A DNA stretch of 64,000 nucleotides. Source: a virus (lineage: Duplodnaviria > Caudoviricetes). The notes under the pieces are model-generated. The model was not told the DNA's origin. It saw nothing but the letters and a program-made list of their open reading frames with translations, and searched no databases. Shown here in pieces: positions 1-64,000 of the stretch. The stretch lies in IMG/VR virus record IMGVR_UViG_3300026522_000021; one strand, 5' to 3'. The translations under genes and the position numbers were made by a program. Numbering within the stretch: position 1 is the stretch's first letter; the number at the start of each line of letters is the position of its first letter.

Positions 1-430
1 ATTTGTCAATAGCTACATTTCATCTATTCAAAAATATAACTGTCCTTGGAATTTTATATCGCGATTGCTTCTTCCGCTTTTTCTTTTGTAAAGAAAACTC
101 TTTCTCTTAACCCTTTTTCGCTTGCCAAAACAAGATCAGGACTTGGCGTATTAAATCTTGTTGCGCTCAAATTCCTACTAAAACAATATGATTTCCTTGT
201 TCTGATGCTAATCTTGTACAGGCGCATTTCTTCTATATAAGGAAGATATTTATCACCGTTGTGATACATAATCACAAAGTAGTTGTTTCCGACAGTAATA
301 AGATTATCAATGCCTTCTTGAACTACATCTATCGCTTCTGTTATCCCAGCAGCATACCCTTCTTTCCATTCGGTTTGTTCGCCTACTTGACTAAGCGCAA
401 GTTTTCTGTTTAGTGTTTCTATCGCATCTC

Positions 431-1000
431 TCATTTTGTTGTGCTACCAAATCCACCATTTCTTATTCCTGTCGCATCATCATCTTCAGTAATTCCGTAT
501 GGAACAAAAATACCTTGCATGTACCCTTTGCCTTCTTCGATGTCGATAGTCTTTCCTTCATTTCCATCGTTTGTCAGTTTAGCCATAATATGACCTTCGT
601 TATCACTGTTGTAATAATCGCTGTCGATAATACCAACAGTATTATCAAGCTGCATACGATATTTGAAACCAAGACCAGAGCGAGGATAACACTGAAGAAC
701 CCATCCATCATCTATTTTTACTCTGATACCTGTCGGCATTTTGATTGTTTTGTTTGGTTCAAGATGGATTTTAAAAGGGGCAAAGAAATCATATCCTGCA
801 CTACCACTTGTTGCTCTTTCAGGGATTTTAATTCTGTTATAAATCTCCTTGATTTTCGCTTCTACCGCTGAACTATCTGGTTCATTGAAACTGAAAGGAA
901 GTTCATCTATAGTGACAAGAAACCATCCGCCTAAAGTATTTAAGAAATCATTTTTGAATTGCTCAAATGAAACTTTTTCAAACTTTGCTATTTTCTGCAT
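431..1000 (-). CDS. dut: Trimeric dUTPase
   Basis: Motifs SAGYDF, PRSGLG, GIIDSDY, RNGGFGST. Confidence 0.95.
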   Translation of the reverse strand: MQKIAKFEKVSFEQFKNDFLNTLGGWFLVTIDELPFSFNEPDSSAVEAKIKEIYNRIKIPERATSGSAGYDFFAPFKIHLEPNKTIKMPTGIRVKIDDGWVLQCYPRSGLGFKYRMQLDNTVGIIDSDYYNSDNEGHIMAKLTNDGNEGKTIDIEEGKGYMQGIFVPYGITEDDDATGIRNGGFGSTTK

Positions 1001-1007
1001 ATGTACC

Positions 1008-1193
1008 TCATTTAACCTTCACATATAATCCACAATGACATTCACCTAATTCCGTCTGCTCTCTGAATTCCTTGCAAATACATTTTGTATCTTCATTCTT
1101 GAATAGTTTGCAAGGGCAATAACCAGAATTTTCTTTTAGCTTCTTTCGTACTTCTTCTACAACTTCTTTATTATCTGATACCTTTATGCGCAT
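1008..1193 (-). CDS. Ferredoxin-thioredoxin reductase catalytic-subunit-like protein
   Basis: CPC...CIC...CHCGLY cysteine pattern of the FTR catalytic chain; adjacent to nrdG. Confidence 0.8.
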   Translation of the reverse strand: MRIKVSDNKEVVEEVRKKLKENSGYCPCKLFKNEDTKCICKEFREQTELGECHCGLYVKVK

Positions 1194-1708
1194 TAACTTA
1201 TCTTCTCTCCATACTGATTATCCGATGCAAGCATAACACCAAGAACACTATCAAAATGCTTTTCGTTATCTGGAACAAATCGACCAAACTTTATAATGAT
1301 ATTGCTATACATTGTTTGTAAGTATTCTATCTTGTCTGCTATCTCGTCTTTGTTATAGCCAGTGTATATTACGAACGTATCAAGGCATGATTCATGTATC
1401 CTAAAATGGAATAGCAATCCATTAAGCTCTTTCCACGAATCGAATGGTTCAAGTCCTTGGCAAACAATAGCTTCTGATATTGGATTTGAAATGTATCTTC
1501 TATAAATATCCTTTACAGATATTTTGATATTCGGTTCATTAACCAGTGATGAGTTGTGGCAATAATCACTCCCATCTACTTCACATTTAAAATCGCAATA
1601 CGGAAACATTATGGTCATGGATGGAACTTTGTAATTTACAAAGTCCTCATCCACAATTCCTTTAACAACCATATACTCTTTGATTTCATTAATTGTATGT
1701 TTAATCAT
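1193..1708 (-). CDS. nrdG: Anaerobic ribonucleotide reductase activating enzyme
   Basis: Radical SAM-type Cys motif CDFKC...CHN, GLEPF, YTGY, ASDNQ; downstream of nrdD. Confidence 0.85.
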   Translation of the reverse strand: MIKHTINEIKEYMVVKGIVDEDFVNYKVPSMTIMFPYCDFKCEVDGSDYCHNSSLVNEPNIKISVKDIYRRYISNPISEAIVCQGLEPFDSWKELNGLLFHFRIHESCLDTFVIYTGYNKDEIADKIEYLQTMYSNIIIKFGRFVPDNEKHFDSVLGVMLASDNQYGEKIS

Positions 1709-2369
1709 ATTTTTTTATTGGATAAATACGATTATCATCATGAAATGTCAGACCTTTATTTATGTGATATATTACGCCTTTCGATATACCATATTTATTT
1801 GCTAATTCTTGATATGACATTGTAGTATTTTTAAGAAGCTCTATTATTTCATCAGCTTGCGTAACACTTAATTTCTGTAATCCAATTTTTCTTCTGATTG
1901 GATACGAGATATTATCTTTTTTATGCGTGTAACCATGATTGACATCTGCTACAATTTTATCTGTCGTATTATATTTTCTTGCAATTTCTCTGTCCGACAT
2001 TTTAGACTCTTTTAAATCTTTGATGATATTTAGTAAAGTCAAATCTGATAATGTATTCCTTGGGTGTTCATCACCTATCATCACGTTGCAGTTTCCACCA
2101 GAAGAAATATTATAACCATTGGGTGCTATCGTATTTAGCTCCTTAATTGTTTGTATTTCTCTGTTGTCGTAGTCATCTGTCCATTCGAGAATATCAAAAT
2201 TAAAATTATCTTCACCATATTTTGATATCGCTAAATGTATTGGCAAATCGTCATATCTTGATTTTGCTCTGTTTTTATGTTCCCACCATCTTTTCTCTGG
2301 ATGGACAGATTGACCTACATATTGTTTGCCATTTACCTTATTTGTAATAACGTAAATAGCTTTACGCAT
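1701..2369 (-). CDS. Free-standing GIY-YIG homing endonuclease
   Basis: AIYVITN...YVGQS, GYN motif, C-terminal HTH repeats; lies between nrdD and nrdG, overlapping both. Confidence 0.85.
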   Translation of the reverse strand: MRKAIYVITNKVNGKQYVGQSVHPEKRWWEHKNRAKSRYDDLPIHLAISKYGEDNFNFDILEWTDDYDNREIQTIKELNTIAPNGYNISSGGNCNVMIGDEHPRNTLSDLTLLNIIKDLKESKMSDREIARKYNTTDKIVADVNHGYTHKKDNISYPIRRKIGLQKLSVTQADEIIELLKNTTMSYQELANKYGISKGVIYHINKGLTFHDDNRIYPIKKYD

Positions 2370-5235
2370 TATTAATATCTTCCCATCTTCTCATCTTGTA
2401 TTCATCTTTTCGAACTTCACTCCACGTTTTAACTGGTGTAAAAAATCCAACGATTCTGCTATATTCTGTATCTACAGGCTTTCCACAAGAAGGGCATTTA
2501 TTTCCGTAAAATGCATGGTTATTTTCACAAGCCTGAATTTTAGTGTTGAAAGCAAAATATGTAACGCCTTGATCCGCAATGTATTCAGTCATTTTCCATG
2601 CTTTTTCAAAACTATCAAAAGGCGCATCAATGTTGGCATGAAGGATTGAACCGCCGTTACAATAGTTGTCAAACATTGCCTGAATTCTTACTCTTTCCTG
2701 AAGCGTTGTTTTAATTCCAAGCGGAACAAATTGATTGCCGTAAAGAGGAAGATCGTAAATCTTTGCCTTTGGATAGAAGAATTTATCTTTCTTCATGAGT
2801 TTTGCAGCTGCGCTTTCACCGGGAATCTGTTCTGTGTTAATCTGATAATTGCATTCATATTCCTTAATGAAATCATCTGCTGTTGCTCTCATTGTTTCAA
2901 AAATCTTCTTCCCAAATTCAGATGCTTTTTCTGTATAAAAAGTATTTCCAAATTCATCTACTGTTACATAACCAAACTTCTTCATTGTTTCGTAAATGCC
3001 AATGAAGCCGATTGTATTGTAAAGATGTTCGAAGTCAATCAAACCATACGAGAAATTAGGAAGGATACCTTTTTCAACGTTCCTTGCGATGATATGTCTT
3101 ACGGCATCCAACGCGCACAAGCACACATATACTCGATACTGAAGTTTCTCAAGATATTCATCTTCTGTTTTAGAGTCGAGCGCGATTCTTGCAAGGTTTA
3201 CAGTGTTAACCTTAACAGACCCAACTTTAAGCGCCGTGCCACCGATAGAATTGAAATACCCTAAGTCCTCAATATTGCTTTTTAATCTGCAACAATTACT
3301 AAGAGAATTAACAGTGCTATCAACGAAAAGATTACTATCTGACCACTTCATGTTGTGTCTTACAGCCCACTTAGCAAAATCCTCATCAACGAATTTACGG
3401 TTCTGCCTAAGAAGAGAAATTGTAGAAACAGGGAAAGTAAACATGTTTGTGCTTCTGATTTCAGCCATGACTTCCATGTACCATTTCTGGAAATCAATAA
3501 TCTCTTCTTCATAGTCAATCATAAAACTTCCATCGGGAAATTCTGCGCCACCAAATAATGCTTCAAAATATTCGTGATCGAAAACAGATGTATTCGTAAA
3601 TGCGCTCTGCGAACCATCTCTTACATAAGGTTGATTAACCGCATAGATAAATCTCTGGAAGTTCTGTCTTGCGTAATACTTTTCGTTGTGTGATGTCTTG
3701 ATGCCAAGATAATCATTATCAACATCTTTCTTCCAGAAATAATACATGTACGGAATAATGTTCGGTAAACCAACCGCTCCAGATGTTCTATTACAAGCAA
3801 AGCTGACATATTCTTTCACAAAATCTACAAATGTTGTAAGGTGCTTTGCTGGTTCAGGATTTTGACCTTCAATAAAATAAAGACCTCTTTCTGCTAAATC
3901 CTTTAAGTCATAAGCAAAACAGTTATGTGTAAGGATGTTATTGTCAAGTGTGAATGATTCTGTATTAGGAACTACTGCACAATACACATCTTCAATCTTG
4001 CCAGTATCTTCTACAGATACGACATTCCACCATCTATCTTTTCTATTTTCTTTTTTATATGCGTAAATCCGTTCTTTGTGCTGTGGAAGTATAAAGAAAT
4101 CGCTTTTAAGATATTCTTCGGATAAAGTCAAAGTATAAATCCTACTTTCTTCGCCTGTAAGATTGCTGATCCTATCTTGATATCTTATCTCATTTACAGG
4201 CATACCCAAAACACAAAGAACATCCCTCGCAAAATTAAGATATTCGATATTTGTTGATGCTAAAGTACATCGTCCTCTTATATCTACACATCCGTCTGCT
4301 GCAAAATATCCGCTTAACCAACCATATAGATAACTTGGTGCTTCTGATAATGATGGCAAGTCATTAAAGTATCTAGGACATAAATGCATTGTGTATTCTT
4401 TTTCGTTGCCACCTATGTTGGCTGGCGAAAAATATGGTATTAATGCCGTTTTTTCTCCACAGAAATTTGCTCTAGGTTTATCTGGATTTTTATAACCATC
4501 ACCAGTGAAAAAACCATGTGCAACCCCAAACGGAGATGGACTAACTTTTGTCCAAACATTAGAAGTGTTAAACGGAATTTTCATTCCAGCTTTTAATTCG
4601 TCTGTTGAAACAACAATTGTGTTGATGTCTGACTTTTTGTTTTTGCAAAACCATTTATGATTTCCTGTGACAGCAATTGTTTTAGTTACTCCATATCTTT
4701 CAAGTGTTAACATTTTTACTGGTTGCTTTCCAAAATGCTTTACTGTAGCGTCTTCCCAACCATGATTCTTATTCAAGACCATAATCTTAGAATCAACCAA
4801 TTCATCAAGCCTTTTGATTCCATAATTTGTAAGTATCTTTGTATCGCCTGTAAAACAATATGAACGAAATGTACTTGAAGGCGCATCATGCATATACAGC
4901 AATCCCATCCATTCAAATCTGAGCCAATCATTTGCTGTTTTAAATCCAAACTTCTTTGAGATTTCATAATAGATTTTGTTAAACGCAAGAAGTTTAGAAT
5001 GTGGTTTCGGCATTTCTCTTTCAAGCGTAACAATATCCTTGTGACTTACGTTCGAATTGCCATCAATGCTTGAGTCTGCCACAACTTCTTTGTCAACAAA
5101 ATTGTCAATGAAATCCGTATAACTTAATTGGTTATCATCGAAACCATTAAGATTAGCTATGTCAGTTCCAAACTCTGCCTGTAGTTTGTTGTACTGAGAA
5201 ACAAAATTCTTAATAAGCCTAATATCAATTTTCAT
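2362..5235 (-). CDS. nrdD: Class III ribonucleoside-triphosphate reductase, intein-containing
   Basis: YMHD, NCCRL finger loop, EQIPGESAA, C-terminal Zn site and RIVGF glycyl-radical loop. Confidence 0.93.
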   Translation of the reverse strand: MKIDIRLIKNFVSQYNKLQAEFGTDIANLNGFDDNQLSYTDFIDNFVDKEVVADSSIDGNSNVSHKDIVTLEREMPKPHSKLLAFNKIYYEISKKFGFKTANDWLRFEWMGLLYMHDAPSSTFRSYCFTGDTKILTNYGIKRLDELVDSKIMVLNKNHGWEDATVKHFGKQPVKMLTLERYGVTKTIAVTGNHKWFCKNKKSDINTIVVSTDELKAGMKIPFNTSNVWTKVSPSPFGVAHGFFTGDGYKNPDKPRANFCGEKTALIPYFSPANIGGNEKEYTMHLCPRYFNDLPSLSEAPSYLYGWLSGYFAADGCVDIRGRCTLASTNIEYLNFARDVLCVLGMPVNEIRYQDRISNLTGEESRIYTLTLSEEYLKSDFFILPQHKERIYAYKKENRKDRWWNVVSVEDTGKIEDVYCAVVPNTESFTLDNNILTHNCFAYDLKDLAERGLYFIEGQNPEPAKHLTTFVDFVKEYVSFACNRTSGAVGLPNIIPYMYYFWKKDVDNDYLGIKTSHNEKYYARQNFQRFIYAVNQPYVRDGSQSAFTNTSVFDHEYFEALFGGAEFPDGSFMIDYEEEIIDFQKWYMEVMAEIRSTNMFTFPVSTISLLRQNRKFVDEDFAKWAVRHNMKWSDSNLFVDSTVNSLSNCCRLKSNIEDLGYFNSIGGTALKVGSVKVNTVNLARIALDSKTEDEYLEKLQYRVYVCLCALDAVRHIIARNVEKGILPNFSYGLIDFEHLYNTIGFIGIYETMKKFGYVTVDEFGNTFYTEKASEFGKKIFETMRATADDFIKEYECNYQINTEQIPGESAAAKLMKKDKFFYPKAKIYDLPLYGNQFVPLGIKTTLQERVRIQAMFDNYCNGGSILHANIDAPFDSFEKAWKMTEYIADQGVTYFAFNTKIQACENNHAFYGNKCPSCGKPVDTEYSRIVGFFTPVKTWSEVRKDEYKMRRWEDINNA
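3922..4857 (-). mobile_element. Intein (312 aa) with LAGLIDADG endonuclease domain in NrdD
   Basis: Begins CFTGDT, ends ILTHN followed by extein Cys; internal motifs AHGFFTGDG and LSGYFAADG. Confidence 0.92.
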
Positions 5236-5242
5236 GCGTTAT

Positions 5243-5452
5243 TTATTGCTCCTGTTTATTATTTATCCAATCTACAGCCTTTTTGAAATCTAAAGCCTTG
5301 CCATCAACTTCTAACATCGGTGTAGATGTGAACCCTTTATTAATCATCAAGTCCGCATCGTTGATAATTTCGTATTCAATTCCTGCGCTTGACAATTTCT
5401 TTTCTAAAACATTACACTTTGGGCATCCTGTGCTATAAAGTACAACCGCCAT
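5243..5452 (-). CDS. Glutaredoxin/NrdH-like redoxin
   Basis: YSTGCPKC redox motif; start re-placed at MAVVLY (5452). Confidence 0.85.
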   Translation of the reverse strand: MAVVLYSTGCPKCNVLEKKLSSAGIEYEIINDADLMINKGFTSTPMLEVDGKALDFKKAVDWINNKQEQ

Positions 5453-5462
5453 TTTCTTCTCC

Positions 5463-5906
5463 TTATACCAATAAGTATTCAATTATATATGTGGCTGCAT
5501 CTGAATAATTACTTTCTGTTCTATTACATGTTTCTTTTATCCACGGATGGAGATTGCTATCTTCCCCAATGCCAATGACATATATGTATTTATCGCCAAA
5601 ACGATTTATACCCTGAACAGCGCCAAGCTCCATATGCGATCCAATAGTCGAATCAATTTCTTCAAGATTTACAACAACAATGTCACAGTCATGCAGTTGC
5701 ATCATTTCCCAATCAAGGATTTCACGCTCAGACTTGTGCATCATGTGTTCATAATTAAAGTAAAGCGGAGGATGAATAAATTTGATTTTGTCAGAACCAT
5801 CGTATTTATCCTTAATGAGCGTTTCAAGTGCCTGTCTCCAATACATCTGTTTCTCAAATGGTATTCCGCTCATTTTGCCACAAGTATATATCTTGTATTC
5901 TTTCAT
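5463..5906 (-). CDS. Nucleoside 2-deoxyribosyltransferase-like protein
   Basis: IYTCGKM, DIVVVNL, SxGSHMELG pattern. Confidence 0.7.
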   Translation of the reverse strand: MKEYKIYTCGKMSGIPFEKQMYWRQALETLIKDKYDGSDKIKFIHPPLYFNYEHMMHKSEREILDWEMMQLHDCDIVVVNLEEIDSTIGSHMELGAVQGINRFGDKYIYVIGIGEDSNLHPWIKETCNRTESNYSDAATYIIEYLLV

Positions 5907-6439
5907 GAATTCATTTCCTTAATAATCGTGTCGGCAATTTCTTTTACACTACACAGATATTTATCGTTTTTAACAACTAAATCTACTTCATCGGAAATCC
6001 CATCAAACTGCCCGACATCGCTAAGACTTCTCCGATACGCCTCTTCGATATTGTCTCCTCGCTCCAAGCACTTGATGAGTCTATCTCTTCTCGGAACATC
6101 AATATAAACAGTGAAAATATTTTCAACTCCAGACTTTCTGATAGACCTTAATCCCCTTGGTGTAAGTACGATAACACAGTTATCTTTATAATCTTCTTTC
6201 GCACTACCATAGCTCCATCCGTTATATGTCGCTGTTTCTGCAAAGAAATTCTGATCTTCGAGTGTCTTAAAATGTTGCTGATTTATATAAAAATAATCAA
6301 CGCCATCTTGCTCTCCGTCCCTTGGCTTTCTCGTAGTATAAGTGACGATTCTCTTATATCCATAGTGTTCCATAAGATATTTAGCAACAGAGCTTTTACC
6401 GCAAGCGCTTTCGCCAACAATTACAATCATTCTAATCAC
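5903..6439 (-). CDS. gmk: Guanylate kinase
   Basis: GESACGKS P-loop, TTRKPRDGEQDGVDYFY. Confidence 0.9.
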   Translation of the reverse strand: MIRMIVIVGESACGKSSVAKYLMEHYGYKRIVTYTTRKPRDGEQDGVDYFYINQQHFKTLEDQNFFAETATYNGWSYGSAKEDYKDNCVIVLTPRGLRSIRKSGVENIFTVYIDVPRRDRLIKCLERGDNIEEAYRRSLSDVGQFDGISDEVDLVVKNDKYLCSVKEIADTIIKEMNS

Positions 6440-6442
6440 CTA

Positions 6443-6840
6443 TTAAATTCCTAAAATTCCTTCATCTATCATTTCATTTAACCAACGAATTACATTGGCT
6501 TGCATATTCATATCATATTTGTTTTCAATATCATTTATATTATAGAATTCATCAAAATAGTAACCGCACATCCCACCAAAAGCTGTAAAATCACAATCTA
6601 TCTCGTTATTATCTTTATTAAATCCAATCCAAAATTCATCTTCGTCATCATATTTACCTGTTAAATTACAACCTTCAAGATGACACCACCAGTTGCCATC
6701 AGGTATGGCTTCATTGTGCCACGTTTTCTTCTTCAACTTCTCCCAGTCAAGAATCTTTAAATTCTTGATGTTCTTTGGGGTAAGATTGTATTTATTAGGA
6801 TATTTTTCGATTAGCTTAAAATCTATATATCTCGACATCA
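6443..6840 (-). CDS. Hypothetical phage protein
   Basis: In-operon ORF; start uncertain. Confidence 0.55.
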
Positions 6841-6869
6841 TTACACCTTGTTTTTGTGTCCTACAACCA

Positions 6870-7685
6870 TTACTGACAAGATTTGTGACTCTCATTTTCC
6901 TTTCTGGCTAAATCAAGATATGCCTTAACATCATCTCTAGTTGGATATGCGCCACAAGACATCTTGCCTTCAGGACACCACATCAAATGTGCGCAGTGAG
7001 GAATAAGTTCTTTTGAAAACTCTTCATTAATCTGTGCAACTGCTTTCTTCATCATAATTGCAAGTTTCTGAATCTCTGGCTGTGCTCGATTGCAAAGCCT
7101 TTTGTGCATAAACTGAATTAGCGCTTCAGGCGTAAATCCAATGGTAAGTGTAGAATTTGTTGCTCTCGGTAAAACAAAGTTAACACATTCATTTACGCGC
7201 TTCGAATCAATGTTGCTATTATCGAGGATACCCTTTAACTCGCTTCGTGCGGTATTGATTGAACGCATTAGAGCATCATAAACAAGTTTCGCCTTTTGGT
7301 TGTTCTCAATTTCTTTCGGCGTTGTATATGTAAATCCATCTTTGTCTATGTATCTGAAACTTCCCATGTTTTTAACAATCTGGTCAGGACTTACATCAAT
7401 AACTTTCTCTGAATATTCATCAAACGTGTAATTGTCCATATCCTCGAACGGAAACGAAACGCCTATCTCATGTCTCATGCACTGTTCTGCCGTGCCACGA
7501 TCAACATCGGTAATTCTGAATTTGATATATTCGCATCTGCTACCGCTCATGTGACCACTTTTCTCACATGACTTCCCTACTCTTTCCGCATACTTTTCGG
7601 GCGTGTCATAACAAGTACATGCAAACACACCATGATTTCGATATAGATTTTTTAATTCTTCTGGATTGATAATCTCGACTTTCAT
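6870..7685 (-). CDS. thyX: Flavin-dependent thymidylate synthase
   Basis: QCMRHE...SFRY, RLCNRAQPEI motifs. Confidence 0.85.
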   Translation of the reverse strand: MKVEIINPEELKNLYRNHGVFACTCYDTPEKYAERVGKSCEKSGHMSGSRCEYIKFRITDVDRGTAEQCMRHEIGVSFPFEDMDNYTFDEYSEKVIDVSPDQIVKNMGSFRYIDKDGFTYTTPKEIENNQKAKLVYDALMRSINTARSELKGILDNSNIDSKRVNECVNFVLPRATNSTLTIGFTPEALIQFMHKRLCNRAQPEIQKLAIMMKKAVAQINEEFSKELIPHCAHLMWCPEGKMSCGAYPTRDDVKAYLDLARKENESHKSCQ

Positions 7686-7759
7686 TCGACCTCCGAATTA
7701 TCTTGTATTATTTATTTATCAATATTGATGTGATAGCCTTCTCAAACTACCACACCATT

Positions 7760-7788
7760 ATATTACCACATTCGTTATTTAATGTCAA
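7760..7788 (-). promoter_or_regulatory. SigA-type promoter upstream of thyX
   Basis: TTGACA-17 nt-TAATAT with TG extension. Confidence 0.7.
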
Positions 7789-8246
7789 TTATTATTTTGC
7801 ATTATTTTAACGGCAGATGTAAACCATGTTAACGGTTGGATTGCTTCACTGACAGCATACTCATCGCCTTCAAGTTCTATTGCGAAACCACCATCGCCAT
7901 ATAGATTGTCTGCCTTAAATGTTCCTATGCATTTTGAAACGCCAAAGAACAATGTTAGCGCATGTTCTGCGTTCTGAGCTTCAACAATATATAGAAATGC
8001 CTGATGTTCGCTAAATTTAACAACAATATACTTTTTCATTCTATCCTCTGACATATCTGATTTTCTTTCCATCATCGAATTCAACAATGATATTGTCTGG
8101 TATGCCATCTTTAGCAGATGTATACGGTCTATATTTCGCAGATATCATCTTAATGACTTTTCTATGTTTGTGTTCGCATTCTTCGGCTTTCTTCTTATCA
8201 GCAAATTGCGTTCCGCAAACTTCGCATTGATACATTTTCAACTCTT

Positions 8247-11200
8247 TCATATGTTATTAATCCTTTTGTATGATGTAATCCATAATTCTGTAGTCCCTTC
8301 CACTGGAACAAATTCGCCATCTTCATTCCTTTTCATCTTTGGCTTATTGCGACTTCCAGATATCATGACAATATCGCCTTCTTTGAGTTTGTTCTTGTTA
8401 AATGTTTTTCTATCAATTTTGCAGTCAAGCGTATTACCATGCTTCAGAGAATACATTTTTAATTTCGGTGCATATTTTGTGTCAAGTGATACCACGCAAG
8501 CCATGCCACTGTACCTATCATCTACGATGTCAACATATCCAAGGTGGTCTATTTGCGCTTGAACTTTATCCTTTAACGTTCTTTTTGGACAATGTATTTC
8601 TCTCGCAACAATGGTTAACAGCTTTCTGCTATCTAATTTTGTGAACATTTTGGGTGATTCTTTTTCGGAACAGCTTCTAACCAAATCTATATTAAACCCT
8701 TCTCTTTCAAGAATATCCTTTTTAATTTGAAGCCTACCATTGAAGTAATCAAAGTATTCATATAGTTTCATTAGATAATTAGCATCGCCGAATTCATCAA
8801 AGAAATCAAGCTCAATCAAAATTCTTAACTGCCTTGAATTTAATGTGGTTTTATTGCTCAGATCGTAAAGCAAATCAATAAACGAATTATATTTGTTGTT
8901 TCTAAGTTCGTACATTTCATCGGCTACTTGCGCATTCATATACTTGATTGAAGCTATACCTTTGAATATTTCATTGGTTTCTTTTGAAATGCTATACTTT
9001 GAAGATGAATGTCTGAACTTGATTGGCTTTAATGCAATTTTGAAAAACTTTAATTCATTTATCAGCTTAAGTGTTCTTTCATTATCATCCGCATAGTAAT
9101 TAAGTACGGTCGTATAATACTCAAGTGGATAATGTGATTTCAAATATGCACCATATAAACTATCATATGCATAAGACAGTGAATGTGATGCATTGAATGA
9201 ATATCTCGCAGCCTGTTCAACTACAGTCCATGTTTCGATAAATCCATCCTCTGTACCTACGCGCTTTAGCCAACCTTGCAACAATTTGCCTTTTAAGTCT
9301 GCAAGCTCCTTTTCCTTGAATTTCTTTTTTGCTATCTTCTTAATGATATCATATGAACCAGTTTCTTCTATACCAAGCCAAATCAGATATTTCATGATTA
9401 GCTCCTGATAAATCATTCTGTGTTTGCCTTCGACAAGAATATTGTCAAGCTCTTCAACTCCTGTCGTGTACGGTTTTCTGTTAATGAAATCATCAAGCAA
9501 GCTTGCACATCCGGGGCGAATGATGGCTACAAATGCAGACATTTCAGATACGCTTTTAGGCTTATACTTTTTTACAAGTCCTGTGGCGAAATCACTATCA
9601 GCTTGATTAATCGTACATGTTAATCCATTTGCATAGATATCATACGTTTTATCGTCAAGAAGTTTATCAATTTCACGGATGGTAGGAATTGGTATACCAG
9701 CAAGCTCACATGTATCTTTTATGATTGCCCAAACTGTGACAGATAAATACCTTTATACCCTCGGTTTCCCGATATTTATTAGGGGAGTAGACTATACCAT
9801 GTACTTTATCAAGTACCGCCCATTATAGTCGTTGAAGGTCTTTCAAGCAATTTGTGTAAATGTATTATATTTTCTATCTATATAAACCGTGGCATCTTTA
9901 TATAGTAGATTAAATATTCTCTCAATATCTTGTTTGCATGACGTTACACAAGTGAATGTGATATCTGTTTCTTTAACTGTTTTCGTATGTAAATCAAAGT
10001 ATTTTTTAATGAAATCAACAACATTTTGCAATCCTGTGTATCCAAGATGATACTGTGGTTTCTTTAAATAGTCATATTTATAAATTTGTATACTTCCGTC
10101 ACCATCGAACATCCCTCTTACGAAATGGTGCAATAATGATTCTTGAATACTTTTTAATATTTTGTCTATGTCAAACACATAACTTTTTCTATTATGAAAG
10201 CCGTATCTTCTAAGTGTATCGCAAATAGTTTTTGACGTAATATTAAGATAATAGTTTCCATACTTATCTTGTTTTATTTCTTTGTTGGATTTGATTGCCT
10301 TTTTATATTTTTCAATAATATCTATATCTTTCATAGTAAGCATAATTGCATTTCTTGTAGAAATATGTCCGTCTGCAAGTAGCAATCCTAAAAAGTATGC
10401 CTTTTCCTCTGTGTCTATTTTATCGAAAAAATGTGTATCAACTTTATAAATGGCGTTATGCCTTTCTTTATTTAAATCAAATCCCCATTCTTTAAGATGA
10501 TTGGCTATCGTTGTATTCCAACAATTATATAATTTTGCGATTTCACCAGTTCTCATCCCTTGATTAACATACATATCAATTACTTTATCTTTTTCTTTTC
10601 CCCAAAATTCTTTGCCTCCATTGCTTTTATGCAAATAATTTTAACAACTCCTTTGCCACGGAGTATAATGCTTGAAATTTCCATGCTGATTGCCCATTGC
10701 ATAAACACATAGGATTTCTCCATATGCCATCCTTCAACTTGTTTCTACTTTCGTTCCATATAGGCATGAAGGCTTTAGGGTTTCCCAGCAATTTAGAGCG
10801 TTTTCACTTCCATATTACTATGAAAGGCGACTATTATATTTAATCGTTTTTTAAATATTTATATTTATCACAGTTATAACCATCTAAAAGACAGCATATT
10901 TTTTCCTTCGTGTGAACTAAACCAAGCTCTTTTCTAACTGGTTTGTTATATAACAACATACTGCATGGACTCTCGGATATGCTTTCAACAACACCAACAA
11001 ATCTTTGACTTTCCTCAATGAGCTTCTTCCATTTAGGATTGTCTCGATAACTATCTAAGTCTTTAGCAACATCATCGTATTCAGCAATATTCTTGCCAAT
11101 ACCCTTACAATATACTCTGAACGCAGATGAGTCTTGCAATGGTTTCCATGCTATCATCCATGCACAGTTTTCAGCGCCAAGCAAATCCTCTGTAGCTTTT

Positions 11201-12462
11201 ATAAATGGAGTTCTATCGGCAGTATTAAGATCAATATCTGGAAGGCTGCGCGTACCAAGTATTCTTTCGACAGACATAAACCTTGTCGGAAATAATGTTA
11301 TAGGCGCATTAACGCGATCTATATCGGTTAGTCCAAGCATCTTTGTAATGTAAAAACTTGGCGCTGATCCTCTACCAGTGTTTGTTAATTTACCACCATA
11401 TTTCTCTTGACCATCTTTAACCACGTTATAATCAATTAAGAAGTAATTCGCCATGTTGGTTTTTTCTACAATGTCAACCTCATAGCGGATTGCATCAAGA
11501 TATTTACCCCATTCACTTTTAGGTATATTTCTTCTTTCATCTAACCATCTGTTGTTAATAATTCTTTTTAAATCGTTAATTGGATTTTGTGATACAGATG
11601 GTAATTTGATATCATCATTAATGATTGTTATCTCTGAGCAATCGTCAAATACAAGTGTATTATAAAGCAATTCTTCTGCTTGCTTTTTGTCAAATATTCC
11701 CTGTCTGACGTAGCGATTAATAATAGTCTTATCATCAGGATAATCCAAAATCATCCCATCTTCTTCTGGATATTTTCTGTCTTTCCCCTTTAGAAAAATA
11801 TCCCTGTACTTTGCATCTTCTGGCAGGATGTAATGGCTATCATTAGCATGGATCATAGCAATTCCAGAAGCTTTACTGAATTCATACATTGCAGTATTTA
11901 CTTGTTTTTGAAAATCAGTATTATGCGCTTGCATTTCAAGAAAGAAATGTTTTCCAAAATGCCGATTTAATGCAAGAAGAAGTTCTCTGTCGTTCCATAT
12001 TCCTGCCACACATGCAGATGTTACTATGAAATTATTTGGATTAAGAGAAAACAATAATTCATCATCAATCCTTGGACGATAATAGAAACCAGTATCATGC
12101 GCTTCTGACATGATATCGTTTAATTGCATAACGCCATCATTGTTTCTCGCAATTATGATGATATGTCTGTTGCTTCTATCTCTTCCGTATGTTGGATTTC
12201 CATCCTTATCTTCGCCAGTCTTAATTTTGCCTATACGATCATGAACATAATACGCTTCTGTGCCATAAATCATTTTCAATCCATATCGTTTTGAACAATC
12301 GAGCCAAGTAAATATATCGCCCTGAACGCCATGATTTGTTGTAAAAACAGTTGTATGCCCCAACTCAACGGCTCTTTTGCAATAATCTTCTTCCTTAACT
12401 ACTACATCAAGACTCCACGGATTTCCCTTATGGTCATGTTTGTGATAGTTATTGTATCTCAT
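8247..12462 (-). CDS. dnaE: DNA polymerase III alpha (DnaE-type); exons 12462-10843 and 9749-8247, about 1040 aa spliced
   Basis: PHP domain (HKHDH, TTNHG, ANDSHY), GRGSA, PDIDL, YSFNASH; exons join in frame as KND|YLSVTVW. Confidence 0.92.
9750..10842 (-). mobile_element. Group I intron in dnaE
   Basis: P1 helix CGAU|UA...UAGUCG with a U.G pair at the 5' splice site; core elements AAATTGCTGGGAA, AATCAGCA, TTCAACGACTA, ATAGTCT; terminal G at 9750; removal restores the reading frame. Confidence 0.9.
9843..10634 (-). CDS. Intron-encoded LAGLIDADG homing endonuclease
   Basis: FLGLLLADG and FVRGMFDGDG motifs. Confidence 0.9.
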   Translation of the reverse strand: MHKSNGGKEFWGKEKDKVIDMYVNQGMRTGEIAKLYNCWNTTIANHLKEWGFDLNKERHNAIYKVDTHFFDKIDTEEKAYFLGLLLADGHISTRNAIMLTMKDIDIIEKYKKAIKSNKEIKQDKYGNYYLNITSKTICDTLRRYGFHNRKSYVFDIDKILKSIQESLLHHFVRGMFDGDGSIQIYKYDYLKKPQYHLGYTGLQNVVDFIKKYFDLHTKTVKETDITFTCVTSCKQDIERIFNLLYKDATVYIDRKYNTFTQIA

Positions 12463-13263
12463 TTACTCATCCTGATTTGCATATTCACATGACGAACGAA
12501 AGTCACATAACTGAGTACAGTAAAAGAATTCTAAGTTCGCGTCAAAGGTTTCATCATTTTCTACTTTTTCTATTTCATCGGAAAACCACTTTAACGCTTC
12601 ATCATAATCCTCTTTTACAAATGGTATTTTTGCTATCTTCTGATCTTTAAAATGATTCCAGACTATCCATTTAGGATATTCGCCATATTCATCAAAGACA
12701 GATTTGCAATATAGATACATCTGTTTTCTATACTTTGAAAAATCTTCTTCTGATTTCTTTAGTACAGACTTGCCATCCTTTTTAAAAGGATATGCAGAAC
12801 TTTTATGATCTATTACTGATATTTCATTTGTTTCTTTGTTCCTTACAAGAAGGTCTATATAGCCAGTAAACATATATCCGTTCAAGTCGATATTGATTTC
12901 TTTTTCAACGCCAAGTATTTCATAATCTTCAAGCCAATCAAAATCAACGGTTGCAAAGTAATCGGCGCAAGCTTCATATGCTTTATCCATAGCGCTTTGC
13001 TTTGTAGTATAAAATACGTTATCGTCAAAGTGATCCACATAGTATTGTGAAGCATCTTCTACTTTTAGCTCGCCGTTAAAAATCTTCTCCAATATCGAAT
13101 GAACATAACTTCCGACTTCCGCATAATAATTGCCTTCAGCTAAATATTGTGTATCATCATCTATTATGTATTTAAGATAAAAACTATATGGACAATGGTT
13201 ATAACAAGTTATTCTTGAATATGACCATTTCATTCTGTCTATCTTATCTTTATACTCGTTCAT
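12463..13263 (-). CDS. PD-(D/E)XK exonuclease (Cas4/AddB-like)
   Basis: SYSRI...CP, GYIDL, IDHKS, QMYLY, C-terminal Cys cluster. Confidence 0.85.
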   Translation of the reverse strand: MNEYKDKIDRMKWSYSRITCYNHCPYSFYLKYIIDDDTQYLAEGNYYAEVGSYVHSILEKIFNGELKVEDASQYYVDHFDDNVFYTTKQSAMDKAYEACADYFATVDFDWLEDYEILGVEKEINIDLNGYMFTGYIDLLVRNKETNEISVIDHKSSAYPFKKDGKSVLKKSEEDFSKYRKQMYLYCKSVFDEYGEYPKWIVWNHFKDQKIAKIPFVKEDYDEALKWFSDEIEKVENDETFDANLEFFYCTQLCDFRSSCEYANQDE

Positions 13264-14264
13264 TACGTTACCTTTGTTTTGTTAAAATATAATTGCTCCC
13301 ATATTTCTCTCGATAAATCTACAGGTGCATTTTTAGCATCCTTGCCACCAAGTAATCCTTTTCTATCATATATGACGTATACATTAGTTATTCTTTTCAA
13401 AACATCTATAGTCTTTTTAATGTCTTTGTCTGAATAACTGATATCAGAGTCAAACGCAAACACTATATTTACACGAAGTTGAACCAGAAGTTTTAATTGC
13501 TCATCAGTAATCGTATGTTTTTCTGCCGATGCGCAATTCTTGTATCCCCATCCATAAGCTTTCATTACAGACTTTACGGATTCAAAGATTATCATTTCGT
13601 TTTGATCCTTGATAAATGGCAAGGTAATATTTAATCCCTGAAAGTAATCCATTGTTCCTATTGGATAGTAGTTAATGTATTTAGGTATTCGTAGTTCTTT
13701 ATAGTTTTTGTATCGCGTTCTTCCTTTGATATTGATTAAATTCCCATTGATGTCGTACACTGGATAAACTATCCTGTTATCACGATCATTTATTCTAACT
13801 TCAAACAAATCCATGACTTCTTGAAGTATTCCTTCGTCTATCCATTCTGTAATATCTTCATGACTATATTTGCTTAATTCATTTGCGCTCAATACTTCGT
13901 GAACAACTTGCTCTTTTTCACGCATTAAATTTTTTGTTTTTTTTAAAAACGTCATTGTCTGCGATCTACACATTTTAGACAAATCCATATTGCCCAGCTT
14001 CGCAGCTTTATCTACCGCATCATCAAATCTCAGATGTTCATAATCCATCAAGTAGCCAATGATACCGCCTGATCTTCCGCATGAAAAACAATAATAGGAA
14101 TTCTTACTTGGTGTAATCGAAAAAGAGGGAGTGTTATCTACGTGTAATGGACAATGCCCAAAATAATCTCTCCCCCTCTTTTCCATTTCTATGGATTGGC
14201 TAACATACTCTAATAGATCAACGCTTGCATTTATTTCCTGAAGCATTTCATCATCGTATGTCAT
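13263..14264 (-). CDS. dnaG: DNA primase
   Basis: CHC2 Zn finger CPLH...CFSC; TOPRIM domain with FDSD. Confidence 0.88.
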   Translation of the reverse strand: MTYDDEMLQEINASVDLLEYVSQSIEMEKRGRDYFGHCPLHVDNTPSFSITPSKNSYYCFSCGRSGGIIGYLMDYEHLRFDDAVDKAAKLGNMDLSKMCRSQTMTFLKKTKNLMREKEQVVHEVLSANELSKYSHEDITEWIDEGILQEVMDLFEVRINDRDNRIVYPVYDINGNLINIKGRTRYKNYKELRIPKYINYYPIGTMDYFQGLNITLPFIKDQNEMIIFESVKSVMKAYGWGYKNCASAEKHTITDEQLKLLVQLRVNIVFAFDSDISYSDKDIKKTIDVLKRITNVYVIYDRKGLLGGKDAKNAPVDLSREIWEQLYFNKTKVT

Positions 14265-14277
14265 GCCTAATCCTCCT

Positions 14278-15624
14278 TTAAAAATTGTTCTGTTTATTAT
14301 GTTGCTTTACTTCCGAAATTGTCATTTTATCGCCATCGAAATACAAGTCGATATAGTCATCTTCATCATCTTCACGCATCTGTTTACCAAGACGATTAAC
14401 ATATATCTTTGCATATGCGTTTCCGCATTCAGCGCCATCCTTCACCATCTGCTCTTGCGTTTTCTGTCCATACTTGATGCCAACAGAAAGATAACGATTA
14501 ATCTTAATGCTGTCCGCAACTTCACCTTGTCTATTCAACTGGCAAGCTGCAAGCACAGCGAGATTTAATTCTCCTGCTATCTTGTTTTTAAGAAAGTCAC
14601 ATTTCGCACCAAGAACATTGTAGTTAGTACCAGTTTCCGATTCGTTACTCTTCAGATAATCGAACACAAGAAATCTTATACCGATCTTGTTAATCCATAA
14701 CTTACAAGTAGTATAAAGTTCGTTGTCAGATATCTCTGGCTTATAGATGTGCTTGAACTTTTGTTTCTTAATCCACGCTATACTGTTCTTAATGCGTTGT
14801 TCTTCCTCTGCATTATATCTGCCGTTTTTAACCTTCTCGATATCAACATTCGATAAATGCGCAAGAAGTCTTTCAACATACAATCGCGTTTGCATTTCAG
14901 TATCTATAACCAAAACAGGAACACCATTTTTTAACTTATGGACAACCTCATTCATTAAAATGATTGATTTTCCTTCTTTATATTTTGCCTGTATTACAAC
15001 AAGCTCTCCTGTTTCATATGTAAAATACTTATTAAAACTTTTGAACTTAGATGGAATACCATACATTCCGTCTGATGTTCTTCTGCTTTCAATTTCGTGC
15101 CATATATCATCTATCTCATCGCCAAGCAATTTGACATCTGATCCACAGATAAATTCAGCAGTAACATCATCTAACTCGCCATATACATCCCCACTTAATT
15201 CATCAAGCGTAAGATTTTTATCAAAGCATTTACCAGATAAACCAACGAGCTTTTTATATAGATCTCTTTTGAATGCAAGTTCTGTGACATTCTTTGCAAG
15301 CATCAGATATTCTTCTAAAGTATGCCTTGCAAGTTCTTTGTATAGATCAACGAATTCCTGAACAGATGGAAGATTATACTTTTCGATAGTATGCTTAACG
15401 CCAGTATTGCTATTGAGTTTGTTTGACAAATTCAATGCGTCAATATTGTTGATGCCTTCTTTTATCAATTCTTGGATAGCCCAATAAATACATCCATTTT
15501 CCACGTTGAAAAAATGTCCTGCTTTTAAGAAAGTATCGGAATGAAGAATGAATTCTGGATGGAATATCAACGTGCCGATAACGCCACTTTCAGATTGGAT
15601 ATCTGATAATTCTGATATATCCAT
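14278..15624 (-). CDS. dnaB: Replicative DNA helicase (DnaB-like)
   Basis: Walker-like AKYKEGKS, DTEM, VFDYLK, CQLNR. Confidence 0.88.
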   Translation of the reverse strand: MDISELSDIQSESGVIGTLIFHPEFILHSDTFLKAGHFFNVENGCIYWAIQELIKEGINNIDALNLSNKLNSNTGVKHTIEKYNLPSVQEFVDLYKELARHTLEEYLMLAKNVTELAFKRDLYKKLVGLSGKCFDKNLTLDELSGDVYGELDDVTAEFICGSDVKLLGDEIDDIWHEIESRRTSDGMYGIPSKFKSFNKYFTYETGELVVIQAKYKEGKSIILMNEVVHKLKNGVPVLVIDTEMQTRLYVERLLAHLSNVDIEKVKNGRYNAEEEQRIKNSIAWIKKQKFKHIYKPEISDNELYTTCKLWINKIGIRFLVFDYLKSNESETGTNYNVLGAKCDFLKNKIAGELNLAVLAACQLNRQGEVADSIKINRYLSVGIKYGQKTQEQMVKDGAECGNAYAKIYVNRLGKQMREDDEDDYIDLYFDGDKMTISEVKQHNKQNNF

Positions 15625-16107
15625 TTACTTTCCTCCGAAAATATCTCCAAACTTCTTTTTGCCATCACTTTCGTTGTATGTGAAAGAAGGCTCATCGTTA
15701 TGATTGGTTTCTATTGTGGTTTTCGTTTCATTGAATGCTTTAAGTTTCTGTTCAAAATCCCATTCTTTTCTAAGCTGTTTATCTTTCGCAACATATACAA
15801 GTCCGGGTGGATGATTAAGAAACTTAGCTTTCTTTTTTAGCGCCCATAATAAATAGTCACAATCAACGGACTCTTTATATATAAGGCGATCAATGATCCT
15901 AACAAGCTGATTAAAGATAACATCTTTATCAATATGCTTATACCAATAGTCGATTATCTCCGCTCGTGTATCTTTTTCATGTTTACAATCTGCGTGATAA
16001 TACCTTCCGTTTTCTTCAGCATATTCTTCTGTCGCTATAGAGATAGTTTTGTCATCATGTTTACAATGGCTATATTGACATTTTCGAAAATCAGCTTTTT
16101 TTGCCAT
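15625..16107 (-). CDS. Hypothetical protein with N-terminal Cys/His motif, upstream of the helicase
   Basis: In-operon ORF; CxxxxC...HxxC. Confidence 0.55.
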   Translation of the reverse strand: MAKKADFRKCQYSHCKHDDKTISIATEEYAEENGRYYHADCKHEKDTRAEIIDYWYKHIDKDVIFNQLVRIIDRLIYKESVDCDYLLWALKKKAKFLNHPPGLVYVAKDKQLRKEWDFEQKLKAFNETKTTIETNHNDEPSFTYNESDGKKKFGDIFGGK

Positions 16108-16744
16108 CTTCCACCTCTAAAATATGTGTTGCCTCCATATCTGCCTGATGAAGTGCAAGTGCCAACGGATATTTTTCATAGGCTTGTCCAAGTTCAGTCC
16201 ACTGCGAACTATCGCAGTAAGCGCCCATATGGTAGGTGATCGCTGTAATTTCCTCCATAGACAGCTTCATGTACTGAAGAATGAACACAACGCTCTTGCT
16301 TCCATGACCGAGCGGATATTTATTATCTACTGTAAAGCAAGGAACTGTTTCCCAAATATAATCGCCTTTTGCATCATGTTTAACTTCACGAGAACTTGCC
16401 TTGCTTACTTTATCAGCATCATATGTTTTCTGGTTTTTAAAATCTGTCGTGTAATAATATGTTTTGCAAAGATCATGAAGAAGTGAAACAATCAGGATAG
16501 TCTCTCTGCTGACATCTTTAAGAACATCTTTCCAAATAGGTGCATCCACTTTTGCATTTAAGCATTCATAAACATGGAGACTATGCTTTAATAATCCGCC
16601 TTGTTCTGAAAGATGAAATCTTGTGCTTGCTGGCGCAGTATAAAAATCTGATTTACGGATAAAGTCGAGAAGGCTGTTAATACCTTCTCGCTTTACCTCA
16701 CTCAGCAGTTCTTCAAATTTTGCAATATTAGAATTTTCTGCCAT
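16091..16744 (-). CDS. HD-domain hydrolase
   Basis: APASTRFH, HSLHV, LLHDLCK, HMG, HQAD. Confidence 0.85.
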   Translation of the reverse strand: MAENSNIAKFEELLSEVKREGINSLLDFIRKSDFYTAPASTRFHLSEQGGLLKHSLHVYECLNAKVDAPIWKDVLKDVSRETILIVSLLHDLCKTYYYTTDFKNQKTYDADKVSKASSREVKHDAKGDYIWETVPCFTVDNKYPLGHGSKSVVFILQYMKLSMEEITAITYHMGAYCDSSQWTELGQAYEKYPLALALHQADMEATHILEVEDGKKS

Positions 16745-16780
16745 GTGATTATCCTTTCAATAAAAAACTAATTTTATTAG

Positions 16781-17200
16781 TTAATTAAATGGTAATTCAC
16801 CATCATCAATGTCATCAGGGATATTCATAAAACCATCCGAGCCGTTATTTGTGTTAACGGAATTGACATTATTCCCTTTGTTATTCTGATTGCCATCTTG
16901 AATTTCAAGCCCGAAAATAGTGTAGTGCGGAGTGTAAGATACTTTTCCATCAGGAGCGGTATAAACGTTTGTTACTTCGCAAGAAGAAATCTTAATTGAA
17001 ATTCCTTTCTTCTCATCAATCTGTACACCCTGAAATGCTGTGTGCGCCTGTCCGACAAGCCTTACATAACCATCCTGAAAATCTGTGGTGTATGCGCCTG
17101 TGTTTTTGTCTTTACGACTGATTGAGATTCTGGCTGTTGAATAGTTACCTTTGTTTTCAACCGACCAAACTCTCGCATATGAATCCTGTCTAAATCCCAT
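16781..17200 (-). CDS. ssb: Single-stranded DNA-binding protein
   Basis: OB-fold-sized ORF with acidic tail GFMNIPDDIDDGELPFN. Confidence 0.8.
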   Translation of the reverse strand: MGFRQDSYARVWSVENKGNYSTARISISRKDKNTGAYTTDFQDGYVRLVGQAHTAFQGVQIDEKKGISIKISSCEVTNVYTAPDGKVSYTPHYTIFGLEIQDGNQNNKGNNVNSVNTNNGSDGFMNIPDDIDDGELPFN

Positions 17201-17234
17201 GCTTTCTTTTCCTTTCTTTAATATCTTGTATTAT

Positions 17235-17864
17235 TTATTTGCGAACTGCCATAAGCTGTTTCTTTAATTCTGCTAAAACGTCAGCATCCTCGATAAGTCT
17301 TGGATCGCCATTTGCAGACTCATCCGCAGCCTTGCAGATTTCACCAACTTTTTCTTTTGCTTTGTCAGATAAATTACATTTCTTTTTAATAAGTTCCATG
17401 CATTCATTCTGTAGTTTAACTACGTTTGCAAGTTCATCTGGAAGTTCTTCACCAGAATAAATATATAGCGAAATTCCTGTAGCTATTGCCAATGCCTTAA
17501 CTAAACAACGCTTTATACTCTTATTTGCATCAACCGATGTAATTTGGTCGCATGGAATGGCTCTATTTTTGAAATCCATAATGGCAAGCATTTCTTGTGT
17601 TTCGCAAACCTCGCCATCATCTGCTTCAATTCTTACAGAAACTTCTACCCATCCAGTTCGCCCATCATCATGCCACGGTCTTGTATTGCCTTTATCATCA
17701 ACAATTTGCGGAATGATTTCAAAAGTTGTTTTTGGATATACATCTTTAACAAGCTGAATAGCTGCACTCCACGGAAGATATTTTAATCCATTCTTTTCCT
17801 TAACCTTGTCTGCCGTGTTGATAGCACTCAACGTAGCAAATATACCTTTCTTTTTCTCTGCCAT
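17235..17864 (-). CDS. Sak3/DUF1071-like single-strand annealing protein
   Basis: YLPWSAA, IMDFKN, NKSIKRCLVKA, GISLYIYSGEELP. Confidence 0.8.
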   Translation of the reverse strand: MAEKKKGIFATLSAINTADKVKEKNGLKYLPWSAAIQLVKDVYPKTTFEIIPQIVDDKGNTRPWHDDGRTGWVEVSVRIEADDGEVCETQEMLAIMDFKNRAIPCDQITSVDANKSIKRCLVKALAIATGISLYIYSGEELPDELANVVKLQNECMELIKKKCNLSDKAKEKVGEICKAADESANGDPRLIEDADVLAELKKQLMAVRK

Positions 17865-17893
17865 ATTTCACCTATTATCTTGAATTATCTATG

Positions 17894-18472
17894 TTAAACA
17901 GTATACCAGTCTTTAGCAAGCATATCTGTCTGGCTTGCTAACCACGGAACTACCGTACCATCAACTGTTTTCATCGCAATATAAGCGCCATAAGGAACTA
18001 AACCTTTTTCATTTACACAATTCTTTGCGGCTGCTTTTGTCTGAGGCGCATATTCACCTTTGGGAACGTAATAAATAAACATTCCATTTCCGTTCCATCC
18101 TCTGCGAGCAACACGTTTTCCCCCCTGAATAACCTTCAGCGCAATATCAAATCCATATTCCAGAACCTTATCAGAGAAGAATTCAAATCCGATCACATAA
18201 ATATCTTTGCTGTTTTTATGTGTCATATTGTCATCATAAGTGCTATTGATGTATTCAACTTTATTATGACCCTGTGAATTGAAAATGATCTCTGTACTGT
18301 CATCAGGCATATGGATATAAAGATTTAATGCAAGCTCTGGTGAATCCTTATACTTTTCATACTGCGACATGAAATCTTCTTTTGTCACTCTTGGGAATTC
18401 AGGCATCTTCATATTTACATCTTCATAAATCAAATCTTTATTTGCTTTCTCCATTATGTAATCCTTTCTCAC
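17894..18472 (-). CDS. Tad2 (DUF2829)-domain anti-defence protein with an extra N-terminal domain
   Basis: C-terminal FDIALK...GKRVARRGWNG...PWLASQTDMLAKDW. Confidence 0.8.
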   Translation of the reverse strand: MRKDYIMEKANKDLIYEDVNMKMPEFPRVTKEDFMSQYEKYKDSPELALNLYIHMPDDSTEIIFNSQGHNKVEYINSTYDDNMTHKNSKDIYVIGFEFFSDKVLEYGFDIALKVIQGGKRVARRGWNGNGMFIYYVPKGEYAPQTKAAAKNCVNEKGLVPYGAYIAMKTVDGTVVPWLASQTDMLAKDWYTV

Positions 18473-18834
18473 AAAACTCTTTGATTTCTTTTAATTTCTC
18501 TTCTGTTGTTTTGTCATTGTTACACATATCCAAAACCACACTAAGAGCAGACTTCATACCAGTTACAATTGCATCATTTCTTACTCTGGTCATTTCCGTC
18601 TTGATCTGTTTTGTCAACTTCTCTTCCTGTTCCTTGTTCATCCGTCTTTCCTTTCGGTTTTCTATCTTTGCCAGTTTCGCAACGAAGAATACTAACATCA
18701 GTTTTAATTGGCTGATATCCTACTAATGGACAATCTTCACATTCATGTGTTCTGCAAAGCTCATTCGCATATTGAAACCAATGTTGTATTCGTTCCATTT
18801 CTGGACTGTTACCACCAAAATTTATTGTCATAAC

Positions 18835-19776
18835 TTAATGCGCAAATTCGTCTGCTTCATGTAAAGCAACAACTTCATTAAATACTTTATCGCCAAGCTG
18901 TATCTTTAATTTCTTTTCGACACTCTTGCTCATCTTCCATTCGCGATAAGGACACATATGGAAGTAAATCAATGTAGCTACATGAATGATATCATCAACA
19001 TGATATCCAAGATTATACAGATAAAAGATCGAGTCATAAGCGCCAACACAATGATGTTGATAATAATGGCAGTTGCCATCTCTTTCGCCTTTGCTGTTAA
19101 CCGCTGTCATCGTGAACACTTTTCCTTCATCATGAATAAGCGCCGCAAGATGAAGAAGTTCATTCTTCGGATAATGTTCAAGAATATATGTAGCTGCTTT
19201 TCTGCAATGTTCGCCAAGAGTTAATGAGTGATGATAGTTGCCCTGATCCATATAATCAATACCTGTGGCATGATTATAAAGTGTTGATAATGTATAGTCT
19301 GCAAAATCTTCTTTCTGACAACTAAACACGATATCTATGTTATCCCATCCTTCACTTTTATGCGGAGTCTGAAAATTCATATACATCCTCTTGATTACAT
19401 TGTCAGGAACTTTTCTTTCTCTCTTCTGATTATTAAGAAGGCAAACATAATATGGCGCTACAACTAATATGCAAGATTTATGGCAAGGAATATTTTTAAG
19501 TTCCTGAAGAAATCCCAAGCGTCTTTTACGGTTAAGATTTGTTGCATCATATATAACGTCTTTACCACTCTTTAAATCTTCCTTGATGCGCCTATGTAAT
19601 TCATCAAAAAGTTTTGTATTACTCTCTTTGGAATTTTCGTTTACATCTCCAAACATCTCCTCGCGTAAATCATCAGATGAATGGATTGTATAATACTTAC
19701 TTAAACTCTTTGCATATGTGGATTTGCCAGAACCAGCGATACCCACAAGCATAATCAATGTTGGTGTATTATCCAA
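18835..19776 (-). CDS. Polynucleotide kinase-like P-loop protein fused to an HD domain
   Basis: GIAGSGKS, SSDDLR, DATN; IHDEGK. Confidence 0.8.
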   Translation of the reverse strand: MDNTPTLIMLVGIAGSGKSTYAKSLSKYYTIHSSDDLREEMFGDVNENSKESNTKLFDELHRRIKEDLKSGKDVIYDATNLNRKRRLGFLQELKNIPCHKSCILVVAPYYVCLLNNQKRERKVPDNVIKRMYMNFQTPHKSEGWDNIDIVFSCQKEDFADYTLSTLYNHATGIDYMDQGNYHHSLTLGEHCRKAATYILEHYPKNELLHLAALIHDEGKVFTMTAVNSKGERDGNCHYYQHHCVGAYDSIFYLYNLGYHVDDIIHVATLIYFHMCPYREWKMSKSVEKKLKIQLGDKVFNEVVALHEADEFAH

Positions 19777-20554
19777 TGTCTATATCCTTTCTAATCTCAC
19801 TTTTTATTAGCTTAATAAAATCTTTCCTATTTATCTCGCCAGACCATTCGCCATGTAAAATCTGCTCAGCTTTATGTCTTGTTTTGACTGCATCTTTTAA
19901 TTCATCGAATGTACCGAGATGATATTTCTTTCCGTTAATAGATATTGACGATTTATATTTGCCATTCTTTAATACGGAAACGCCTGTGTATCCAGATGTA
20001 TTGTTTGACTTTCTTTTGATGTTTATATTGTTTTGCGTCTTTGTTGCTATCCTTAGATTTGACTTCTTATTATTTGATTTATCCCAATTTATATGATCGA
20101 CAATCTCATCATCTTTTGCTCTCATTATTATTCTGTGTAACCATACTATCTTATTTGAGCCATTCCTACCGTTAGCGATAATGTATCCTTTTCTATCTTT
20201 TCGCCAACAATAATCTTTTACCCTATCAAAATCTTCTGCATCAATTACAAACTTTTCGCCTTTATTTGTTATTCCGTATATATTGTCACCATCGAACATC
20301 CACTTTATTTCGATTGTATTTTTCTGTTTGTGCAGAATTTCATTCCTATAGCATCCACAAGAAATGGTCGGGTTTGATTTGTTCATCAATGAACTACTCC
20401 TCACAACGACCTCATTCCCACAATCACATAGACAATTCCAGAATGCAGAATAGTTACCAGTCTTAGCAAAATATTCTTTTTGTTTTCCATAATTTCTTGA
20501 GATTACATTTAATCTGCCAAACCTCATTCCTGTTAAATCTTTTGCAAACGACAT
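19769..20554 (-). CDS. HNH-AP2 homing endonuclease
   Basis: DLTGMRFGRL, CLCDCG, VDHINWDKSNN, NTSGYTGV. Confidence 0.85.
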   Translation of the reverse strand: MSFAKDLTGMRFGRLNVISRNYGKQKEYFAKTGNYSAFWNCLCDCGNEVVVRSSSLMNKSNPTISCGCYRNEILHKQKNTIEIKWMFDGDNIYGITNKGEKFVIDAEDFDRVKDYCWRKDRKGYIIANGRNGSNKIVWLHRIIMRAKDDEIVDHINWDKSNNKKSNLRIATKTQNNINIKRKSNNTSGYTGVSVLKNGKYKSSISINGKKYHLGTFDELKDAVKTRHKAEQILHGEWSGEINRKDFIKLIKSEIRKDIDIG

Positions 20555-21913
20555 TTACATCTCCGAAAGTAAGTCATCATCAATGTCACTTATATCCGTA
20601 TTATCTTTGATAATGTTAGAAAGAACTTTAAAATAGAAATTCTTATGTTTATATGCTGTAAACTTTTCCCTGTTTGCAATTCTCACAACCACACCTTCCC
20701 GAATATGAGTCTTGCCAATCGGGTCTGCACCATCGTAATATTTTTCTACTCTTTGCATTAAATCATCCCAAGTAGTAAAGATGAACTTTTCAAACAGTGG
20801 AACGCATTTAGCACCCATCTTTTCGCAAAGAATTTGCATTTCTTCAAATGGTATCTCTACAACAAATCCATCCTCGTTTATCATTGTCATACGATAAACA
20901 TAAATATCATTTTCACCAACATCACACCCATAAGAAAAGACTGTTGTATCACCGTATGTCTTTGTAAATTCTTTATCCTTCACGAGTTTGTTAGAACACT
21001 TCCCCATGATGGTTTGATCTCCTTCTGTGTAGCCAACAATCTCGTAATAGACACATACACCTTTCGGCAATTTATCTTTAAAGAAATCATGCCACTTCTG
21101 TCTGAATTTATTGCTTCCATAGTAACCGCCATCATAAGTTCTGAGAGTTGTTCTTCTTGTTCCGCTTACAACGGCATATCTTGTAGTTTCCTTGTCTCCT
21201 ATATGAAATAACTTCTTAATGATGCGTGGTCTTTTCTTTTTAGTGACTTCTATAACATTTGCTGTTCTTGCTGAAGTTCCATGCATTTTAAGTGTGATAT
21301 AGCAAATATCGCCTTCCTTAAATGCGTTCTGATTATATGCAAGCTGTTCTGTGTCTGAATGAAGTATAAAGGTCGGATAGCTGATAACTTCTTTAACTTC
21401 TTTCAAATTCAATTTTGACTTTACAGAATCAATTGAATTTCTTCTCTGTCGTTTAGGAATATATTTTCTACAAATCTCATGACCGTCAATGACAGAAATC
21501 ATATCCCCATCTTTCAATGTAGATACGTCAACATACTTAGAAAGTGTTTCAATCGGAAGTACAAGACCATCAGACTTTTCACCACGAAGTTTTAGTGCCG
21601 TGATATTTCTTTTTTCGGCATCCATGTAACCGCCGACATTGATACAATCAACGCCATCTTTCTGAACAACCTGTTTCCCTTCAATCTGTGCATCGTCAAG
21701 TTCTGAAACAGGGACATACTTCTTAACAAGATTATTGTCTGTTGCGAATTCCTCACTCAGTTGCCCATCAACAGGAAAATAAATAACGCGCTGACCTTCT
21801 GAATAGCTTAAATCAACGATTACATTATTCCCAAATACAGAAACGCAATTTAATCGGTCTGCATTTGAGTGTTTATGTAATTCTTTTAATGTAGTTACAT
21901 ATGCGGAATACAT
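20555..21913 (-). CDS. RNA ligase (DRB0094/Rnl2-like) with N-terminal tRNA-binding OB domain
   Basis: HSNADRL, TLKMHGTS (motif I), YYEIVG, REGVV, YKHK. Confidence 0.8.
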   Translation of the reverse strand: MYSAYVTTLKELHKHSNADRLNCVSVFGNNVIVDLSYSEGQRVIYFPVDGQLSEEFATDNNLVKKYVPVSELDDAQIEGKQVVQKDGVDCINVGGYMDAEKRNITALKLRGEKSDGLVLPIETLSKYVDVSTLKDGDMISVIDGHEICRKYIPKRQRRNSIDSVKSKLNLKEVKEVISYPTFILHSDTEQLAYNQNAFKEGDICYITLKMHGTSARTANVIEVTKKKRPRIIKKLFHIGDKETTRYAVVSGTRRTTLRTYDGGYYGSNKFRQKWHDFFKDKLPKGVCVYYEIVGYTEGDQTIMGKCSNKLVKDKEFTKTYGDTTVFSYGCDVGENDIYVYRMTMINEDGFVVEIPFEEMQILCEKMGAKCVPLFEKFIFTTWDDLMQRVEKYYDGADPIGKTHIREGVVVRIANREKFTAYKHKNFYFKVLSNIIKDNTDISDIDDDLLSEM

Positions 21914-22206
21914 TATTTCTTCTTTCCTTTCTTGCGCTTATTTGATTTCTTTTTCAGATCAACAGCCTTTGGTTTATTATCGGCTTTCTTATTGATCTTC
22001 TTATTGTTGTCTTTTGTATTATCTTGCCTTATTTCTATACTATCAATCTTCAGTCTCTTTGGTTTAGTTTCAAAATAACAATTTTTGCAAATGTCTAATT
22101 CACAATTTCTATCAGGTGTAAATCTAAAAACGTGGCTCATAACATTGTGGCATCTTGGACAAATCATCATTTTGCAAATACCTCCTTACTGATTATTATA
22201 GCACAT

Positions 22207-22863
22207 TCACGAAATAATGCAAGCATTATTTTGTATTATTTCTAAATTATTCTTATGCACATACAGCTTTTCTGTAGACTTAAACTGATTATTCTTATTG
22301 ACATCAAGTATCCGTCTAATTTCTTTTTGCCATATACATACAAAATCATCTGGAGCATTTAATTCAGAAATATATACTACATGATCTTTGCTTATCTGTC
22401 TCATGTATTCCCAAAACTGTGCAGTATTAAAATCTTTGTTCACGTACCTTGTGGTATTATCATATGGTGGATCGGCGTATACTACGCATCCGTCTGGTAA
22501 TTGGACATCTCTATAATCAAAGCAAAGAAATTCTGCGTCCATTAGTGTTTTCATTTTAGACGCAAGCGACCGTTTACCACGTAAAGCATAGTTGACTTGT
22601 GCTTTATCTCTTGCGTAACCACCAAACCATTTACCGCCAAAGCTACACGCAAAACCGACAAAACCAGTAAGAGCTGGATCATCGTCTTTATGATCTTTTA
22701 TGTAATGATATTGTTCTTCTGTAATTACTTCTGGTAATTCATATCCATTCTGCAATGCCTTAAAAAGAGCAATTAGATATGGCTGATTGTCGTTACAAAC
22801 AATTCTATCGTATCCTTTAACTTTTGCTTCAATGTTACAAGCCCCACAAAAGAGGGAAACCAA
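22207..22863 (-). CDS. DNA adenine methyltransferase (Dam/D12 class); N-terminus lies out of frame upstream
   Basis: LFCGA, CND, SFGGKWFGGY, YADPPY; the YQGGK start motif occurs only in the two upstream minigenes. Confidence 0.8.
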   Translation of the reverse strand: MVSLFCGACNIEAKVKGYDRIVCNDNQPYLIALFKALQNGYELPEVITEEQYHYIKDHKDDDPALTGFVGFACSFGGKWFGGYARDKAQVNYALRGKRSLASKMKTLMDAEFLCFDYRDVQLPDGCVVYADPPYDNTTRYVNKDFNTAQFWEYMRQISKDHVVYISELNAPDDFVCIWQKEIRRILDVNKNNQFKSTEKLYVHKNNLEIIQNNACIIS

Positions 22864-22867
22864 GGTT

Positions 22868-23021
22868 CTACTTAGTAATACCCCCCTCTACGTGCAAGGC
22901 TATATCACTTGCAATCCTTGATTTTCCACCTTGATATCTCATCTGGTTAGTTGTACCCCCCCCTACTGATGATCTTCGCAATATCAGTAGATATTAGATA
23001 TTTACCGCCTTGATAGTGCAT
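22868..23021 (-). repeat. Two tandem 24-codon minigenes (23021-22947, 22942-22868) encoding the Dam N-terminus, each with a poly-G tract
   Basis: MHYQGGKYLISTDIAKIISRGGYN* and MRYQGGKSRIASDIALHVEGGITK*; G8 at 22956-22963, G6 at 22881-22886. Confidence 0.8.
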
Positions 23022-23023
23022 CG

Positions 23024-23467
23024 TTATTCCTCTTCTTTCAGTTTTACTTCATCTGCTTCGCCATCTAAACTATCGTAAGTTTCCATAGCTTCACGCTGCG
23101 CCAACATTCTTCTGTTTTTCAAATCTTCAAAAAACTGCTCTTTCGGATTGATAAACAGATACGCCAATTCATTACCGAAGAAAACGCCGTAAATAACATC
23201 CTTGCTATCATGCCATTTTCTTTTATCATCTTCTTCATATACGCACCATCTCATTTCCATGACGGTTGTATACTCATCAGTAAACGCTTGTCCTGCAAAT
23301 CCTCTTTTTAGGTTAAATCCTGTTGCTGTGTCAGCCCATGTCTGCATAAAGGTATCCGCTCTGAATTTCAAAAAACATGCGTTTTTCAAAATCTCTGCGC
23401 CTTCACTAAACACAAACTGTTTGAATTTGTATTCAATCAATTCAAGATTAGGATATTTTGCCATCAT
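23024..23467 (-). CDS. Hypothetical phage protein
   Basis: In-operon ORF. Confidence 0.6.
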   Translation of the reverse strand: MMAKYPNLELIEYKFKQFVFSEGAEILKNACFLKFRADTFMQTWADTATGFNLKRGFAGQAFTDEYTTVMEMRWCVYEEDDKRKWHDSKDVIYGVFFGNELAYLFINPKEQFFEDLKNRRMLAQREAMETYDSLDGEADEVKLKEEE

Positions 23468-25285
23468 GTCTCTACGTCCTTTACCTTTATTTGAATAATT
23501 CTATTTTCTAATTCGTGCTTTACCGCTCTTTCAAGCGCACTTTGCGTTATATACGATCTCTTTATTAAAGTTCTAATTGTTTCATCAAAATAATCCCCAG
23601 ATGGGCTTTGTGCGTTAAGCGATTTAATGGTTTGATCTAAAGCTCTTTGCACTTTATTTCTAATTTCTTCTTCGACTATTTCTTTGATTGTCCCTTGATT
23701 TAATCCTGCATCTGCAAGAAGTTGACTAATTTGGACTCGCAATTCACGTTTCTCTTCATATGTCATTTCTTATACTCCATCTTCAAGAAATTTCTTACTT
23801 GGTTATATCTTATAATATTGATAACATCATCTGATTTATAATCTTCCCAAAACTGATTGCATAACCAATCAGCCAGTTTATCATCATCTAAACTTCGCAA
23901 AAAATCTGCGTTCGTTCTTGGTCTATCATCATTTTCTTTTTCGATTTCTATTCTTGTAAACTCAGGGTCGGTTGAAGAAAATACATGATTTCCGCTTTCA
24001 TCTGAACAATGAACGAAAATAGAATATATGCCTGTTTCTATTTTCGATACCCCATCATATGTCCATTGCCTATTATTAATATCATCAATAAACGTGACAG
24101 ATAATTTCATTTTATCCATTGTTGTTTAATCCTTTCAATTTTCTTATGATCTGGCTCAAATAACTTGCATTGGTTTTCGTAATCTGTTTCATTAAACATA
24201 ATGTCATCATTTCCTCGTTCACAATAATCTGTAACACAAGCAAAGTCAGATTTCAAAAACTTACAAGTGTAGCATTCTCTGTTTATTGCAACCATAAATT
24301 ACTCCCAATAAATAGCCTGTCCGCAATTAGGACAGTAATCTTCTTCGTCTATCCTATGACCGCAAGATGGACAAAATCTACCATACATCACTATTCCTTC
24401 ATCGCTAACGCCTGTTGGTTTTAAATCTGCCTCTAATGCATTTGTCTTTTCGAGTGCATAAATAGCCATGCTTAATGCTTCAAGAATATCTTTTTCTGGC
24501 ATAACTAAACTGCAATTCGCGCACTCTTCTCTTTTACATTTAGTTGATTGAATACAATTGATAAGATTTATAGCATCATAATTCGTCATTCTATTATGCT
24601 CCCCTTCTTTTCTTTGCATTCTTTTTAATGCAATATACTTCTTTTCTTGCATCTTCATAAGATAGCCTGTATTTATTACCACAGAAGCCGCGTCCGCAAA
24701 CTTCGTTATATTCAGCACAATCAATGCATTTCAACACTGGAATACCTTTTGATTTATCAAATTCATTAAGCGTCAATCCCAACAATCCTCGTCATCATCT
24801 TCACCATCGAAACAATCACCTTCAAAATATTCATCTATTCTTTTTCTGTAATAATATTCATCTTTTCTTGCTTGATAGTTTTCTTCCTGTTTATATTCTT
24901 CATCAGTTAATGCGCCACATTTCCAATCGCTGTATGCACTCATATATTCACCTAAGAAAAGAACAGATGCACACACCATCTATAAATAGACGATGGATTT
25001 CGCGCTCCCTATAAATAGACAACGTGCATCTGTTATTTCATATGCCATAATTAGCTCTCCTTATATTCGATAATTTTTAGTTCATACCTTCTAAAATCGA
25101 AGGCAAGTATGCATTTACTCTGTTCACCGTATATAAATTCAATTGATGTATTCTGTTTATCGACATTGCCACCGTTAAACTCAAATAACAACGTTCTTTT
25201 TGTATTGTTTTCAAGTGTAACATCAATAGCAATTCTATCGACTTGTTTTATAACTTCATCGGAATTCACATTTATCTTCTCTGTA

Positions 25286-26788
25286 TTATTTTGCATTATT
25301 TATTTTCAATCCGATTTCGTTATACAATTCATCTACTGCACTTTTCTTTCGCTGTAGACAATCATATATCTTTTCATCAATAGTATCGCGAGCTTGCAAA
25401 ATAATGTATGTACATTTATTTGTTTGCCCTATTCTATGTATTCTGTCCTGACTTTGTTTGAATTCTTCATAGCTAAATGACAATGAATAATAAACATTAT
25501 ATGTACAGTTTACAAACGTTAATCCTTTTCCAAGTAATTGAGGATGTGTAAAAAGATATTTTATTTTGCCATCCCTGAAATCCCTTATAATATCATCTCG
25601 TCTTTTGGTTTTAGAAGTAAGTCCAACGCCTCCGAATTGTTCAGCAAGCGATTCTATCTCATATTGGAACTGACACCAGATAATAACCTGTTTATCGCCG
25701 ATTTCGTTTAAAACTTCCGATAAAATTGCTGTTTTATTGGAGAGCATTTTGACTATATTAGTACCTTTACTGCCTTTCGGATAAACGAAACCAGACACGA
25801 TTTCTCGCAGCTTCATCAGCTTTGCCGTAAACTCGAATTTCGACCATTCATTGATATGAGATTGAATGTCGTTTATCATTTCATCGTAATATTTGCGCTG
25901 TTCCTTTGAAAGATCGAAACGTCTTACTTGGAAAATCTTATCTGGCAAGTCAACACAATCTTCTTTCTTCAGGAATACGGACTGCTCGCCAAGACGTAAG
26001 TTATATCTTTCTTTATCTTCGTCTGTCTGAAACCACACATGAGGGTTAGCCATGTCTTGATGGAAATATCTTGCAAGAAAACCATAATAGTTATTACCGA
26101 AAATTTCATTGTTGACAAATTTCATTTGCGGAAAAATCTCACCATTGAAATTAGGGCATGGACATCCAGAAAGAACAAATCTATGGGGAATAACAGAAAT
26201 CATTTCAAGGATCATGCTTGTTATCTGGCTACCCATATTCTTCATACAAGAGCTTTCATCTACGATCATGCAATCAAATCCAGCTGCTCGAATTTCATTC
26301 TTTAAAATCTTGTAGCTTTCATAATTCATAACATAAATGTCAGCATCTTCATTCAGTGCATCAATGCGTCCATCGCGAGAATTTGACCAACAGTTAATGA
26401 TTTTCTTCCAAGGATAAAACTTATTGCAGTCATCAACCCATGCAGTTTCAATGACACTCAGAGGACAAAGAACAAGTGTCTTATTATAGTGCGATGCAAC
26501 CTCTAAGCCCATAACGGTTTTTCCTGTACCTGTATCAGCGAAGATACCATAGCATCCTGCGTTGAGTGCTTCGTTTACAATATCTTTTTGATAACCGCGA
26601 AGGAAGGATGAAAGCTCATATTCGATTTTCTTTGGTTTTTCAATACTTACATTTTCTGCGACCAGTCCATATTTCTGAAGTGTAGGAAGAGCATGGTCAG
26701 GAAAAATCCATTTGCCATCTTTGAACTTGCGCCCTTCGATTGTCCTTATGTACGGTATCTGTTCGACTGGAATTTCAAGAGTTATCAA
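25286..26788 (-). CDS. SNF2-family helicase/ATPase
   Basis: DTGTGKT, VDESS, LSGCP, QSQDRIHRIGQ. Confidence 0.9.
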   Translation of the reverse strand: MITLEIPVEQIPYIRTIEGRKFKDGKWIFPDHALPTLQKYGLVAENVSIEKPKKIEYELSSFLRGYQKDIVNEALNAGCYGIFADTGTGKTVMGLEVASHYNKTLVLCPLSVIETAWVDDCNKFYPWKKIINCWSNSRDGRIDALNEDADIYVMNYESYKILKNEIRAAGFDCMIVDESSCMKNMGSQITSMILEMISVIPHRFVLSGCPCPNFNGEIFPQMKFVNNEIFGNNYYGFLARYFHQDMANPHVWFQTDEDKERYNLRLGEQSVFLKKEDCVDLPDKIFQVRRFDLSKEQRKYYDEMINDIQSHINEWSKFEFTAKLMKLREIVSGFVYPKGSKGTNIVKMLSNKTAILSEVLNEIGDKQVIIWCQFQYEIESLAEQFGGVGLTSKTKRRDDIIRDFRDGKIKYLFTHPQLLGKGLTFVNCTYNVYYSLSFSYEEFKQSQDRIHRIGQTNKCTYIILQARDTIDEKIYDCLQRKKSAVDELYNEIGLKINNAK

Positions 26789-27329
26789 ATTCTTTCATCC
26801 TTTCTTTCATTGCTATCTCTTTTATAAGATATTTATGTTTTCTATTTTCTTCGCACCATTCGCAACCGCCATGATTTCTACAGGTTTTGTCTATCGCCTT
26901 TGAGCCTCGATATTCTTTTCTATGTTCTTTGCCATGTTCGATTGCTTTATCAAGGCTCATGATATTGGATCACCATTCATATCAAAATGCGATGCCATTT
27001 CAATATTCATTTGATATTCCTGTTCTTCATACCAGTCAGCAATTTCTTTCTCAACAAGAAAGTACATGGAATTTTCAGTCGTGATAATTAAACCATCATC
27101 TGCTCGTGTTACATGTTTAACCCAAGATGTAATGATTGATTTCAATACAGATGGTTCAACACATTCCATGTATAATTTCTTGTTAAGCTCTATTTTGTCT
27201 GCGTCAATATCAAGTACGCGTCCAAGGCGATTAACAACTTCGGCATCTGTTTTATCTACGCCTTGCAAATCAGTAATCTTAACAAGTTTATAAAGCATCA
27301 CTATCACCTTTCAGAATAATTATCTTGTA

Positions 27330-28136
27330 TTATTCATTTACCATATCTCCAATTTTCATTTCAGAAGTAGCATGATACCATTTGTATCCTCGATATTCCC
27401 TTAATCTTCCATTGCAACATTTCCCAATAAAGTTTGGGTGACAATTATTATCTTCACCTGCTGATTTCATTGATGGATATAGTTTTATTATTCTGTTCGT
27501 TTTAATATCGACTTGCGCAACAGGTTTTAATGTCTTTCCTTGTGACTTTATAATTGCACGATTTTTAACATCTACCTTTTGACCAATACTATAATCACCT
27601 GTATCATATTCCCAATAGTACCCATACATAGACATGGTTTCATGTTTACAACAATGACCGATATTTTGCGGAATTCCATCAACTTTGTTAGCAGCCTCTA
27701 TTAGTGACCCATATTTATTTATCACAACACCATCTTTATTGATTTGAACAACTGGAACATAGAATTGTTCATTCTTTAATAAACCATTTCTTTTTGCGTG
27801 TTCAACATTATGCTTTCTTGAACACCATTCCAGATTAGATACAATATTATTAGTTTTATTACAGTCAATATGATTGATCTCATTATAATTATATGGGTTT
27901 TCTATAAAAGCCTCTGCCACAAGCCTATGCACCAGTTTGTGCTTTTGTTTGTTCTCTTGATAAAGTGTTACAAATTCATATCCCTGTGGCATTTTACATA
28001 TAGATATATCAACACCTTTTCTAAAACTTGGCTTACCTTTATCAAACACATATCTATCAATACTTCTAACTCGACCGTAATTACTTACTTCATATAATCC
28101 TTCATAATCTTTAACTGGTTTCCATATCTCTTGCAT
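27330..28136 (-). CDS. NUMOD4-HNH homing endonuclease
   Basis: EIWKPV..YEGLYEVSNYGRVRS, VHRLVAEAF, NHIDCNKTNN..NLEW. Confidence 0.9.
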   Translation of the reverse strand: MQEIWKPVKDYEGLYEVSNYGRVRSIDRYVFDKGKPSFRKGVDISICKMPQGYEFVTLYQENKQKHKLVHRLVAEAFIENPYNYNEINHIDCNKTNNIVSNLEWCSRKHNVEHAKRNGLLKNEQFYVPVVQINKDGVVINKYGSLIEAANKVDGIPQNIGHCCKHETMSMYGYYWEYDTGDYSIGQKVDVKNRAIIKSQGKTLKPVAQVDIKTNRIIKLYPSMKSAGEDNNCHPNFIGKCCNGRLREYRGYKWYHATSEMKIGDMVNE

Positions 28137-29133
28137 TATCTTTTAGTTCTTTGATTTCTTTTGCTTTTAATCCAAGTGCTTTTAACTGCGCTTCAAGTTC
28201 TTTGATTTCTGCTCTGATATCTTTCTTCTTCTGCTGAAGCTGTTTCTGTTCTTCTTTTTCTTTCTTTCCGTTTTCGCTTTGCTCTTTGCCAATCGCTAAC
28301 TGCTCTTCAAAACGGTCTTTCATCTTTTCAATACTATCATCACAATCAAAGATAGTATCATCCCAAAGTGAAAAACGTTTTTCAATAGCTAAATCATAGT
28401 AATCTTTCAAAAGTTCTATTCCAATGGCATTTCTACCACATTCAATAGCAACCTTATTTGTCGTACCGCCCCCTCCAAAGGGATCAAGAATTGTATCACC
28501 CGGACAACTCCAAAGTCTTACGCATCTTTCAACAAGTTTTTCAGCAAAAGGCGTTGAATGTGATATACCAGAATTAGGAATATCCCATATTGCGTCAGCC
28601 CAATCAGCCCATTCTGCAAGGGTAATATCTGAAGCTTTAACTAATTCACAATCTCCAGACTTTTTATATACATAAACAAATCCAACGTTAGCTGCAAGAA
28701 TTGTATCTCTTGCTTTCATATTCCTATAATAGAGATTGCCTTGCGCTAACATCGCCCTTTGCGCTGAATACTTTCTCCAAAATGCTTTAGTCCACAACTG
28801 GAAATTATTTTCAAGCATAATCTTGTTAATATCGCCAGTAATAGACTCCTGCCCCATCTTATTATCTCTGCCAAGTGTGTAGTTATAATCTTCAAACTGT
28901 ATGATAAATTTACCACCAGATTTAAGAACACGTTCACATTCTGCGATAACAAGACCAAGCATATAATAATATTCTTCGTAGCTTTCACAATTAGATAAAT
29001 CGTGTGGATCGTTCGAGTAGATGCGCAAATTGTGGTAGGGGGGGCTTGTCATAATCATATCAACGCTTTCAGCGTCAAGCTTCTTTAGCTCCGTAAGACA
29101 GTCGCCATTAATCCATTTGTTTGTTAATCTCAT
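28111..29133 (-). CDS. Beta-class N4-C/N6-A DNA methyltransferase
   Basis: TSPPY precedes LDPFGGGGTT. Confidence 0.88.
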   Translation of the reverse strand: MRLTNKWINGDCLTELKKLDAESVDMIMTSPPYHNLRIYSNDPHDLSNCESYEEYYYMLGLVIAECERVLKSGGKFIIQFEDYNYTLGRDNKMGQESITGDINKIMLENNFQLWTKAFWRKYSAQRAMLAQGNLYYRNMKARDTILAANVGFVYVYKKSGDCELVKASDITLAEWADWADAIWDIPNSGISHSTPFAEKLVERCVRLWSCPGDTILDPFGGGGTTNKVAIECGRNAIGIELLKDYYDLAIEKRFSLWDDTIFDCDDSIEKMKDRFEEQLAIGKEQSENGKKEKEEQKQLQQKKKDIRAEIKELEAQLKALGLKAKEIKELKDNARDMETS

Positions 29134-29169
29134 CTTATGCTTTCCTTTCTTAGTTATCTTGCATTATCT

Positions 29170-29198
29170 ATTATACTAAATACAAGATAGCTTGTCAA
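29170..29198 (-). promoter_or_regulatory. Consensus SigA promoter
   Basis: TTGACA-17 nt-TATAAT. Confidence 0.85.
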
Positions 29199-30502
29199 TT
29201 ACTATCTTGTATTATTTCTTGATCTTCTTTCAGTTCTTTCGCCCATGTAACGAGCCACTTATTCTTATTCTTGAATGGATCTCTCATTACTTCGTCTAAT
29301 AGAAGATGAAGGACATGCCCGATTTCTTTACTTGGCTCATACCCAATCGCAATTAAATCATCGCCAGAAATATCCAACTTATCAAGGCTGCAACATTCAT
29401 TATTGCCGATAATAATTCCTGCGTCTATCTTCATCTGTTTTGCAATTTTTAAAAACTTAAATTTATTGAGATTGCCAGACACAGTAATCTTCGCTTGCCA
29501 CAAATCACACAGATTTTTTACGTTTCTAAAACCTATATCGTTTATAAGTTTTCGTGCTGCGTACTTTCGCTCTTCGCTTTCATATTTAATATGCTTATAA
29601 TCATCTAAATGTTTAAGCAGATCAATAACTGATTTGCTTGTCTGATTATCCATGCGGATATTAGACAATACTTCTTTAGGATTATCGGTAAACTGTAATA
29701 ACAGAGCCAACCGCACGACAAGCTCATCATCCCTGTTTGTTGCCATCAATGACTCTATAACTTGATGATGTTCAAATAGTTGTCCTGCTGTTTTTATCCT
29801 ATCATCAAAATAAGGCGTTAAACAATAGAACAAATCTAAGCATTTATACAATACACTAAACGAACTTGGAAACTGCGTCTGCATCATCTTGCAAAGTTCA
29901 GAACATATTCTTTCTTTGGATATATTAGATAACAGTTCACGTTGATAGCCCATATAATAAAGCGTATCGCGATCAATCCTGAAACCTAACGTAATTGCAA
30001 ATCTTAACGCCCTTAATATGCGCAGCGCATCCTCTTCAAATCGTTCAGAAGGAAAACCAACGCAACGAATAATCCCATCTTCCAAATCATTCAGCCCATT
30101 GAACAAATCAACAATGCCGACATCTGGATTATACGCCATAGCATTGATAGTGAAATCGCGCCGTTTCAAATCATCTTCAAGCCTTTCGGTAAAATTCACA
30201 TTATCAGGATGCCGACCATCACTATATGTTCCGTCAATTCTGAATGTGGTTATTTCATATGGTTCATCTTCTATCACTACAGTGACAGTGCCATGTTTGA
30301 TTCCAGTTTCTATTACCTTGTAATCTTGAAACACTTTCTCTACAACTTCAGGGAGCAAAGGCGTAGTTATATCCCAATCGCTCGGCTCTTTTCCTAAGAA
30401 CGTATCGCGCACACAACCGCCAACCACATAGCCTATACTCCCATATTCTTTAAGTTTATTTAAAATCAGTTCTACATTTTCAGGAAGGTGTATAATTCCC
30501 AT
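29195..30502 (-). CDS. cca: CCA-adding enzyme / tRNA nucleotidyltransferase
   Basis: VGGCVRD, DWDI, EITTFR, RRDFTINA, RFEEDALRILRALRF. Confidence 0.9.
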   Translation of the reverse strand: MGIIHLPENVELILNKLKEYGSIGYVVGGCVRDTFLGKEPSDWDITTPLLPEVVEKVFQDYKVIETGIKHGTVTVVIEDEPYEITTFRIDGTYSDGRHPDNVNFTERLEDDLKRRDFTINAMAYNPDVGIVDLFNGLNDLEDGIIRCVGFPSERFEEDALRILRALRFAITLGFRIDRDTLYYMGYQRELLSNISKERICSELCKMMQTQFPSSFSVLYKCLDLFYCLTPYFDDRIKTAGQLFEHHQVIESLMATNRDDELVVRLALLLQFTDNPKEVLSNIRMDNQTSKSVIDLLKHLDDYKHIKYESEERKYAARKLINDIGFRNVKNLCDLWQAKITVSGNLNKFKFLKIAKQMKIDAGIIIGNNECCSLDKLDISGDDLIAIGYEPSKEIGHVLHLLLDEVMRDPFKNKNKWLVTWAKELKEDQEIIQDSN

Positions 30503-31526
30503 TCAACACACTCCAATTCGCATCCGCGAGAAACTTGTTAATTCTATTGTAATCTGGATTAGATGGAAGTTGGCTATGTTCTTTTAAATATTCAAGTTTG
30601 TTTTCCATTTCATCAACGATTTCATAAAATTCTTTTGTTGGTTGTCTATTATCGTCAAGATATTTGCCGTTTCTAATCTCCATCAAGAAATCATGATCTT
30701 TGGCTCTATATGTTACAATCTTGCCATCTTCAAGAATGTCAAAACACATCAAGAAAAGCCTAATTAAATGAGTCATGTGCTTTGCCAACTTATCATGTTC
30801 GATAGCATGTTGATTGCGCTTTCCAAGTTTAGAATAATCTTTGACGATATTATTCATTTCAGACCACATACACTTATAATCGCGAAGAGGATAATGTTTT
30901 AACGACACATCCATAAAGATTTCTGTATCATAATCTTCTTGTTCTGACTTATCAATGTATAGCCTGATAGAATCTTCTGGATAATAGAAATATTTTTCAG
31001 GATAAGAATACCTTGCGTTTTCAATACTTGCCAGAATATGATGTTCCCTTTGTTCTTGGTTAACCAACCTAACAGCTTTGTTGTCGAGCCTTCGAAGATG
31101 GCTATTGGCATAACCGCCAAAAGAATGAACCGCTCTTTTTGACAAGAACATATCTGCATTGTCAATCAACGCCTGTCCAACATCGGAAACATAAAGATAC
31201 TGCCAAGGTTCTAATCCAAGAATTTCAATAGTATTGGGGTTACAATTCGACAACAGATTGATAATCTTTTCAAGCGAATAAACCGTTGTATCCGTAGCTT
31301 CATTAACAACCTGATCGAAACCTTTTCTTGTCAAAATATCTTCAGGCGAATGCGTTGCCACGCCACGAATATCAATATCACTATTCTCATTATTCGTACC
31401 ATAAGCATAACTGCCACCTAATCCAAGAAGAATAATATTATCGCCCAATGGCTTTTCTCTCAGGAAATTATATTCTTCAGACTGTACCTTCGCTTTAATT
31501 TCATCAATGTTCATATTTGAAATCAC
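30480..31526 (-). CDS. Pol-beta-like nucleotidyltransferase (RlaP/YcgL-like)
   Basis: GGSYAYGT...SDIDIRG, NPNTIE. Confidence 0.8.
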   Translation of the reverse strand: MISNMNIDEIKAKVQSEEYNFLREKPLGDNIILLGLGGSYAYGTNNENSDIDIRGVATHSPEDILTRKGFDQVVNEATDTTVYSLEKIINLLSNCNPNTIEILGLEPWQYLYVSDVGQALIDNADMFLSKRAVHSFGGYANSHLRRLDNKAVRLVNQEQREHHILASIENARYSYPEKYFYYPEDSIRLYIDKSEQEDYDTEIFMDVSLKHYPLRDYKCMWSEMNNIVKDYSKLGKRNQHAIEHDKLAKHMTHLIRLFLMCFDILEDGKIVTYRAKDHDFLMEIRNGKYLDDNRQPTKEFYEIVDEMENKLEYLKEHSQLPSNPDYNRINKFLADANWSVLNGNYTPS

Positions 31527-31749
31527 TCATTTCTTCGTTAAATCTATTGATCGTTTCAATGTTCTGGCTATGAATACGGATATTCAAAGGCTTTGTCAAA
31601 TCAAACGAGAAAATTCCCATGATTGATTTTGCATCAATGATATATCTTCCACTGCTCAAATCAATATCTTCTTCAAAGCTATCGCAGATTTTCACAAACC
31701 GTTTCACCCTGTCAATAGTATTTATCTGTACTTGAAATTCATTCAGCAT
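31504..31749 (-). CDS. HPr-like protein
   Basis: IDAKSIMG (Ser46 motif); start re-placed at MLNEFQ. Confidence 0.75.
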   Translation of the reverse strand: MLNEFQVQINTIDRVKRFVKICDSFEEDIDLSSGRYIIDAKSIMGIFSFDLTKPLNIRIHSQNIETINRFNEEMSDFKYEH

Positions 31750-32069
31750 CTTGATTTCCTTTCTTTCCTCTTGGTTTCTTGTCTGCATTCTTTTTCTGTT
31801 CGGCAGCTTGCTTTTTAAGTTCGTTATCAAGCTTTGCCATAATGCTTTCCCACCGTGCATATTCAGTTCTCTTTCCTCGTCTGCCTTTGTTCTTTCCCAT
31901 TCTATACTCCGTATCTATGTTTTATATATCTTCTAAATTCATCTATTGTTATGGATTGAAAAATGTCTTTATAGTCTTTCTCGATTTCATACATAATCCT
32001 TTCTATAGACTCGTATATCAAGTACAATGAAATATCAATTTTATCTAATTTTGAAAAATTATAATTCAT

Positions 32070-32699
32070 CTAATCCCATCCGTACTTATTCCCGAAATCT
32101 ATGAAGTCCTTATATCTTTTTACTTCATCTGGCGTATCAAGCTGTTTCCACATCTCGATAAATTCATCTATAACTTCATTCTTGTTTGTAAAGTCGTACT
32201 TGATCGTTGGTTGATTTCCGTATGTATGTGTAGTGATTGCTTTATGATGTCCGCGTATTTGTATGCCATTTGCGTTTACATCGCAGAAATCAATACCGAG
32301 AAAGTTCGGATAATCTTCCAACCCTTTATTTATTAATTTTTCAATCCTGACCATTTCGCCCTTGAATTTCTCAAGTGTTTCTATGGTTACATATGGCGAG
32401 CGCCAAAATCCTTTTGTATAAAGTTTGTTAATATGCTTTATTACCTTGCTGGCTTCTTCCCATCCATCATATAAATCTTCCCATCTTGCATACGCGCTGT
32501 AGTTCTGCAATGACATATTATCATCAAAGTAAACTACCATAGGATGATCTGCGTCCCATTCACATACCCTTGATAAGATACATGGCTTTAGATTTGCATC
32601 GCCAACTCCTTTATGACCATGATGCACATGATAGAAAACTCTTTTACCAAACAATTCTAATAATTGTTTTCGTGTAGCACCTTTACATGGTTTTACCAT
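32070..32699 (-). CDS. Hypothetical phage protein
   Basis: 209-aa ORF in gene string. Confidence 0.6.
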   Translation of the reverse strand: MVKPCKGATRKQLLELFGKRVFYHVHHGHKGVGDANLKPCILSRVCEWDADHPMVVYFDDNMSLQNYSAYARWEDLYDGWEEASKVIKHINKLYTKGFWRSPYVTIETLEKFKGEMVRIEKLINKGLEDYPNFLGIDFCDVNANGIQIRGHHKAITTHTYGNQPTIKYDFTNKNEVIDEFIEMWKQLDTPDEVKRYKDFIDFGNKYGWD

Positions 32700-32880
32700 C
32701 CTTTCTTAGCTCCTTAAATTCGCAAGGTACATACTGACCGTAAATATAATCTTTGTCCTTTGCATTACAGTGAAACTTCAATGTAATATTCTTTACATCT
32801 AAGTTGCTATGAACGCATTCTGAACATTCACTTGTGCAAATCATACTTCTGCTTTTACGCGCCATTATGTACCTCCTGTA

Positions 32881-33312
32881 TTAAATCTTTCCTGTATTTA
32901 TATCTATGTAAAGCCTATCTAATCCAGACTCAAATGCGCCTATTCCTGAAAAGCAACTGCACAATTTTAAGTTATCAAATAGATAAGGCATTGCTTTATA
33001 TAACTCTCTGTATATATAATATAAAACATCTACGACTATGCTATTTCCTGCTTGCTTATATAGCTGGCTATTACTTATTCCTGCTGCTTCTGCCTTATTG
33101 AAATCCTCATCGGAAAATCCCATAAGTCTAAAACATTCTTTTGGAGTTAATTTTCTGATCCTATATCCTGATACATCACAGTTTTCATCTTCATAAGTAA
33201 TCACTCGTTTCGCCCCCCCCGCGTCAATCGTCCGAATCGTACCTATAGTGTTATCGGAAAATGTTCTTAAACCTTCGTCATATCTTCTTTCACATACAAT
33301 CTTATTTGTCAC
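32881..33312 (-). CDS. C5 cytosine methyltransferase subunit carrying motifs IX, X and then I
   Basis: RKLTPKECFRLMGF, LYKQAGNS, then FSGIGAFE. Confidence 0.85.
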   Translation of the reverse strand: MTNKIVCERRYDEGLRTFSDNTIGTIRTIDAGGAKRVITYEDENCDVSGYRIRKLTPKECFRLMGFSDEDFNKAEAAGISNSQLYKQAGNSIVVDVLYYIYRELYKAMPYLFDNLKLCSCFSGIGAFESGLDRLYIDINTGKI

Positions 33313-33329
33313 TATTTACTACCACCAAA

Positions 33330-33735
33330 TCATTTAAGGTTTGTATCGCTTGTCTGAAGAATCTCTCTTTTATTTCTTCCATATTCAACAACTATCATTG
33401 GTTGTGCATTTCCACCTTGAAAAGTTCTCAGTGTTGGGCATAAACCATTTTTCGCCCACACATTTCCAGCGTATCCAGTGCTAAAATCTTTGCTATAAAT
33501 ATTACCAATACATTTGGCATTATCTGTGTTATCTTGCATTATTTATATCTCGCTTTTTATGAACTACATACAAATATGAATATCCACCCATATTCCCTAA
33601 CGGTTGAGCAGTAAGTGCCATAGCTATTCCTCTTGAGTCATAAACCCTATTTCCTTGCCTATACTGTTTACCGAAATTCTTATTACCAAATCCACAAAGA
33701 AAAATAGGTTTATTGCAATTATTTTGCACTCTCAA
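33330..33735 (-). CDS. Two small ORFs (33529-33735, 33330-33539) resembling free-standing MTase target-recognition repeats
   Basis: GNRVYDSRGIAMALTA and GNVWAKNGLCPTLRT; located between the two MTase halves. Confidence 0.6.
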
Positions 33736-34663
33736 TCACTCCATTCATAGATTGGTTTCCAAAACCTTTATAATCTCTTGCCAGCAAAGTATTTGCACAA
33801 TTAGTATACTTATCAAGTTTACCACATTGATCTGAGACTAAAGCTGTTTTCTGTGTTACTGCTTGCCATGAATGCTTTTTGTCGCTAATCCCACCCCATG
33901 ACGCTGCTATAGTTTTAGAAACCGTTCGTTCTGGAATCTTACCATCGTGAATCAGTTCTTCTAATAGCTTTCTCGCATTAGGAGTATTCACATAATACTT
34001 TTCATCAACTTCATCTTCTAGCATATCCAGTAAACACATATTGTTATTGAATGGTTCTGGAAATTTAAACCTACCATTATCATATTCTTTCAAAATAATA
34101 ATCAAGTATACACGTTCTCTATTTTGTGGAATCCCATAATCCTTACTATTAAGCACTTTCCAATAACAGTTATAACCGTATTCTTCAAGTTCACCAATAA
34201 ACATGTCAAAGGTTTGTATGAAAGATTTTCCTACTATATTTTTCACGTTCTCATATATTCCCCATTTTGGTTTATTTGCTCTTATAATTCGCAGCCATTC
34301 AACCAATAAGGATGATCGTGTTTTGTCAAGGTTCTCGCTTCCGCATTTAGGGCATTTACTTCTTTGACTATAATGTACAGTCAGTGGATTATATTCTTCT
34401 CCACAGTCATTACACTTCCACTTACTACCTTTTTGCTTTCCTGCTACAGAAAAATCTTGGCATGGTGATCCTCCACAAATCATTGTGAATGGTTCAAGTG
34501 TATTCTCGTCAACCTTAGTTATGTCTCCAAGATTCTTTTGTTCATCTTCATTATGTATAGCGCAATAACTCTTTGCGGCGTATTTATCGAATTCACAAAA
34601 GTTAATCAGCTCGTAACCCTTAGAATCCGATAAAACAATCTTTTTATCGTTCTTATCTTCCAT
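33719..34663 (-). CDS. C5 cytosine methyltransferase catalytic subunit (motifs II-VIII; motif I absent)
   Basis: CEFDKYA, GDI, GGSPCQDFS, ENV, PQNRERVY. Confidence 0.88.
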   Translation of the reverse strand: MEDKNDKKIVLSDSKGYELINFCEFDKYAAKSYCAIHNEDEQKNLGDITKVDENTLEPFTMICGGSPCQDFSVAGKQKGSKWKCNDCGEEYNPLTVHYSQRSKCPKCGSENLDKTRSSLLVEWLRIIRANKPKWGIYENVKNIVGKSFIQTFDMFIGELEEYGYNCYWKVLNSKDYGIPQNRERVYLIIILKEYDNGRFKFPEPFNNNMCLLDMLEDEVDEKYYVNTPNARKLLEELIHDGKIPERTVSKTIAASWGGISDKKHSWQAVTQKTALVSDQCGKLDKYTNCANTLLARDYKGFGNQSMNGVIESAK

Positions 34664-34810
34664 AAACTACCTATTTTAGCGCACTTTGAAAATTGTAACG
34701 CTTCACCTTTCTTGATTTTGTTAGCAAGCGAAAATCTTTTTGACTATTTTAGTGGGTTTATTTTCACTAAAGCGTCAATAAAAAGATTGTTTCTTTATCT
34801 TGCCTTATTT

Positions 34811-34839
34811 ATTGTACTATATTTTCTCTGTTTCGTCAA
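34811..34839 (-). promoter_or_regulatory. SigA-type promoter
   Basis: TTGACG-17 nt-TACAAT. Confidence 0.7.
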
Positions 34840-35371
34840 GTATTATTTTGCATTATCAATAATGCTTGTTCAAAATACCTTGCAGTATAGAGTCTAAGTC
34901 AACTACACTTTTGTCAACCTTAGATGTTATATCATCAATCTTGAGAGTTTCAACAATGCCACCTGAATATATAACATGATAGATTACATCATGAATAGTA
35001 TCTGCTGTATCGTAATCTTCAATGTATGTAATAAGACAAGGCAATCCAACTTTAGTTAAAACAATATCCCCAACATTATAAACACCGTAATAAGATAAGA
35101 CAGCTTCGGCAACATCATTGAAATCCATTTTGTCTACCTTTCGGCTGCTTAAACTTTCATCAGGAAAGAACCGATTCCATTTTCCGTTTGTGCTTGGATA
35201 ATCTTTCTTTGCTTTCTCTACTTCTTGAATAATCCACCTTGTTTCGTTATACGTCATTTGCATTCCTCTTGTAACCATTTAAGAATTTCTCTAAATGAAA
35301 TTCTTCTCCATTTATGCGCATAAGCGAACAGCAACCATGCAAGTTCCCTGTCACTTTTCGCCCTAACCATA

Positions 35372-35644
35372 TCAGCATTTGTCATAACTTCTCCTGTTCC
35401 ACGCTTTAATCGCATTGTCTTGAGCTTCTTGATATGTCCAATGGAAACCATGTGTACGAACTTCAGCAAAGCAATTTAGGCATAACACTCGACTTGTGAA
35501 TTTGCATTGAGGTCTATCGGTTCTCTCTTCCGTAAAGATGCTTATGTCTGATCCTTTACTTCCGCAAAATGGGCATGGTCTTAAATACATGACTGTTCCT
35601 CCACTGGTATATATGTCTGTTCTTTTATTTTTCCAAGTTCCCAA
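35372..35644 (-). CDS. Lar-family (restriction alleviation) Zn-ribbon protein
   Basis: LRPCPFCG...CxxC...AIKAWNRR. Confidence 0.75.
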   Translation of the reverse strand: MGTWKNKRTDIYTSGGTVMYLRPCPFCGSKGSDISIFTEERTDRPQCKFTSRVLCLNCFAEVRTHGFHWTYQEAQDNAIKAWNRRSYDKC

Positions 35645-36205
35645 TCATCGAACAGCATTCTCAAAGCTTTTTCTACAACATCCTTTTCAGCCTGATACAT
35701 AAGCATCGGGCAGTCTATATCGCGAATAACATTCAAAACCATTTCAGCCCAATGAGCATCTTTGTCAGTTACTTCAAATCTGCTTCGATATGGTTTCAAT
35801 TCTCTGATTCTATCTTGTGTTGTCAATGCACCTGTTTCTGCTGTAATATCAAGAACTTCTTTGATGCTTACTGGATAATCTTGTTCAATGCCAACCCATC
35901 CCATAATCTTAAATAGTATATATCCTTTCACCACTTTCTATAGCAGATAACAATTTATTAAATGATATTTTCGCTTCTTCTTCACTATCATACTTGCCAA
36001 AACATATCGGTTTCCCATCATATTTATATCCACGTATAAACCAATTAGCCTCGTTTGATATAGGATTACACAGCTTATCTGATAATTGAATTTTATCAAA
36101 ACTACCAAGTGGATGAATTTCATTTTTATCTTTTCTAATAATAATCATAATTGTTTGCCTCCTGCAATTTCGTTTAATTTTTCTACATTTATTCTTGATG
36201 GCATA

Positions 36206-36850
36206 TCAACTTTTTTTTTCAATAATATAATTCTTAATTATTTCAATATCGTCGTTTGTTAAATTAAACCATTCGCAATCACCATTTCTGCGTCTTTTAT
36301 TTTTAAACATATTATGTAATTCTTTTTCAACTATAACATTATCATATACATATTCAAATACATGATATAATGGTTCATCAGGGAGATGAGTATATTCACC
36401 AATTCTTTTTGCTCTTTCATTACATCTTCCTATTTTATAAACACCCATATTCTCCATTACATAGACAAACCCTTGTCTCAAACACTTTGGATTCTCTATT
36501 AATTCATATGTATAATAAAAACACTTATTACCATCACGGTTTTTATGTTGAATCAAATATCCAGATTGTTTTAACTCGCTCCAAGCACTTTCAAATGCTT
36601 TCGTGCCTTCGTTACATTTTGACTTTAAAAAAGATTTATATAAAATAAAACCATCTAAAGTGATGTAACTTTGTATTAAACAATATAAACCTTTTGCTTT
36701 TAAAGAAATATCTTTATCTCTCAATAAATAATTGGAGACAATAGAAAAATTTCCTTTTTTGGTATTTAAAAATGCACCATTCTTATTATTCATATAATAT
36801 TCGCTTTCTATATGTATAAATGCGCCGCGCCGAAACACGGCGCAATCCAT
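36206..36850 (-). CDS. Replication-initiator-like HTH fused to a T5orf172/GIY-YIG domain
   Basis: NFSIVSN..LRD..ISLKAKGLY; GFVYVM, YKIG, EKELH, EWF. Confidence 0.65.
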   Translation of the reverse strand: MDCAVFRRGAFIHIESEYYMNNKNGAFLNTKKGNFSIVSNYLLRDKDISLKAKGLYCLIQSYITLDGFILYKSFLKSKCNEGTKAFESAWSELKQSGYLIQHKNRDGNKCFYYTYELIENPKCLRQGFVYVMENMGVYKIGRCNERAKRIGEYTHLPDEPLYHVFEYVYDNVIVEKELHNMFKNKRRRNGDCEWFNLTNDDIEIIKNYIIEKKS

Positions 36851-36858
36851 ATCAAATT

Positions 36859-37806
36859 TTATTCTCTATACTCCCAGTTTTTGTTAACGATATGATGACC
36901 GTCATAGCTGAAATCATCAAAATACTTTCGTACCTGAGCTATAAAGAGTACAGATCGACAACACTTGTATTCTTTGTTCTCTAAGAAACAGTAATATGCA
37001 AGCAATGTATCCCAAAATAATGCATCATTATTTTCGAGTTTAGCAAGACCGTATTTTCGAATATTGAAATATACATAAATAAAAAGTTTCCTGATTCCAA
37101 ATTCCTTACCATCTTCAATCATATTGTTTCGGCAATCATGTAAAGCAAGTTGAGCATTACGAATATCTTTTAACGTTACTTTCCCTGTATCATAAGCAAC
37201 ATATGATGCTGCGAGAAAACTTGAACAGTAGGCTAAAGAAGTTCCCGGATAATAATTTTGCAGAATAATTTCTCTACAAAACTCGCCGAATGTATCTATT
37301 TTTTCTTTGATAAATTCAATACAACTATCCATATCATCCGCGCCATAGCTCATATAATTAAGAAGCCTTTTAATAACCATTATTATTCTTTTGTCGCATA
37401 AAACTTCAAACATACTTCTCATCGAGTCATCAACGAAAGTTTCTTTTTTATGGTTAAAAATAACCTCTGATTTGATAGGTTTATTGACACTGATGCAATC
37501 ATAAAGTTTTTCAATGTTATCAACCACATCTCCATTACGAGTTAATACAATAGGATTTTGATTATACTTAGCGGCGTTATCAACTTTATGATATTCACCA
37601 TAATTTCTACGTTTTCGAAGAATCTTTCGTGCATCATCTGGATAAATTGTACATTCCATTATTGCTATATTGTCGTGTCGAATGCTTTTTAAAATTTCAA
37701 TTATTTTATCAAATGATATTTCTGTTACAAATTCATTATTGATAGTTACTGTGTTAATTCCTGTATCCATAAATTTCTCCTTTAGCCGTATAGTCCGATA
37801 CTTCAT
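36859..37806 (-). CDS. Hypothetical protein
   Basis: 315-aa AT-rich ORF. Confidence 0.6.
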   Translation of the reverse strand: MKYRTIRLKEKFMDTGINTVTINNEFVTEISFDKIIEILKSIRHDNIAIMECTIYPDDARKILRKRRNYGEYHKVDNAAKYNQNPIVLTRNGDVVDNIEKLYDCISVNKPIKSEVIFNHKKETFVDDSMRSMFEVLCDKRIIMVIKRLLNYMSYGADDMDSCIEFIKEKIDTFGEFCREIILQNYYPGTSLAYCSSFLAASYVAYDTGKVTLKDIRNAQLALHDCRNNMIEDGKEFGIRKLFIYVYFNIRKYGLAKLENNDALFWDTLLAYYCFLENKEYKCCRSVLFIAQVRKYFDDFSYDGHHIVNKNWEYRE

Positions 37807-38096
37807 CTAAAAAAATATTATTATAGAATATATATAAATCGGAAATCATTTGATTTTACACTTGCGTAACCGAATTATATTTTATATAAACGGTTTTCTT
37901 GCTTCTATCATAAATTTATTTGGGACTACACCACATGCCTTCATCCACTTTTCTACTTCTTCGCAGACCATTAAATGTTTTTCATATTCGGCTATGTTAC
38001 TGTCTTTTGACATAATAACTTTGTTATGATGCTCGCCGTATGATTCTAATAGCTCATTCATATCTTCATCTGAAATCTTCCATCCATAATTATATT

Positions 38097-38897
38097 TCAT
38101 TTAATTACCTCGCTATGGTTTTTGATCTTTGAACAAATTTTCTGCAACGCTTCTTTGTTTGACATATAAAATGGATCTTCTCCAAGCATCGCAACGATTG
38201 ACTGACCAAATCTCATCATTGGATATTGGCTATGATAATCCATTAACGCCTGAAGTATATCATCATAATCATCAGCTTCTTTTGTATCACGAGTGTACTT
38301 TGCTTTCGGATCGTAATGATCTACGATGTATTGCAACGTTCTCGGTGCATAATCAATGTACGGATACATGCATCCAACATTATAAATCTCACAAGGAAAT
38401 CCCTGACGATTTAACATAGCGGTTAATCGTCTTTCCATCTCGCTCTCGGCTGAATTGTGCGAATGACCGTGAAGCATTATGGCGTTTCTGTAATGATGGT
38501 TGTAAAACGGCATATAATAATGCGATAAAATTACTCTTTTATTAGCGCCATTTACTTCATCATTGACTTCTTTATACGGTACAACTTCTTCAAATAGCTT
38601 TTTAAAACGGTCATTTACGAACTTATCGTGATTACCAAGAATAAGATGTTTATTGCCATTAAGATTGTTTAATAATTCTTTGTAATAATCTAAATTCTGA
38701 TTATTTACCTTCCAACAAATGTCTCCAAGCACATAGATATGATCCGCATTAGTTACAGCTGCGTTCCATTTTCTTGTTATAGCCTCGTGCATTTCATCTA
38801 AATTTTTGAAACCACGATTATCAAAATCTTTTCCTGCTTTTGTTACATTGATATGCCCTAAGTGCAAATCTGAAATATATAATTTACGTTCTGCCAT
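38097..38897 (-). CDS. Calcineurin-like metallophosphoesterase
   Basis: SDLHLGH, LGD, GNHD, HGHSH. Confidence 0.88.
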   Translation of the reverse strand: MAERKLYISDLHLGHINVTKAGKDFDNRGFKNLDEMHEAITRKWNAAVTNADHIYVLGDICWKVNNQNLDYYKELLNNLNGNKHLILGNHDKFVNDRFKKLFEEVVPYKEVNDEVNGANKRVILSHYYMPFYNHHYRNAIMLHGHSHNSAESEMERRLTAMLNRQGFPCEIYNVGCMYPYIDYAPRTLQYIVDHYDPKAKYTRDTKEADDYDDILQALMDYHSQYPMMRFGQSIVAMLGEDPFYMSNKEALQKICSKIKNHSEVIK

Positions 38898-40063
38898 TTA
38901 TTTACCTGTCAACTATTTCAAGTTTAATCCTTTTATAACCGCCACTAAAAATCAATCTTTTGTCAAGTTCTATTGCGTCTGTTTCAGCTGCGTTCATGGT
39001 CAAATATTCTCCTACATAGTGTGTTTCATCTGAATTGCCATACTTATTATTTTTCCACAAATCAACCTTTATTCTATACATCCTATAAAACCCTTTTAGG
39101 CGTATCGTATTTGTAATATCTCCAAAGATAATTGATAAACCTATCCCAATTCATCATAACTTGGTCAAATACATCTATCTTTTCTGGCTTAAAATTCTCA
39201 TAATATGGGAATCCATAAACCAAAATTTCCCATTCACACTTGCTCCAGAAGTAATACAATAAGCTACTACGAACTTCTTTTTCAAATTTTGAAAAACCAT
39301 TTTCACTATCTTTATGATGATTTATCCACGCTTTATCGCAATCATTTAAGAAGCCAGCATGATTGAAAATATTATATTTTTCAATTCTCTTTGCGTTTAC
39401 ATTCTCTATAATTGCGTACCATTCTGGACTTTCTTTGTTATTACTGGACATATTGTTTCTCCATATTTATCATAGTATTGCTTTGCCTTACATACATGAC
39501 CTAAAGACGTTAGTATACTAAAAGGACAATTAACCCAACAGGCACTTTCTATCATAGGTTTCCAATCGTCAGGAGCTTCAAATTCTAAAACATATTTCAT
39601 TTGTTCACCAACAAAGATTCGCAAATATGTTATTTGCGTATTTTTATAGAAAACTTAATTGTTCAAACTGGACATTCAAGTTATTATCGCGTTTTCTTGT
39701 ATTATTTCTTGGATGATATTGCTTACCAGTTATAACATCACCCATATCTGACAACACAAAATTTCTGCAATTCGTTTCTCGTTTAACTTGTTCTTCAGTC
39801 CAATGCGGTTGTTTACCTTCTGGATGATTGCTACATCTGTAATCGTCTGCTTCAAAGCAATAAGCGCAATATCTATGATACTTCTTCATCTTTATCTCCA
39901 GATTTCATAACCATGCTATACAGATTGGATAATCCACGATATTCTTTTGTAGTCCCATCTTCGATTTCTTCTACGATATCTTTTAACGACTTACTATCTT
40001 TCGATTTCTCTGGCGTAACAAACGGCAATCCACAACAATCATCCATTTTTCAAAACCTCAGTT

Positions 40064-40819
40064 TTATGCTATACGAATTATTTGTTCATACAAGCAAATA
40101 AATTTCCCCATAACTTGTTCATTTCTATGCAGATGCGCGAAGAACCATTTCGTAAATTTTAATCCATCCCATAACAATTCATTGAAATACCATGTCAATT
40201 TATCTCTGTCTGTAAATCCCATGACAGACTGTACTTCTTGAGGCGCACAATGGCTAATCACAAAATCAACTTCATTGTTTACAGCCTTTAAAGATTGTCG
40301 CCCACGTTCCATCTCTTCATCATTCGGCATTTCTTGATCCCACCATGATACGCCCCTGACACGAAACATCTTTCCGTACTTCTGCCATCTCCTATATGTA
40401 TCTCTAAAGTCATCCATGTCTACGAAATCATTAGGGTCTAAAATTCCATCTTGAATATCGTGCGAGCTTGCGCCTCCAAAGGCAAAGAATTTTTTATCGC
40501 ATATATCAAACACGTAACCGCGCATTAAATGATAAATATTATCCCTGATTTTGTGCGCTTTACCACCGTGGAAATCAACAATAGGATACGTGTAAAGCAA
40601 ATCGAAATTCTCATGATTTCCATCAACGAACAGCGTTGTAAACGGTTTATTATTCAGCCAATCAAGCCAATACTTTTCATCTTTTGAGTTAGACCATACC
40701 AGACCAAAGTCACCTAAGATAATAACGAAATCATCACGCGTCATTTCTTTCTGTTCTGGAAAACTATCTACGCTAAATCGGCGTGGATCTCCATGAATGT
40801 CACCTGTGCAATAAATCAT
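40064..40819 (-). CDS. Calcineurin-like metallophosphoesterase
   Basis: GDIHG, LGDFG, GNHE, SHCAP, AHLH. Confidence 0.88.
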   Translation of the reverse strand: MIYCTGDIHGDPRRFSVDSFPEQKEMTRDDFVIILGDFGLVWSNSKDEKYWLDWLNNKPFTTLFVDGNHENFDLLYTYPIVDFHGGKAHKIRDNIYHLMRGYVFDICDKKFFAFGGASSHDIQDGILDPNDFVDMDDFRDTYRRWQKYGKMFRVRGVSWWDQEMPNDEEMERGRQSLKAVNNEVDFVISHCAPQEVQSVMGFTDRDKLTWYFNELLWDGLKFTKWFFAHLHRNEQVMGKFICLYEQIIRIA

Positions 40820-41445
40820 TCGTCATACCTCTCTAACTTTTGTTCTTTGGTTTTCAAAATGAAATCCCTGTATTCTTCATAGTCCTTGAACTTGATGTAT
40901 TCACCATTGATTACATCGAAACAATTTTCATTTCTGGCAAATTCATATGCGTTTGCGCTGATAACAAAGTAAATGTCTTTATTCTTTTCTGTTTCTATAA
41001 CCAATGGAATAAGACTTTCTTTTATATCAATCACATTGTCAATACTTAATCCGCTGTCAATAGCATCAAACAAGAACCATAGTTCTTTAGCATCTGGATT
41101 TTCCTGCGACATGCGCCCCATTTTTCTGGCTATATCTTCAAGAACGTTTACAATGTTTTCGCCTTCGCTACTCATCATTGTTCTTGCTACGATATCAAAA
41201 TTTCCCCAAAATGCAGCCTTACTTCTTAACTCTCTCTCGCCGTCATGCATATTGCTATGAAACAGCACAGGAATATCTTTGTTTTTCAAACTTTGATTTA
41301 TTTGATTGAGAAGTGTAGTCTTTCCTGCGCCATTACATCCAACAAGAACAGTTAGCCCTGTATTTATTTTGATTTGCTTCTTCTTAAAGATTGCAAACCC
41401 ATCATCACCATACCAATCATTTGATAATCTGAATTGTCTGCTCAT
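40816..41445 (-). CDS. Small ABC/AAA-type ATPase
   Basis: GCNGAGKT, SSEGE signature, FLFDAIDSGLS. Confidence 0.75.
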   Translation of the reverse strand: MSRQFRLSNDWYGDDGFAIFKKKQIKINTGLTVLVGCNGAGKTTLLNQINQSLKNKDIPVLFHSNMHDGERELRSKAAFWGNFDIVARTMMSSEGENIVNVLEDIARKMGRMSQENPDAKELWFLFDAIDSGLSIDNVIDIKESLIPLVIETEKNKDIYFVISANAYEFARNENCFDVINGEYIKFKDYEEYRDFILKTKEQKLERYDE

Positions 41446-41897
41446 ACTAACATTCCATCAAGAATACTACTTACAAGTTTACCATCGGCTTTGCCTTTGA
41501 CTTTAGGCATAAGCTCTTTCATAATGATGCCTTTACTTTTCTTTGTTGCTGGATTATCAGAAGTAAAGCCAAGAGACAACATGACATCTTCAATAACGGC
41601 TCTGATCTGTGTTTCATCCATCAATTCAGGAGCAAACTTCTTTAGTGTTTCTATCCTTCTCTTGCATTGCTCGATAATATCCGTCCTATCTTCTGGACAC
41701 ATATCTAATGTTTCCTGCGTCTGACGGATTTCTTTATAAACAACTTCATTCTCTTCATCTTCTGTAAGCTCACGTTGTTTATCAATCTCTGCATTCTTTA
41801 ACGCAGAAAGAAGCAATGAAAGCGTATCTTTTGTTTCTTGATCGCGAGCCTTCATTGCATCAACCATGCACATTCTTACATAATCTTCTTTCTTCAT
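41442..41897 (-). CDS. GatB/YqeY-domain protein
   Basis: AMKARD, ALKNAEID, GIIMKELMPKVKGKADGKLV. Confidence 0.88.
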   Translation of the reverse strand: MKKEDYVRMCMVDAMKARDQETKDTLSLLLSALKNAEIDKQRELTEDEENEVVYKEIRQTQETLDMCPEDRTDIIEQCKRRIETLKKFAPELMDETQIRAVIEDVMLSLGFTSDNPATKKSKGIIMKELMPKVKGKADGKLVSSILDGMLV

Positions 41898-41956
41898 CTG
41901 GTTTCCTTTCTAAAAATGGCGCAGTGTATTTCAACCGCGCCATTATCTTGCCTTAT

Positions 41957-42640
41957 TTATTCATCTTTCTTTTCAGCTTTTTCCAATTCATCGAGAAGCC
42001 CTTTGAAAGACTCTTCAAGTTCTGCGGACGCTTGCTTTGATACTTCGCCGATAGCTCTCTTATATGCTTCTGTCATTTCGCGGATACGATCTTCGCGCTT
42101 CTTGTTCTCGGCTCGTCTTACTTCCTGTTTGATGGATGCAAGTTTAGCCCTTTCCTCTTTGGCTTTCTTTGCTTCTTCTTCTCTCTTTTTCTTTGTCGCG
42201 TCAAGCTTGCCCAATGCGTACTTGATAATTTTGTTGTAAGCGGACGATCCTGTGCCAATGATATCCATCTCGGAAAGCAGTTTCTTTACAACACAGATCA
42301 GAACACCAACTTCAAGGCTGAATACATCACCATCATTAAGATGCGCAACTTCTTTTGTTCCGTCTGCGAACTCAACGAATACAGTCTTGTCATTTGGATT
42401 AGATACATTAACAATGTCTGGCATGATACACGTACGTCCAATGATACCATTGTCGGCATTCAGATAACCAAGATAAAGATCACCATCTTCTGCAAAAACT
42501 GTACTTCCAACCGTGTTTTCTTCCATGCATTCTCGAAGATATGTAATCGCTTTATCTGGCAATATTAGTTCACCATTTTCATTGTAAAGTCCACATTCAA
42601 CTACTTTTGCTTCAATTCCATCCATAATTGTTTCCTCCAT
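41957..42640 (-). CDS. Hypothetical phage protein with coiled-coil C-terminus
   Basis: 227-aa ORF; TVFVEFADGTK. Confidence 0.6.
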   Translation of the reverse strand: MEETIMDGIEAKVVECGLYNENGELILPDKAITYLRECMEENTVGSTVFAEDGDLYLGYLNADNGIIGRTCIMPDIVNVSNPNDKTVFVEFADGTKEVAHLNDGDVFSLEVGVLICVVKKLLSEMDIIGTGSSAYNKIIKYALGKLDATKKKREEEAKKAKEERAKLASIKQEVRRAENKKREDRIREMTEAYKRAIGEVSKQASAELEESFKGLLDELEKAEKKDE

Positions 42641-42660
42641 GAGTTAATTTATAGTGGCAG

Positions 42661-42741
42661 TGCGGATGAAGGGATTCGAACCCTTACGCCATTTGGCATT
42701 AGTTCCTAAGACTAACGTGGCTGCCGTTACACCACATCCGC
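42661..42741 (-). tRNA. tRNA-Leu(TAG)
   Basis: Cloverleaf, TTAGT-CT TAG GA-ACTAA, long variable arm, GGTTCGAATCC; CCA not encoded. Confidence 0.9.
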
Positions 42742-42747
42742 AATTTA

Positions 42748-42839
42748 CAAGGCGCATTTGTTGTTTGGTGTCCTTGTCGGACAAATACGATAACCCTAAT
42801 CATCAGCTTGTAAACATTTGAAATTGCTGTATGCGCCTT
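42748..42839 (-). ncRNA. CAGCAA-module RNA A (free-standing)
   Basis: AAGGCGCA-TACAGCAA...TGCGCCTTG terminal stem. Confidence 0.7.
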
Positions 42840-42884
42840 TCGATATGAGAAAATATTTAAGAATATGTAGAAATAATCTACACA

Positions 42885-42958
42885 TGGAACATACAGGACT
42901 CGAACCTGTAACTTATCGGTTATGAGCCGATTGCTCTGACCAATTGAACTAATGTTCC
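42885..42958 (-). tRNA. tRNA with CAT anticodon (elongator Met or Ile2)
   Basis: ATCGG-CT CAT AA-CCGAT; canonical D and T arms. Confidence 0.88.
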
Positions 42959-43368
42959 AAACATAATCAATATCAATTCGCCTCGTCAATAATTACTCAA
43001 CCGCCGAAACGCTTTTAGTTGGTTTGCGTTGCCATCTTCGTTACTCTGCCATTACTCTTTCAAGTTCATATCCACAGCAGATATTCTTAATTTTCATGGT
43101 TTTCGCTACTTAATCCTTAACATCCTCGCCTCATTACCGGCGATTTGAATTGATATTGATTTGTCCGCATTGACTCGTCCTGTTCTCAGCCCCAACAACC
43201 AGACCACCATCACGCACTATGGGCAGAACCAATCAACCGATATTCTATTACGTTGTTGCGTTCGTAATATATTAGTAAATTCTGGTGCGTCAGTCATCAT
43301 AAGTGAATAAGTATATATCATTTCAACTTATTCCATCCTTGTTTACGGATGCTTTACTTATTTCTGAT

Positions 43369-43449
43369 TGCGATGATTTGGATTCGAACCAATACCTCGC
43401 CCACGTTTCCCATGTCTACAGGCGTATGCTACCTTTTACAACACACCGC
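43369..43449 (-). ncRNA. tRNA-like element with aberrant anticodon arm
   Basis: GCGGTG/CATCGC acceptor stem, T arm TTGG-TTCGAAT-CCAA, expanded anticodon loop. Confidence 0.55.
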
Positions 43450-43583
43450 TTTTCAGTTATTCCATACCTTTACATCTGTACTATGGTTAGCTACACCATC
43501 GCCACCCTCACACTTTTGTTAATCTTTCCCTTAATGCTATTCTCTGGATAACTTTTCTGAATTATTCGCGATATAATTCATAG

Positions 43584-43665
43584 TGCTTGCGGAGGGAGTC
43601 GAACCCTCAATCCGTCTGGCGTGTGAGCTTAAATCACATGTGTATTCCATTTCCACCACGCAAGC
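43584..43665 (-). tRNA. tRNA-Leu(TAA)
   Basis: TGTGA-TT TAA GC-TCACA, long variable arm. Confidence 0.88.
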
Positions 43666-43824
43666 ATGTGTGTAAAGACCCTTACAATAAACTTTACACG
43701 TATTTTGTTTAGCGACCTCAAGAAAGTAAACCAAATGACAACATACACACTGAAACACAAAGCACAAATCTATTTATAGGAGGAGATACCACTATGGCGC
43801 TAAAACAGGTTTTAGAAATCTTAA

Positions 43825-43952
43825 CAGCGAGGACAGGACTCGAACCTGTAACCTACGGCTTCCTGAATGCGTAACGTTAAAATTGCTGCGCGTATCTAAT
43901 ACAAGATACGTTGTTTGTTTTTACGTTGCTCTGCCAGTTGAGCTACCTCGCT
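43825..43952 (-). ncRNA. tRNA-like chimera F with CAGCAA module in the anticodon arm
   Basis: AGCGAGG/CCTCGCT acceptor stem, normal D and T arms; insert CGTATCT..AGATACG-CGCAGCAA. Confidence 0.75.
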
Positions 43953-44021
43953 GATGTTGTGGATGTGGCAATGGAAAACCAAGGCAAGAACCCACATCCA
44001 CTAATATGAGTGTTCTGAAAA

Positions 44022-44088
44022 CTAAGCGCATATAAAACTTTATCAATGACTGTCAGAAAAAGATTTTATAGTTTGCTGTTCGCGCTTA
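44022..44088 (-). ncRNA. CAGCAA-module RNA B (free-standing)
   Basis: TAAGCGCG-AACAGCAA...TGCGCTTAG. Confidence 0.7.
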
Positions 44089-44098
44089 AATCTATGAT

Positions 44099-45598
44099 TT
44101 ACAGTAATCCTTCTACGGCTTCTCTTACTTTCGCGTAGCGTTCTCCATTCAGCGTTTCAAGAAGAACTTTGTAAGGATCAACCTGATTGCTCATGAACAT
44201 CTTCAGGATTTGAACCGAAAATCCACTGCAAAGAATAAGCCCCATATCATTCTGTTGCATCGGGATTGTTCCATTCAAGCGACCGCTTAAATTCCAGAAA
44301 CAAATCTTCGGAAGTTTATATCCTGCGTCCTCGAATTCCTGTGCGATTTCATCAAACAGGCTCTTGTTGAGATTGTGTGAACGACCGTCAAACTGCATGT
44401 CGGAACAAATCACGATCATCTTCGGCATATCTTCCGCAGAAGTATGATTTCTCTTTGCTGTTTTCAGGATCAGCATCATAGTCTTATAGATGTTCGTGTT
44501 TGAACAATCGGATTCGCGCAAGGAAAGATCAACTTTATCTGCAAGCGAATCGCAATTTGACAGATCGACAATCTTCGGATTGGATGAGAAGGTAATAAAC
44601 TTATCTTTCCAATCGCCTGTATTGTGTTCTGACATGTAAATTGCAAGTGCGGTTGCTACATCTAAAGGTGTACCACTTCCTGCAAAACTTCCCCATGTCA
44701 TAGAACCAGAACCATCACGAACAATCAGTGTGTTCTCTACAGACAGATCAGGAAGTGCCTTCCACAGCGCTTCGAGCGTTGCATCTTTTCTGCATCTATT
44801 CTGGCGATACTTCAGGCAGATCTCATGCGGATTAAGCGTGCTTGCGTTAATCTTTGCAGTGCCTTTTTCAAGCGATGCAAGATATTCGCGTCTACGATCC
44901 TCATCATTCCGTAAGAATGCGCTATTGTAGATCAGATTAGCTTTAGAAGGCACAGTTTCATAATTGATCTTATCCCATTTCTTAGCACTCATTTTGACCT
45001 CTACAACATCAAGATACTTTCTAAGTTTGGATAAAGTCTTTCTGTACTTCTTCTCTGTCCATCCAAGTTCACGGCAGATTGTTTTAGCTCTGTCAACTGT
45101 TATCTTGGATGATGCATTGACGCTCGGCATCCACTTCGCACACAGAGAAATCGACTTGCCTTCCTTCATGTTGGCTTTATCTTCTTTCAGCTGCGCCTTG
45201 ATTAAAGCGATTGCCTTTCCTCTCGTTCTTTCATCGTCAAGCATAACCATGACGCTATCCCAACGATTATAGAATGGGATAAGATCAATGATAGCCTTTG
45301 CGATCTTCGGCTGTTTTTCTGCAAGATAGCTCAGTCCAGCTCTGAAAGCTTTTCTCTCACCAAGTCCTTCACGGACATCGCCAAGATAGAAAAGATATTC
45401 AAGCGCTGTCAGCTTATCCTCAAAGAAAACTTTCATGAAATCTTCTTTGATCGCTTCAGGAAATCTGTTACGCATAGCAGATACTCCAAAGTTGAAATCA
45501 AGAAGTTTCTTTCCTGCTGTTGCATAGGCGATCGCGCCGTTTGTGGTTACTGATTTGCGAGTGTTCAATTCATTTTGCATTTCATCGAAGAAACTCAT
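44099..45598 (-). CDS. DUF2828-type TROVE/Ro60-like protein with vWA domain
   Basis: DVREGLGER, AKWMPS, YRKTL, MIDAS motif DGSGS, SDMQFD, FWNL, SGFS. Confidence 0.8.
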   Translation of the reverse strand: MSFFDEMQNELNTRKSVTTNGAIAYATAGKKLLDFNFGVSAMRNRFPEAIKEDFMKVFFEDKLTALEYLFYLGDVREGLGERKAFRAGLSYLAEKQPKIAKAIIDLIPFYNRWDSVMVMLDDERTRGKAIALIKAQLKEDKANMKEGKSISLCAKWMPSVNASSKITVDRAKTICRELGWTEKKYRKTLSKLRKYLDVVEVKMSAKKWDKINYETVPSKANLIYNSAFLRNDEDRRREYLASLEKGTAKINASTLNPHEICLKYRQNRCRKDATLEALWKALPDLSVENTLIVRDGSGSMTWGSFAGSGTPLDVATALAIYMSEHNTGDWKDKFITFSSNPKIVDLSNCDSLADKVDLSLRESDCSNTNIYKTMMLILKTAKRNHTSAEDMPKMIVICSDMQFDGRSHNLNKSLFDEIAQEFEDAGYKLPKICFWNLSGRLNGTIPMQQNDMGLILCSGFSVQILKMFMSNQVDPYKVLLETLNGERYAKVREAVEGLL

Positions 45599-45638
45599 AA
45601 TTGCTTTACCTCTCTTTTCTTAATTTGTGGTTGCAATT

Positions 45639-45704
45639 CAAGGCACTGGTTGTGGTTGTAAGATTAAAAGTCTTATCCATAATAGTGGTTGCTGTATGTG
45701 CCTT
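45639..45704 (-). ncRNA. CAGCAA-module RNA C displaying a Lys(UUU) anticodon stem-loop
   Basis: AAGGCAC-ATACAGCAA...TAAGA-CTTTTAA-TCTTA...GTGCCTTG. Confidence 0.75.
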
Positions 45705-45712
45705 AAATGTAT

Positions 45713-45830
45713 AGCGCACGATTGGATTCGAACCAATGACAAATTCTTCTGTGTATTAAGTTGCTGATTGCGATTATCGCTAACCGCGTTTAACAAATTA
45801 AAACTGCACTACCAACTGTGCTACGTGCGC
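45713..45830 (-). ncRNA. tRNA-like chimera G with CAGCAA module
   Basis: GCGCACG/CGTGCGC acceptor stem, D and T arms; insert GCGGTTA-GCGA-TAATCGC-AATCAGCAA. Confidence 0.75.
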
Positions 45831-45846
45831 CATCCCTTTCGGGAAA

Positions 45847-46002
45847 CAGCAGTGACAGGAATCGAACCTGTGCTTGCAGCTTGACCAAGTAAACTTGCTG
45901 TGTGTTCCTTTAATTCCCCGACTCTAACTCGTCTATGCGGTTACTCTCGGTGGTAACAAGAAACATTTATATGCTGCCGTGTTCCCACTTCACTACACTG
46001 CC
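45847..46002 (-). ncRNA. tRNA-like chimera H with CAGCAA module
   Basis: GGCAGTG/CACTGCT acceptor stem, GCAGC/GCTGC anticodon stem; insert TGTTTCTT...AAGGAACA-CACAGCAA. Confidence 0.75.
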
Positions 46003-46005
46003 GCG

Positions 46006-46130
46006 CCCATCGTGAAGGATTCGAACCTTCCCCTCAAGTTTTGCAGACTTGTAATTGATATATAACTTTGCTGTAGGTGTTTACACTAAACACACAATCA
46101 AAAGATATGCTACCTCTACACCAACGATGG
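46006..46130 (-). ncRNA. tRNA-like chimera I with CAGCAA module plus a Cys(GCA) anticodon stem-loop
   Basis: CCATCGT/ACGATGG acceptor stem; GTGTTTA-GTG-TAAACAC-CTACAGCAA; CAAGT-CTGCAAA-ACTTG. Confidence 0.75.
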
Positions 46131-46147
46131 GATATTCAATTTTTAAA

Positions 46148-46212
46148 CAAGACGCTATGATGGTAATATAAGTTAACAGCTTATTCCTTCATATAATTGC
46201 TGTATGCGTCTT
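46148..46212 (-). ncRNA. CAGCAA-module RNA D displaying an Asn(GUU) anticodon stem-loop
   Basis: AAGACGC-ATACAGCAA...ATAAG-CTGTTAA-CTTAT...GCGTCTTG. Confidence 0.75.
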
Positions 46213-46224
46213 TCAGTTTTAACA

Positions 46225-46315
46225 CAAGGCACTTTATTTTGATGGACTTGAACCATCTCGCAAAGACTTTGAATGTTTTTACTTTAACCGATGTTAAGTT
46301 TGCTGTATGTGCCTT
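46225..46315 (-). ncRNA. CAGCAA-module RNA E containing a T-arm
   Basis: AAGGCAC-ATACAGCAA...GATGG-TTCAAGT-CCATC...GTGCCTTG. Confidence 0.72.
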
Positions 46316-46336
46316 TCTTGTTATCTTGCAATACCT

Positions 46337-46365
46337 ATTATAGCATATCGTTCTCGGCTTTGCAA
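46337..46365 (-). promoter_or_regulatory. SigA-type promoter for the CAGCAA RNA array and the TROVE-like gene
   Basis: TTGCAA-17 nt-TATAAT with TG extension. Confidence 0.75.
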
Positions 46366-46478
46366 GTATTATTTTGAATTATTTTTAATGTAGTTTTGAT
46401 TTCTCGCGATCACTACAAGCGCACAGTTTCTTACTTTTTATGATGTTAGTTTAGAACTGCAAAAGCAACCATTCATCG

Positions 46479-46551
46479 TGCGCCAGATGGGACTCGAACC
46501 CATGACTTTTCGATTAAAAGTCGAATACTCTACCATCTGAGTTACTGGCGC
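46479..46551 (-). tRNA. tRNA-Lys(TTT)
   Basis: TTCGA-CT TTT AA-TCGAA; canonical arms. Confidence 0.92.
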
Positions 46552-46555
46552 GTAA

Positions 46556-46629
46556 CAGGCGCAGTAGGAATTGAACCCACGCTCACGCAGCTTTGGAGGC
46601 TGGTAGACTTCCAATTATCTTATACGCCT
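46556..46629 (-). tRNA. tRNA-Trp(CCA)
   Basis: CAGC-CT CCA AA-GCTG; T arm GGTTCAATTCC. Confidence 0.82.
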
Positions 46630-46633
46630 TTAG

Positions 46634-46953
46634 TGGAGTAGAGGGGAATCGAACCCCTGTCCAAAACTACTCTATAAATATCCTTTACGCCGTTTGGGTT
46701 TGTACTGATCTGAATTTACAGATTCAACTCCGTCTGTCCACCACCTGTTTCACCGTCTTGTATAACAGGAACTTCAATCAGACATTACTTCGATCTTCAG
46801 CATTGACCGTCTAAAAGAATTACTGAAGATAGATGTGGCTCACGCCGCCATCCGATTTTCTGTATAATCAGCGTTTATATTTAGGTTTGATGATTAAGTC
46901 ATCACTCTGGCGAGATATTTACTTTGTAACCCTGTCGAAACCTTTACTACCCC
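46634..46953 (-). ncRNA. ssrA: tmRNA; tag peptide (A)ADYTENRMAA at 46872-46840
   Basis: 5' GGGGTAGTAAAGGTTTCGAC, 3' GGACAGGGGTTCGATTCCCCTCTACTCCA, G3.U acceptor pair, resume context ATAAAC-GCT, tag ending AA*. Confidence 0.92.
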
Positions 46954-46961
46954 ATATATAA

Positions 46962-47032
46962 CAGCGGTTGAGGGTAATGCTCCCCCTTGTTCTGGGTCAA
47001 AGCCAGACGTATTACTTTTATACTAAACCGCT
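46962..47032 (-). tRNA. tRNA-Gln(TTG) with deviant T loop
   Basis: TCTGG-CT TTG AC-CCAGA; T loop AGCATTA. Confidence 0.7.
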
Positions 47033-47162
47033 AAAACTTCTTGCAAAAACAATCTGGTTATGGTAATATAGTAAATGCCATCATTAGTTTGGTGTGCTTT
47101 GTGTATGTGGTAGGGAGTTGGCTTTGTGCCTTCTCCCTATCTTTGTTTCCTTCGACTCTTAT

Positions 47163-47191
47163 AGTGTACCACATGTGAATATATTCGTCAA
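47163..47191 (-). promoter_or_regulatory. SigA-type promoter for the tRNA/tmRNA cluster
   Basis: TTGACG-17 nt-TACACT with TG extension. Confidence 0.7.
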
Positions 47192-47215
47192 GCATTATTT
47201 TGCATTATTTATAAA

Positions 47216-47593
47216 CTAATCACAATAGCCTTTAATTAGCTCTAAACCGTATTTATCCAAGACCTTCTCAACCGCATCCCAATAATATCTTCCACAATCT
47301 TCATTGTCGATAACAAATACATTCTCATATTTCGGTTCTTCTTCGTCAGTCCAGCTGTAAATCTGATAAGGTACATCAATATATTCTTTGATCCTAAAAT
47401 GTCCAACACCGTTTCCAGTTACGTCAGACCAATCAAATTCATCTTCATCTTCATCTTCATCGCTCCAATGTTTATACTCTTCATTCGCCATTTCCAGAAG
47501 AATATCAAGCAACCGTCCGCGTGTAACTTTGTCTCTGGATATAATGAAGCTGCTTGAACTACTGTTGGTTACAAAGTCTCTTCTAATCTTCAT
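47216..47593 (-). CDS. FVTNSSSSS-motif protein 6
   Basis: Starts MKIRRDFVTNSSSSSF. Confidence 0.85.
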   Translation of the reverse strand: MKIRRDFVTNSSSSSFIISRDKVTRGRLLDILLEMANEEYKHWSDEDEDEDEFDWSDVTGNGVGHFRIKEYIDVPYQIYSWTDEEEPKYENVFVIDNEDCGRYYWDAVEKVLDKYGLELIKGYCD

Positions 47594-48177
47594 TAAAATC
47601 TCTCCAATGACTCTTTGAAATCATGATACGTCTTGTACTTTTCTTTCCACGATGCTTGAATATCGCCAAGTTTCAAACCATATTTGTCAACCACATAAGC
47701 GATATACTCATAATCGTATAGCTTACGTCTACGCTTATTCTGCTTTTTAATTTCCTCAAAAACTTCATCCTTCGGATCTTTATACTGTGTTAATAGATAG
47801 CTTGCCATATCATAAGAAGAATACTCTTCAAACTGGCAGATCGGACACAGGCATTCTGGCACTTCATAATATCTTTCTGATCCTAAAAGCGTTTCGAATA
47901 ATTCATCATCATCCATTGCTTCAAGCTCTTCACGAGTATAATGAAGATCATATTCTCTGGTTTCTTCATTCCAATAATCGTTTTTCAAAATTTCATTTAT
48001 TTGTTCTTCGCGTGAAGGGTTGAGCATATGCTCCTGACATAATACATGCCCATTTTCACATTCAAACATATCAAAATCTTCTACACTTGCATCCCATCCA
48101 GAACCTTCAGCGCCGCAAATCTCACATACAAAACTACTGGATGAGCTATTCGTCACAAAGTCTTTTCTAAATTTCAT
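47593..48177 (-). CDS. FVTNSSSSS-motif protein 5 (Cys-rich, probably Zn-binding)
   Basis: Starts MKFRKDFVTNSSSSSF; CxxC, CxxxHxxC, CPIC. Confidence 0.85.
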   Translation of the reverse strand: MKFRKDFVTNSSSSSFVCEICGAEGSGWDASVEDFDMFECENGHVLCQEHMLNPSREEQINEILKNDYWNEETREYDLHYTREELEAMDDDELFETLLGSERYYEVPECLCPICQFEEYSSYDMASYLLTQYKDPKDEVFEEIKKQNKRRRKLYDYEYIAYVVDKYGLKLGDIQASWKEKYKTYHDFKESLERF

Positions 48178-48178
48178 A

Positions 48179-48451
48179 TTAACTCCAACTAAATTTTACT
48201 GCCGTTGTTGGCACACCTATCAATTCAAGAAATCTTTGCATATCAAAATTATCTATAATGGTATAACCATGTATAAAATATTCGCCTTCATCTATCTGCC
48301 AGTAATCATCAAGATAATAATCTGGCATTATTTCAGGGGCATAATCTTGATAGTTAAATATCTTTTCCTTTTGTTCATCAGTAATAGCAGACTTCGCTAT
48401 TACGAAACTGCTACTACTGCTATTGGTCACAAAGTCAAATCTTATCTTCAT
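48179..48451 (-). CDS. FVTNSSSSS-motif protein 4
   Basis: Start re-placed at MKIRFDFVTNSSSSSF. Confidence 0.85.
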   Translation of the reverse strand: MKIRFDFVTNSSSSSFVIAKSAITDEQKEKIFNYQDYAPEIMPDYYLDDYWQIDEGEYFIHGYTIIDNFDMQRFLELIGVPTTAVKFSWS

Positions 48452-48459
48452 TGTTTCCC

Positions 48460-48927
48460 TCAATGATGACTAAATCTTTGGATAGTGCAATCAAGTCTCG
48501 GCATAATTTCATGCTCCAAATCGCCGTTACAATGGTCATCATATTCTACAAGTGCGAGATAACCAAGTCCTTCGATCTTCTGTTTGAATTCTTCAAACCA
48601 CACATCAAGCCTTTCATTTACAGCCTTATCGAACTCATTTTTGTTTTCTGGCTTCTCAATCCAGTCATAGAAATCATGCCACCCAAGCTTTCTTTCGTAT
48701 TCATGCTCAAGAATATACCTTGCATCCCAATACATTTCATCTTTGAACTCATGCAAAGCTTCTTCTTTTGTAATTTTATTTCTCTTGACATCGTTCAACA
48801 CGGTATCAAATCTTTCGCCTAAGTAAAGCTCGTTTCTAAGTGCTTGCTCAACACTTCCTTCATCTTTAAATCCTACAATAAAACTACTGCTGCTCGAATT
48901 TGTAACATAATCTACTCTAATTTTCAT
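48460..48927 (-). CDS. FVTNSSSSS-motif protein 3
   Basis: Starts MKIRVDYVTNSSSSSF. Confidence 0.85.
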   Translation of the reverse strand: MKIRVDYVTNSSSSSFIVGFKDEGSVEQALRNELYLGERFDTVLNDVKRNKITKEEALHEFKDEMYWDARYILEHEYERKLGWHDFYDWIEKPENKNEFDKAVNERLDVWFEEFKQKIEGLGYLALVEYDDHCNGDLEHEIMPRLDCTIQRFSHH

Positions 48928-49352
48928 CAGTCATCTCCAGCAAGAATAATGAAATCATCGGATTTTAATTTTAAAAATAGCTCTCCTCTATAATCATCGT
49001 AAGCTATATCTTTCATTAAAATCTTGTATCCTTCATTCATCTTTTCTACACACTCATCATAAGTATCTCTAACCCAAGGATCATCTTTACATAACTCTTC
49101 AAATGTTTCGCACCCATACCCATAATCTTCAAAGAAATAGCGGCGCAAATCTTCCTTGTTTTCAAAAACTTCACTTTCTGTTGTTTCGTATGAGCCTCCG
49201 CTGCCCATCACAGCTTCTTTCACTATTCCCTGATACACTTCAAGAAATGGATATTTCTTCAATGTATCATTATCAATTTCTGGCAAACCTTTAAATGCTA
49301 CAATAAAGCTACTGCTGCTTGAATTCGTAACAAAATCATTTCTTATTTTCAT
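48927..49352 (-). CDS. FVTNSSSSS-motif protein 2
   Basis: Starts MKIRNDFVTNSSSSSF. Confidence 0.85.
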   Translation of the reverse strand: MKIRNDFVTNSSSSSFIVAFKGLPEIDNDTLKKYPFLEVYQGIVKEAVMGSGGSYETTESEVFENKEDLRRYFFEDYGYGCETFEELCKDDPWVRDTYDECVEKMNEGYKILMKDIAYDDYRGELFLKLKSDDFIILAGDD

Positions 49353-49860
49353 TTCCTACTATATTCCTCCCAATCAGAAAGAATTGCCATGACTAACAAA
49401 AATATATCAAGTATAAACCCACATCCCAAGATAAGCATAAACACAGCTAATAAAACTGTTGCCATTGTTACAACCCACCAATCTTTATCATGTGTTTGCC
49501 ACTGGAATTCCTATAGACTCACTTACCAGACCTTTTGATTTCGTTTAAATATCTATAGTATTCCTGAACGTTTCCATGTGACCAATAATCATCAAGTATT
49601 TCTTCCTGTTTCTTTGTATCAAATATTCCACCGAAAAGCTCATCTAATACGTCATTTCCAAATAAGCCCATATCATTCACCGTCATATGGCTCTGATAGA
49701 TTGCGCCACGCCACGACATTCAATCCCTTTTCTTTGTTGATATTAAAGCCGAACAGATTATTAGGATTATAAATGTCGTGAATTACACATCTTTCTCCTG
49801 TCGCTTTATCTTCTACCGTCACTTCATATACATTTTCTTCTCTTGGATTTCCGTCATCCT

Positions 49861-50193
49861 TTACGGATCTCCATACCTCATCCTGAAATGTTTTGTATCA
49901 TCTGCGTTAATATAATACATAAACAATCTATAGAAATCCCCATATTCATCTCCTGCCATACCGATATAAAAATTCCAGTCATCAATCGTTAAGTCAGGAT
50001 CATAATCAAAGTTGTCTTTGATTTCTTCGATTGCCTCTTGTGTAGTCAGACCATAATGCTCCGAGTATCTTTTGATTATATCCATGTTGCTTTCAATTAA
50101 ATTATTTAATTCTTCTTCGCTAAAATCTTTATGCAAAGCAACAATGTATGAACTCGAAGAACTGTTTGTCACAAAATCTTGTCTTATCTTCAT
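49861..50193 (-). CDS. FVTNSSSSS-motif protein 1
   Basis: Starts MKIRQDFVTNSSSSSY. Confidence 0.85.
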   Translation of the reverse strand: MKIRQDFVTNSSSSSYIVALHKDFSEEELNNLIESNMDIIKRYSEHYGLTTQEAIEEIKDNFDYDPDLTIDDWNFYIGMAGDEYGDFYRLFMYYINADDTKHFRMRYGDP

Positions 50194-50703
50194 ATTATCC
50201 TCTAAGGAATAGCCACTTCAACCAGTCTGGCAAATCGCTATTTATAATCACACCAAAATACCATTTGTTTAGTGCGATAACTGCCACAACAATGACAGCT
50301 ATCGCAATCGCAATTAAAATCTTCTTTACCATTTCTTAATCCCAAGCGTAAAGAAACTCATGTTCATTTGGCTTGCTGTATTTAGCGAAATCATTTTCTT
50401 GATCGTCAAGTTTTGCAAACCGTTTCTTTTCGCTGTGTTTATAGTTCTTCTTTCCGTACCAATCACTGTTGGTTTTATCATAGTCCGTTCTGGTTTCCAG
50501 ATGTTTACACTTTTTAAAACGTCCAACATCACCGACAAATTCTTTCGATGATACTCCAGTCACATCTTCATAGACTTTTGCCTGATGAACAGCCTTATTA
50601 AATGTTTTCTTGCGTCTTTCACCTCTATCGCACATAATGACCCCCACTAAATGTACTAATATAGTCAAAAACTTTCCAATAAAATCCGTCTTTTATTGGA
50701 GTT

Positions 50704-51435
50704 TTACGCAGATGTTAATTCGGCTTCTATTTCATCCTCAAATCTCTGCTCAAGCTCCAATATAGACTTTCCATTCCCTTTCATCGGTTCGCATAATCTG
50801 TATTCAAGACCTTTCAATCTCTTCCAATACTTCGGAAGATACCGATAAATAGATTTTAATTCCTTCAAGTTTTTATTTCGGCAGCACCAACAACTTACTC
50901 GATCTAAACAATCATATAGATCAACCCCACCCTCTTGCCACGCATAACCTTTGCTTCTGCAATATCTCAGGCAGTCTGCTTCGGTCATATTCCATTCGAC
51001 TAAAGGGAGAACCTTTCCTTCATGCTTTGCTTTCTCAAATCGTTGCGGCTCGTCAGCTGCAATTCCAACATAATCAGTCACATCATCATCAATAGTTTTC
51101 TTAAACTTGTCTATTGCTTGTAACTTTCCAGATGTTCCCCATCTACAAGCTCCACCACACCAACTGAAGCCATAATGATAACCTTCTTGTTTTCTATACT
51201 TGACTTCCCTGATTAACATAGAGATCCAGAATGGTTCTTGCGGATGCAGTTCAACGTATTCAATATTTAATTCTTTTAGTTTCGATTTAATTTCATCTCT
51301 TATATGATAGATTGAATCGAATTCCATTCCTGTATCGTAAAATACTACATAGTCAAGCGGATAATTCTTCTCTATCAACATAAGTAACATTGCTAAACTA
51401 TCTTTTCCAAAACTTACACTTGCAATATATTTCAC
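50704..51435 (-). CDS. PAPS-reductase-family (PP-loop) protein
   Basis: SFGKDS, DTGMEF, GIAADE..R, RVSCWCC; probable GTG start. Confidence 0.85.
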   Translation of the reverse strand: MKYIASVSFGKDSLAMLLMLIEKNYPLDYVVFYDTGMEFDSIYHIRDEIKSKLKELNIEYVELHPQEPFWISMLIREVKYRKQEGYHYGFSWCGGACRWGTSGKLQAIDKFKKTIDDDVTDYVGIAADEPQRFEKAKHEGKVLPLVEWNMTEADCLRYCRSKGYAWQEGGVDLYDCLDRVSCWCCRNKNLKELKSIYRYLPKYWKRLKGLEYRLCEPMKGNGKSILELEQRFEDEIEAELTSA

Positions 51436-51623
51436 ACCGACCACTAACCAGATCGCGGCAATGGTCAATTATTAAATCCTCCCATGCTAATGGCAATGCC
51501 TTCACGCTGTAACTAATAATTCTACACGCAACTTATCAATCTTTGCGAAACCCGGTCTACCGGGATTGGTGTTACTCCTTTTCTTTATTTTTTAAAATTA
51601 AATTATTTTGCATTATTTATTTC

Positions 51624-52442
51624 CTATTCACCGATATAAACCAACTTGTCTATGTATTCTCTATCTTCTCCTGCAAAAATCGGTATATTATCATCGGCAA
51701 CCCAATCAGAGCCACAGTATTTTACACAACTTCCTCGTTTCATAACGGTAGGATAATCATCCCAATTTACACCTTTTTCTTTGAGTAACATTTCCTTTAT
51801 TTCATTGCAACTCTTATTCTGAAGTTGTTTCTGCGTGAAGCATGATTGCCCAAGCATTTGTATACTATTTCTTATTGCATCAAGCTGTCTCCAATAGAAA
51901 TAATTTGTCACTTCTTCTTTTGTAAGATTAAAACATCTGGAGTCGAACATTGCGCCCCTTATTTTGGCTTTATAATAGACTTCATGTTGCTTCAATATTT
52001 TTCTTTCGTTATCTGATAAACGTCTATTTGTTCCACCTTCATCCCAATCTTCAATATTTTCTCTTCCAAACATATCAATGTTTGCCTCAAAATTTCTATT
52101 GAATATAAGAGTTGCTATAGAAGCTGTTACGCTACATACCTTTTGCACTTCATAGCCAAAGAACGCTTCAGTGTTTAATGATTTATAATCAATCAGCAAC
52201 AAAGAAATCTCATCGGATTGATGATAACCAAGAACGCATCCCTGAATGTTCACGCATAAATACTTCATCGTATCTTGCATAGTTTTTATCAATAAAGAAT
52301 CAAACGGCTTTTCAAAACATCTTGTAAAAGTATGAAATGCTTTTCCGTCAATGCGTATAATAACTGGCATCCTTCTTATTAAAGAGTTTTTTGGAACGCT
52401 CTCATACGTTTTCATCCTCTTTGCCAAATCGCTATTATCCAT
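51624..52442 (-). CDS. tRNA(His) guanylyltransferase Thg1-like protein
   Basis: RIDGKAFHTFT, QSDEIS, FDSR, WRQLDA.RNS. Confidence 0.92.
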   Translation of the reverse strand: MDNSDLAKRMKTYESVPKNSLIRRMPVIIRIDGKAFHTFTRCFEKPFDSLLIKTMQDTMKYLCVNIQGCVLGYHQSDEISLLLIDYKSLNTEAFFGYEVQKVCSVTASIATLIFNRNFEANIDMFGRENIEDWDEGGTNRRLSDNERKILKQHEVYYKAKIRGAMFDSRCFNLTKEEVTNYFYWRQLDAIRNSIQMLGQSCFTQKQLQNKSCNEIKEMLLKEKGVNWDDYPTVMKRGSCVKYCGSDWVADDNIPIFAGEDREYIDKLVYIGE

Positions 52443-53514
52443 TATTTATCCTTTCTTTATCACATAAAACAATCTCACTTCTAATCGGGCATCCTCCCAT
52501 ACACTCTCTTCTTCTTTCGCAATTCGGACACGAATTTCTAAAATGATTTCTGAAATCTTCAAACACTTCACTGTCCCATGCGTTCTGAATAGTATCGTTT
52601 GAAATGTCATACGCCCATTTCATGTCCTGATTGTCAAAGCTGCACGGCAGAGCTTTCATGTCTGATGTAATATACATTGACCATCTACCGCCCTCGCAAG
52701 TGTCAAAACTATCAGGATTGATTTTTGTTGTGAAATTGATTAGTCCGGGAACAGTACAGCTATCAAACCCGATTTTAAAATCATGATCGTAATTTTCTAC
52801 AATATTGAAAAACTTAGAAACTCTGCTATCGTTCACCTGTAAAACATTATCGGATTGACCAAGCCCAACAGGTTTATGAAGAAGGAATATAATCGCATTA
52901 ACGCCCTTTGGAAAATCGTTATCCTCAAGTCTTTGAATTGCTTCGTCAATGGAATTTTTTCCGAGAACATAATGGATGTTTGTCTTTACTCCTTCATCAA
53001 TAAGCATCTTAATTGCTCTAAGTGTATGTGGCTGTCTGTACCAACTGATTGCTACTGCGCCGCAATACTTCCTGCAAAGAGAAACAATCTCGTCATTAAA
53101 TCCTAATCCCGAAGATGTGAAATTAGGAACGATATTATTTTCGCGGCAGTATTGAAGGATCTCTTTGAAGTTTTCATGTTGATCTACATCGCCACGACCG
53201 CCAAGCGCAAGCTGATAACATTTTCCTTTACACTCATCAACAATTCTTTTAAAGTTTTCCAATGTCATGTTTGGATATTTCGTTTCAAGTCCGTTCTGAT
53301 AACACTGAACACCTGACTTGATACATAATCCGCTGCGTCCATGCTTGCAAAATCCCATTACGCCCACATCTATCAGTTCAGGGAATGAACTCATAAACGG
53401 ATCAACGCCTGTATCTTTCCCATGTTCATCAAGAATACCTGACCGCATATAGAACCCTGTATCTGGATTAAACATTGAAATGTATCTGTTCTTCTTGTCG
53501 TATTTGCGAATCAT
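52435..53514 (-). CDS. Radical SAM protein with SPASM domain and atypical Cys motif
   Basis: CX7CX6C-YQ, LALGGRGD; SPASM-like CEGG...PCSF...CPNC...CMGGCP. Confidence 0.85.
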   Translation of the reverse strand: MIRKYDKKNRYISMFNPDTGFYMRSGILDEHGKDTGVDPFMSSFPELIDVGVMGFCKHGRSGLCIKSGVQCYQNGLETKYPNMTLENFKRIVDECKGKCYQLALGGRGDVDQHENFKEILQYCRENNIVPNFTSSGLGFNDEIVSLCRKYCGAVAISWYRQPHTLRAIKMLIDEGVKTNIHYVLGKNSIDEAIQRLEDNDFPKGVNAIIFLLHKPVGLGQSDNVLQVNDSRVSKFFNIVENYDHDFKIGFDSCTVPGLINFTTKINPDSFDTCEGGRWSMYITSDMKALPCSFDNQDMKWAYDISNDTIQNAWDSEVFEDFRNHFRNSCPNCERRRECMGGCPIRSEIVLCDKERINNG

Positions 53515-53529
53515 ATTTTCCTTTCTGAA

Positions 53530-54282
53530 TTAAAGGCTTGTCTGTGACGTAATGAAACAAATCTTTTCTCCTGTTTCAGTATTCACACCCATACCTTCAA
53601 CCCTAACTTCATAATTCCATGTATCAAACTTTACTTTGTCGCGCTGTTCATCAAGACAAACTATTTTAAATCTGACCATCCCTTTGAAATTCTTGATGAT
53701 AGTTCTGCACCATTCGCCATATTTTTCTAAGAAGTCTGGCTTACGTTTTAAAATGTTTTCAAGTGTATCAACACATACCATTCCTGCGTCCGCGCAGAAA
53801 CTTCCGATTTCTTCTTTTGTTTCTGAATCGAATGTCGTACATCCCCAATCGCCGTAAATCGTATCGCGACATAACGGGAGGGAGTCTAAATCAAATCCTC
53901 TGCACCATTCATTAGTTGTATAGCAAGGGTCTGTAATAACTATGTCGCCTTCCATATCAACCCATTCGCTGTCAAGCAATCTCTCCAGTGACCACAACAT
54001 TGATTTACAACTCTGAAGAACACCGAAACCTAATTCAGTATTTACATACTGTTCTTCTTTTAAGTAATCATCATTCTGATTTACGCATTTTATTCCATGA
54101 ATAAGCCATTTGAAATCATCCGCTGACGCGTCCTGACAAGTCCTAACTTTTTCGATTAAATATTTCTTATCAACATTTTGTAAGTTATCATCTTGATTGA
54201 TTAGTTTACATGTCAATTGAACAGCAACGCCGATATCGTGAAGCGCTTCTTCTTTCTTTTGTTCATACCATTGGTTGTCCAT
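53530..54282 (-). CDS. Hypothetical phage protein
   Basis: ITDPCY, TIYGDW, FCADAG motifs. Confidence 0.65.
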   Translation of the reverse strand: MDNQWYEQKKEEALHDIGVAVQLTCKLINQDDNLQNVDKKYLIEKVRTCQDASADDFKWLIHGIKCVNQNDDYLKEEQYVNTELGFGVLQSCKSMLWSLERLLDSEWVDMEGDIVITDPCYTTNEWCRGFDLDSLPLCRDTIYGDWGCTTFDSETKEEIGSFCADAGMVCVDTLENILKRKPDFLEKYGEWCRTIIKNFKGMVRFKIVCLDEQRDKVKFDTWNYEVRVEGMGVNTETGEKICFITSQTSL

Positions 54283-54349
54283 CCTATATACTCCATGTCT
54301 TGAATGATTGGGCGGTCTTACGCCGCCCGATGTGTTTATGAATTACCGT

Positions 54350-55108
54350 TTAGAACGCTTCGCCGTTATAGATTCTGATGGAGAAGCACGGAACAACCCC
54401 ATAGACGTAGCTCGCGTAGCTGCTGCTCAAGTAGCCGTGGATGCCGACAAGCATGAAGTAGGTCGCGACGCTCAAGTGGGGGGAGCAAGTCCAATACCAA
54501 TATGTTTCTCCATCTTTATTGTTCTTACATCTTTCCGCTTCTGTCTGCAAACCATTGAATAGAATGTCATCTTTGCCAGAATGATATTCTGTTTCTTTAA
54601 GGTTAGCCAAAGAAAGAAGATTTACTTTTCTCCTGAATGTCACAACCTTGCCATCTGCGCTTGCGATATGCTCGATGATCTTCATACTATCAACAAGCTC
54701 TTTCGGCATCTTGTCTGTGAAATCATCAAGATATTTTTCCATATCATCAATGCTGGACTCGCCAACAATATCTCTTGACACAAAATACACATCATCGTAT
54801 TCATCCGTCTTGTTGATATGTTCAACCACAAAAGTTACAACCTTGTCACCTACAGGAACGTCAAGCGTATCCTTCAGTCTGTATGTGTCTTTGACAACAT
54901 CTGATATTTTCCGATCAGAATAACACGTATATCCATGTCTATATGTACAATCTTCAGCGCCGATTTCCTCAAGCTCTAAATCCTTATCATTCACAGCTTC
55001 AAGAACAACGCCGTTAACCAGTTTCACATAATTCTTTCCTGTGCGTTTGTCGCGAAATCTCTTTACACCCTCCATGATTTGTTCTCCTTGTATTGAATTA
55101 TCTTGCAT
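54350..55108 (-). CDS. DUF6273-like (C-type lectin fold) protein, putative DGR target
   Basis: KVNLLS, WYWTCSP...GVVPCF C-terminal pattern. Confidence 0.7.
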   Translation of the reverse strand: MQDNSIQGEQIMEGVKRFRDKRTGKNYVKLVNGVVLEAVNDKDLELEEIGAEDCTYRHGYTCYSDRKISDVVKDTYRLKDTLDVPVGDKVVTFVVEHINKTDEYDDVYFVSRDIVGESSIDDMEKYLDDFTDKMPKELVDSMKIIEHIASADGKVVTFRRKVNLLSLANLKETEYHSGKDDILFNGLQTEAERCKNNKDGETYWYWTCSPHLSVATYFMLVGIHGYLSSSYASYVYGVVPCFSIRIYNGEAF

Positions 55109-55115
55109 TTCCTAT

Positions 55116-55144
55116 ATTATAGCATTGTTCTTTATGTATGTCAA
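55116..55144 (-). promoter_or_regulatory. Consensus SigA promoter with extended -10
   Basis: TTGACA-17 nt-TATAAT with TG extension. Confidence 0.85.
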
Positions 55145-56308
55145 TGATTATCTTGTTTTATCTATTCGATATTTCCAATTGCTTTTTCAAGAAGTTCCAT
55201 CGCAACCTCAGTATTAACACACCATCCTCGATCATCCGAATAAAAGACATATGGTGAATCAATATCTAATAGTTTTTCAAATTCAGATTTAATTGTTTCA
55301 GACGTATTCTTATCTTTCGACTTCATAAGCGCTGCGCATCTCCTGTAAAAATCCAATTTTGAAAAAGCATGATTATCTGCTGTCTTTCGTTTTTGAATAT
55401 TCTTATTTTCTGCCACTGATACCTCAACTAATGCTGTTCAAATAGAACACATTATCTTCTATCTTGTTATTGATTGTGACAGACACAGGATTAAAATCAT
55501 GATTTCCAAATCGCTTTACTGTTCTTGAATTGCATATCAAACATTTTATATGTTCATATCCATCGCAGATTTTACGTATATCATCAACATTACTTGTGTC
55601 CGTCAGTATATATTTGTTTTTCCTTGTCTCATCTTTGATTATCATTTGTTCATCCTCGGAACTATGAATTCATTATCCATCCACTTAATCAATAGGACAT
55701 CGCGACAAACATATACTCTTGGCTTTATGCGCCAAACAAATTTTTCTATTGCTCTCTTGGCTTTTGATAACATTCTCTCACCTCCCTTACTGGCGTATCC
55801 ACTGGTGGAGCATCCAGAACTTCGATCTTTTCAACGATAATCCTTTTATCGCCACGCTTTGTTGCTACCTGTACGCGACTGCCAACCGCAAGTCTTTCAG
55901 GATGCTTCGTTTTCTTCGTCATGCGCCAGACATAAGTTTTTCCATCTGGTTCATGTTTCCCATAGACATACTTTGTCGGAACATTTTTATAATGTGCCTT
56001 GTTTGCAATTGTTATTTCAGCACATTCAACGCCACGATAAAGCAAAACCAAATAACGAATATATCCATCAATAAGCTCGCCAGCTGTATTAACAATAATC
56101 TCTTTCCCAATGTCCTCGCCGTTATCATAGTCTATATTGACATTTGCGATCTTATAATCATTCGGTATTGACTGTTTGAATTTTTCTGGAATGATAATAT
56201 CTTTTAAGTTCAATTCCATCGTCATGTGTTTTCATCCTTTCTTAGTTTTTCAATATGTAATTTTTCTGTGTACCACATGCAAAAATTTCCAGTTCTTAAA
56301 AACTATGA

Positions 56309-56935
56309 TTAACTGAACAAGCTCGTTAAAACTCTCGGAACATAAGTTTTATTATCGAGATCGGAAATAACTGTCAGTAAATCGCCAAACATAGAAGCAT
56401 CCATCTTACACTCGGCAAGCTGCCGAAGTACAGACAATTCGTTTTTAATCTGCCTTCTATTCTTCAGGCGCGTTTTCAACATGTTATATGTAGATGCGAT
56501 ATCTTCACCGTTAATATCGCTAAATTCTATGTAGTGCTGAATGTCTGTTATTTCCTTATCTGTATTACTAAGAAGATCGGAAAGCTCACTCCTTCTATTC
56601 TCGGCATCGTCAATAAATTTCTTAACGCCTTCTATCTTTTTCCGAAGCTCTTCTATCTGCGGAGATAATAACAGTTGTTCAGGCTTTCTTTCTTCCTTTG
56701 GATTTTCCGCTTGATCCTGTTCTGGATGCTTAACAACTGTAAAACCTACATCTTCTTCAACCACACGATATAGCTTTCGTTTCTTTGGCGTTAAATTATT
56801 CTTCAGAACCTTCTCGGCTTTCCATTTTTCCAGAAACTCGTCAGCCAAAGCTCGGCTTCTGGCAGCTACATACTTTCCATCTATATCCCTCCTGATATAA
56901 TTTTTGTTTCCATCAGTGATAACATAGAGCGCCAT
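56309..56935 (-). CDS. Hypothetical coiled-coil phage protein
   Basis: DIQHYIE...RRQIKNE...YVPRVL. Confidence 0.6.
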   Translation of the reverse strand: MALYVITDGNKNYIRRDIDGKYVAARSRALADEFLEKWKAEKVLKNNLTPKKRKLYRVVEEDVGFTVVKHPEQDQAENPKEERKPEQLLLSPQIEELRKKIEGVKKFIDDAENRRSELSDLLSNTDKEITDIQHYIEFSDINGEDIASTYNMLKTRLKNRRQIKNELSVLRQLAECKMDASMFGDLLTVISDLDNKTYVPRVLTSLFS

Positions 56936-57405
56936 ACAATACCTCCCTATTTTCTTGCATTATTTATTATGCTAATATGGAAGTTGCGCCATGTTAAACG
57001 CAACTCCATAGTTGAGAATATGTAAATATTTATTTATGACAGGATAGCCATGCACCCGAAACCACTGTCATATACAGGTGTTCTATCCTTGATTAGATGG
57101 CTAATCTTTTTCTTGGATACGCCCTTGCATTCAGGATGCACGAGCCTTTCTTCCTGCACATATTCATTACGTTCCTTTGATGTGTCAAAAACAAGGACAT
57201 CATTTGTTCCTTCATACAGCGCATAGAATTGTTTCTTCATTTTGATACTCCTTTATTAGATTTATTATGCGCGAAATTCCATCCCCGAACGAACAAGATA
57301 ATATTAAATAAAAATATTCTTTTATTCAATCGCGTTTTGCTTTATCTTGTATTATTTCTATGTAATTATCGAAACCGCCAAAGCGGTCACGATAATGATA
57401 TATAA

Positions 57406-58395
57406 TTATCCGTTGGATACAAAAGGCATCAGCACTTTCTTTAGCGTTGTGACGTTCTGTTCTACAACGCCGTATTCTTCAGCGAGCGACATAATTTTCC
57501 GCGAGTCATCCGAATTTCTAATAGACATAATCAATCTGTCTGTTTCTTCCTTGCCTACAGCGTCAACCATGAAATCATAGAAACCACGCAGATATAGTGT
57601 CCTTGCATTGATGTTGATATCGAGCTTATTCTTTATGTCGCGATTAAACAATCTGCTGATATGCCCAGCCCAATATTCTGGCGGTCTATCATTGAATTCT
57701 TTTTCAAACTTTGCTCTTGTTGGGAACTTGAAATATGATCCGCGATAGCTTAACAACAGATAGCTGCCTCGATGTGCTGGATATTCATCCATGTGATTTA
57801 TCTTAACAAGCAATTCATAAAGCCTATCAGATAATTGGATCTCGCGTCCCTTAACGATTGCTGTTTTCTTTTCGTGATTGATATCATCTTCCTTCAGGTT
57901 AACAATGTCAATGGCTTCAGGAAAACCCTCATAGAACATACGGATAATCGCTTCTTGATAATCCGCGTGCTCTTCTATCTGGTCATTCCTTATTCGCTCG
58001 ATTGCTTCTTCCATCGCATCTTTATCAAAAATTTTTACATCATCAGCGAAAAGCGCAACAACATTTCTTCCTTTAATCTTTTTATCGTTACAAGGATTTT
58101 TGATTACTTCATAATTGTCAATGTACCAGTTAAAGAAATCACGGAGAATTGACAGCAATGTATCATACGTCCTATAAGACATTTTATATACTTTATTGGA
58201 AAATGATTTATTACTAAACGTCTTTATCATCTCGGCAATTTCTTGCGATTCCATGTCAACAAGTGGCTTGCCTATTTCTTTTTCATAAGCGTATAATTCA
58301 GGTCTGTCGATCTGTCCTCGTATCTTCTTCGCCGTTGTTTCAGGTCTTGTAGTAAAATACTCATCCAACAAAGACGCTGTATCTTTCTTTGCCAT
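57406..58395 (-). CDS. Integrase-fold regulator (SPbeta MrpR/YopR-like)
   Basis: SAM-like N-domain (FFNWYI..NP) plus a degenerate tyrosine-recombinase catalytic domain lacking the R/HxxR residues. Confidence 0.6.
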   Translation of the reverse strand: MAKKDTASLLDEYFTTRPETTAKKIRGQIDRPELYAYEKEIGKPLVDMESQEIAEMIKTFSNKSFSNKVYKMSYRTYDTLLSILRDFFNWYIDNYEVIKNPCNDKKIKGRNVVALFADDVKIFDKDAMEEAIERIRNDQIEEHADYQEAIIRMFYEGFPEAIDIVNLKEDDINHEKKTAIVKGREIQLSDRLYELLVKINHMDEYPAHRGSYLLLSYRGSYFKFPTRAKFEKEFNDRPPEYWAGHISRLFNRDIKNKLDININARTLYLRGFYDFMVDAVGKEETDRLIMSIRNSDDSRKIMSLAEEYGVVEQNVTTLKKVLMPFVSNG

Positions 58396-58470
58396 ACACC
58401 TACACCTCCTTACTTAAATATGTACCATAAAACCAAGGAAATGTCAATGTATATAAATATCTTGCGTTAT

Positions 58471-58974
58471 TTAGTAAGCATCAAGAATTGGAAACTGTGA
58501 CTGCATAGCACGGCAGATGCGCATAAGCATATCAACGTCTTTTATCTCGCCCATATAGTATTTTAAATTTTCCTTCTGCACAGTTGTTAACTGCTCTATA
58601 AGTAGTGTACTCGGCGCAGTCAGTCCGTATTTCTTATGATCCCATATCTCCACATGGCAAGGCAGATTTCTTTTGTTCATTTTAGTTGTCAACGGAATAG
58701 CATTTATCACCGTGCTATGCTGATTGTTCTTGTCATTCGAGATAATAAATACTGGTCTATGACCGCCCTGAATACTGCCATCCTGTGACGGAAGATTAGC
58801 CATCCAGATTTCTCCGCATTTAACATCACGACTTTCAGCCCCGATGAATTCAACACTATTATTTTCGTATTTAATGAAGAACGTCATAGGCTGCGCAGAT
58901 TTTCCATCTCGTCTTGCCTGTGTTCTTATTCTTGTTGATGCATTCATCATAAGCCTCCAGTCTCCAGATACCAT
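58471..58974 (-). CDS. PemK/MazF-family endoribonuclease
   Basis: GEIWMANL..QDGSIQGGHRPVFIISND..N, PLTT, EQL. Confidence 0.85.
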   Translation of the reverse strand: MVSGDWRLMMNASTRIRTQARRDGKSAQPMTFFIKYENNSVEFIGAESRDVKCGEIWMANLPSQDGSIQGGHRPVFIISNDKNNQHSTVINAIPLTTKMNKRNLPCHVEIWDHKKYGLTAPSTLLIEQLTTVQKENLKYYMGEIKDVDMLMRICRAMQSQFPILDAY

Positions 58975-59706
58975 TAAAAATCATCTAATGGTTTAGTTAT
59001 GTTGTCATTCGATTTCCTTTTTACATAGAAATCATATCCGGGTTTAATCAACACCAGTTTTCCACATCTCGGAAGATCATAACCAAAGTAAGGCTTTTTA
59101 TCTTTATTCTTATTCAGTTTGATCCTCATGAACCGTCCAACCGCATTGATAATTTCCACCGTGCGATCATCTGATTTGTTTGTGTATTTGATTGTACCAT
59201 CATTCTTTAAATCGCCAGTGCCAATGAATAACCCTGTTGTCTTGTGGTTTATTCCAATAAAGTATCTATTCCAATTCATGTTACCACTCCTGAAATATGT
59301 GGTGTACTGCATCGAACAATACACCACATTTTCCATTATTCTTCTGTAGCTTCATTATAATGTTTTTCGTTTTTATAAATGTTCTCCTCGTATTCAAATG
59401 CTTCTTTTGCATCCTCAAAACATTTACCGTCACTTGCCATCCATGTAGCGTTTACAAGAGTAAGACGATCTTTAATTCTTGTACGATAGCTTTTTGAAAT
59501 GAAGCCGCTGTTGCCATCAAAATACTGCTCTGGTATCAGTTCCTTCGCCCTAACCTTCATCCATCCGTTGCCATTATTATTTCCTGCCGCCGAAGGAGAA
59601 TAGATCAAAGCCATGATATGATTTTCCTGAAACACGCTAAACACATCAACCATACAGTTATGTTTCTTATAATACATTCTCTCCATCGTTATCGCCCCCA
59701 AACGTG

Positions 59707-60858
59707 TTACATGTCTACTTCTTCAGGCTCGTTCATGAAGTCAGAAGAAACATCCTCATGTTTTTCAATATCGGATTTTTCTGCTTCTTCAACGCCATCA
59801 TCTTCATGTTCATCGGATGCCTCGATATCCACATCATCGAAGAACCGATCCCATACCTTTTCGATCTCATCATGTCTGCGCTTGATATTCGCGTTCTTTG
59901 CAGAACCACCCTTGCAAGCATCGGAGTAAGCATCGGACACGATCACGCCATTTCCGAAAAGTTCTACCATGAAATCGCCCATCAGCTTATCAGAAATCTC
60001 ATCATCAATAGCCTGTTTGATCCACGGAACAAGCGAGATCATATGCGTTTCAGAAACCATTTTCTTTCTAACAGCCTTCGCAACCTTCGCATTGTCGTAC
60101 TCCTCAAGCACATTATAGATTGCGTAAATCTTATCCAGAACAGAAACGACCTCATCGCGCTCGGCATCGCTCATCTTCGTTTCCTGCATCACTTCGTTGA
60201 AAGTTCTGCTTTCAAAAGATACATCATCAATGTCCTCGTTCAGCATCATCCATACCTTCATGATGATCGGGAGCTGCTTTCTGGTTGCAAGCGCCTTTTC
60301 GGTCATGGTGTTCTGGAAAAGCTCATGCTTTCCAATATCAGAAACGGTGATGATGTCAACACAGTTAGCAATGTTGCGCTCTTTAGTGGAAAGGGGCTTT
60401 CCATTGTTCAGCTTCGCGAACAGCATCCGAACCTGTTCAGGAGTGATATCCTCGTAATAGTAGATCGTCAGGTGATAATCCTTGATTGCATCCTGAATCT
60501 CTTCGGGAAGGTCTTTAAAGTATTTCCCTTCAAGCCATTCCGTCTGCTCATTGCCCTCTGCATCAGTATATGTAATCTCAGGAACGCCAATCAGGTAATA
60601 CTCGTTCTCGATGAAGCCACGAATAGCATTGATGCGCTGCTTTCCATCAAGGAAATCATATGTTCTTCCGTCAACCTTCTTTGCGTAAAATGGCGGTACA
60701 GGATATCCTTCAATCAGGGAATGAATCAGGTTACTCTTCCTTGTCTGTTCCCATACATAGGATCTCTGGATGATATTGTCGAAACTGAATGTTCCGTTTC
60801 CTGCCATTTTCGCGATCTGCTTACAACTCCATGTAATGTTTGCTTTGTTAAGTGCCAT
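59707..60858 (-). CDS. DUF262 (ParB/Srx-like) protein
   Basis: QRSYVW, LIHSL..GYPVP, DGKQR, FAKLNNG; probable start MALNK. Confidence 0.82.
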   Translation of the reverse strand: MALNKANITWSCKQIAKMAGNGTFSFDNIIQRSYVWEQTRKSNLIHSLIEGYPVPPFYAKKVDGRTYDFLDGKQRINAIRGFIENEYYLIGVPEITYTDAEGNEQTEWLEGKYFKDLPEEIQDAIKDYHLTIYYYEDITPEQVRMLFAKLNNGKPLSTKERNIANCVDIITVSDIGKHELFQNTMTEKALATRKQLPIIMKVWMMLNEDIDDVSFESRTFNEVMQETKMSDAERDEVVSVLDKIYAIYNVLEEYDNAKVAKAVRKKMVSETHMISLVPWIKQAIDDEISDKLMGDFMVELFGNGVIVSDAYSDACKGGSAKNANIKRRHDEIEKVWDRFFDDVDIEASDEHEDDGVEEAEKSDIEKHEDVSSDFMNEPEEVDM

Positions 60859-60920
60859 TTCTTTATCCTCCTTTGTTTGATTTGCTTTGTGTTCTTTGTT
60901 TACTACCTCTCTATGTGAAC

Positions 60921-60949
60921 ATGTTACCACATAAAGAGGTAGATGTCAA
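60921..60949 (-). promoter_or_regulatory. SigA-type promoter
   Basis: TTGACA-17 nt-TAACAT with TG extension. Confidence 0.65.
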
Positions 60950-60974
60950 CTATTATTTTGAATTATTTTTTAAT

Positions 60975-61898
60975 TTATTTAATCAAGCTGTCAACCAATC
61001 CCATGATATCATTGATTGCTTCGATATGGACAGATGCTTCAGTCGCGTTTGCGTTTCTCTGTCCTTCAGAATAAGCCATTGCGATTATGTCTCGCAGATC
61101 GGAAACCTCGATGCTGATAACTGGCTTGTCAGAAACTTCTTTATATTCTTTATCACCTGTCACATAGTCATCAAAGAAACCGCCCATATCATCATAATAC
61201 TGATTGACTTTTTCTTTGGTTAATCCGATATAATGTTTAGTAGTTTTTGTATCGGAGTGATTGTAGATCGTCTGCAACAATTCCATGCTGTCATAATCAT
61301 TCGGATGGATCATTCTGGAGATCATACCGAAAGTTTTTCTTGTGCTATGCGTCCCAACATTATAGGTAATTCCGATAACATCTGCTGCTTTCTTCAGCGC
61401 CTTGCGATAACCATCGCTGGTGATGACTGTTCCTCTATGCGTCCCTGTCAGCTGCATGAACACGTATTCGTGATAGCCATTCTTCTCAGGTTTTACACCA
61501 GTCTTTTCAATGTACTTTTCAATAGCTTTTTTACAAGCGCTATTGATACGAGGATTCGCAAGCTTGTCTGTTTTATCCTCTACAATCTCAAGGATCTCAT
61601 CTCTGATTTTCCCTGTCTGCGGATTGTAAAGATGCTCCCATGTAAGATTGAGTGTATCGCCAACGCGCCTCGCCATGTTGCATCCTAAGATGAAGAGCAG
61701 ATAGTGAAGCCACATCTCATTCTCTTCAAAGTATTCGATCATCTTCTTCATATCTTCCAACTGGAACGGATATACTTCAGACTTGCGACCTTTCTTTTTA
61801 TTATTGGCTTTTTTCTCCTGACGAGGGAATTCAATGATGCTCGAATACCCTGTTCTTTCTTCCGTATCATTCCAGATATTCAATGCTCTGACTGCCAT
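60975..61898 (-). CDS. Tyrosine recombinase/integrase
   Basis: RVGD, KT, HSTRKTF, HS...T.HY catalytic residues. Confidence 0.88.
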   Translation of the reverse strand: MAVRALNIWNDTEERTGYSSIIEFPRQEKKANNKKKGRKSEVYPFQLEDMKKMIEYFEENEMWLHYLLFILGCNMARRVGDTLNLTWEHLYNPQTGKIRDEILEIVEDKTDKLANPRINSACKKAIEKYIEKTGVKPEKNGYHEYVFMQLTGTHRGTVITSDGYRKALKKAADVIGITYNVGTHSTRKTFGMISRMIHPNDYDSMELLQTIYNHSDTKTTKHYIGLTKEKVNQYYDDMGGFFDDYVTGDKEYKEVSDKPVISIEVSDLRDIIAMAYSEGQRNANATEASVHIEAINDIMGLVDSLIK

Positions 61899-61940
61899 CT
61901 CTATACCTCCTTATTAATTTGCTTTGCTTTGTGTAACTAT

Positions 61941-61969
61941 AAGATAGCACATCATTTACTATCTGTCAA
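61941..61969 (-). promoter_or_regulatory. SigA-type promoter
   Basis: TTGACA-17 nt-TATCTT with TG extension. Confidence 0.65.
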
Positions 61970-62999
61970 TACCTATTTCAAAAATTTTCTTGTATTATTT
62001 CTTGACAAGTTTGAATTCAATCTGCTACGTTTATCGGCTTCCGCTCGGTTGGGCATAGTTTTCCCCCTAAACAGGGGGATAATGTTCTACTACGTTCATT
62101 CGGACGCTTCGGAGTACATTAGTTACCGCTTGTAAGCCAAATATCTGCCCTTGGCTGATGACGGTATCCCACATCAGATAACCTCCACTTAATTATTTAG
62201 TCTCGCCAGCCACGAGATTAATCGCCTTTTTGTGTGTCAGTCGCGATCAGGACTACGGATTATTTCAACAGAGTACCGTGTACTGCCTATATTAAATTGT
62301 AGTTTTTAAATACTAAGATTTTCTGTATACGCATGAGCAGAAAATCCATGTTTTGAAAAACGAATTTTACATAGCAAATAAATCTATTTTTGAAAAACAA
62401 CAAATTAAGAAAGAATAGTTTTCAAAAATTGATATTATTTGTCGCACGACAAAGAGCCTTGAACTTATGTCCAAGGCTTTCTGTGTTCTTTTATGGTTTC
62501 TTTTTCAAGCTCGTTATCACATTTATCGCACAAATCATAATGAAAAATCTTCATCCAAGGTTTAATCACAAGACTTGCTCCGCATCTGGCGCATGTCTGA
62601 TGTCCATAGACTTCTTCATATATCATCATGTGGTCTGCGCGTTCTCTTCTATTTCCTGTTGGAATAGATTTATGTTCTCTATCTATTCCTGAATAATCTG
62701 GATCATCAAGATATAAACTGATATCTTTCTTCCAAGGTTTTCTTCTATGGAAACTGCGAGGAATGCTGCGACCAAATAGATCAATCAATCTTGCATTGTT
62801 TGTTCTGCTTCTAAATACGCGATCAATAGTGAGATCAACATTGTCTTTCAAGTTTATTCCTTCTTCCCTAAATGGTCACAATACTCAGCATCATTGCAAT
62901 CCTTACAGTTTCCATCGCATCCGTATTCAACTTCGAGATAGACATTGCATTTTGTACAATTTCCAGAGTTGCATTTTTCCTCAGTATAAGGACAGATAT

Positions 63000-63563
63000 T
63001 CATTTATTACTTCTCCCTTCACCAAGATAATAGAAACGATCTATAACAACATTGTCCTTCTGGCTTTGGAAAGTCCCGAAAAGAATAGGGTCTTTTGCTC
63101 TTCTTTCTTTTTCTACTTGACGTTCTACATCACCTGTATAATCAGTGAACACAACGTATAACTTATCGAATTTGTCTTTGACCTTTGCGATCACTTCAAC
63201 AATTTCATCAGGGATTTCACGTTCATAGTTTTCAAGTTCGATAATCTTTACGACATCAGAAGCCACATTGTCTATGTAGTATTCAATATCATCGCGATAG
63301 ACGAATGTATCAATGCCCATCCTGACTATTTCACGTTCTTTTTCAATACATTCAAGATGGAATATTAGTTTCGCCGCGCCTTTGTATTGGTTTGTAATCT
63401 TGTATTTATTTAAAAGTTCCAAACAGTTATCATAAACGGCTTTCAGTTGTTCATCTGTCGCTTTAGATTTTCGCTCTTTCACAACAGCAAAATATTCTTG
63501 AGGCGTTAATTGTGCTTCTTCTGGCGTGTTCAAATTATCAAACGTCACATTCTCATCCATCAT
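63000..63563 (-). CDS. Hypothetical phage protein
   Basis: VFTDY, KDPILFG motifs. Confidence 0.6.
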   Translation of the reverse strand: MMDENVTFDNLNTPEEAQLTPQEYFAVVKERKSKATDEQLKAVYDNCLELLNKYKITNQYKGAAKLIFHLECIEKEREIVRMGIDTFVYRDDIEYYIDNVASDVVKIIELENYEREIPDEIVEVIAKVKDKFDKLYVVFTDYTGDVERQVEKERRAKDPILFGTFQSQKDNVVIDRFYYLGEGRSNK

Positions 63564-64000
63564 TATTTCCTTTCTTTATCAACATCCATAATTCAACGGT
63601 ATCAAATGATCCATTGTCATAGCTAACTACTCCATAAGTCTTTCCTTTATCACGTACAAAACCATGAAGTGTTGCGTGCTTTAATTTCTTACATCTTTTA
63701 CAATCCTTTCTTACTTTGTGTAAAACCTGACTATCAATGCATCCACAGCATTCATCGTATCCGGGCTTTACGAGGGTTTCCAGTTGTACCATTCACTGCT
63801 CCTCTTGCGCACAAAATAGTTTTCCAATATTTGAAATATCTGTTGTGCAATTAATTACATTTTTGAAAAACTAATAGTTACTGTATTTAGTTATTTTGTA
63901 TTATTTATTAGCAATAGCAGAGGATTTCTCTGCTATTCCGTCATTAAATCAAATACATCTACATTAGCCGCTACCGCCAATTTGCACAGGGCAAGCAACG

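What the first reader, a model, noticed from the sequence alone, without database searches (positions are those of the whole stretch)
45639..46315. Free-standing RNAs display isolated tRNA parts: Lys and Asn anticodon stem-loops and a T-arm
Seen: RNA C contains a perfect 5-bp stem with loop CUUUUAA (45659-45675), the same loop as the real tRNA-Lys at 46479. RNA D has a 5-bp stem with loop CUGUUAA (46168-46184). RNA E has a T-arm, GAUGG-UUCAAGU-CCAUC. Established: tRNA-Lys(UUU) is the target of PrrC and of PARIS AriB, and QUN tRNAs including Asn are targets of colicin E5-type anticodon nucleases. Inference: these could be decoys that lure host anticodon nucleases to the RNP, or trans-acting parts complementing the chimeras that lack anticodons.
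Basis: partly seen in the sequence, partly recalled or inferred. Interest (0 to 1): 0.85.

Follow-up and report, generated by a model that had tools for sequence, protein, structure and literature searches.

The report
Phage Y-like RNAs displaying anticodon arms
Three small RNA genes next to a phage gene for a Ro60-like ring protein each join one constant "handle" to a faithful copy of a tRNA part (the lysine and asparagine anticodon arms, and a T arm). The same design recurs in hundreds of phages, and its likeliest use is as bait for enzymes that read or cut tRNA anticodons, which has not been tested.

Summary
RNA C has a perfect 5-bp stem with loop CUUUUAA (45659-45675), RNA D has CUGUUAA (46168-46184), and RNA E has a canonical T arm (46241-46257).

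All three lie on the - strand. Each is closed by a 7-bp helix followed by AUACAGCAA, a "handle". Nine such elements flank a 499-aa DUF2828/DUF7788 protein whose model matches Ro60 over its full length.

In 236 distinct handle RNAs from 90 related loci, 44 carry CU-NNN-AA loops on perfect 5-bp stems, against 0.4 in shuffles. In the Lys type the loop is invariant while all five stem pairs covary. Near-identical orthologues swap the triplet (UGU/GCU/GUU).

Payloads are mostly Lys-UUU, Asn-GUU and Thr-UGU, which are the targets of PARIS AriB.

A search starting from the RNA alone finds at least 117 more viral stretches, including cultured Aeromonas and Pseudomonas phages.

I read these as Y-RNA-like partners of a Ro60-like particle, with anticodon-arm mimics as payload. 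The decoy function is plausible but untested, and trans-complementation is unsupported.

This scan has reported the same system before on other DNA, in at least 89 genomes.

The parts
46337..46365 (-). Promoter-like site TTGCAA-17-TATAAT with extended TG, upstream of RNA E
   Evidence: Best-scoring site (10/12) in 42.5-47.2 kb. This is a consensus match only.
46226..46315 (-). RNA E: handle (AAGGCAC/GUGCCUU + AUACAGCAA) closing an acceptor-less tRNA body
   Evidence: Unit found by the helix+CAGCAA scan. The Rfam tRNA model aligns positions 9-63 at 46241-46300, 23 bits.
46241..46257 (-). T-arm mimic of RNA E: GAUGG-UUCAAGU-CCAUC
   Evidence: Present in the MFE and centroid folds. Conserved as GAUGG-UUCGAGU-CCAUC in L001 and L010. 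T-loop hairpins occur in 14 of 236 units, against 0.14 in shuffles.
46263..46279 (-). Imperfect anticodon-like arm of RNA E: AAAAC-AUUCAAA-GUCUU (one mismatch)
   Evidence: Rfam alignment. It is not conserved in the E homologues of L001 and L010, so its meaning is weak.
46149..46212 (-). RNA D: handle (AAGACGC/GCGUCUU + AUACAGCAA) with an Asn-type payload
46168..46184 (-). Asn(GUU)-type anticodon-arm mimic AUAAG-CUGUUAA-CUUAU
   Evidence: The CUGUUAA loop recurs on 8 different stems in 9 distinct units of other loci. It is lost in the nearest relatives L001-L003.
46006..46130 (-). tRNA-like chimera with a handle hairpin inserted after the D arm. It keeps a Cys-type arm CAAGU-CUGCAAA-ACUUG at 46035-46051.
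   Evidence: Rfam tRNA 28.2 bits, fold, hairpin.
45847..46002 (-). tRNA-like chimera with a 90-nt insert carrying ACACAGCAA in the anticodon arm
   Evidence: Rfam tRNA 46.4 bits.
45713..45830 (-). tRNA-like chimera with a 56-nt insert carrying AAUCAGCAA
   Evidence: Rfam tRNA 47.4 bits. Fold z = -3.5.
45640..45704 (-). RNA C: handle (AAGGCAC/GUGCCUU + AUACAGCAA), short helix UGG/CCA, Lys-type payload
   Evidence: Fold. Alignment A2 of 20 homologues: the closing helix is 100% paired and 6 of 7 pairs covary. RNAalifold predicts the same two helices on its own.
45659..45675 (-). Lys(UUU)-type anticodon-arm mimic UAAGA-CUUUUAA-UCUUA
   Evidence: The loop is invariant in 20 homologues while all 5 stem pairs change on both sides, 96% paired.
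44099..45598 (-). Ro60-like protein gene (DUF2828 + DUF7788, vWA with invariant DGSGS MIDAS motif)
   Evidence: Pfam. phrog_850 'RNA-binding protein', E = 4e-126. Model matches Ro60/TROVE over 380-395 residues, Z 12-14.8. MIDAS motif invariant in A1.
44022..44089 (-). Handle RNA just downstream of the protein gene (AAGCGCG + AACAGCAA ... GCGCUU)
   Evidence: Conserved in L001-L003.
43825..43952 (-). tRNA-like chimera with a 66-nt insert carrying CGCAGCAA
   Evidence: Rfam tRNA 46.8 bits. Fold z = -3.3.
42749..42839 (-). Handle RNA (AAGGCGC + AUACAGCAA ... GCGCCUU) between tRNA-Met and tRNA-Leu
46478..46551 (-). Real tRNA-Lys(UUU), for comparison: same loop as RNA C, different stem
   Evidence: ARAGORN. 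Rfam 75.4 bits. Anticodon arm UUCGA-CUUUUAA-UCGAA.

Best explanation
RNAs C, D and E belong to a co-transcribed array of Y-RNA-like small RNAs. They partner the Ro60-like (TROVE-ring + vWA) protein encoded at 44099-45598.

Each RNA has a constant handle: a 7-bp helix joining its 5' and 3' ends, followed by single-stranded AUACAGCAA. The handle is inferred to dock on the protein. Each RNA also has a variable payload that copies a piece of tRNA:
- C copies the tRNA-Lys(UUU) anticodon arm.
- D copies the tRNA-Asn(GUU) anticodon arm.
- E copies a tRNA body without an acceptor stem, in which the T arm is the conserved part.

The particle presents these tRNA parts to proteins that recognise anticodon loops. 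The likeliest targets are host anticodon nucleases deployed as anti-phage defence, with the RNAs acting as competitive bait. This would work alongside the phage's own tRNAs and tRNA-repair enzymes.

Shown here: the RNA architecture, its conservation, the covariation, the anticodon-loop signature, the linkage to the gene, and the protein fold.

Inferred: protein-handle binding, the identity of the factor that is baited, and the benefit to the phage.
For: **The family is real and linked to the gene**
- 323 handle units lie on the gene strand and 19 on the other strand across 90 homologous loci plus the window.
- The handle also sits beside the gene in Enterococcus, Bacillus, Listeria, E. coli and Mycobacterium phages whose protein is only 33-39% identical.
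- A search for the RNA alone found at least 117 viral stretches. Of the 80 fetched, 68 have the closing helix and 34 hold a DUF2828 homologue within the short stored stretch.

**The protein is Ro60-like**
- The 13 best Foldseek matches are Ro60/TROVE chains or entries (E = 4e-8 to 1.6e-4).
- VIA-align gives Z 12-14.8 over 380-395 residues, above the vWA-only matches at Z about 10.
- A LeBron handle RNA matches Rfam YrlA at 39.8 bits, E = 1.6e-5.

**Anticodon-arm display**
- CU-NNN-AA loops on perfect 5-bp stems: 44 of 236 units, against 0.4 +/- 0.6 in shuffles. Only 7-nt loops are enriched (115 against 62).
- A logo selected on geometry alone shows C32 47% (null 13%), U33 58% (35%), A37 53% (39%) and A38 61% (38%).
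- In the Lys type the loop is invariant and 5 of 5 stem pairs covary. The covariation score is 0.596 against 0.176, reached by 0 of 500 shuffles.

**The triplet itself is under selection**
- Orthologous units with at least 85% identical scaffolds differ at 0.289 per site in the triplet and 0.053 elsewhere (UGU/GCU/GUU, UGU/AUU, UUU/GUU).

**Payload spectrum**
- By locus: UUU 34, GUU 12, UGU 9. These are the AriB targets (PMC12409363).
- The spectrum does not copy the neighbouring real tRNAs (CAU 45, UUG 32, UAA 25).
- Payload stems never equal the resident tRNA-Lys stem in the 56 loci that hold both.

**Context**
- The window encodes a CCA-adding enzyme, RlaP, Thg1-like, YqeY, phosphoesterases, tmRNA and tRNAs.
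- RtcB lies about 1.3 kb downstream of the homologue in a Listeria phage.

**Precedent for the idea**
- Hughes et al. [quoted passage not shown]
Against: - There is no evidence of expression, processing, protein binding or nuclease interaction.
- The host is unknown, and so is whether it has an anticodon nuclease.
- D's arm is not thermodynamically distinctive (z = -0.1). It has been lost by a deletion in the closest relatives L001-L003, so individual payloads are dispensable.
- About three quarters of handle units show no perfect anticodon-type hairpin.
- The small units of the Bacillus, Listeria and E. coli phages examined show none clearly. Bait for anticodon readers therefore cannot be the only role of the family.
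- Payload and real tRNA of the same anticodon do not co-occur significantly within the loci.
- The match to AriB targets could partly reflect AU-rich composition and the abundance of U36/A37 tRNAs.
- Units are related by descent, so counts overstate the number of independent events.
Confidence: 0.5

Rival explanations
1. Tripwire or gate. The payload is a deliberately cleavable copy of the target anticodon arm. When a host anticodon nuclease cuts it, the handle RNA falls apart. This frees or activates the Ro60-like ring, as Y RNA gates the Ro60 cavity, so that it can act on damaged tRNAs together with the phage repair enzymes.
For: It shares the anatomy above. Its other supports are the repair-gene context and the established gate and tether roles of Y RNAs as summarised in PMC4201824. 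The Salmonella rsr-yrlBA-rtcBA operon responds to cleaved tRNAs (PMC7790460).
Against: Nothing here separates a cleavable sensor from an uncleaved competitor. Salmonella YrlA was not cleaved by the SOS-induced nuclease. No cleavage data exist.
Confidence: 0.15
2. Tether to other anticodon-reading host factors. Candidates are tRNA-modifying enzymes (t6A37 or i6A37 enzymes, Tgt), aminoacyl-tRNA synthetases and the ribosomal decoding site. The purpose would be host takeover or tRNA quality control, not counter-defence.
For: Nearly all payloads keep U33 and A37-A38, and most end in U36 or A36. These are the classes that receive t6A or i6A in real tRNAs (established tRNA biology). CUGUUAA contains the U33-G34-U35 element that Tgt reads in minihelices (established knowledge). 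Y RNAs tether Ro60 to PNPase (PMC4201824, PMC12135203).
Against: Rapid swapping of the triplet between near-identical scaffolds fits an arms race better than housekeeping enzymes do. The commonest payloads coincide with known nuclease targets. No single modification enzyme or synthetase covers Lys, Asn, Thr and both Ser payloads.
Confidence: 0.15
3. Payloads are neutral leftovers. The handle is a mobile or duplicating module that lands in or next to tRNA genes, and the anticodon arms are decaying remnants or stabilising hairpins with no function of their own.
For: The handle occurs inserted in tRNA bodies (chimeras). D's arm has decayed in L001-L003. Many units carry no tRNA-like hairpin.
Against: The loop is invariant while all five stem pairs covary, across proteins 42-84% identical. 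Enrichment is about 100-fold over shuffles. Payload stems never match the resident tRNA-Lys. The payload spectrum differs from neighbouring tRNAs.
Confidence: 0.05
4. Trans-complementation. Free anticodon arms supply the missing anticodon to the tRNA chimeras.
For: Chimeras and free arms are encoded side by side.
Against: No complementarity or docking element links the two kinds. A separate hairpin cannot be positioned for decoding. The chimera at 46006-46130 has its own anticodon arm. Many loci have free arms without chimeras, for example the Aeromonas phage.
Confidence: 0.02

Closest known systems
Ro60 (Rsr) with Y RNAs of bacteria and phages: YrlA/YrlB, Yrn1 (Chen et al. 2014, PMC4201824; Rfam RF02553); Thermus phage phiLo Ro60 with Yrl1/Yrl2 (PMC12135203)
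   Same: - A ring protein with a vWA domain, encoded next to several small RNA genes.
- RNA ends paired in a stem that carries a conserved protein-binding motif.
- A variable module that mimics tRNA. M. smegmatis YrlB has a possible T arm, and D. radiodurans Yrn1 a possible anticodon arm.
- A link to tRNA-damage repair genes.
- A mycobacteriophage handle RNA hits YrlA at E = 1.6e-5.
   Different: - The protein belongs to Pfam DUF2828/DUF7788, not TROVE, and shows no sequence-level match to solved Ro60.
- The motif is ACAGCAA, not GNCGAA(N)G.
- No unit reaches the YrlA gathering score.
- There are up to nine RNAs per locus.
- The payload can be a bare, canonical 7-nt anticodon arm whose triplet is swapped between relatives. 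I found no description of this in the papers I could search.
Class I RNAs of dictyostelid amoebae (Kjellin et al. 2021, PMC7919456; Rfam RF01414)
   Same: The paper describes RNAs of 42-65 nt with a short covarying stem joining the 5' and 3' ends. A conserved, unstructured 11-nt motif sits directly after the 5' strand, with invariant C at position 6 and CAA at positions 9-11, and the rest is variable. This is the architecture of the handle RNAs. From memory, the motif ends in UACAGCAA.
   Different: - The Rfam model did not score RNAs C, D or E.
- They are eukaryotic nuclear genes with their own promoter element.
- Their known binding protein is an RRM protein.
- No tRNA-like payload has been reported.
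- Homology was not tested here.
Phage-encoded nuclease-resistant tRNAs (T5 tRNA-Lys/Thr/Asn against PARIS AriB, PMC12409363; T5 tRNA-Tyr against a retron, bioRxiv 10.1101/2023.03.15.532788)
   Same: The same tRNA identities (Lys-UUU, Asn-GUU, Thr-UGU) are supplied by phages in tRNA gene clusters, apparently in the conflict over tRNA cleavage.
   Different: Those are complete, chargeable tRNAs that replace the cleaved ones. The RNAs here lack acceptor, D and T arms, cannot be charged, and carry a protein handle.

Membership tests
Ro60/Y-RNA ribonucleoprotein (Rsr with YrlA/YrlB-type RNAs) | Protein with the Ro60 architecture: HEAT-repeat ring plus C-terminal vWA domain with a MIDAS motif | tested here: met
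   Model pLDDT is 72.5. Foldseek's 13 best matches are Ro60/TROVE chains or entries. VIA-align gives Z 12-14.8 over 380-395 residues spanning 14-494. DGSGS is invariant.
Ro60/Y-RNA ribonucleoprotein (Rsr with YrlA/YrlB-type RNAs) | Sequence membership in the TROVE family | tested here: not met
   Pfam gives DUF2828 + DUF7788 (+ weak VWA_2), not TROVE. phmmer and a 13-sequence profile find no solved Ro60.
Ro60/Y-RNA ribonucleoprotein (Rsr with YrlA/YrlB-type RNAs) | Small RNA genes adjacent to and co-oriented with the protein gene, with 5' and 3' ends paired next to a conserved motif | tested here: met
   323 units on the gene strand against 19 on the other. The closing helix is 100% paired and 6 of 7 pairs covary.
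Ro60/Y-RNA ribonucleoprotein (Rsr with YrlA/YrlB-type RNAs) | YrlA sequence and structure signature (GNCGAA(N)G motif; Rfam RF02553 gathering score of 69 bits) | tested here: not met
   Best in the window is 20.5 bits. The LeBron unit scores 39.8 bits, E = 1.6e-5. The motif here is ACAGCAA.
Ro60/Y-RNA ribonucleoprotein (Rsr with YrlA/YrlB-type RNAs) | The RNAs are physically bound by the protein | not testable with these tools
   Needs immunoprecipitation or gel-shift assays.
tRNA (RF00005) | Cloverleaf with acceptor stem, D, anticodon and T arms | tested here: not met
   ARAGORN and Rfam do not call C or D. E matches only model positions 9-63, at 23 bits against a 29-bit gathering score.
Dictyostelid Class I RNA (RF01414) | Short terminal stem, conserved 11-nt motif after its 5' strand, variable remainder, about 60 nt | tested here: inconclusive
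   The architecture fits the paper's description. The Rfam model gave no match at E up to 5 or 10.
Anticodon-nuclease decoy (functional class) | Binds or is cleaved by an anticodon nuclease and protects host or phage tRNA | not testable with these tools
   Only circumstantial: the payload spectrum, triplet swapping and the repair context.

The most novel reading that the evidence does not exclude
Phages carry a modular, re-targetable anti-defence particle. A Ro60-like ring is loaded with handle RNAs whose anticodon-arm payload is exchanged by a few point mutations, so that it matches whichever tRNA the local host's anticodon nuclease attacks (PrrC, PARIS AriB, colicin E5-like, retron or Cas13-type). 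This would finally give the tRNA-mimic domain of bacterial Y RNAs a function.
Probability: 0.3. Interest if true: 0.9.

Novelty: new variant of a known kind. Interest (0 to 1): 0.75.

Why it matters
What bacterial and phage Ro60 particles do, and why their Y RNAs mimic tRNA, has been open since 2014.

Here the mimicry is explicit and modular. A constant handle carries a bare anticodon arm. The loop is kept letter for letter while the stem drifts, and the triplet is swapped between close relatives.

That turns a vague idea, 'tRNA mimic as competitive inhibitor', into a direct experiment with short RNAs, known nucleases and cultured phages (Aeromonas phage 4_4572, Pseudomonas phage Milchi).

If the bait reading holds, it adds an RNA-based counter-defence to the conflict over tRNA cleavage. 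It would also explain hundreds of unannotated gaps in phage tRNA clusters.

Tried and rejected
**Searches that gave nothing**
- A single-protein search of viral contigs found nothing. An alignment was needed.
- Near-identical DNA in the phage collection: none.
- Sequence searches of the protein and of its profile against solved structures: none. Only the fold comparison showed Ro60.
- Rfam has no family for C or D at E up to 5-10.
- No whole genome is held for this window.
- Four papers could not be opened by id, among them Burroughs & Aravind 2016 and two Wolin-lab reviews. Whether they mention DUF2828 RNAs is unknown.
- A search for 'DUF2828' found only unrelated plant and tardigrade papers.

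**Ideas tested and dropped**
- Chance hairpins: rejected by shuffles and covariation.
- Payloads as copies of the neighbouring tRNA-Lys: rejected, because the stems always differ.
- Payload anticodon tracking the resident real tRNA: no significant association.
- DNA-level repeats rather than RNA: rejected by the strand bias and by the G-U pairs within helices.

**Left unsettled**
- The short helix UGG/CCA under the Lys arm is only 67% paired in the alignment. RNAalifold prefers pairing its UG with the CA of the motif.
Full report
**Observation**

Read on the - strand, the stretch 46315-45640 follows a strong promoter-like site (TTGCAA-17-TATAAT with extended TG, 46365-46337). It holds six structured elements in a row, ending 41 nt before a 499-aa ORF.

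The closing helices are AAGGCAC/GUGCCUU for C and E and AAGACGC/GCGUCUU for D. The 5' strand of the helix is followed directly by AUACAGCAA.

- Inside C lies UAAGA-CUUUUAA-UCUUA (45659-45675).
- Inside D lies AUAAG-CUGUUAA-CUUAU (46168-46184).
- Inside E lies GAUGG-UUCAAGU-CCAUC (46241-46257).

The real tRNA-Lys(UUU) 800 nt upstream has the same loop on a different stem (46509-46525). The whole window holds only nine perfect 5-bp stems with a CU-NNN-AA loop. Five of them are in this cluster: two real tRNAs, C, D and one chimera.

E is more than a T arm. The Rfam tRNA model aligns positions 9-63, so it is a tRNA body whose acceptor stem is replaced by the closing helix.

**What the elements are**

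The helix-plus-ACAGCAA 'handle' occurs nine times around the ORF. In some copies it closes a small RNA. In others it sits as a hairpin inserted in the anticodon arm of tRNA-like bodies, which Rfam calls as tRNA with inserts of 56-90 nt.

The ORF is DUF2828 + DUF7788 with a vWA domain and an invariant DGSGS MIDAS motif. It belongs to phrog_850, 'RNA-binding protein'.

It has no sequence-level match to solved structures. Its AlphaFold model (pLDDT 72.5) nevertheless matches Ro60/TROVE in Foldseek's 13 best matches. VIA-align gives Z 12-14.8 over 380-395 residues covering the whole chain, including the Ro60 of Thermus phage phiLo.

Homologues occur in 711 phage records. In mycobacteriophages they are annotated 'Ro-like RNA binding protein'.

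**Linkage of RNA and protein**

I collected 90 loci whose protein is 42-84% identical. Handle-closed units of 45-115 nt number 323 on the gene strand and 19 on the other strand.

The handle also lies next to the gene in Enterococcus, Bacillus (Tsamsa), Listeria, E. coli (Felix O1-like) and Mycobacterium (LeBron) phages, where the protein is 33-39% identical. In these it often closes a permuted tRNA-like domain of the YrlA type. The LeBron unit hits Rfam YrlA at 39.8 bits, E = 1.6e-5, which is below the gathering score.

Among 236 distinct units:

| Feature | Observed | Dinucleotide shuffles |
|---|---|---|
| CU-NNN-AA loop on a perfect 5-bp stem | 44 | 0.4 +/- 0.6 (maximum 3) |
| YU-NNN-R-N loop, T-loops excluded | 59 | 6.9 +/- 2.9 |
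| Any perfect 5-bp stem with a 7-nt loop | 115 | 62 |

Only 7-nt loops are enriched. T-loop hairpins (UUCRANY) occur in 14 units, against 0.14.

When hairpins are chosen by geometry alone, the loop logo shows C32 47% (null 13%), U33 58% (35%), A37 53% (39%) and A38 61% (38%).

I aligned twenty Lys-type units. The seven loop letters and CAGCAA are invariant, and all five stem pairs change on both sides (96% paired). The closing helix is 100% paired. The covariation score is 0.596 against 0.176, reached by 0 of 500 shuffles, and slid registers collapse to 31-49% paired. RNAalifold finds the same two helices unaided. G-U pairs and the strand bias show that this is RNA-level structure.

**The triplet matters**

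One scaffold (AUAGA-CU NNN AA-UCUAU) carries UUU, GUU, GCU, UGA, UGU or GAU in different units.

Orthologous units directly after the gene's stop codon, in closely related phages, are 93-95% identical outside the triplet. Yet they read UGU, GCU or GUU. Over the 15 pairs with at least 85% scaffold identity, the triplet differs at 0.289 per site and the rest at 0.053. The sample is small and the pairs are not independent.

By locus, payloads are UUU 34, GUU 12, UGU 9, UGA 6, GCU 5 and GUA 3. Real tRNAs in the same loci are mostly CAU, UUG and UAA.

Payload and real tRNA of one anticodon do not co-occur significantly. In the 56 loci that hold both a Lys payload and a real tRNA-Lys, the stems always differ. 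Payloads are therefore not recent copies of resident tRNA genes.

**Breadth**

I scanned IMG/VR for ACAGCAA-N(8-30)-GACTTTTAATC. Of the 80 fetched, 68 have the closing helix. 34 hold a DUF2828 homologue (21-60% identical; most 31-60%) inside the short stored stretch.

Two cultured phages carry the Lys unit:

- Aeromonas phage 4_4572 has five handle units in the 400 nt before the gene. They include UUUGA-CUUUUAA-UCAAA and a 4-bp stem with loop CUCAUAA.
- Pseudomonas phage Milchi has the unit directly upstream of its real tRNA-Lys.

**Mechanism**

Established knowledge: Y RNAs bind Ro60 through the stem formed by their ends, and they use a second module to gate the ring or tether it to other proteins. 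Bacterial YrlA carries a tRNA-like module of unknown use (PMC4201824; PMC12135203). Hughes et al. suggested that this module might competitively inhibit an anticodon nuclease (PMC7790460).

Anticodon nucleases are common anti-phage effectors. PARIS AriB cleaves tRNA-Lys(UUU), Thr(UGU) and Asn(GUU), and phage T5 counters it with its own versions of exactly these three tRNAs (PMC12409363).

The window also encodes a CCA-adding enzyme, RlaP, a Thg1-like enzyme, YqeY, phosphoesterases, a P-loop protein, tmRNA and tRNAs. A Listeria phage has RtcB about 1.3 kb downstream of the homologue.

My best reading is that the handle docks the RNA on the Ro60-like ring, and the payload offers an anticodon arm (or T arm) as bait to proteins that read it, most likely host anticodon nucleases. 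The identity of the family is secure, at about 0.9. The bait function is an inference, so the confidence for the whole statement is 0.5.

The rivals are a cleavable tripwire that frees the ring, a tether to modification enzymes, synthetases or ribosomes, and neutral remnants. The last is contradicted by covariation. Trans-complementation of the chimeras has no support.

**Limits**

- There are no expression data, no whole genome and no known host.
- D's arm is thermodynamically unremarkable and is lost in the nearest relatives.
- Most units, and the small units of several distant phages, show no clear anticodon arm.
- Counts include related sequences.

**Comparison and novelty**

In working terms this is a Ro60/Y-RNA particle. 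By membership it fails the TROVE sequence family and the YrlA model, and it uses a different motif.

Earlier notes of this scan pointed out that the handle's architecture matches the description of dictyostelid Class I RNAs. The paper bears that out (PMC7919456), but Rfam's model does not score these RNAs.

I found no paper describing DUF2828-linked RNAs or anticodon-arm payloads. I rate it a new variant of a known kind.

The same system was reported before by this scan in at least 89 other genomes. My tests were run independently and agree with those reports.

Noticed in passing
window 46006-46130 (hairpin 46035-46051): This tRNA-like 'chimera' keeps an intact Cys-type anticodon arm (CAAGU-CUGCAAA-ACUUG). 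The handle hairpin is inserted between the D arm and the anticodon arm, not in place of the anticodon.
   Followed up: partly
window 29195-31526 and 51624-52442: A CCA-adding enzyme (PolyA_pol head), an RlaP nucleotidyltransferase (RNA-repair associated) and a Thg1-like enzyme. With YqeY, two phosphoesterases, a P-loop protein and tmRNA, they form a tRNA maintenance and repair toolkit around the RNA array.
   Followed up: partly
window 58471-61898: A PemK/MazF-like endoribonuclease toxin, a GmrSD-type restriction enzyme and a phage integrase lie side by side. Some MazF toxins cut tRNA anticodon loops. No link to the handle RNAs was tested.
   Followed up: no
L093 1465-2016 (Listeria phage LP-064): A ROOL RNA match (87.4 bits, just under the 99.1-bit gathering score) lies about 1 kb upstream of the DUF2828 gene. 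An RtcB-like ligase lies about 1.3 kb downstream of it.
   Followed up: no
L213 1540-1900 (Aeromonas phage 4_4572): Five handle units are packed into the 400 nt before the DUF2828 gene of a cultured phage. One has a Lys-type arm and one a 4-bp stem with loop CUCAUAA (Met/Ile type). None is annotated in the record.
   Followed up: partly
L001 3401-3460 (and L002, L003): The orthologue of RNA D in the closest relatives (protein 84% identical) has a deletion that destroys the Asn-type arm (CUAUUAC). The handle is intact, so payloads turn over faster than handles.
   Followed up: partly
alignment A2, columns 40-41: A nearly invariant UG just 5' of the Lys-type arm could pair either with a downstream CA (short helix UGG/CCA, 67% paired) or with the CA of the ACAGCAA motif, as RNAalifold predicts. 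This is unresolved.
   Followed up: partly
L012 1471-1572 and L016 5384-5487: Handle RNAs that close a complete D arm, anticodon arm and T arm (anticodons UGA and UUG) without an acceptor stem. They are the full-size version of the window's RNA E.
   Followed up: no

Follow-up and report, generated by a model that had tools for sequence, protein, structure and literature searches.

A shared 16-residue start on six phage proteins as a candidate tag for a radical SAM/SPASM enzyme

Six minus-strand ORFs in the window, as the whole 64-kb stretch of DNA analysed here is called, share their first 16 residues, MK(I/F)RxD(F/Y)VTNSSSSS(F/Y), and lie in one transcription unit with a gene for a radical SAM/SPASM enzyme (Table 1). 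It seems fairly probable that the enzyme uses this start as a portable tag, both for recognition and as a substrate. Because the tag almost always travels with the enzyme, it is most likely both the handle and the target of a protein-modification system, itself most likely undescribed and used on both sides of phage-host conflict; with a common tag for one enzyme, that enzyme would therefore serve many unrelated proteins, six of them in this phage. The first-pass annotation had proposed a phage system in which a single maturase acts on a common tag. Linkage, covariation and a complex model speak for the maturase and its tag; the pair is not specific to phages, and a covalent change in the tag, with its biological effect, is what we infer from them.

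Tagged genes and their transcription unit

Residues M1, K2, R4, D6, V8, T9, N10 and S11–S15 are invariant in all six proteins, with I or F at position 3 and F or Y at positions 7 and 16 (consensus MKIRxDFVTNSSSSSF). A six-frame scan found exactly these six copies in the window, and the back-translated pattern matched six times against 0.00 expected from 100 shuffles. At serines 11, 12, 13 and 15, AGY codons in some copies stand where others have TCN codons, and the 48-nt stretches encoding the tag are only 56–83% identical as DNA (mean 68%), so it is on the protein that selection acts. The earlier view that conservation lies at the protein level, and not in a DNA repeat, is thus upheld, as are the six start positions (the upper coordinates in Table 1), the common motif and the range of lengths, 90–194 aa. 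Each of the six genes is preceded by a ribosome-binding site of the GGAG/GAGG type; for the shortest, the ATG at 48451 is the most likely start, rather than a TTG further upstream at 48463.

Table 1. Positions of the module, its promoter and the intervening genes in the window.
Feature	Coordinates	Strand	Details
Sigma-70-type consensus promoter	55116..55144	-	TTGACA-17-TATAAT, 12/12, extended TG; heads the transcription unit
Radical SAM/SPASM enzyme	52435..53514	-	359 aa; three invariant Cys, seven SPASM Cys
Thg1-like and PAPS-reductase-like genes	50704..52442	-	between enzyme and tagged genes
Tagged protein 1	49861..50193	-	110 aa, starts MKIRQDFVTNSSSSSY; body in its own BLAST cluster
Tagged protein 2	48927..49352	-	141 aa; AF2 model; partner in complex model
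Tagged protein 3	48460..48927	-	155 aa; conserved C-terminal LEH...SHH; AF2 model
Tagged protein 4	48179..48451	-	90 aa, counted from ATG at 48451
Tagged protein 5	47593..48177	-	194 aa; two Cys/His zinc-ribbon-like motifs directly after tag
Tagged protein 6	47216..47593	-	125 aa

The transcription unit that starts at the promoter takes in the enzyme gene and all six tagged genes, as had been claimed at first pass; a scan downstream to 47216 found a single terminator-like site on the minus strand, a weak one at 53801–53780 inside a 250-aa gene. The Thg1-like and PAPS-reductase-like genes share the unit and are not part of the module, being rare or absent in related loci (4 of 113; 1 and 0 of 80; 0 of 120). 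Cultured phages yielded no near-identity DNA match to the region.

Past the tag, the bodies of the six proteins are unrelated by sequence. They fall into six separate BLAST clusters, and where four of them were compared as profiles, in three pairings, the hhalign probability was at most 2%. In the AF2 models of tagged proteins 2 and 3, residues 1–11 are disordered, and therefore free to dock, while residues 13–20 form the first strand of a small sheet completed by strands from the C-terminal end. In tagged protein 5, the C, C, H, C and CPxC columns of the zinc-ribbon-like motifs are invariant. Pfam, NCBIfam, PHROGs and PADLOC offered no informative family for the tagged proteins: there was no Pfam match for the six or for the bacterial tagged proteins tested, no NCBIfam match among the six, and in PHROGs just weak N-terminal matches to phrog_7397. 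An ESM Atlas search returned solely unnamed viral clusters. Nothing meaningful was found with the two body models by Foldseek (best E-value 0.07) or by VIA-align (maximum Z 4.4 for one and 7.4 for the other, the latter a generic helical hairpin). A likeness between the C-terminal LEH...SHH of tagged protein 3 and RB16p111 was not significant by BLAST.

The enzyme and its linkage to the tag

The first-pass assignment of a radical SAM/SPASM gene to this operon agrees with profile scores above the cut-offs for SPASM PF13186 (24.1 bits against 21.5) and TIGR04085 (27.1 against 27); phrog_7293 also matches, at 2e-23. Of the seven cysteines in the C-terminal SPASM domain, six (C253, C273, C291, C329, C332 and C342) are invariant, and C338 is almost invariant. 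The radical SAM part is less standard, which counts against the favoured reading: the invariant triad C56, C64 and C71 has the non-canonical spacing C-x7-C-x6-C, and the Pfam Radical_SAM model PF04055 does not match the window enzyme itself. The spacing varies in relatives, with CxxxCxxC present in a related clade (here the L199-type clade), and homologues aligned over their full length at 31–32% identity score 52–57 bits with PF04055. An L-G-G-x-G-D motif (GG-x-GD) is conserved. The nearest solved sequences are PqqE (6c8v, E 9e-7) and SkfB (6efn, E 5e-6), the likeness being mostly limited to the SPASM part, and the enzyme has no NCBIfam or Pfam family of its own.

An exhaustive HMM profile search found the tag in 14,930 cluster representatives at E<=1e-3, and in 144 of the top 149 matches it begins at residue 1. 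LRR, TIR, BRCT and HIRAN proteins elsewhere carry the same start, the tagged LRR, TIR and HIRAN proteins being 450–777 aa long. The search for co-occurrence of tag and enzyme proposed with the first-pass annotation found linkage in both directions. An enzyme homologue is present on 83 of 93 tagged viral contigs (67 in the fetched flank, 16 more by whole-contig search) and within 8 kb of the tag in 98 of 120 tagged bacterial or archaeal loci, counts that overstate the number of independent events since many loci come from related phages. Most tagged viral contigs without it are fragments; some have no enzyme detectable even by profile search, including a 331-kb contig rated as 92% complete. Starting from the enzyme, tags lie within 8 kb at 46 of 80 loci. 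One seemingly tag-less enzyme clade has a D6G variant of the tag 3.4 kb downstream, in three to five copies per contig (two on a 7%-complete fragment); in a check that took in this clade, 15 of 17 enzyme-bearing contigs have tags, and the other two stop just past the enzyme gene.

Gene order points the same way. On phage contigs the enzyme gene often ends 5–50 nt before the first tagged gene, and 122 of 123 cellular tag genes beside an enzyme are on its strand. Thg1, PAPS reductase, TROVE and the other window genes occur in none of the 120 tagged cellular loci, and apart from the enzyme no gene of the operon tracks the tag. The pair is found in large gut phages, in T4-like coliphages and in bacterial and archaeal loci beside STAND NTPases; this two-way linkage spans phages, at least five bacterial phyla and an archaeon, while the other neighbours all change. 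Among cultured coliphages and Klebsiella phages, both parts are present in RB16, KP15, Miller and about 170 other records, and in T4-like phages such as RB16 they are about 20 kb apart. A profile search of the RB16 record found two tags; RB16p106 and RB16p111 are tagged proteins of this phage, and RB16p156 is its enzyme. By contrast, tblastn with a tagged protein against cultured phages gave no match, probably because its low-complexity filter masks the serine run. The vWA protein encoded between the RB16 tags is unrelated to the TROVE/vWA gene of the window.

Modelled binding of the tag and alternative readings

Tag variants follow enzyme clades in the sequences compared: residue 14 is Thr in all 21 tags beside L199-type enzymes and Ser in 275 of 284 beside enzymes of the window type. 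A structure model of tag and enzyme, which the first-pass annotation had also suggested, puts the tag in the enzyme barrel. With tagged protein 2 as partner, ipSAE was 0.92, 0.92 and 0.93 in three runs, against 0.02 for the best of three controls. In the calibration of the tool, 58 of 80 solved complexes attained the ipSAE mark, as did 2 of 110 mismatched pairs; these counts are only a rough guide here because alignments of our own were supplied and ligands included. The three runs have at least 87% of contacts in common, with a partner pLDDT of 60–65. Residues 1–18 of the tag are predicted to thread into the barrel, contacting enzyme residues 19–26, 101–106, 129–133, 152–155, 177–181 and 247–255 and the SPASM region, with F7, V8 and T9 modelled over invariant barrel residues.

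If the tag is a substrate, the short conserved N-terminal strand of the enzyme (residues 19–26) would grip tag residues 2–4, and residues 6–15 would be threaded across the top of the barrel and along the SPASM domain. A radical-based covalent change would then most likely fall somewhere in F7–N10 or the serine run. A point against this reading is that residues 13–20 make up a core strand once the bodies are folded, so that the enzyme would need to act on residues 1–12 or before folding. In phages the module would take the form of small acidic proteins encoded in arrays within an early-type operon, and in cells that of one tagged protein with the enzyme beside a STAND/Avs-like NTPase. Should the enzyme really modify the tag, this would be a general protein-tagging chemistry in which one radical enzyme serves many unrelated proteins, with as many as about fifteen thousand protein clusters involved. 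A large set of hypothetical gut-phage genes would thereby gain a first clue to function, and the radical SAM accessory genes found in some Avs-type immune systems could be accounted for.

The tag could instead be a docking handle only, on proteins that stay unmodified and act as adaptors delivering other targets to the enzyme, or as its regulators or inhibitors. Linkage, covariation and the complex model indicate association only, a docking model of this kind being unable to separate substrate from ligand, and the small accessory protein of KpAvs2 binds its partner stably (PMC11564622). The model nevertheless places the tag through the catalytic barrel and not on the surface, and the invariant T/S-N-S-S-S run suggests a reaction site more than it does a binding epitope; the SPASM class, moreover, mostly modifies peptides. 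A docking role alone is accordingly considered unlikely. Quite doubtful, too, is a tag that works without the enzyme, whether as an oligomerisation strand, a stability signal or a self-processing site (by N-S or S-S acyl shift or pyruvoyl-type cleavage), leaving the enzyme some other substrate. An Asn followed by serines does recall known self-cleavage sites, and the tagged contigs without detectable enzyme and the 20-kb separation in T4-like phages fit such a tag, as they count against a substrate tag. Linkage in both directions across so many lineages, covariation with enzyme clades and complex scores well above the controls all argue for the enzyme as its partner.

It is very unlikely that the six genes are simply paralogues from a single fast-evolving family whose best-kept segment is the start: strand 13–20 opens a small sheet in both AF2 models, so that a minimal common core is possible, but the profile comparisons and BLAST clusters separate the bodies, and elsewhere unrelated Pfam domains carry this start. 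T4 internal-protein loci have a similar pattern, with a short conserved N-terminus on divergent small proteins from tandem phage genes; there the shared segment is a capsid-targeting sequence. It is extremely improbable that the tag is such a virion-packaging signal, with the six proteins packed into the capsid and injected, given that the tag follows the enzyme, occurs on the large LRR, TIR and HIRAN proteins, and is also carried by chromosomal, plasmid and archaeal genes that adjoin STAND NTPases and have no phage genes around them.

Known systems and STAND-associated loci

No account of the module emerged from literature searches on the motif, phage SPASM enzymes, Avs with radical SAM, or Avap1. 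In RiPP maturation (PqqE-PqqA, SkfB-SkfA, SuiB-SuiA, MftC-MftA), a SPASM enzyme is likewise encoded beside genes sharing a short recognition segment, and the tag here is predicted to enter the barrel, pairing with the enzyme as an extra strand. The substrates differ, however, being whole proteins of 90–777 aa with folded bodies instead of short precursors with a removable leader and a core, and the conserved segment is the extreme N-terminus, where the reaction itself is likely to take place. A leader-core layout, an exporter and a full RRE domain are absent, as is a protease gene among the recurring neighbours. The anSME/AtsB enzymes likewise act on a short near-N-terminal motif of a full-size protein, where the target may be serine; an anSME is also a weak match to the window enzyme (4k36, E 3e-4). 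The enzyme is nonetheless in a separate family, the (C/S)-x-(P/A)-x-R motif is absent from the tag, and the bodies match no sulfatase family. In NTP-dependent conflict systems, FxSxx-COOH type peptides occur with radical SAM/SPASM genes (Kaur, Burroughs, Iyer, Aravind 2020, PMC7159879), and there too such a gene stands beside variable proteins that have a short conserved piece in common, in immune-type neighbourhoods. Their conserved piece is a C-terminal peptide freed by a peptidase (PMC7159879), whereas in the present module it is the first 16 residues, and no peptidase accompanies it.

A likeness to KpAvs2-Avap1-Avap2, in which a radical SAM protein (Avap1) and a small protein (Avap2) are accessory parts (Bechon et al. 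2024, PMC11564622), is confined to the L199-type clade; the window operon has no STAND gene and is not a locus of that type. PF19902 (DUF6375), the family reported for Avap2 (PMC11564622), matched none of the tagged or adjacent small proteins. Neither the genomes that contain the loci nor about 800 genomes from two phyla yielded a match above its cut-off, so this search had no positive control. Unlikely as it stands is the more specific proposal that phages and hosts share the tag-enzyme pair as a currency of their conflict and that the six window proteins are modified counter-defence factors. In cells, the enzyme would modify a single tagged protein whose role is to arm or regulate a STAND/Avs-type NTPase, the KpAvs2 pair perhaps being an example, and the enzyme and tagged arrays of large phages would imitate, compete with or block that host step. 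The L199-type clade adjoins STAND NTPases in 13–14 of 15 loci, an association that appears to be new, and the cellular operon runs NTPase, small protein, tagged protein, radical SAM enzyme, a layout resembling the KpAvs2 operon. These NTPases match Avs2/Avs1 models, with N-terminal effectors that vary (trypsin-like, SMEK).

Tagged genes and their transcription unit

The six tagged proteins share a 16-residue N-terminus (the tag), MK(I/F)RxD(F/Y)VTNSSSSS(F/Y), in which M1, K2, R4, D6, V8, T9, N10 and S11–S15 are invariant; past about residue 20 their alignment breaks down. The first-pass annotation had reported six ORFs with this common start, and both the alignment and a six-frame scan of the window, which found no copies beyond these six, bear this out. 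The back-translated tag pattern likewise matches the window six times, against zero matches in 100 shuffles. Conservation was also claimed to be at the protein level rather than that of a DNA repeat, which holds because the 48-nt stretches encoding the tag are only 56–83% identical in DNA; codon boxes are mixed at equivalent positions for serines 11, 12, 13 and 15. A Shine-Dalgarno-like site precedes each of the six genes.

The promoter proposed upstream of the radical SAM/SPASM enzyme and the tagged genes proved to be a perfect consensus match, and between it and position 47216 a scan found a single, weak terminator-like site on the minus strand (53801–53780). Genes follow in the order DUF6273, 250-aa protein, enzyme, Thg1-like, PAPS-reductase-like, two small ORFs, the six tagged genes and a tRNA/tmRNA cluster.

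Features of the transcription unit and nearby genes in the window
Feature	Coordinates	Strand	Remarks
Promoter	55144-55116	minus	perfect consensus; promoter scan
DUF6273 protein	54350-55108		first operon gene; PF19789, E 3e-10
250-aa protein	53530-54282		directly upstream of enzyme; no family
Radical SAM/SPASM enzyme	52435-53514	minus	359 aa; Pfam SPASM, phrog_7293
Thg1-like (tRNA-His guanylyltransferase)	51624-52442		between enzyme and tagged genes
PAPS-reductase-like	50704-51468		between enzyme and tagged genes
Tagged gene	start 50193	minus	110 aa
Tagged gene	start 49352	minus	141 aa
Tagged gene	48460-48927 (start 48927)	minus	155 aa
Tagged gene	start 48451	minus	90 aa
Tagged gene	start 48177	minus	194 aa
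Tagged gene	start 47593	minus	125 aa
tRNA cluster (Lys, Trp, Gln, Leu x2, Met) and phage-encoded tmRNA	46478-47033 and 42660-43665		directly 3' of tagged array
TROVE/vWA gene	44099-45598		

The tmRNA encodes a peptide tag of its own, ADYTENRMAA. Of 80 related viral loci, 26, which all belong to a single clade, have a homologue of the 250-aa protein (33–43% identical) close to the enzyme (e.g., 10721–11542 of locus L155), and the family keeps a GD-I-I-TDPCY...YGDW-CTTF...FCADAG pattern. The 155-aa tagged family has a conserved C-terminal Y-x-D...LEH...P...SHH, possibly a metal site.

Spread of the tag and its linkage to the enzyme

A profile built from residues 1–35 of the six window proteins, searched exhaustively against representatives of 50% identity clusters, matched 14,930 representatives at E ≤ 1e-3, 195 of them at E ≤ 1e-10. 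Among the best 149 of the 14,930, the tag begins at residue 1 in 144. The strict back-translated pattern was found in at least 113 viral stretches on at least 93 contigs and in at least 120 stretches from bacterial and archaeal assemblies. Viral tag genes usually form arrays of one to six on contigs of 50–500 kb (among the matches listed), and in cellular genomes the tag is fused to BspA-type LRR, TIR, BRCT and HIRAN domains, and also to proteins with a hydrophobic segment.

BLAST clustering of 346 distinct tagged proteins, each trimmed of residues 1–20, gave 63 clusters, with the window bodies in six different ones, and profile comparison of three pairs among four body families gave probabilities of at most 2%. 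The 141-aa and 155-aa proteins were modelled confidently with AF2 (pLDDT 87 and 90). Both models leave residues 1–11 unstructured and put residues 13–20 in the opening strand of a small sheet, which is completed by strands from the C-terminal end. Fold searches found no solved fold matching either body model.

The first-pass annotation had looked to co-occurrence of the tag with the radical SAM gene as a check on its proposal that one maturase acts on a tag common to many substrates, and such co-occurrence is seen in both directions, in viral and cellular sequences. With the window enzyme as tblastn query, homologues (43–82% identity) were found in the flanks of 67 of 93 tagged viral contigs among the matches listed, the enzyme gene often ending 5–50 nt ahead of the first tagged gene; whole-contig search of the other 26 added 16 enzymes, for 83 of 93 among the matches listed. 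Most of the remaining 10 contigs are fragments. One tagged contig of 331 kb is rated 92% complete, and no enzyme was found on it, profile search included. In the other direction, 46 of 80 enzyme loci have tags no more than 8 kb from the enzyme. One enzyme clade (66% identity) that seemed to be tag-less has a D6G variant 3.4 kb downstream, outside the search pattern; whole-contig profile search found three to five tags on each of its contigs rated at least 64% complete, and two on a 7%-complete fragment. In the whole-contig profile check, tags were present on 15 of 17 enzyme-bearing contigs, and both misses end just past the enzyme gene.

Among the cellular matches listed, the enzyme is inside the 8-kb stretch in 98 of 120 tagged loci and shares its strand with 122 of the 123 tag genes beside it; homologues of the other window genes tested were found in none of these 120 loci. 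As controls, Thg1 was seen in one of the 80 enzyme-centred viral loci and PAPS reductase in none, and the TROVE gene and the 250-aa protein are each confined to one clade. Among the window genes tested, the tag alone follows the enzyme. The Thg1-like and PAPS-reductase-like genes look like local insertions, since they are missing from almost all related loci. A 6.6-kb contig (L250) binned with a CPR bacterium (Candidatus Kaiserbacteria) has the enzyme (58% identity) and then six tagged genes; because this layout is the same as in phages, it may be wrongly binned phage DNA.

The enzyme, its predicted complex with the tag, and possible roles

The window enzyme exceeds the Pfam SPASM cut-off and also matches phrog_7293, with no curated NCBIfam family near threshold. 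In an alignment with relatives at 27–82% identity, C56, C64 and C71 are invariant, with spacing that differs by clade and is not CxxxCxxC in the window enzyme; an L-G-G-x-G-D motif is conserved, and seven SPASM cysteines are seen. The closest solved sequences (PqqE, SkfB, BtrN, and anSME) are all distant and match mostly within the SPASM part. There are two clades, the window type and a distant one named for locus L199, whose members are 31–39% identical to the window enzyme, have the canonical CxxxCxxC, and exceed the Pfam Radical_SAM threshold. Position 14 of the tag is Thr in 21 of 21 tags beside L199-type enzymes and Ser in 275 of 284 beside window-type ones, counts in which rows are phylogenetically non-independent. 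This covariation is the pattern that an enzyme–substrate pair would predict.

A multimer model of the tag with the enzyme had also been suggested. It was built from the enzyme (25-sequence alignment), SAM, three 4Fe-4S clusters and residues 1–45 of the 141-aa protein family, and it places the tag at the barrel, with ipSAE of 0.92, 0.92, and 0.93 against 0.02 for the best of three controls. When the score was calibrated, 58 of 80 solved complexes attained this ipSAE mark, as did 2 of 110 mismatched pairs, a rough guide here given the use of our own alignments and the inclusion of ligands. At least 87% of contacts agree across the three runs, with partner pLDDT of 60–65. The predicted interface is tag residues 1–18. 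K2–R4 would pair with enzyme residues 20–24, within a stretch where G20, R24, and G26 are invariant; F7, V8, and T9 would lie over residues 101–103, 129–131, 152–155, and 179, which are conserved barrel-strand ends, the place of SAM-binding motifs; and the serine run would pass along residues 206–211 and 247–255 and the SPASM domain. The model supports, short of proof, binding of the tag by the enzyme; its bearing is on binding rather than on catalysis.

Probably the tag is both recognition and reaction site: the enzyme would recognise it and react there, and a single enzyme would thereby mark many unrelated proteins. Docking to the enzyme without chemistry is unlikely. That the tag functions independently of the enzyme, for example in self-processing, is quite doubtful. 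By the sequence comparisons the tagged bodies are unrelated to one another, and a single fast-evolving family is highly improbable; a capsid-targeting signal is scarcely to be expected. If the enzyme does act at the tag, thioether types are excluded within it because it has no cysteine, and serine oxidation, a C–C or ether crosslink involving F7/T9/N10, and epimerisation are candidate chemistries.

Immune operons and cultured T4-like phages

The L199-type module is found in an operon in Acetatifactor muris, Veillonella parvula, Sporomusa, Arenibacter, and Methanoculleus, made up of genes for a large STAND NTPase, a ~140-aa protein, the tagged protein and the enzyme, to which one for a 330-aa protein with a C-terminal PF21648 match is often added. 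The Acetatifactor NTPase has a trypsin-like N-terminus, the two NTPases tested match PADLOC Avs2 and Avs1b models, and an Avs1a/LmuA-like metallo-beta-lactamase protein precedes the NTPase in Acetatifactor and Veillonella. STAND homologues occur at 13–14 of 15 loci of this clade and at none of the viral loci. This operon arrangement recurs on the Agrobacterium plasmid pAt, this time after a SMEK-NACHT protein and with MKLKMDFVSNSSSTSF as the tag. The ~330-aa protein, with its integron-cassette-like C-terminus, is directly 3' of the enzyme in 8 of 120 loci among the matches listed (e.g., L199 1061–2059), and the STAND-linked Sporomusa operon (L214) includes a PRTase-CE protein (PF24390; 5192–6808).

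The KpAvs2 operon has two accessory proteins without an assigned role, the radical SAM protein Avap1, which is required against some phages, and the small Avap2, which binds the KpAvs2 NTPase (Bechon et al., 2024, PMC11564622). Judged by gene order, its layout is similar to that of the L199-type operon, a likeness that is a lead rather than a finding. PF19902 gave no match on tagged proteins, in searches that had no positive control. Given that the promoter is of an early type and that the cellular relatives sit among immune genes, we infer that any modification of the six acidic phage proteins may serve host takeover or counter-defence. No paper describing the tag–enzyme module was found in the literature; among the nearest in print are the uncharacterised Avap1/Avap2 pair and the FxSxx peptide systems, whose conserved piece is C-terminal (Kaur et al., 2020, PMC7159879). 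New here are the controlled complex model, the covariation at tag position 14, and the association of one enzyme clade with STAND/Avs-type NTPases.

Enzyme homologues, 26% identical, are present in 171–174 records of T4-like phages of Klebsiella, Enterobacter, Cronobacter, Citrobacter, and Escherichia. In phage RB16 (L318) the genes adjoining the enzyme are without the tag; a profile search of the whole record found two tagged proteins, RB16p106 and RB16p111, ~20 kb from the enzyme, which begin MKIRSGFVSNSSSSSF and have a vWA protein between them. Homologues of RB16p111 are found in 175 records, with a host distribution that matches the enzyme's. RB16-type phages are a newly recognised, tractable test system for the module. 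The vWA-domain protein flanked by the two tagged genes (record 66610–71000) is 739 aa long; a relationship to the window TROVE/vWA gene was considered and rejected, the two being unrelated by BLAST. The BLAST alignment of RB16p111 (L318 4989–5501) with the 155-aa tagged family is limited to the tag, and its C-terminus has a LEH...SHH similar to that of the window family.

Follow-up and report, generated by a model that had tools for sequence, protein, structure and literature searches.

DUF6273 is a C-type-lectin (C-lec) target domain of diversity-generating retroelements (DGRs) in gut phages, and pairs consisting of one large and one small target have been published (PMC10743442, PMC11792537, bioRxiv 10.1101/2024.10.15.618418). 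The named two-target cases are nd4/nd12, with "tentaclin" and tgt2 (Baykov et al. 2023, PMC10743442), the Faecalibacterium phages Lelie and CP11 (PMC11792537), and FP_Toutatis, in which the second target is non-adjacent and lies 17.5 kb from the template repeat (TR) (bioRxiv 10.1101/2024.10.15.618418). In gut phages, small DUF6273 targets with a single domain have been interpreted as receptor-binding proteins of the Mtd type (PMC10743442; bioRxiv 10.1101/2024.10.15.618418). Many phage-associated DGRs have one adjacent and one non-adjacent target, nearly all of these less than 50 kb from the reverse transcriptase (RT) gene (Wu et al. 2018, PMC5758913). Remote targets were undetectable in the largest metagenome survey (Roux et al. 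2021, PMC8144416); the class was invisible to it because the survey looked next to the RT only. Cellular DGRs, in cyanobacteria and multicellular bacteria, diversify intracellular sensor and conflict proteins (PMC7517822, PMC10907252).

The window, a 64,000-nt stretch of phage DNA (IMG/VR record IMGVR_UViG_3300026522_000021), carries a DUF6273-like gene whose 3′ end very probably is a second, non-adjacent DGR variable region (VR; Table 1). The phage would be about 150 kb in size, with Gram-positive hosts of the gut or rumen, and its DGR cassette would lie some 61 kb from the VR. As in the two-target DGRs of gut Firmicute phages, one TR would serve two genes, the VRs are found at the C-terminal end of a DUF6273/C-type-lectin domain, and one large multidomain target is paired with one small single-domain target. 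Two-target DUF6273 DGRs and non-adjacent phage targets are thus already known. What is unusual, and differs from the two-target gut phage DGRs, is that the small target stands ~61 kb from the TR and on the opposite strand in a ~150-kb phage, has a consensus early-type promoter of its own, and is situated in a non-structural setting among replication, RNA-repair and defence-like genes. The large target of the relatives, ~2640 aa, carries its VR at the C-terminal end and is not of the type with an N-terminal VR and Ig domains. Tentaclin itself (N-terminal DUF6273 with Ig-like/Fn3 domains) was considered as a counterpart of the window protein and rejected, the 241-aa protein having no Ig-like domain and resembling the small tgt2 partner.

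The remote targets described by Wu et al. 2018, e.g. the TvpA paralogues of Treponema denticola, are similar in that the VR is located off the cassette, with recognition in trans via shared 3′ signals. The separation here, ~58–62 kb, is larger than in nearly all of their phage cases, which is possible because the genome is large. The Bordetella phage BPP-1 system (Mtd, Avd, TR, bRT) shares with this locus adenine-specific differences between TR and VR, a target of C-type-lectin fold whose VR is C-terminal, a GC-rich 3′ homing end with different versions in VR and TR, and a downstream GC hairpin with a GNRA-type tetraloop. Unlike the present case, BPP-1 has a single adjacent target, which is the tip of the tail fibre.

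Table 1. Features of the target locus, numbered from the first nucleotide of the window
Feature	Position	Strand	Details
Radical SAM/SPASM enzyme gene	52435–53514	−	Pfam SPASM
250-aa Cys-rich protein	53530–54282	−	next gene in the unit; from the ORF list
GC hairpin (GGGCGG-7 nt-CCGCCC)	54310–54328	−	21 nt past the stop codon
Target gene	54350–55075	−	241 aa; N-terminal beta region ~1–58, DUF6273/C-type-lectin-fold domain ~59–237
Variable region (VR)	54376–54486	−	111 nt; BLAST match of L028:9626–9736 to window 54486–54376
3′ VR end (IMH-like homing end)	54377–54400	−	GGGGTTGTTCCGTGCTTCTCCATC; from TR/VR comparison
Mutable VR core	54389–54486	−	98 nt; codes for residues ~197–229
RBS (AAGGAG)	55084–55089	−	strong
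Target-gene promoter	55116–55144	−	TTGACA, 17 nt, TATAAT; extended −10 TG

The variable end of the target gene

The composition of the gene changes abruptly at its 3′ end. GC content is 0.53–0.60 over positions 54370–54490 and ~0.30–0.40 in the surroundings. Codons ending in C account for 22 of the 33 in the VR vs 32 of the 197 in the rest of the gene (Fisher p 9e-9), and adenine makes up 15% of the VR vs 34% elsewhere in the gene. An earlier reading of this DNA, made from the sequence only, had noticed a shift to GC-rich, C-ending codons at the end of a DUF6273-like ORF, and both parts of that description hold: the GC, codon-end and adenine figures show the shift, and the ORF matches Pfam DUF6273 (PF19789) above the cut-off (E 2.9e-10, 40.7 bits vs a curated gathering threshold of 23.5). 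The match spans residues 124–245 of the 252-aa ORF as listed, which reaches position 55108; by alignment of the homologues the start is MEGV (position 55075) in all of them.

The homing end of the window VR, GGGGTTGTTCCGTGCTTCTCCATC, is identical at 24 of 24 nt to the end of the VR1 of L028, a relative in which VR1 adjoins its cassette. The TR's copy of this sequence (IMH*) agrees with it over 14 nt at the start and departs from it thereafter; the TR has TGA in place of the TGC of the VR. Window VR and L028 TR, compared in this way, display the IMH/IMH* asymmetry of the usual DGR type.

An AlphaFold2 model of the target protein built with 58 sequences has a mean pLDDT of 92.7, and structure matching of the model assigns residues 59–237 to the C-type-lectin fold. 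The best match is the DUF6273-type N-domain of 9qa6 (Z 15.1, rmsd 2.5, 161 residues aligned), followed by Legionella Lcl (Z 8.9), the Treponema DGR target TvpA (2y3c, Z 8.8) and then dozens of C-type-lectin domains. In the model the VR, residues ~197–229, is predicted to lie on the C-terminal ligand-binding face of the fold. Pfam and the model show a single C-lec domain at the C-terminus, preceded by three short strands only, and Pfam finds no informative fused domain in the longer homologues.

Searching with the protein gave 29 homologues, with 80–90% identity in many cases. These are near-identical except in the stretch SPxLSxTTxFMxVxxxGxLxxxxASxVxGVVPCFSI. A set of 21 proteins from different samples, drawn mainly from one 90% cluster and from neighbouring clusters, gives a mean pairwise identity of 96.4% for residues 1–199, 51.3% for residues 200–225 and 98.8% for residues 226–241. 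The high-entropy columns (200, 203, 206, 209, 211–213, 215, 217–220, 223 and 225) are the codons that read AAY in the template, and the residues found in them are those of the NNC-codon set (N, S, T, Y, G, A, C, D, H, I, L, F, V, P). Natural VR variants on this nearly constant backbone number more than 100. The IMG/VR viral contigs searched hold no relative of the target protein. In 50,697 deposited phage genomes a tblastn search gave no match to it, and a DNA search of deposited phage genomes was empty as well.

At the nucleotide level, five VR DNAs were compared column by column. Variation is found in 28 of the 32 columns with A in the template and in 4 of the 66 non-A columns (p 4e-16). The 160 pooled template-A sites are still A in 92 cases and read G in 32, T in 31 and C in 5. 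The sequence-only reading had staked its DGR interpretation on adenine-specific variation among relatives, and this is the pattern found. That the variation arose by ordinary positive selection or recombination, with the hairpin a terminator and no retroelement involved, is very improbable given this bias towards template adenines, to which the AAC found in a relative's TR at each variable codon (below) adds. What speaks for such an explanation concerns the hairpin: GC hairpins past stop codons are common, and this one has an unremarkable folding energy when taken by itself (z −1.75).

Template, reverse transcriptase and first target in relatives

The window itself holds neither template nor RT, as the earlier reading had said. 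An adenine-tolerant scan of both strands of the window gave a self-match only, the next best score being 48/60 with 29 true matches, and a repeat finder applied to the window returned the VR itself and no TR. No RT is found by Pfam among 37 of the 40 window ORFs of at least 200 aa; the three outside the scan are a 209-aa ORF (40816–41445), an overlapping 204-aa ORF on the + strand (14747–15361) and a 404-aa + strand ORF antisense to 59707–60930.

The missing parts are found in relatives. An orthologue of the target protein, P0017, with 74% identity, is encoded on a 101,241-bp contig of a GTDB genome (G001:C189, here C189). A search of that genome with Pfam RVT_1 locates an RT at 29.7–30.4 kb, and a DNA search with the orthologue's VR locates a TR at 26,115–26,222 with 89% identity to that VR, as well as a first variable region, VR1, at 24,990–25,170 with 78% identity, where the match extends into the hairpin. 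The orthologue's own variable region, VR2, is at 87,736–87,976, with TR, RT and first target 61.6 kb away. VR1 is the C-terminal end of a DUF6273 protein of 1695 aa. The C189 TR has AAC at every variable codon. It differs from VR1 at 15 positions, all of them A (0 of 74 non-A positions), and from the remote VR2 at 11 A positions and one G.

The C189 contig is binned as a Bacteroidales MAG. Because of the sigma-70-type promoters, we argue for a Gram-positive host rather than Bacteroidales. An IS21 element (IstA/IstB) is inserted between TR and RT in C189, and the RT, with 309 aa vs 427–429 aa in its homologues, is N-terminally truncated; on account of both, this copy of the DGR probably is inactive.

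Intact cassettes were reached in other assemblies via homologues of the RT. Their order is a DUF6273 protein of 2638–2643 aa, an ORF of 264/265 aa, the TR, an RT of 427–429 aa, and a tail-fibre-like protein (PHROG 1348), and the cassette adjoins tail-fibre and lysis genes. One of them, L028, has a full-length 429-aa RT next to a TR that matches the window VR. Aligned over 105 nt, the L028 TR (9626–9736) and the window VR agree at 86 positions; of the mismatches, 18 fall on a template A and one on another base. In the 98-nt core the two agree at 65 of the 66 non-A positions and differ at 17 of the 32 A positions. When this TR was scanned over the window, it hit this VR only, the best unrelated site reaching 32/66 of the non-A positions. 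The TRs of L027 and L029–L032 were tried as the window's template and rejected; they fit poorly, so the L028 lineage alone was used as template.

The single non-A mismatch falls in a codon that reads ACC in the L028 TR and ATC in the window VR. The same codon is AAC in the C189 TR, and relatives show full variation there (A, G, I, N, S, Y). For these two reasons the TR of the window's own phage almost certainly has AAC at this codon. The proposal of a remote DGR target, made from the window's letters, is borne out by the 61.6-kb separation in C189 together with the fit of the L028 TR.

The RT of the cassettes has as its best solved-structure match 8ub7, a 328-aa chain deposited as "Reverse transcriptase" (E 2e-16), ahead of group II intron RTs (3.6e-8). 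The RT motif LGSQVSQ aligns with IGSLTSQ of 8ub7, in which the isoleucine of the motif is chain residue 181. Judging by chain length, motif and residue numbering, we take 8ub7 to be the Bordetella phage DGR RT. The [I/L]GxxxSQ motif is thus shared with BPP-1, and the RT described here is ~100 aa longer. The accessory ORF of 264/265 aa, which sits between target and TR, is conserved and all-helical and has no Pfam match. Its model (pLDDT 79) matches 2gsc, a pentameric four-helix bundle that we assume to be a member of the Avd-related family, over 114 residues (TM 0.88, Foldseek probability 1.00, with a weak E of 0.08). The accessory protein differs from that of BPP-1 in that one half only resembles the Avd-type bundle.

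The position of the cassette in the phage of the window can be estimated from synteny. In L029, positions 16295–21147 are collinear with window positions 217–6430 on the same strand, and the L029 RT ends ~5 kb further left. Since the block is collinear and the RT lies ~5 kb to its left, the cassette is expected just past the left edge, ~5–10 kb left of window position 1 and on the + strand, opposite to the target. A separation of VR and cassette of ~61 kb would be expected from this, as on C189. Because the window is without TR and RT and does not cover the rest of the genome, the case for a cassette in this phage is made by synteny with relatives. On the basis of these comparisons we infer that an active cassette is still present in this genome itself.

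A different history would leave the VR a fossil, i.e. a sequence written by a past DGR and now fixed, with the cassette lost or dead in this phage. Such losses are on record in Toutatisvirus phages, which retain targets after the DGR is gone (bioRxiv 10.1101/2024.10.15.618418), and the lack of a cassette in the window and the IS21-truncated RT of C189 could be read in the same way. Fourteen contigs from several samples share one VR variant, P0151, so not every lineage diversifies continuously; this too is in line with a fossil. Against it, the homing end (IMH) and the hairpin of the window are intact at 24/24 and 19/19 nt, many different VRs are found on backbones with 96% identity, and close relatives have intact RTs of 427–429 aa and a matching TR. 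On balance a fossil target is unlikely, and a target still served by a cassette in the same genome is the preferred reading.

The downstream hairpin and the proposed rewriting

The GC hairpin past the stop codon, named by the sequence-only reading, is present and recurs behind every related VR examined. Folded as single-stranded DNA, it forms 7 pairs with one bulged A and a GTAA loop of the GNRA type. The 19-mer is single copy in the window. It, or a variant with a GCAA loop, is found 3′ of every VR1 and VR2 examined, and none follows the TR. The hairpin is retained even where the flanks have diverged (L003 and L033, the latter with a protein just 52% identical), and it also accompanies an orphan homing end. 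One copy shows a compensatory stem change, GTGCGG/CCGCAC; the two loops, GTAA and GCAA, are both GNRA-type. In the distant homologues L005 and L034, other GC hairpins are situated at the same place.

An intrinsic terminator was rejected as the main reading of the hairpin. No T-run follows it on the coding strand, a terminator scan having flagged it on the + strand only, and it co-occurs with VRs and with the orphan homing end. The same features stand against the terminator that an explanation without a retroelement would need, the hairpin travelling with VRs that are 61 kb apart.

In BPP-1, a hairpin/cruciform is the target-recognition element. The hairpin of the window fits that element and presumably is the target-recognition element of this DGR. 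It differs from the one of BPP-1 in position, being ~50 nt past the homing end and not a few nt.

By analogy, the proposed mechanism would be as follows. The TR RNA would be reverse-transcribed with misincorporation opposite adenines, and the resulting cDNA would replace the VR of any gene with a matching 3′ homing end and GC hairpin, as found at the end of the target gene. Rewriting would affect 14–15 AAY-templated codons and approximately five further codons with a single templated A, all on the ligand-binding face of the C-type-lectin fold. As this locus shows, a target tens of kb from its template can be flagged correctly by the VR signature alone, made up of NNC codons, depletion of adenine, a hairpin and a conserved 3′ end.

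Genomic setting and role of the protein

The promoter of the target gene (Table 1) is the sole 12/12 sigma-70 match in a promoter scan of 49.5–56.5 kb, and an operator-like motif, checked by eye, closely precedes the −35 and recurs in the leader. As suggested earlier, the target heads a transcription unit, which starts from this perfect sigma-70 promoter. The radical SAM/SPASM gene is found behind the target in several relatives: L001 (93%), L003 (71%) and L033 (84%). Upstream of the target are integrase-like, PemK and GmrSD_N genes; Thg1 is also among the neighbours. The window as a whole is the part of a large phage genome devoted to replication, nucleotide metabolism and RNA repair, with an intein-bearing NrdD, a split PolIII alpha, DnaB, DnaG and Sak, and further with an RNA ligase, a CCA-adding enzyme, and Thg1-like, radical SAM/SPASM and integrase-like genes.

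Divergent homologues are found in comparable surroundings. The L033 homologue (52% identity to the window protein) is in the same early region as in the window. In L035 (36%) a radical SAM/SPASM homologue (66%) follows 15 nt downstream. The L005 homologue (43%) is situated between GmrSD_N and an NAD-salvage block (NAPRTase, NAD synthase, NUDIX), and that of L034 (45%) is among small early ORFs and adjoins a PP2C phosphatase and a kinase. None of these four contexts is a structural module. They favour a non-virion role, although much of the shared context may be inherited synteny.

The target protein shows no hydrophobic or transmembrane segment and no signal-like N-terminus (maximum Kyte-Doolittle 1.07), and PHROGs gives zero match for it or its neighbours. 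The sequence-only reading had favoured an intracellular binder over a tail fibre. The evidence bearing on this choice leans the same way and is circumstantial: the promoter is of early type, the protein lacks both signal peptide and transmembrane segment, and the neighbours are non-structural. A variable binder acting inside the infected cell and expressed with the early genes, as opposed to a receptor-binding protein of the virion, is in our judgement an even proposition.

The main competitor makes the protein a further virion component for receptor binding or adhesion, Mtd-like and encoded off the tail module; the DGR would then diversify two host-recognition proteins in parallel. This is a substantial possibility, if not quite an even one. 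The large and small DUF6273 pairs of gut phages are read as receptor-binding proteins (PMC10743442, PMC11792537, bioRxiv 10.1101/2024.10.15.618418), the first target is a giant protein adjoining tail-fibre-like genes, and the C-type-lectin fold is common to binders of the Mtd type. A virion protein fits less well with a gene that has its own consensus sigma-70 promoter with an early-promoter motif and lies on the opposite strand in the replication/accessory region. There is no PHROG or structural-protein match, the model shows no virion-attachment domain beyond the 58 N-terminal residues, and the divergent homologues are, too, among genes of early or counter-defence type.

Within the intracellular reading, the protein may be an adaptive early cytoplasmic binder in phage-host conflict, e.g. 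one that captures fast-evolving host defence proteins, maybe together with the radical SAM/SPASM system that repeatedly follows it. This more specific role is tentative and rather doubtful. If the intracellular reading is right, the resemblance is to cellular DGRs, with a cytoplasmic C-type-lectin module diversified for recognition in the cell. The cellular targets are multidomain (STAND NTPases, kinases, proteases), unlike the single-domain phage protein described here, which has no effector domain. Were this role true, the protein would be the first phage-encoded "intracellular antibody-like" DGR target, and the phage would use its DGR for more than virion retargeting. The locus provides a widely sampled phage DGR target outside a structural module and makes the binding partners of non-tail targets directly testable.

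The gene that follows the target in the window codes for a Cys-rich protein with neither a Pfam nor a PHROG match. By tblastn this protein is also found directly after the target in L001 (94%) and L003 (78%).

Template adenines and a recurrent variant

Substitutions at template adenines are skewed. At the 160 sites pooled from the window (54389-54486) and from the variable regions of the related loci L001, L036, L037 and L039, A is still present at 92, G is found at 32 and T at 31, with only 5 showing C. For the target-protein homologue P0151, encoded at loci L037-L042, 14 contigs drawn from several sequencing runs share one exact variable-region variant, which points to a circulating lineage whose variable region is not being rewritten, or else to closely related samples.

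IS21-interrupted cassette and orphan homing signals

In the relative's contig G001:C189 (locus L026), an IS21 element lies between the template repeat and the reverse transcriptase. Because the reverse transcriptase open reading frame is 309 aa instead of ~429 aa, with the IS21 insertion present, this DGR cassette is probably dead. Both C189 variable regions nevertheless retain the DGR signature.

In an intergenic spacer at L019 (G001:C162), on the - strand, the DGR homing signals are present as an orphan set. It consists of a copy of the variable-region 3′ end, a hairpin variant that carries a compensatory stem change, and a copy of the hairpin itself; no variable region or open reading frame is attached to these signals in L019.

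Genes accompanying the small target

Locus L035 carries a distant small-target homologue (36% identity) followed 15 nt on by a radical SAM/SPASM gene, which is 66% identical to that of the window (compared region, window 52435-55075). The enzyme is more conserved between the two than the DGR target that it accompanies.

In another phage-like contig, that of L005, a small DUF6273 homologue has a GmrSD_N gene on one side and a block of NAD-salvage genes on the other; the set resembles genes with which phages counter defence by NAD depletion. The window also has a GmrSD_N (DUF262) gene and a PemK/MazF-type toxin gene, both between two integrase-like genes and a few kb upstream of the DGR target. 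This segment looks like a small defence-type island within the early region. Elsewhere in the window, NrdD contains an intein with a LAGLIDADG domain, and the PolIII alpha gene consists of two open reading frames split around a free-standing LAGLIDADG open reading frame.

Coordinates of features in the window and in related loci
Feature	Location	Detail
IS21 element	L026:7042-9505	IstA/IstB
Orphan homing signals	L019 ~1450-1640 (-)	
Variable-region 3′ end copy	L019	exact, 21 nt
Hairpin variant	L019	~50 nt after 21-nt copy
Hairpin copy	L019	exact, 26 nt past variant
Small-target homologue and radical SAM/SPASM gene	L035:1148-2973	
DUF6273 homologue and flanking genes	L005:8752-13990	NAD salvage: NAPRTase, NAD synthase, NUDIX
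PemK/MazF-type and GmrSD_N genes	window 58471-60930	
NrdD with intein	window 2362-5235	
PolIII alpha gene	window 8247-12462	
Free-standing LAGLIDADG	window 9843-10634	between the two PolIII alpha open reading frames
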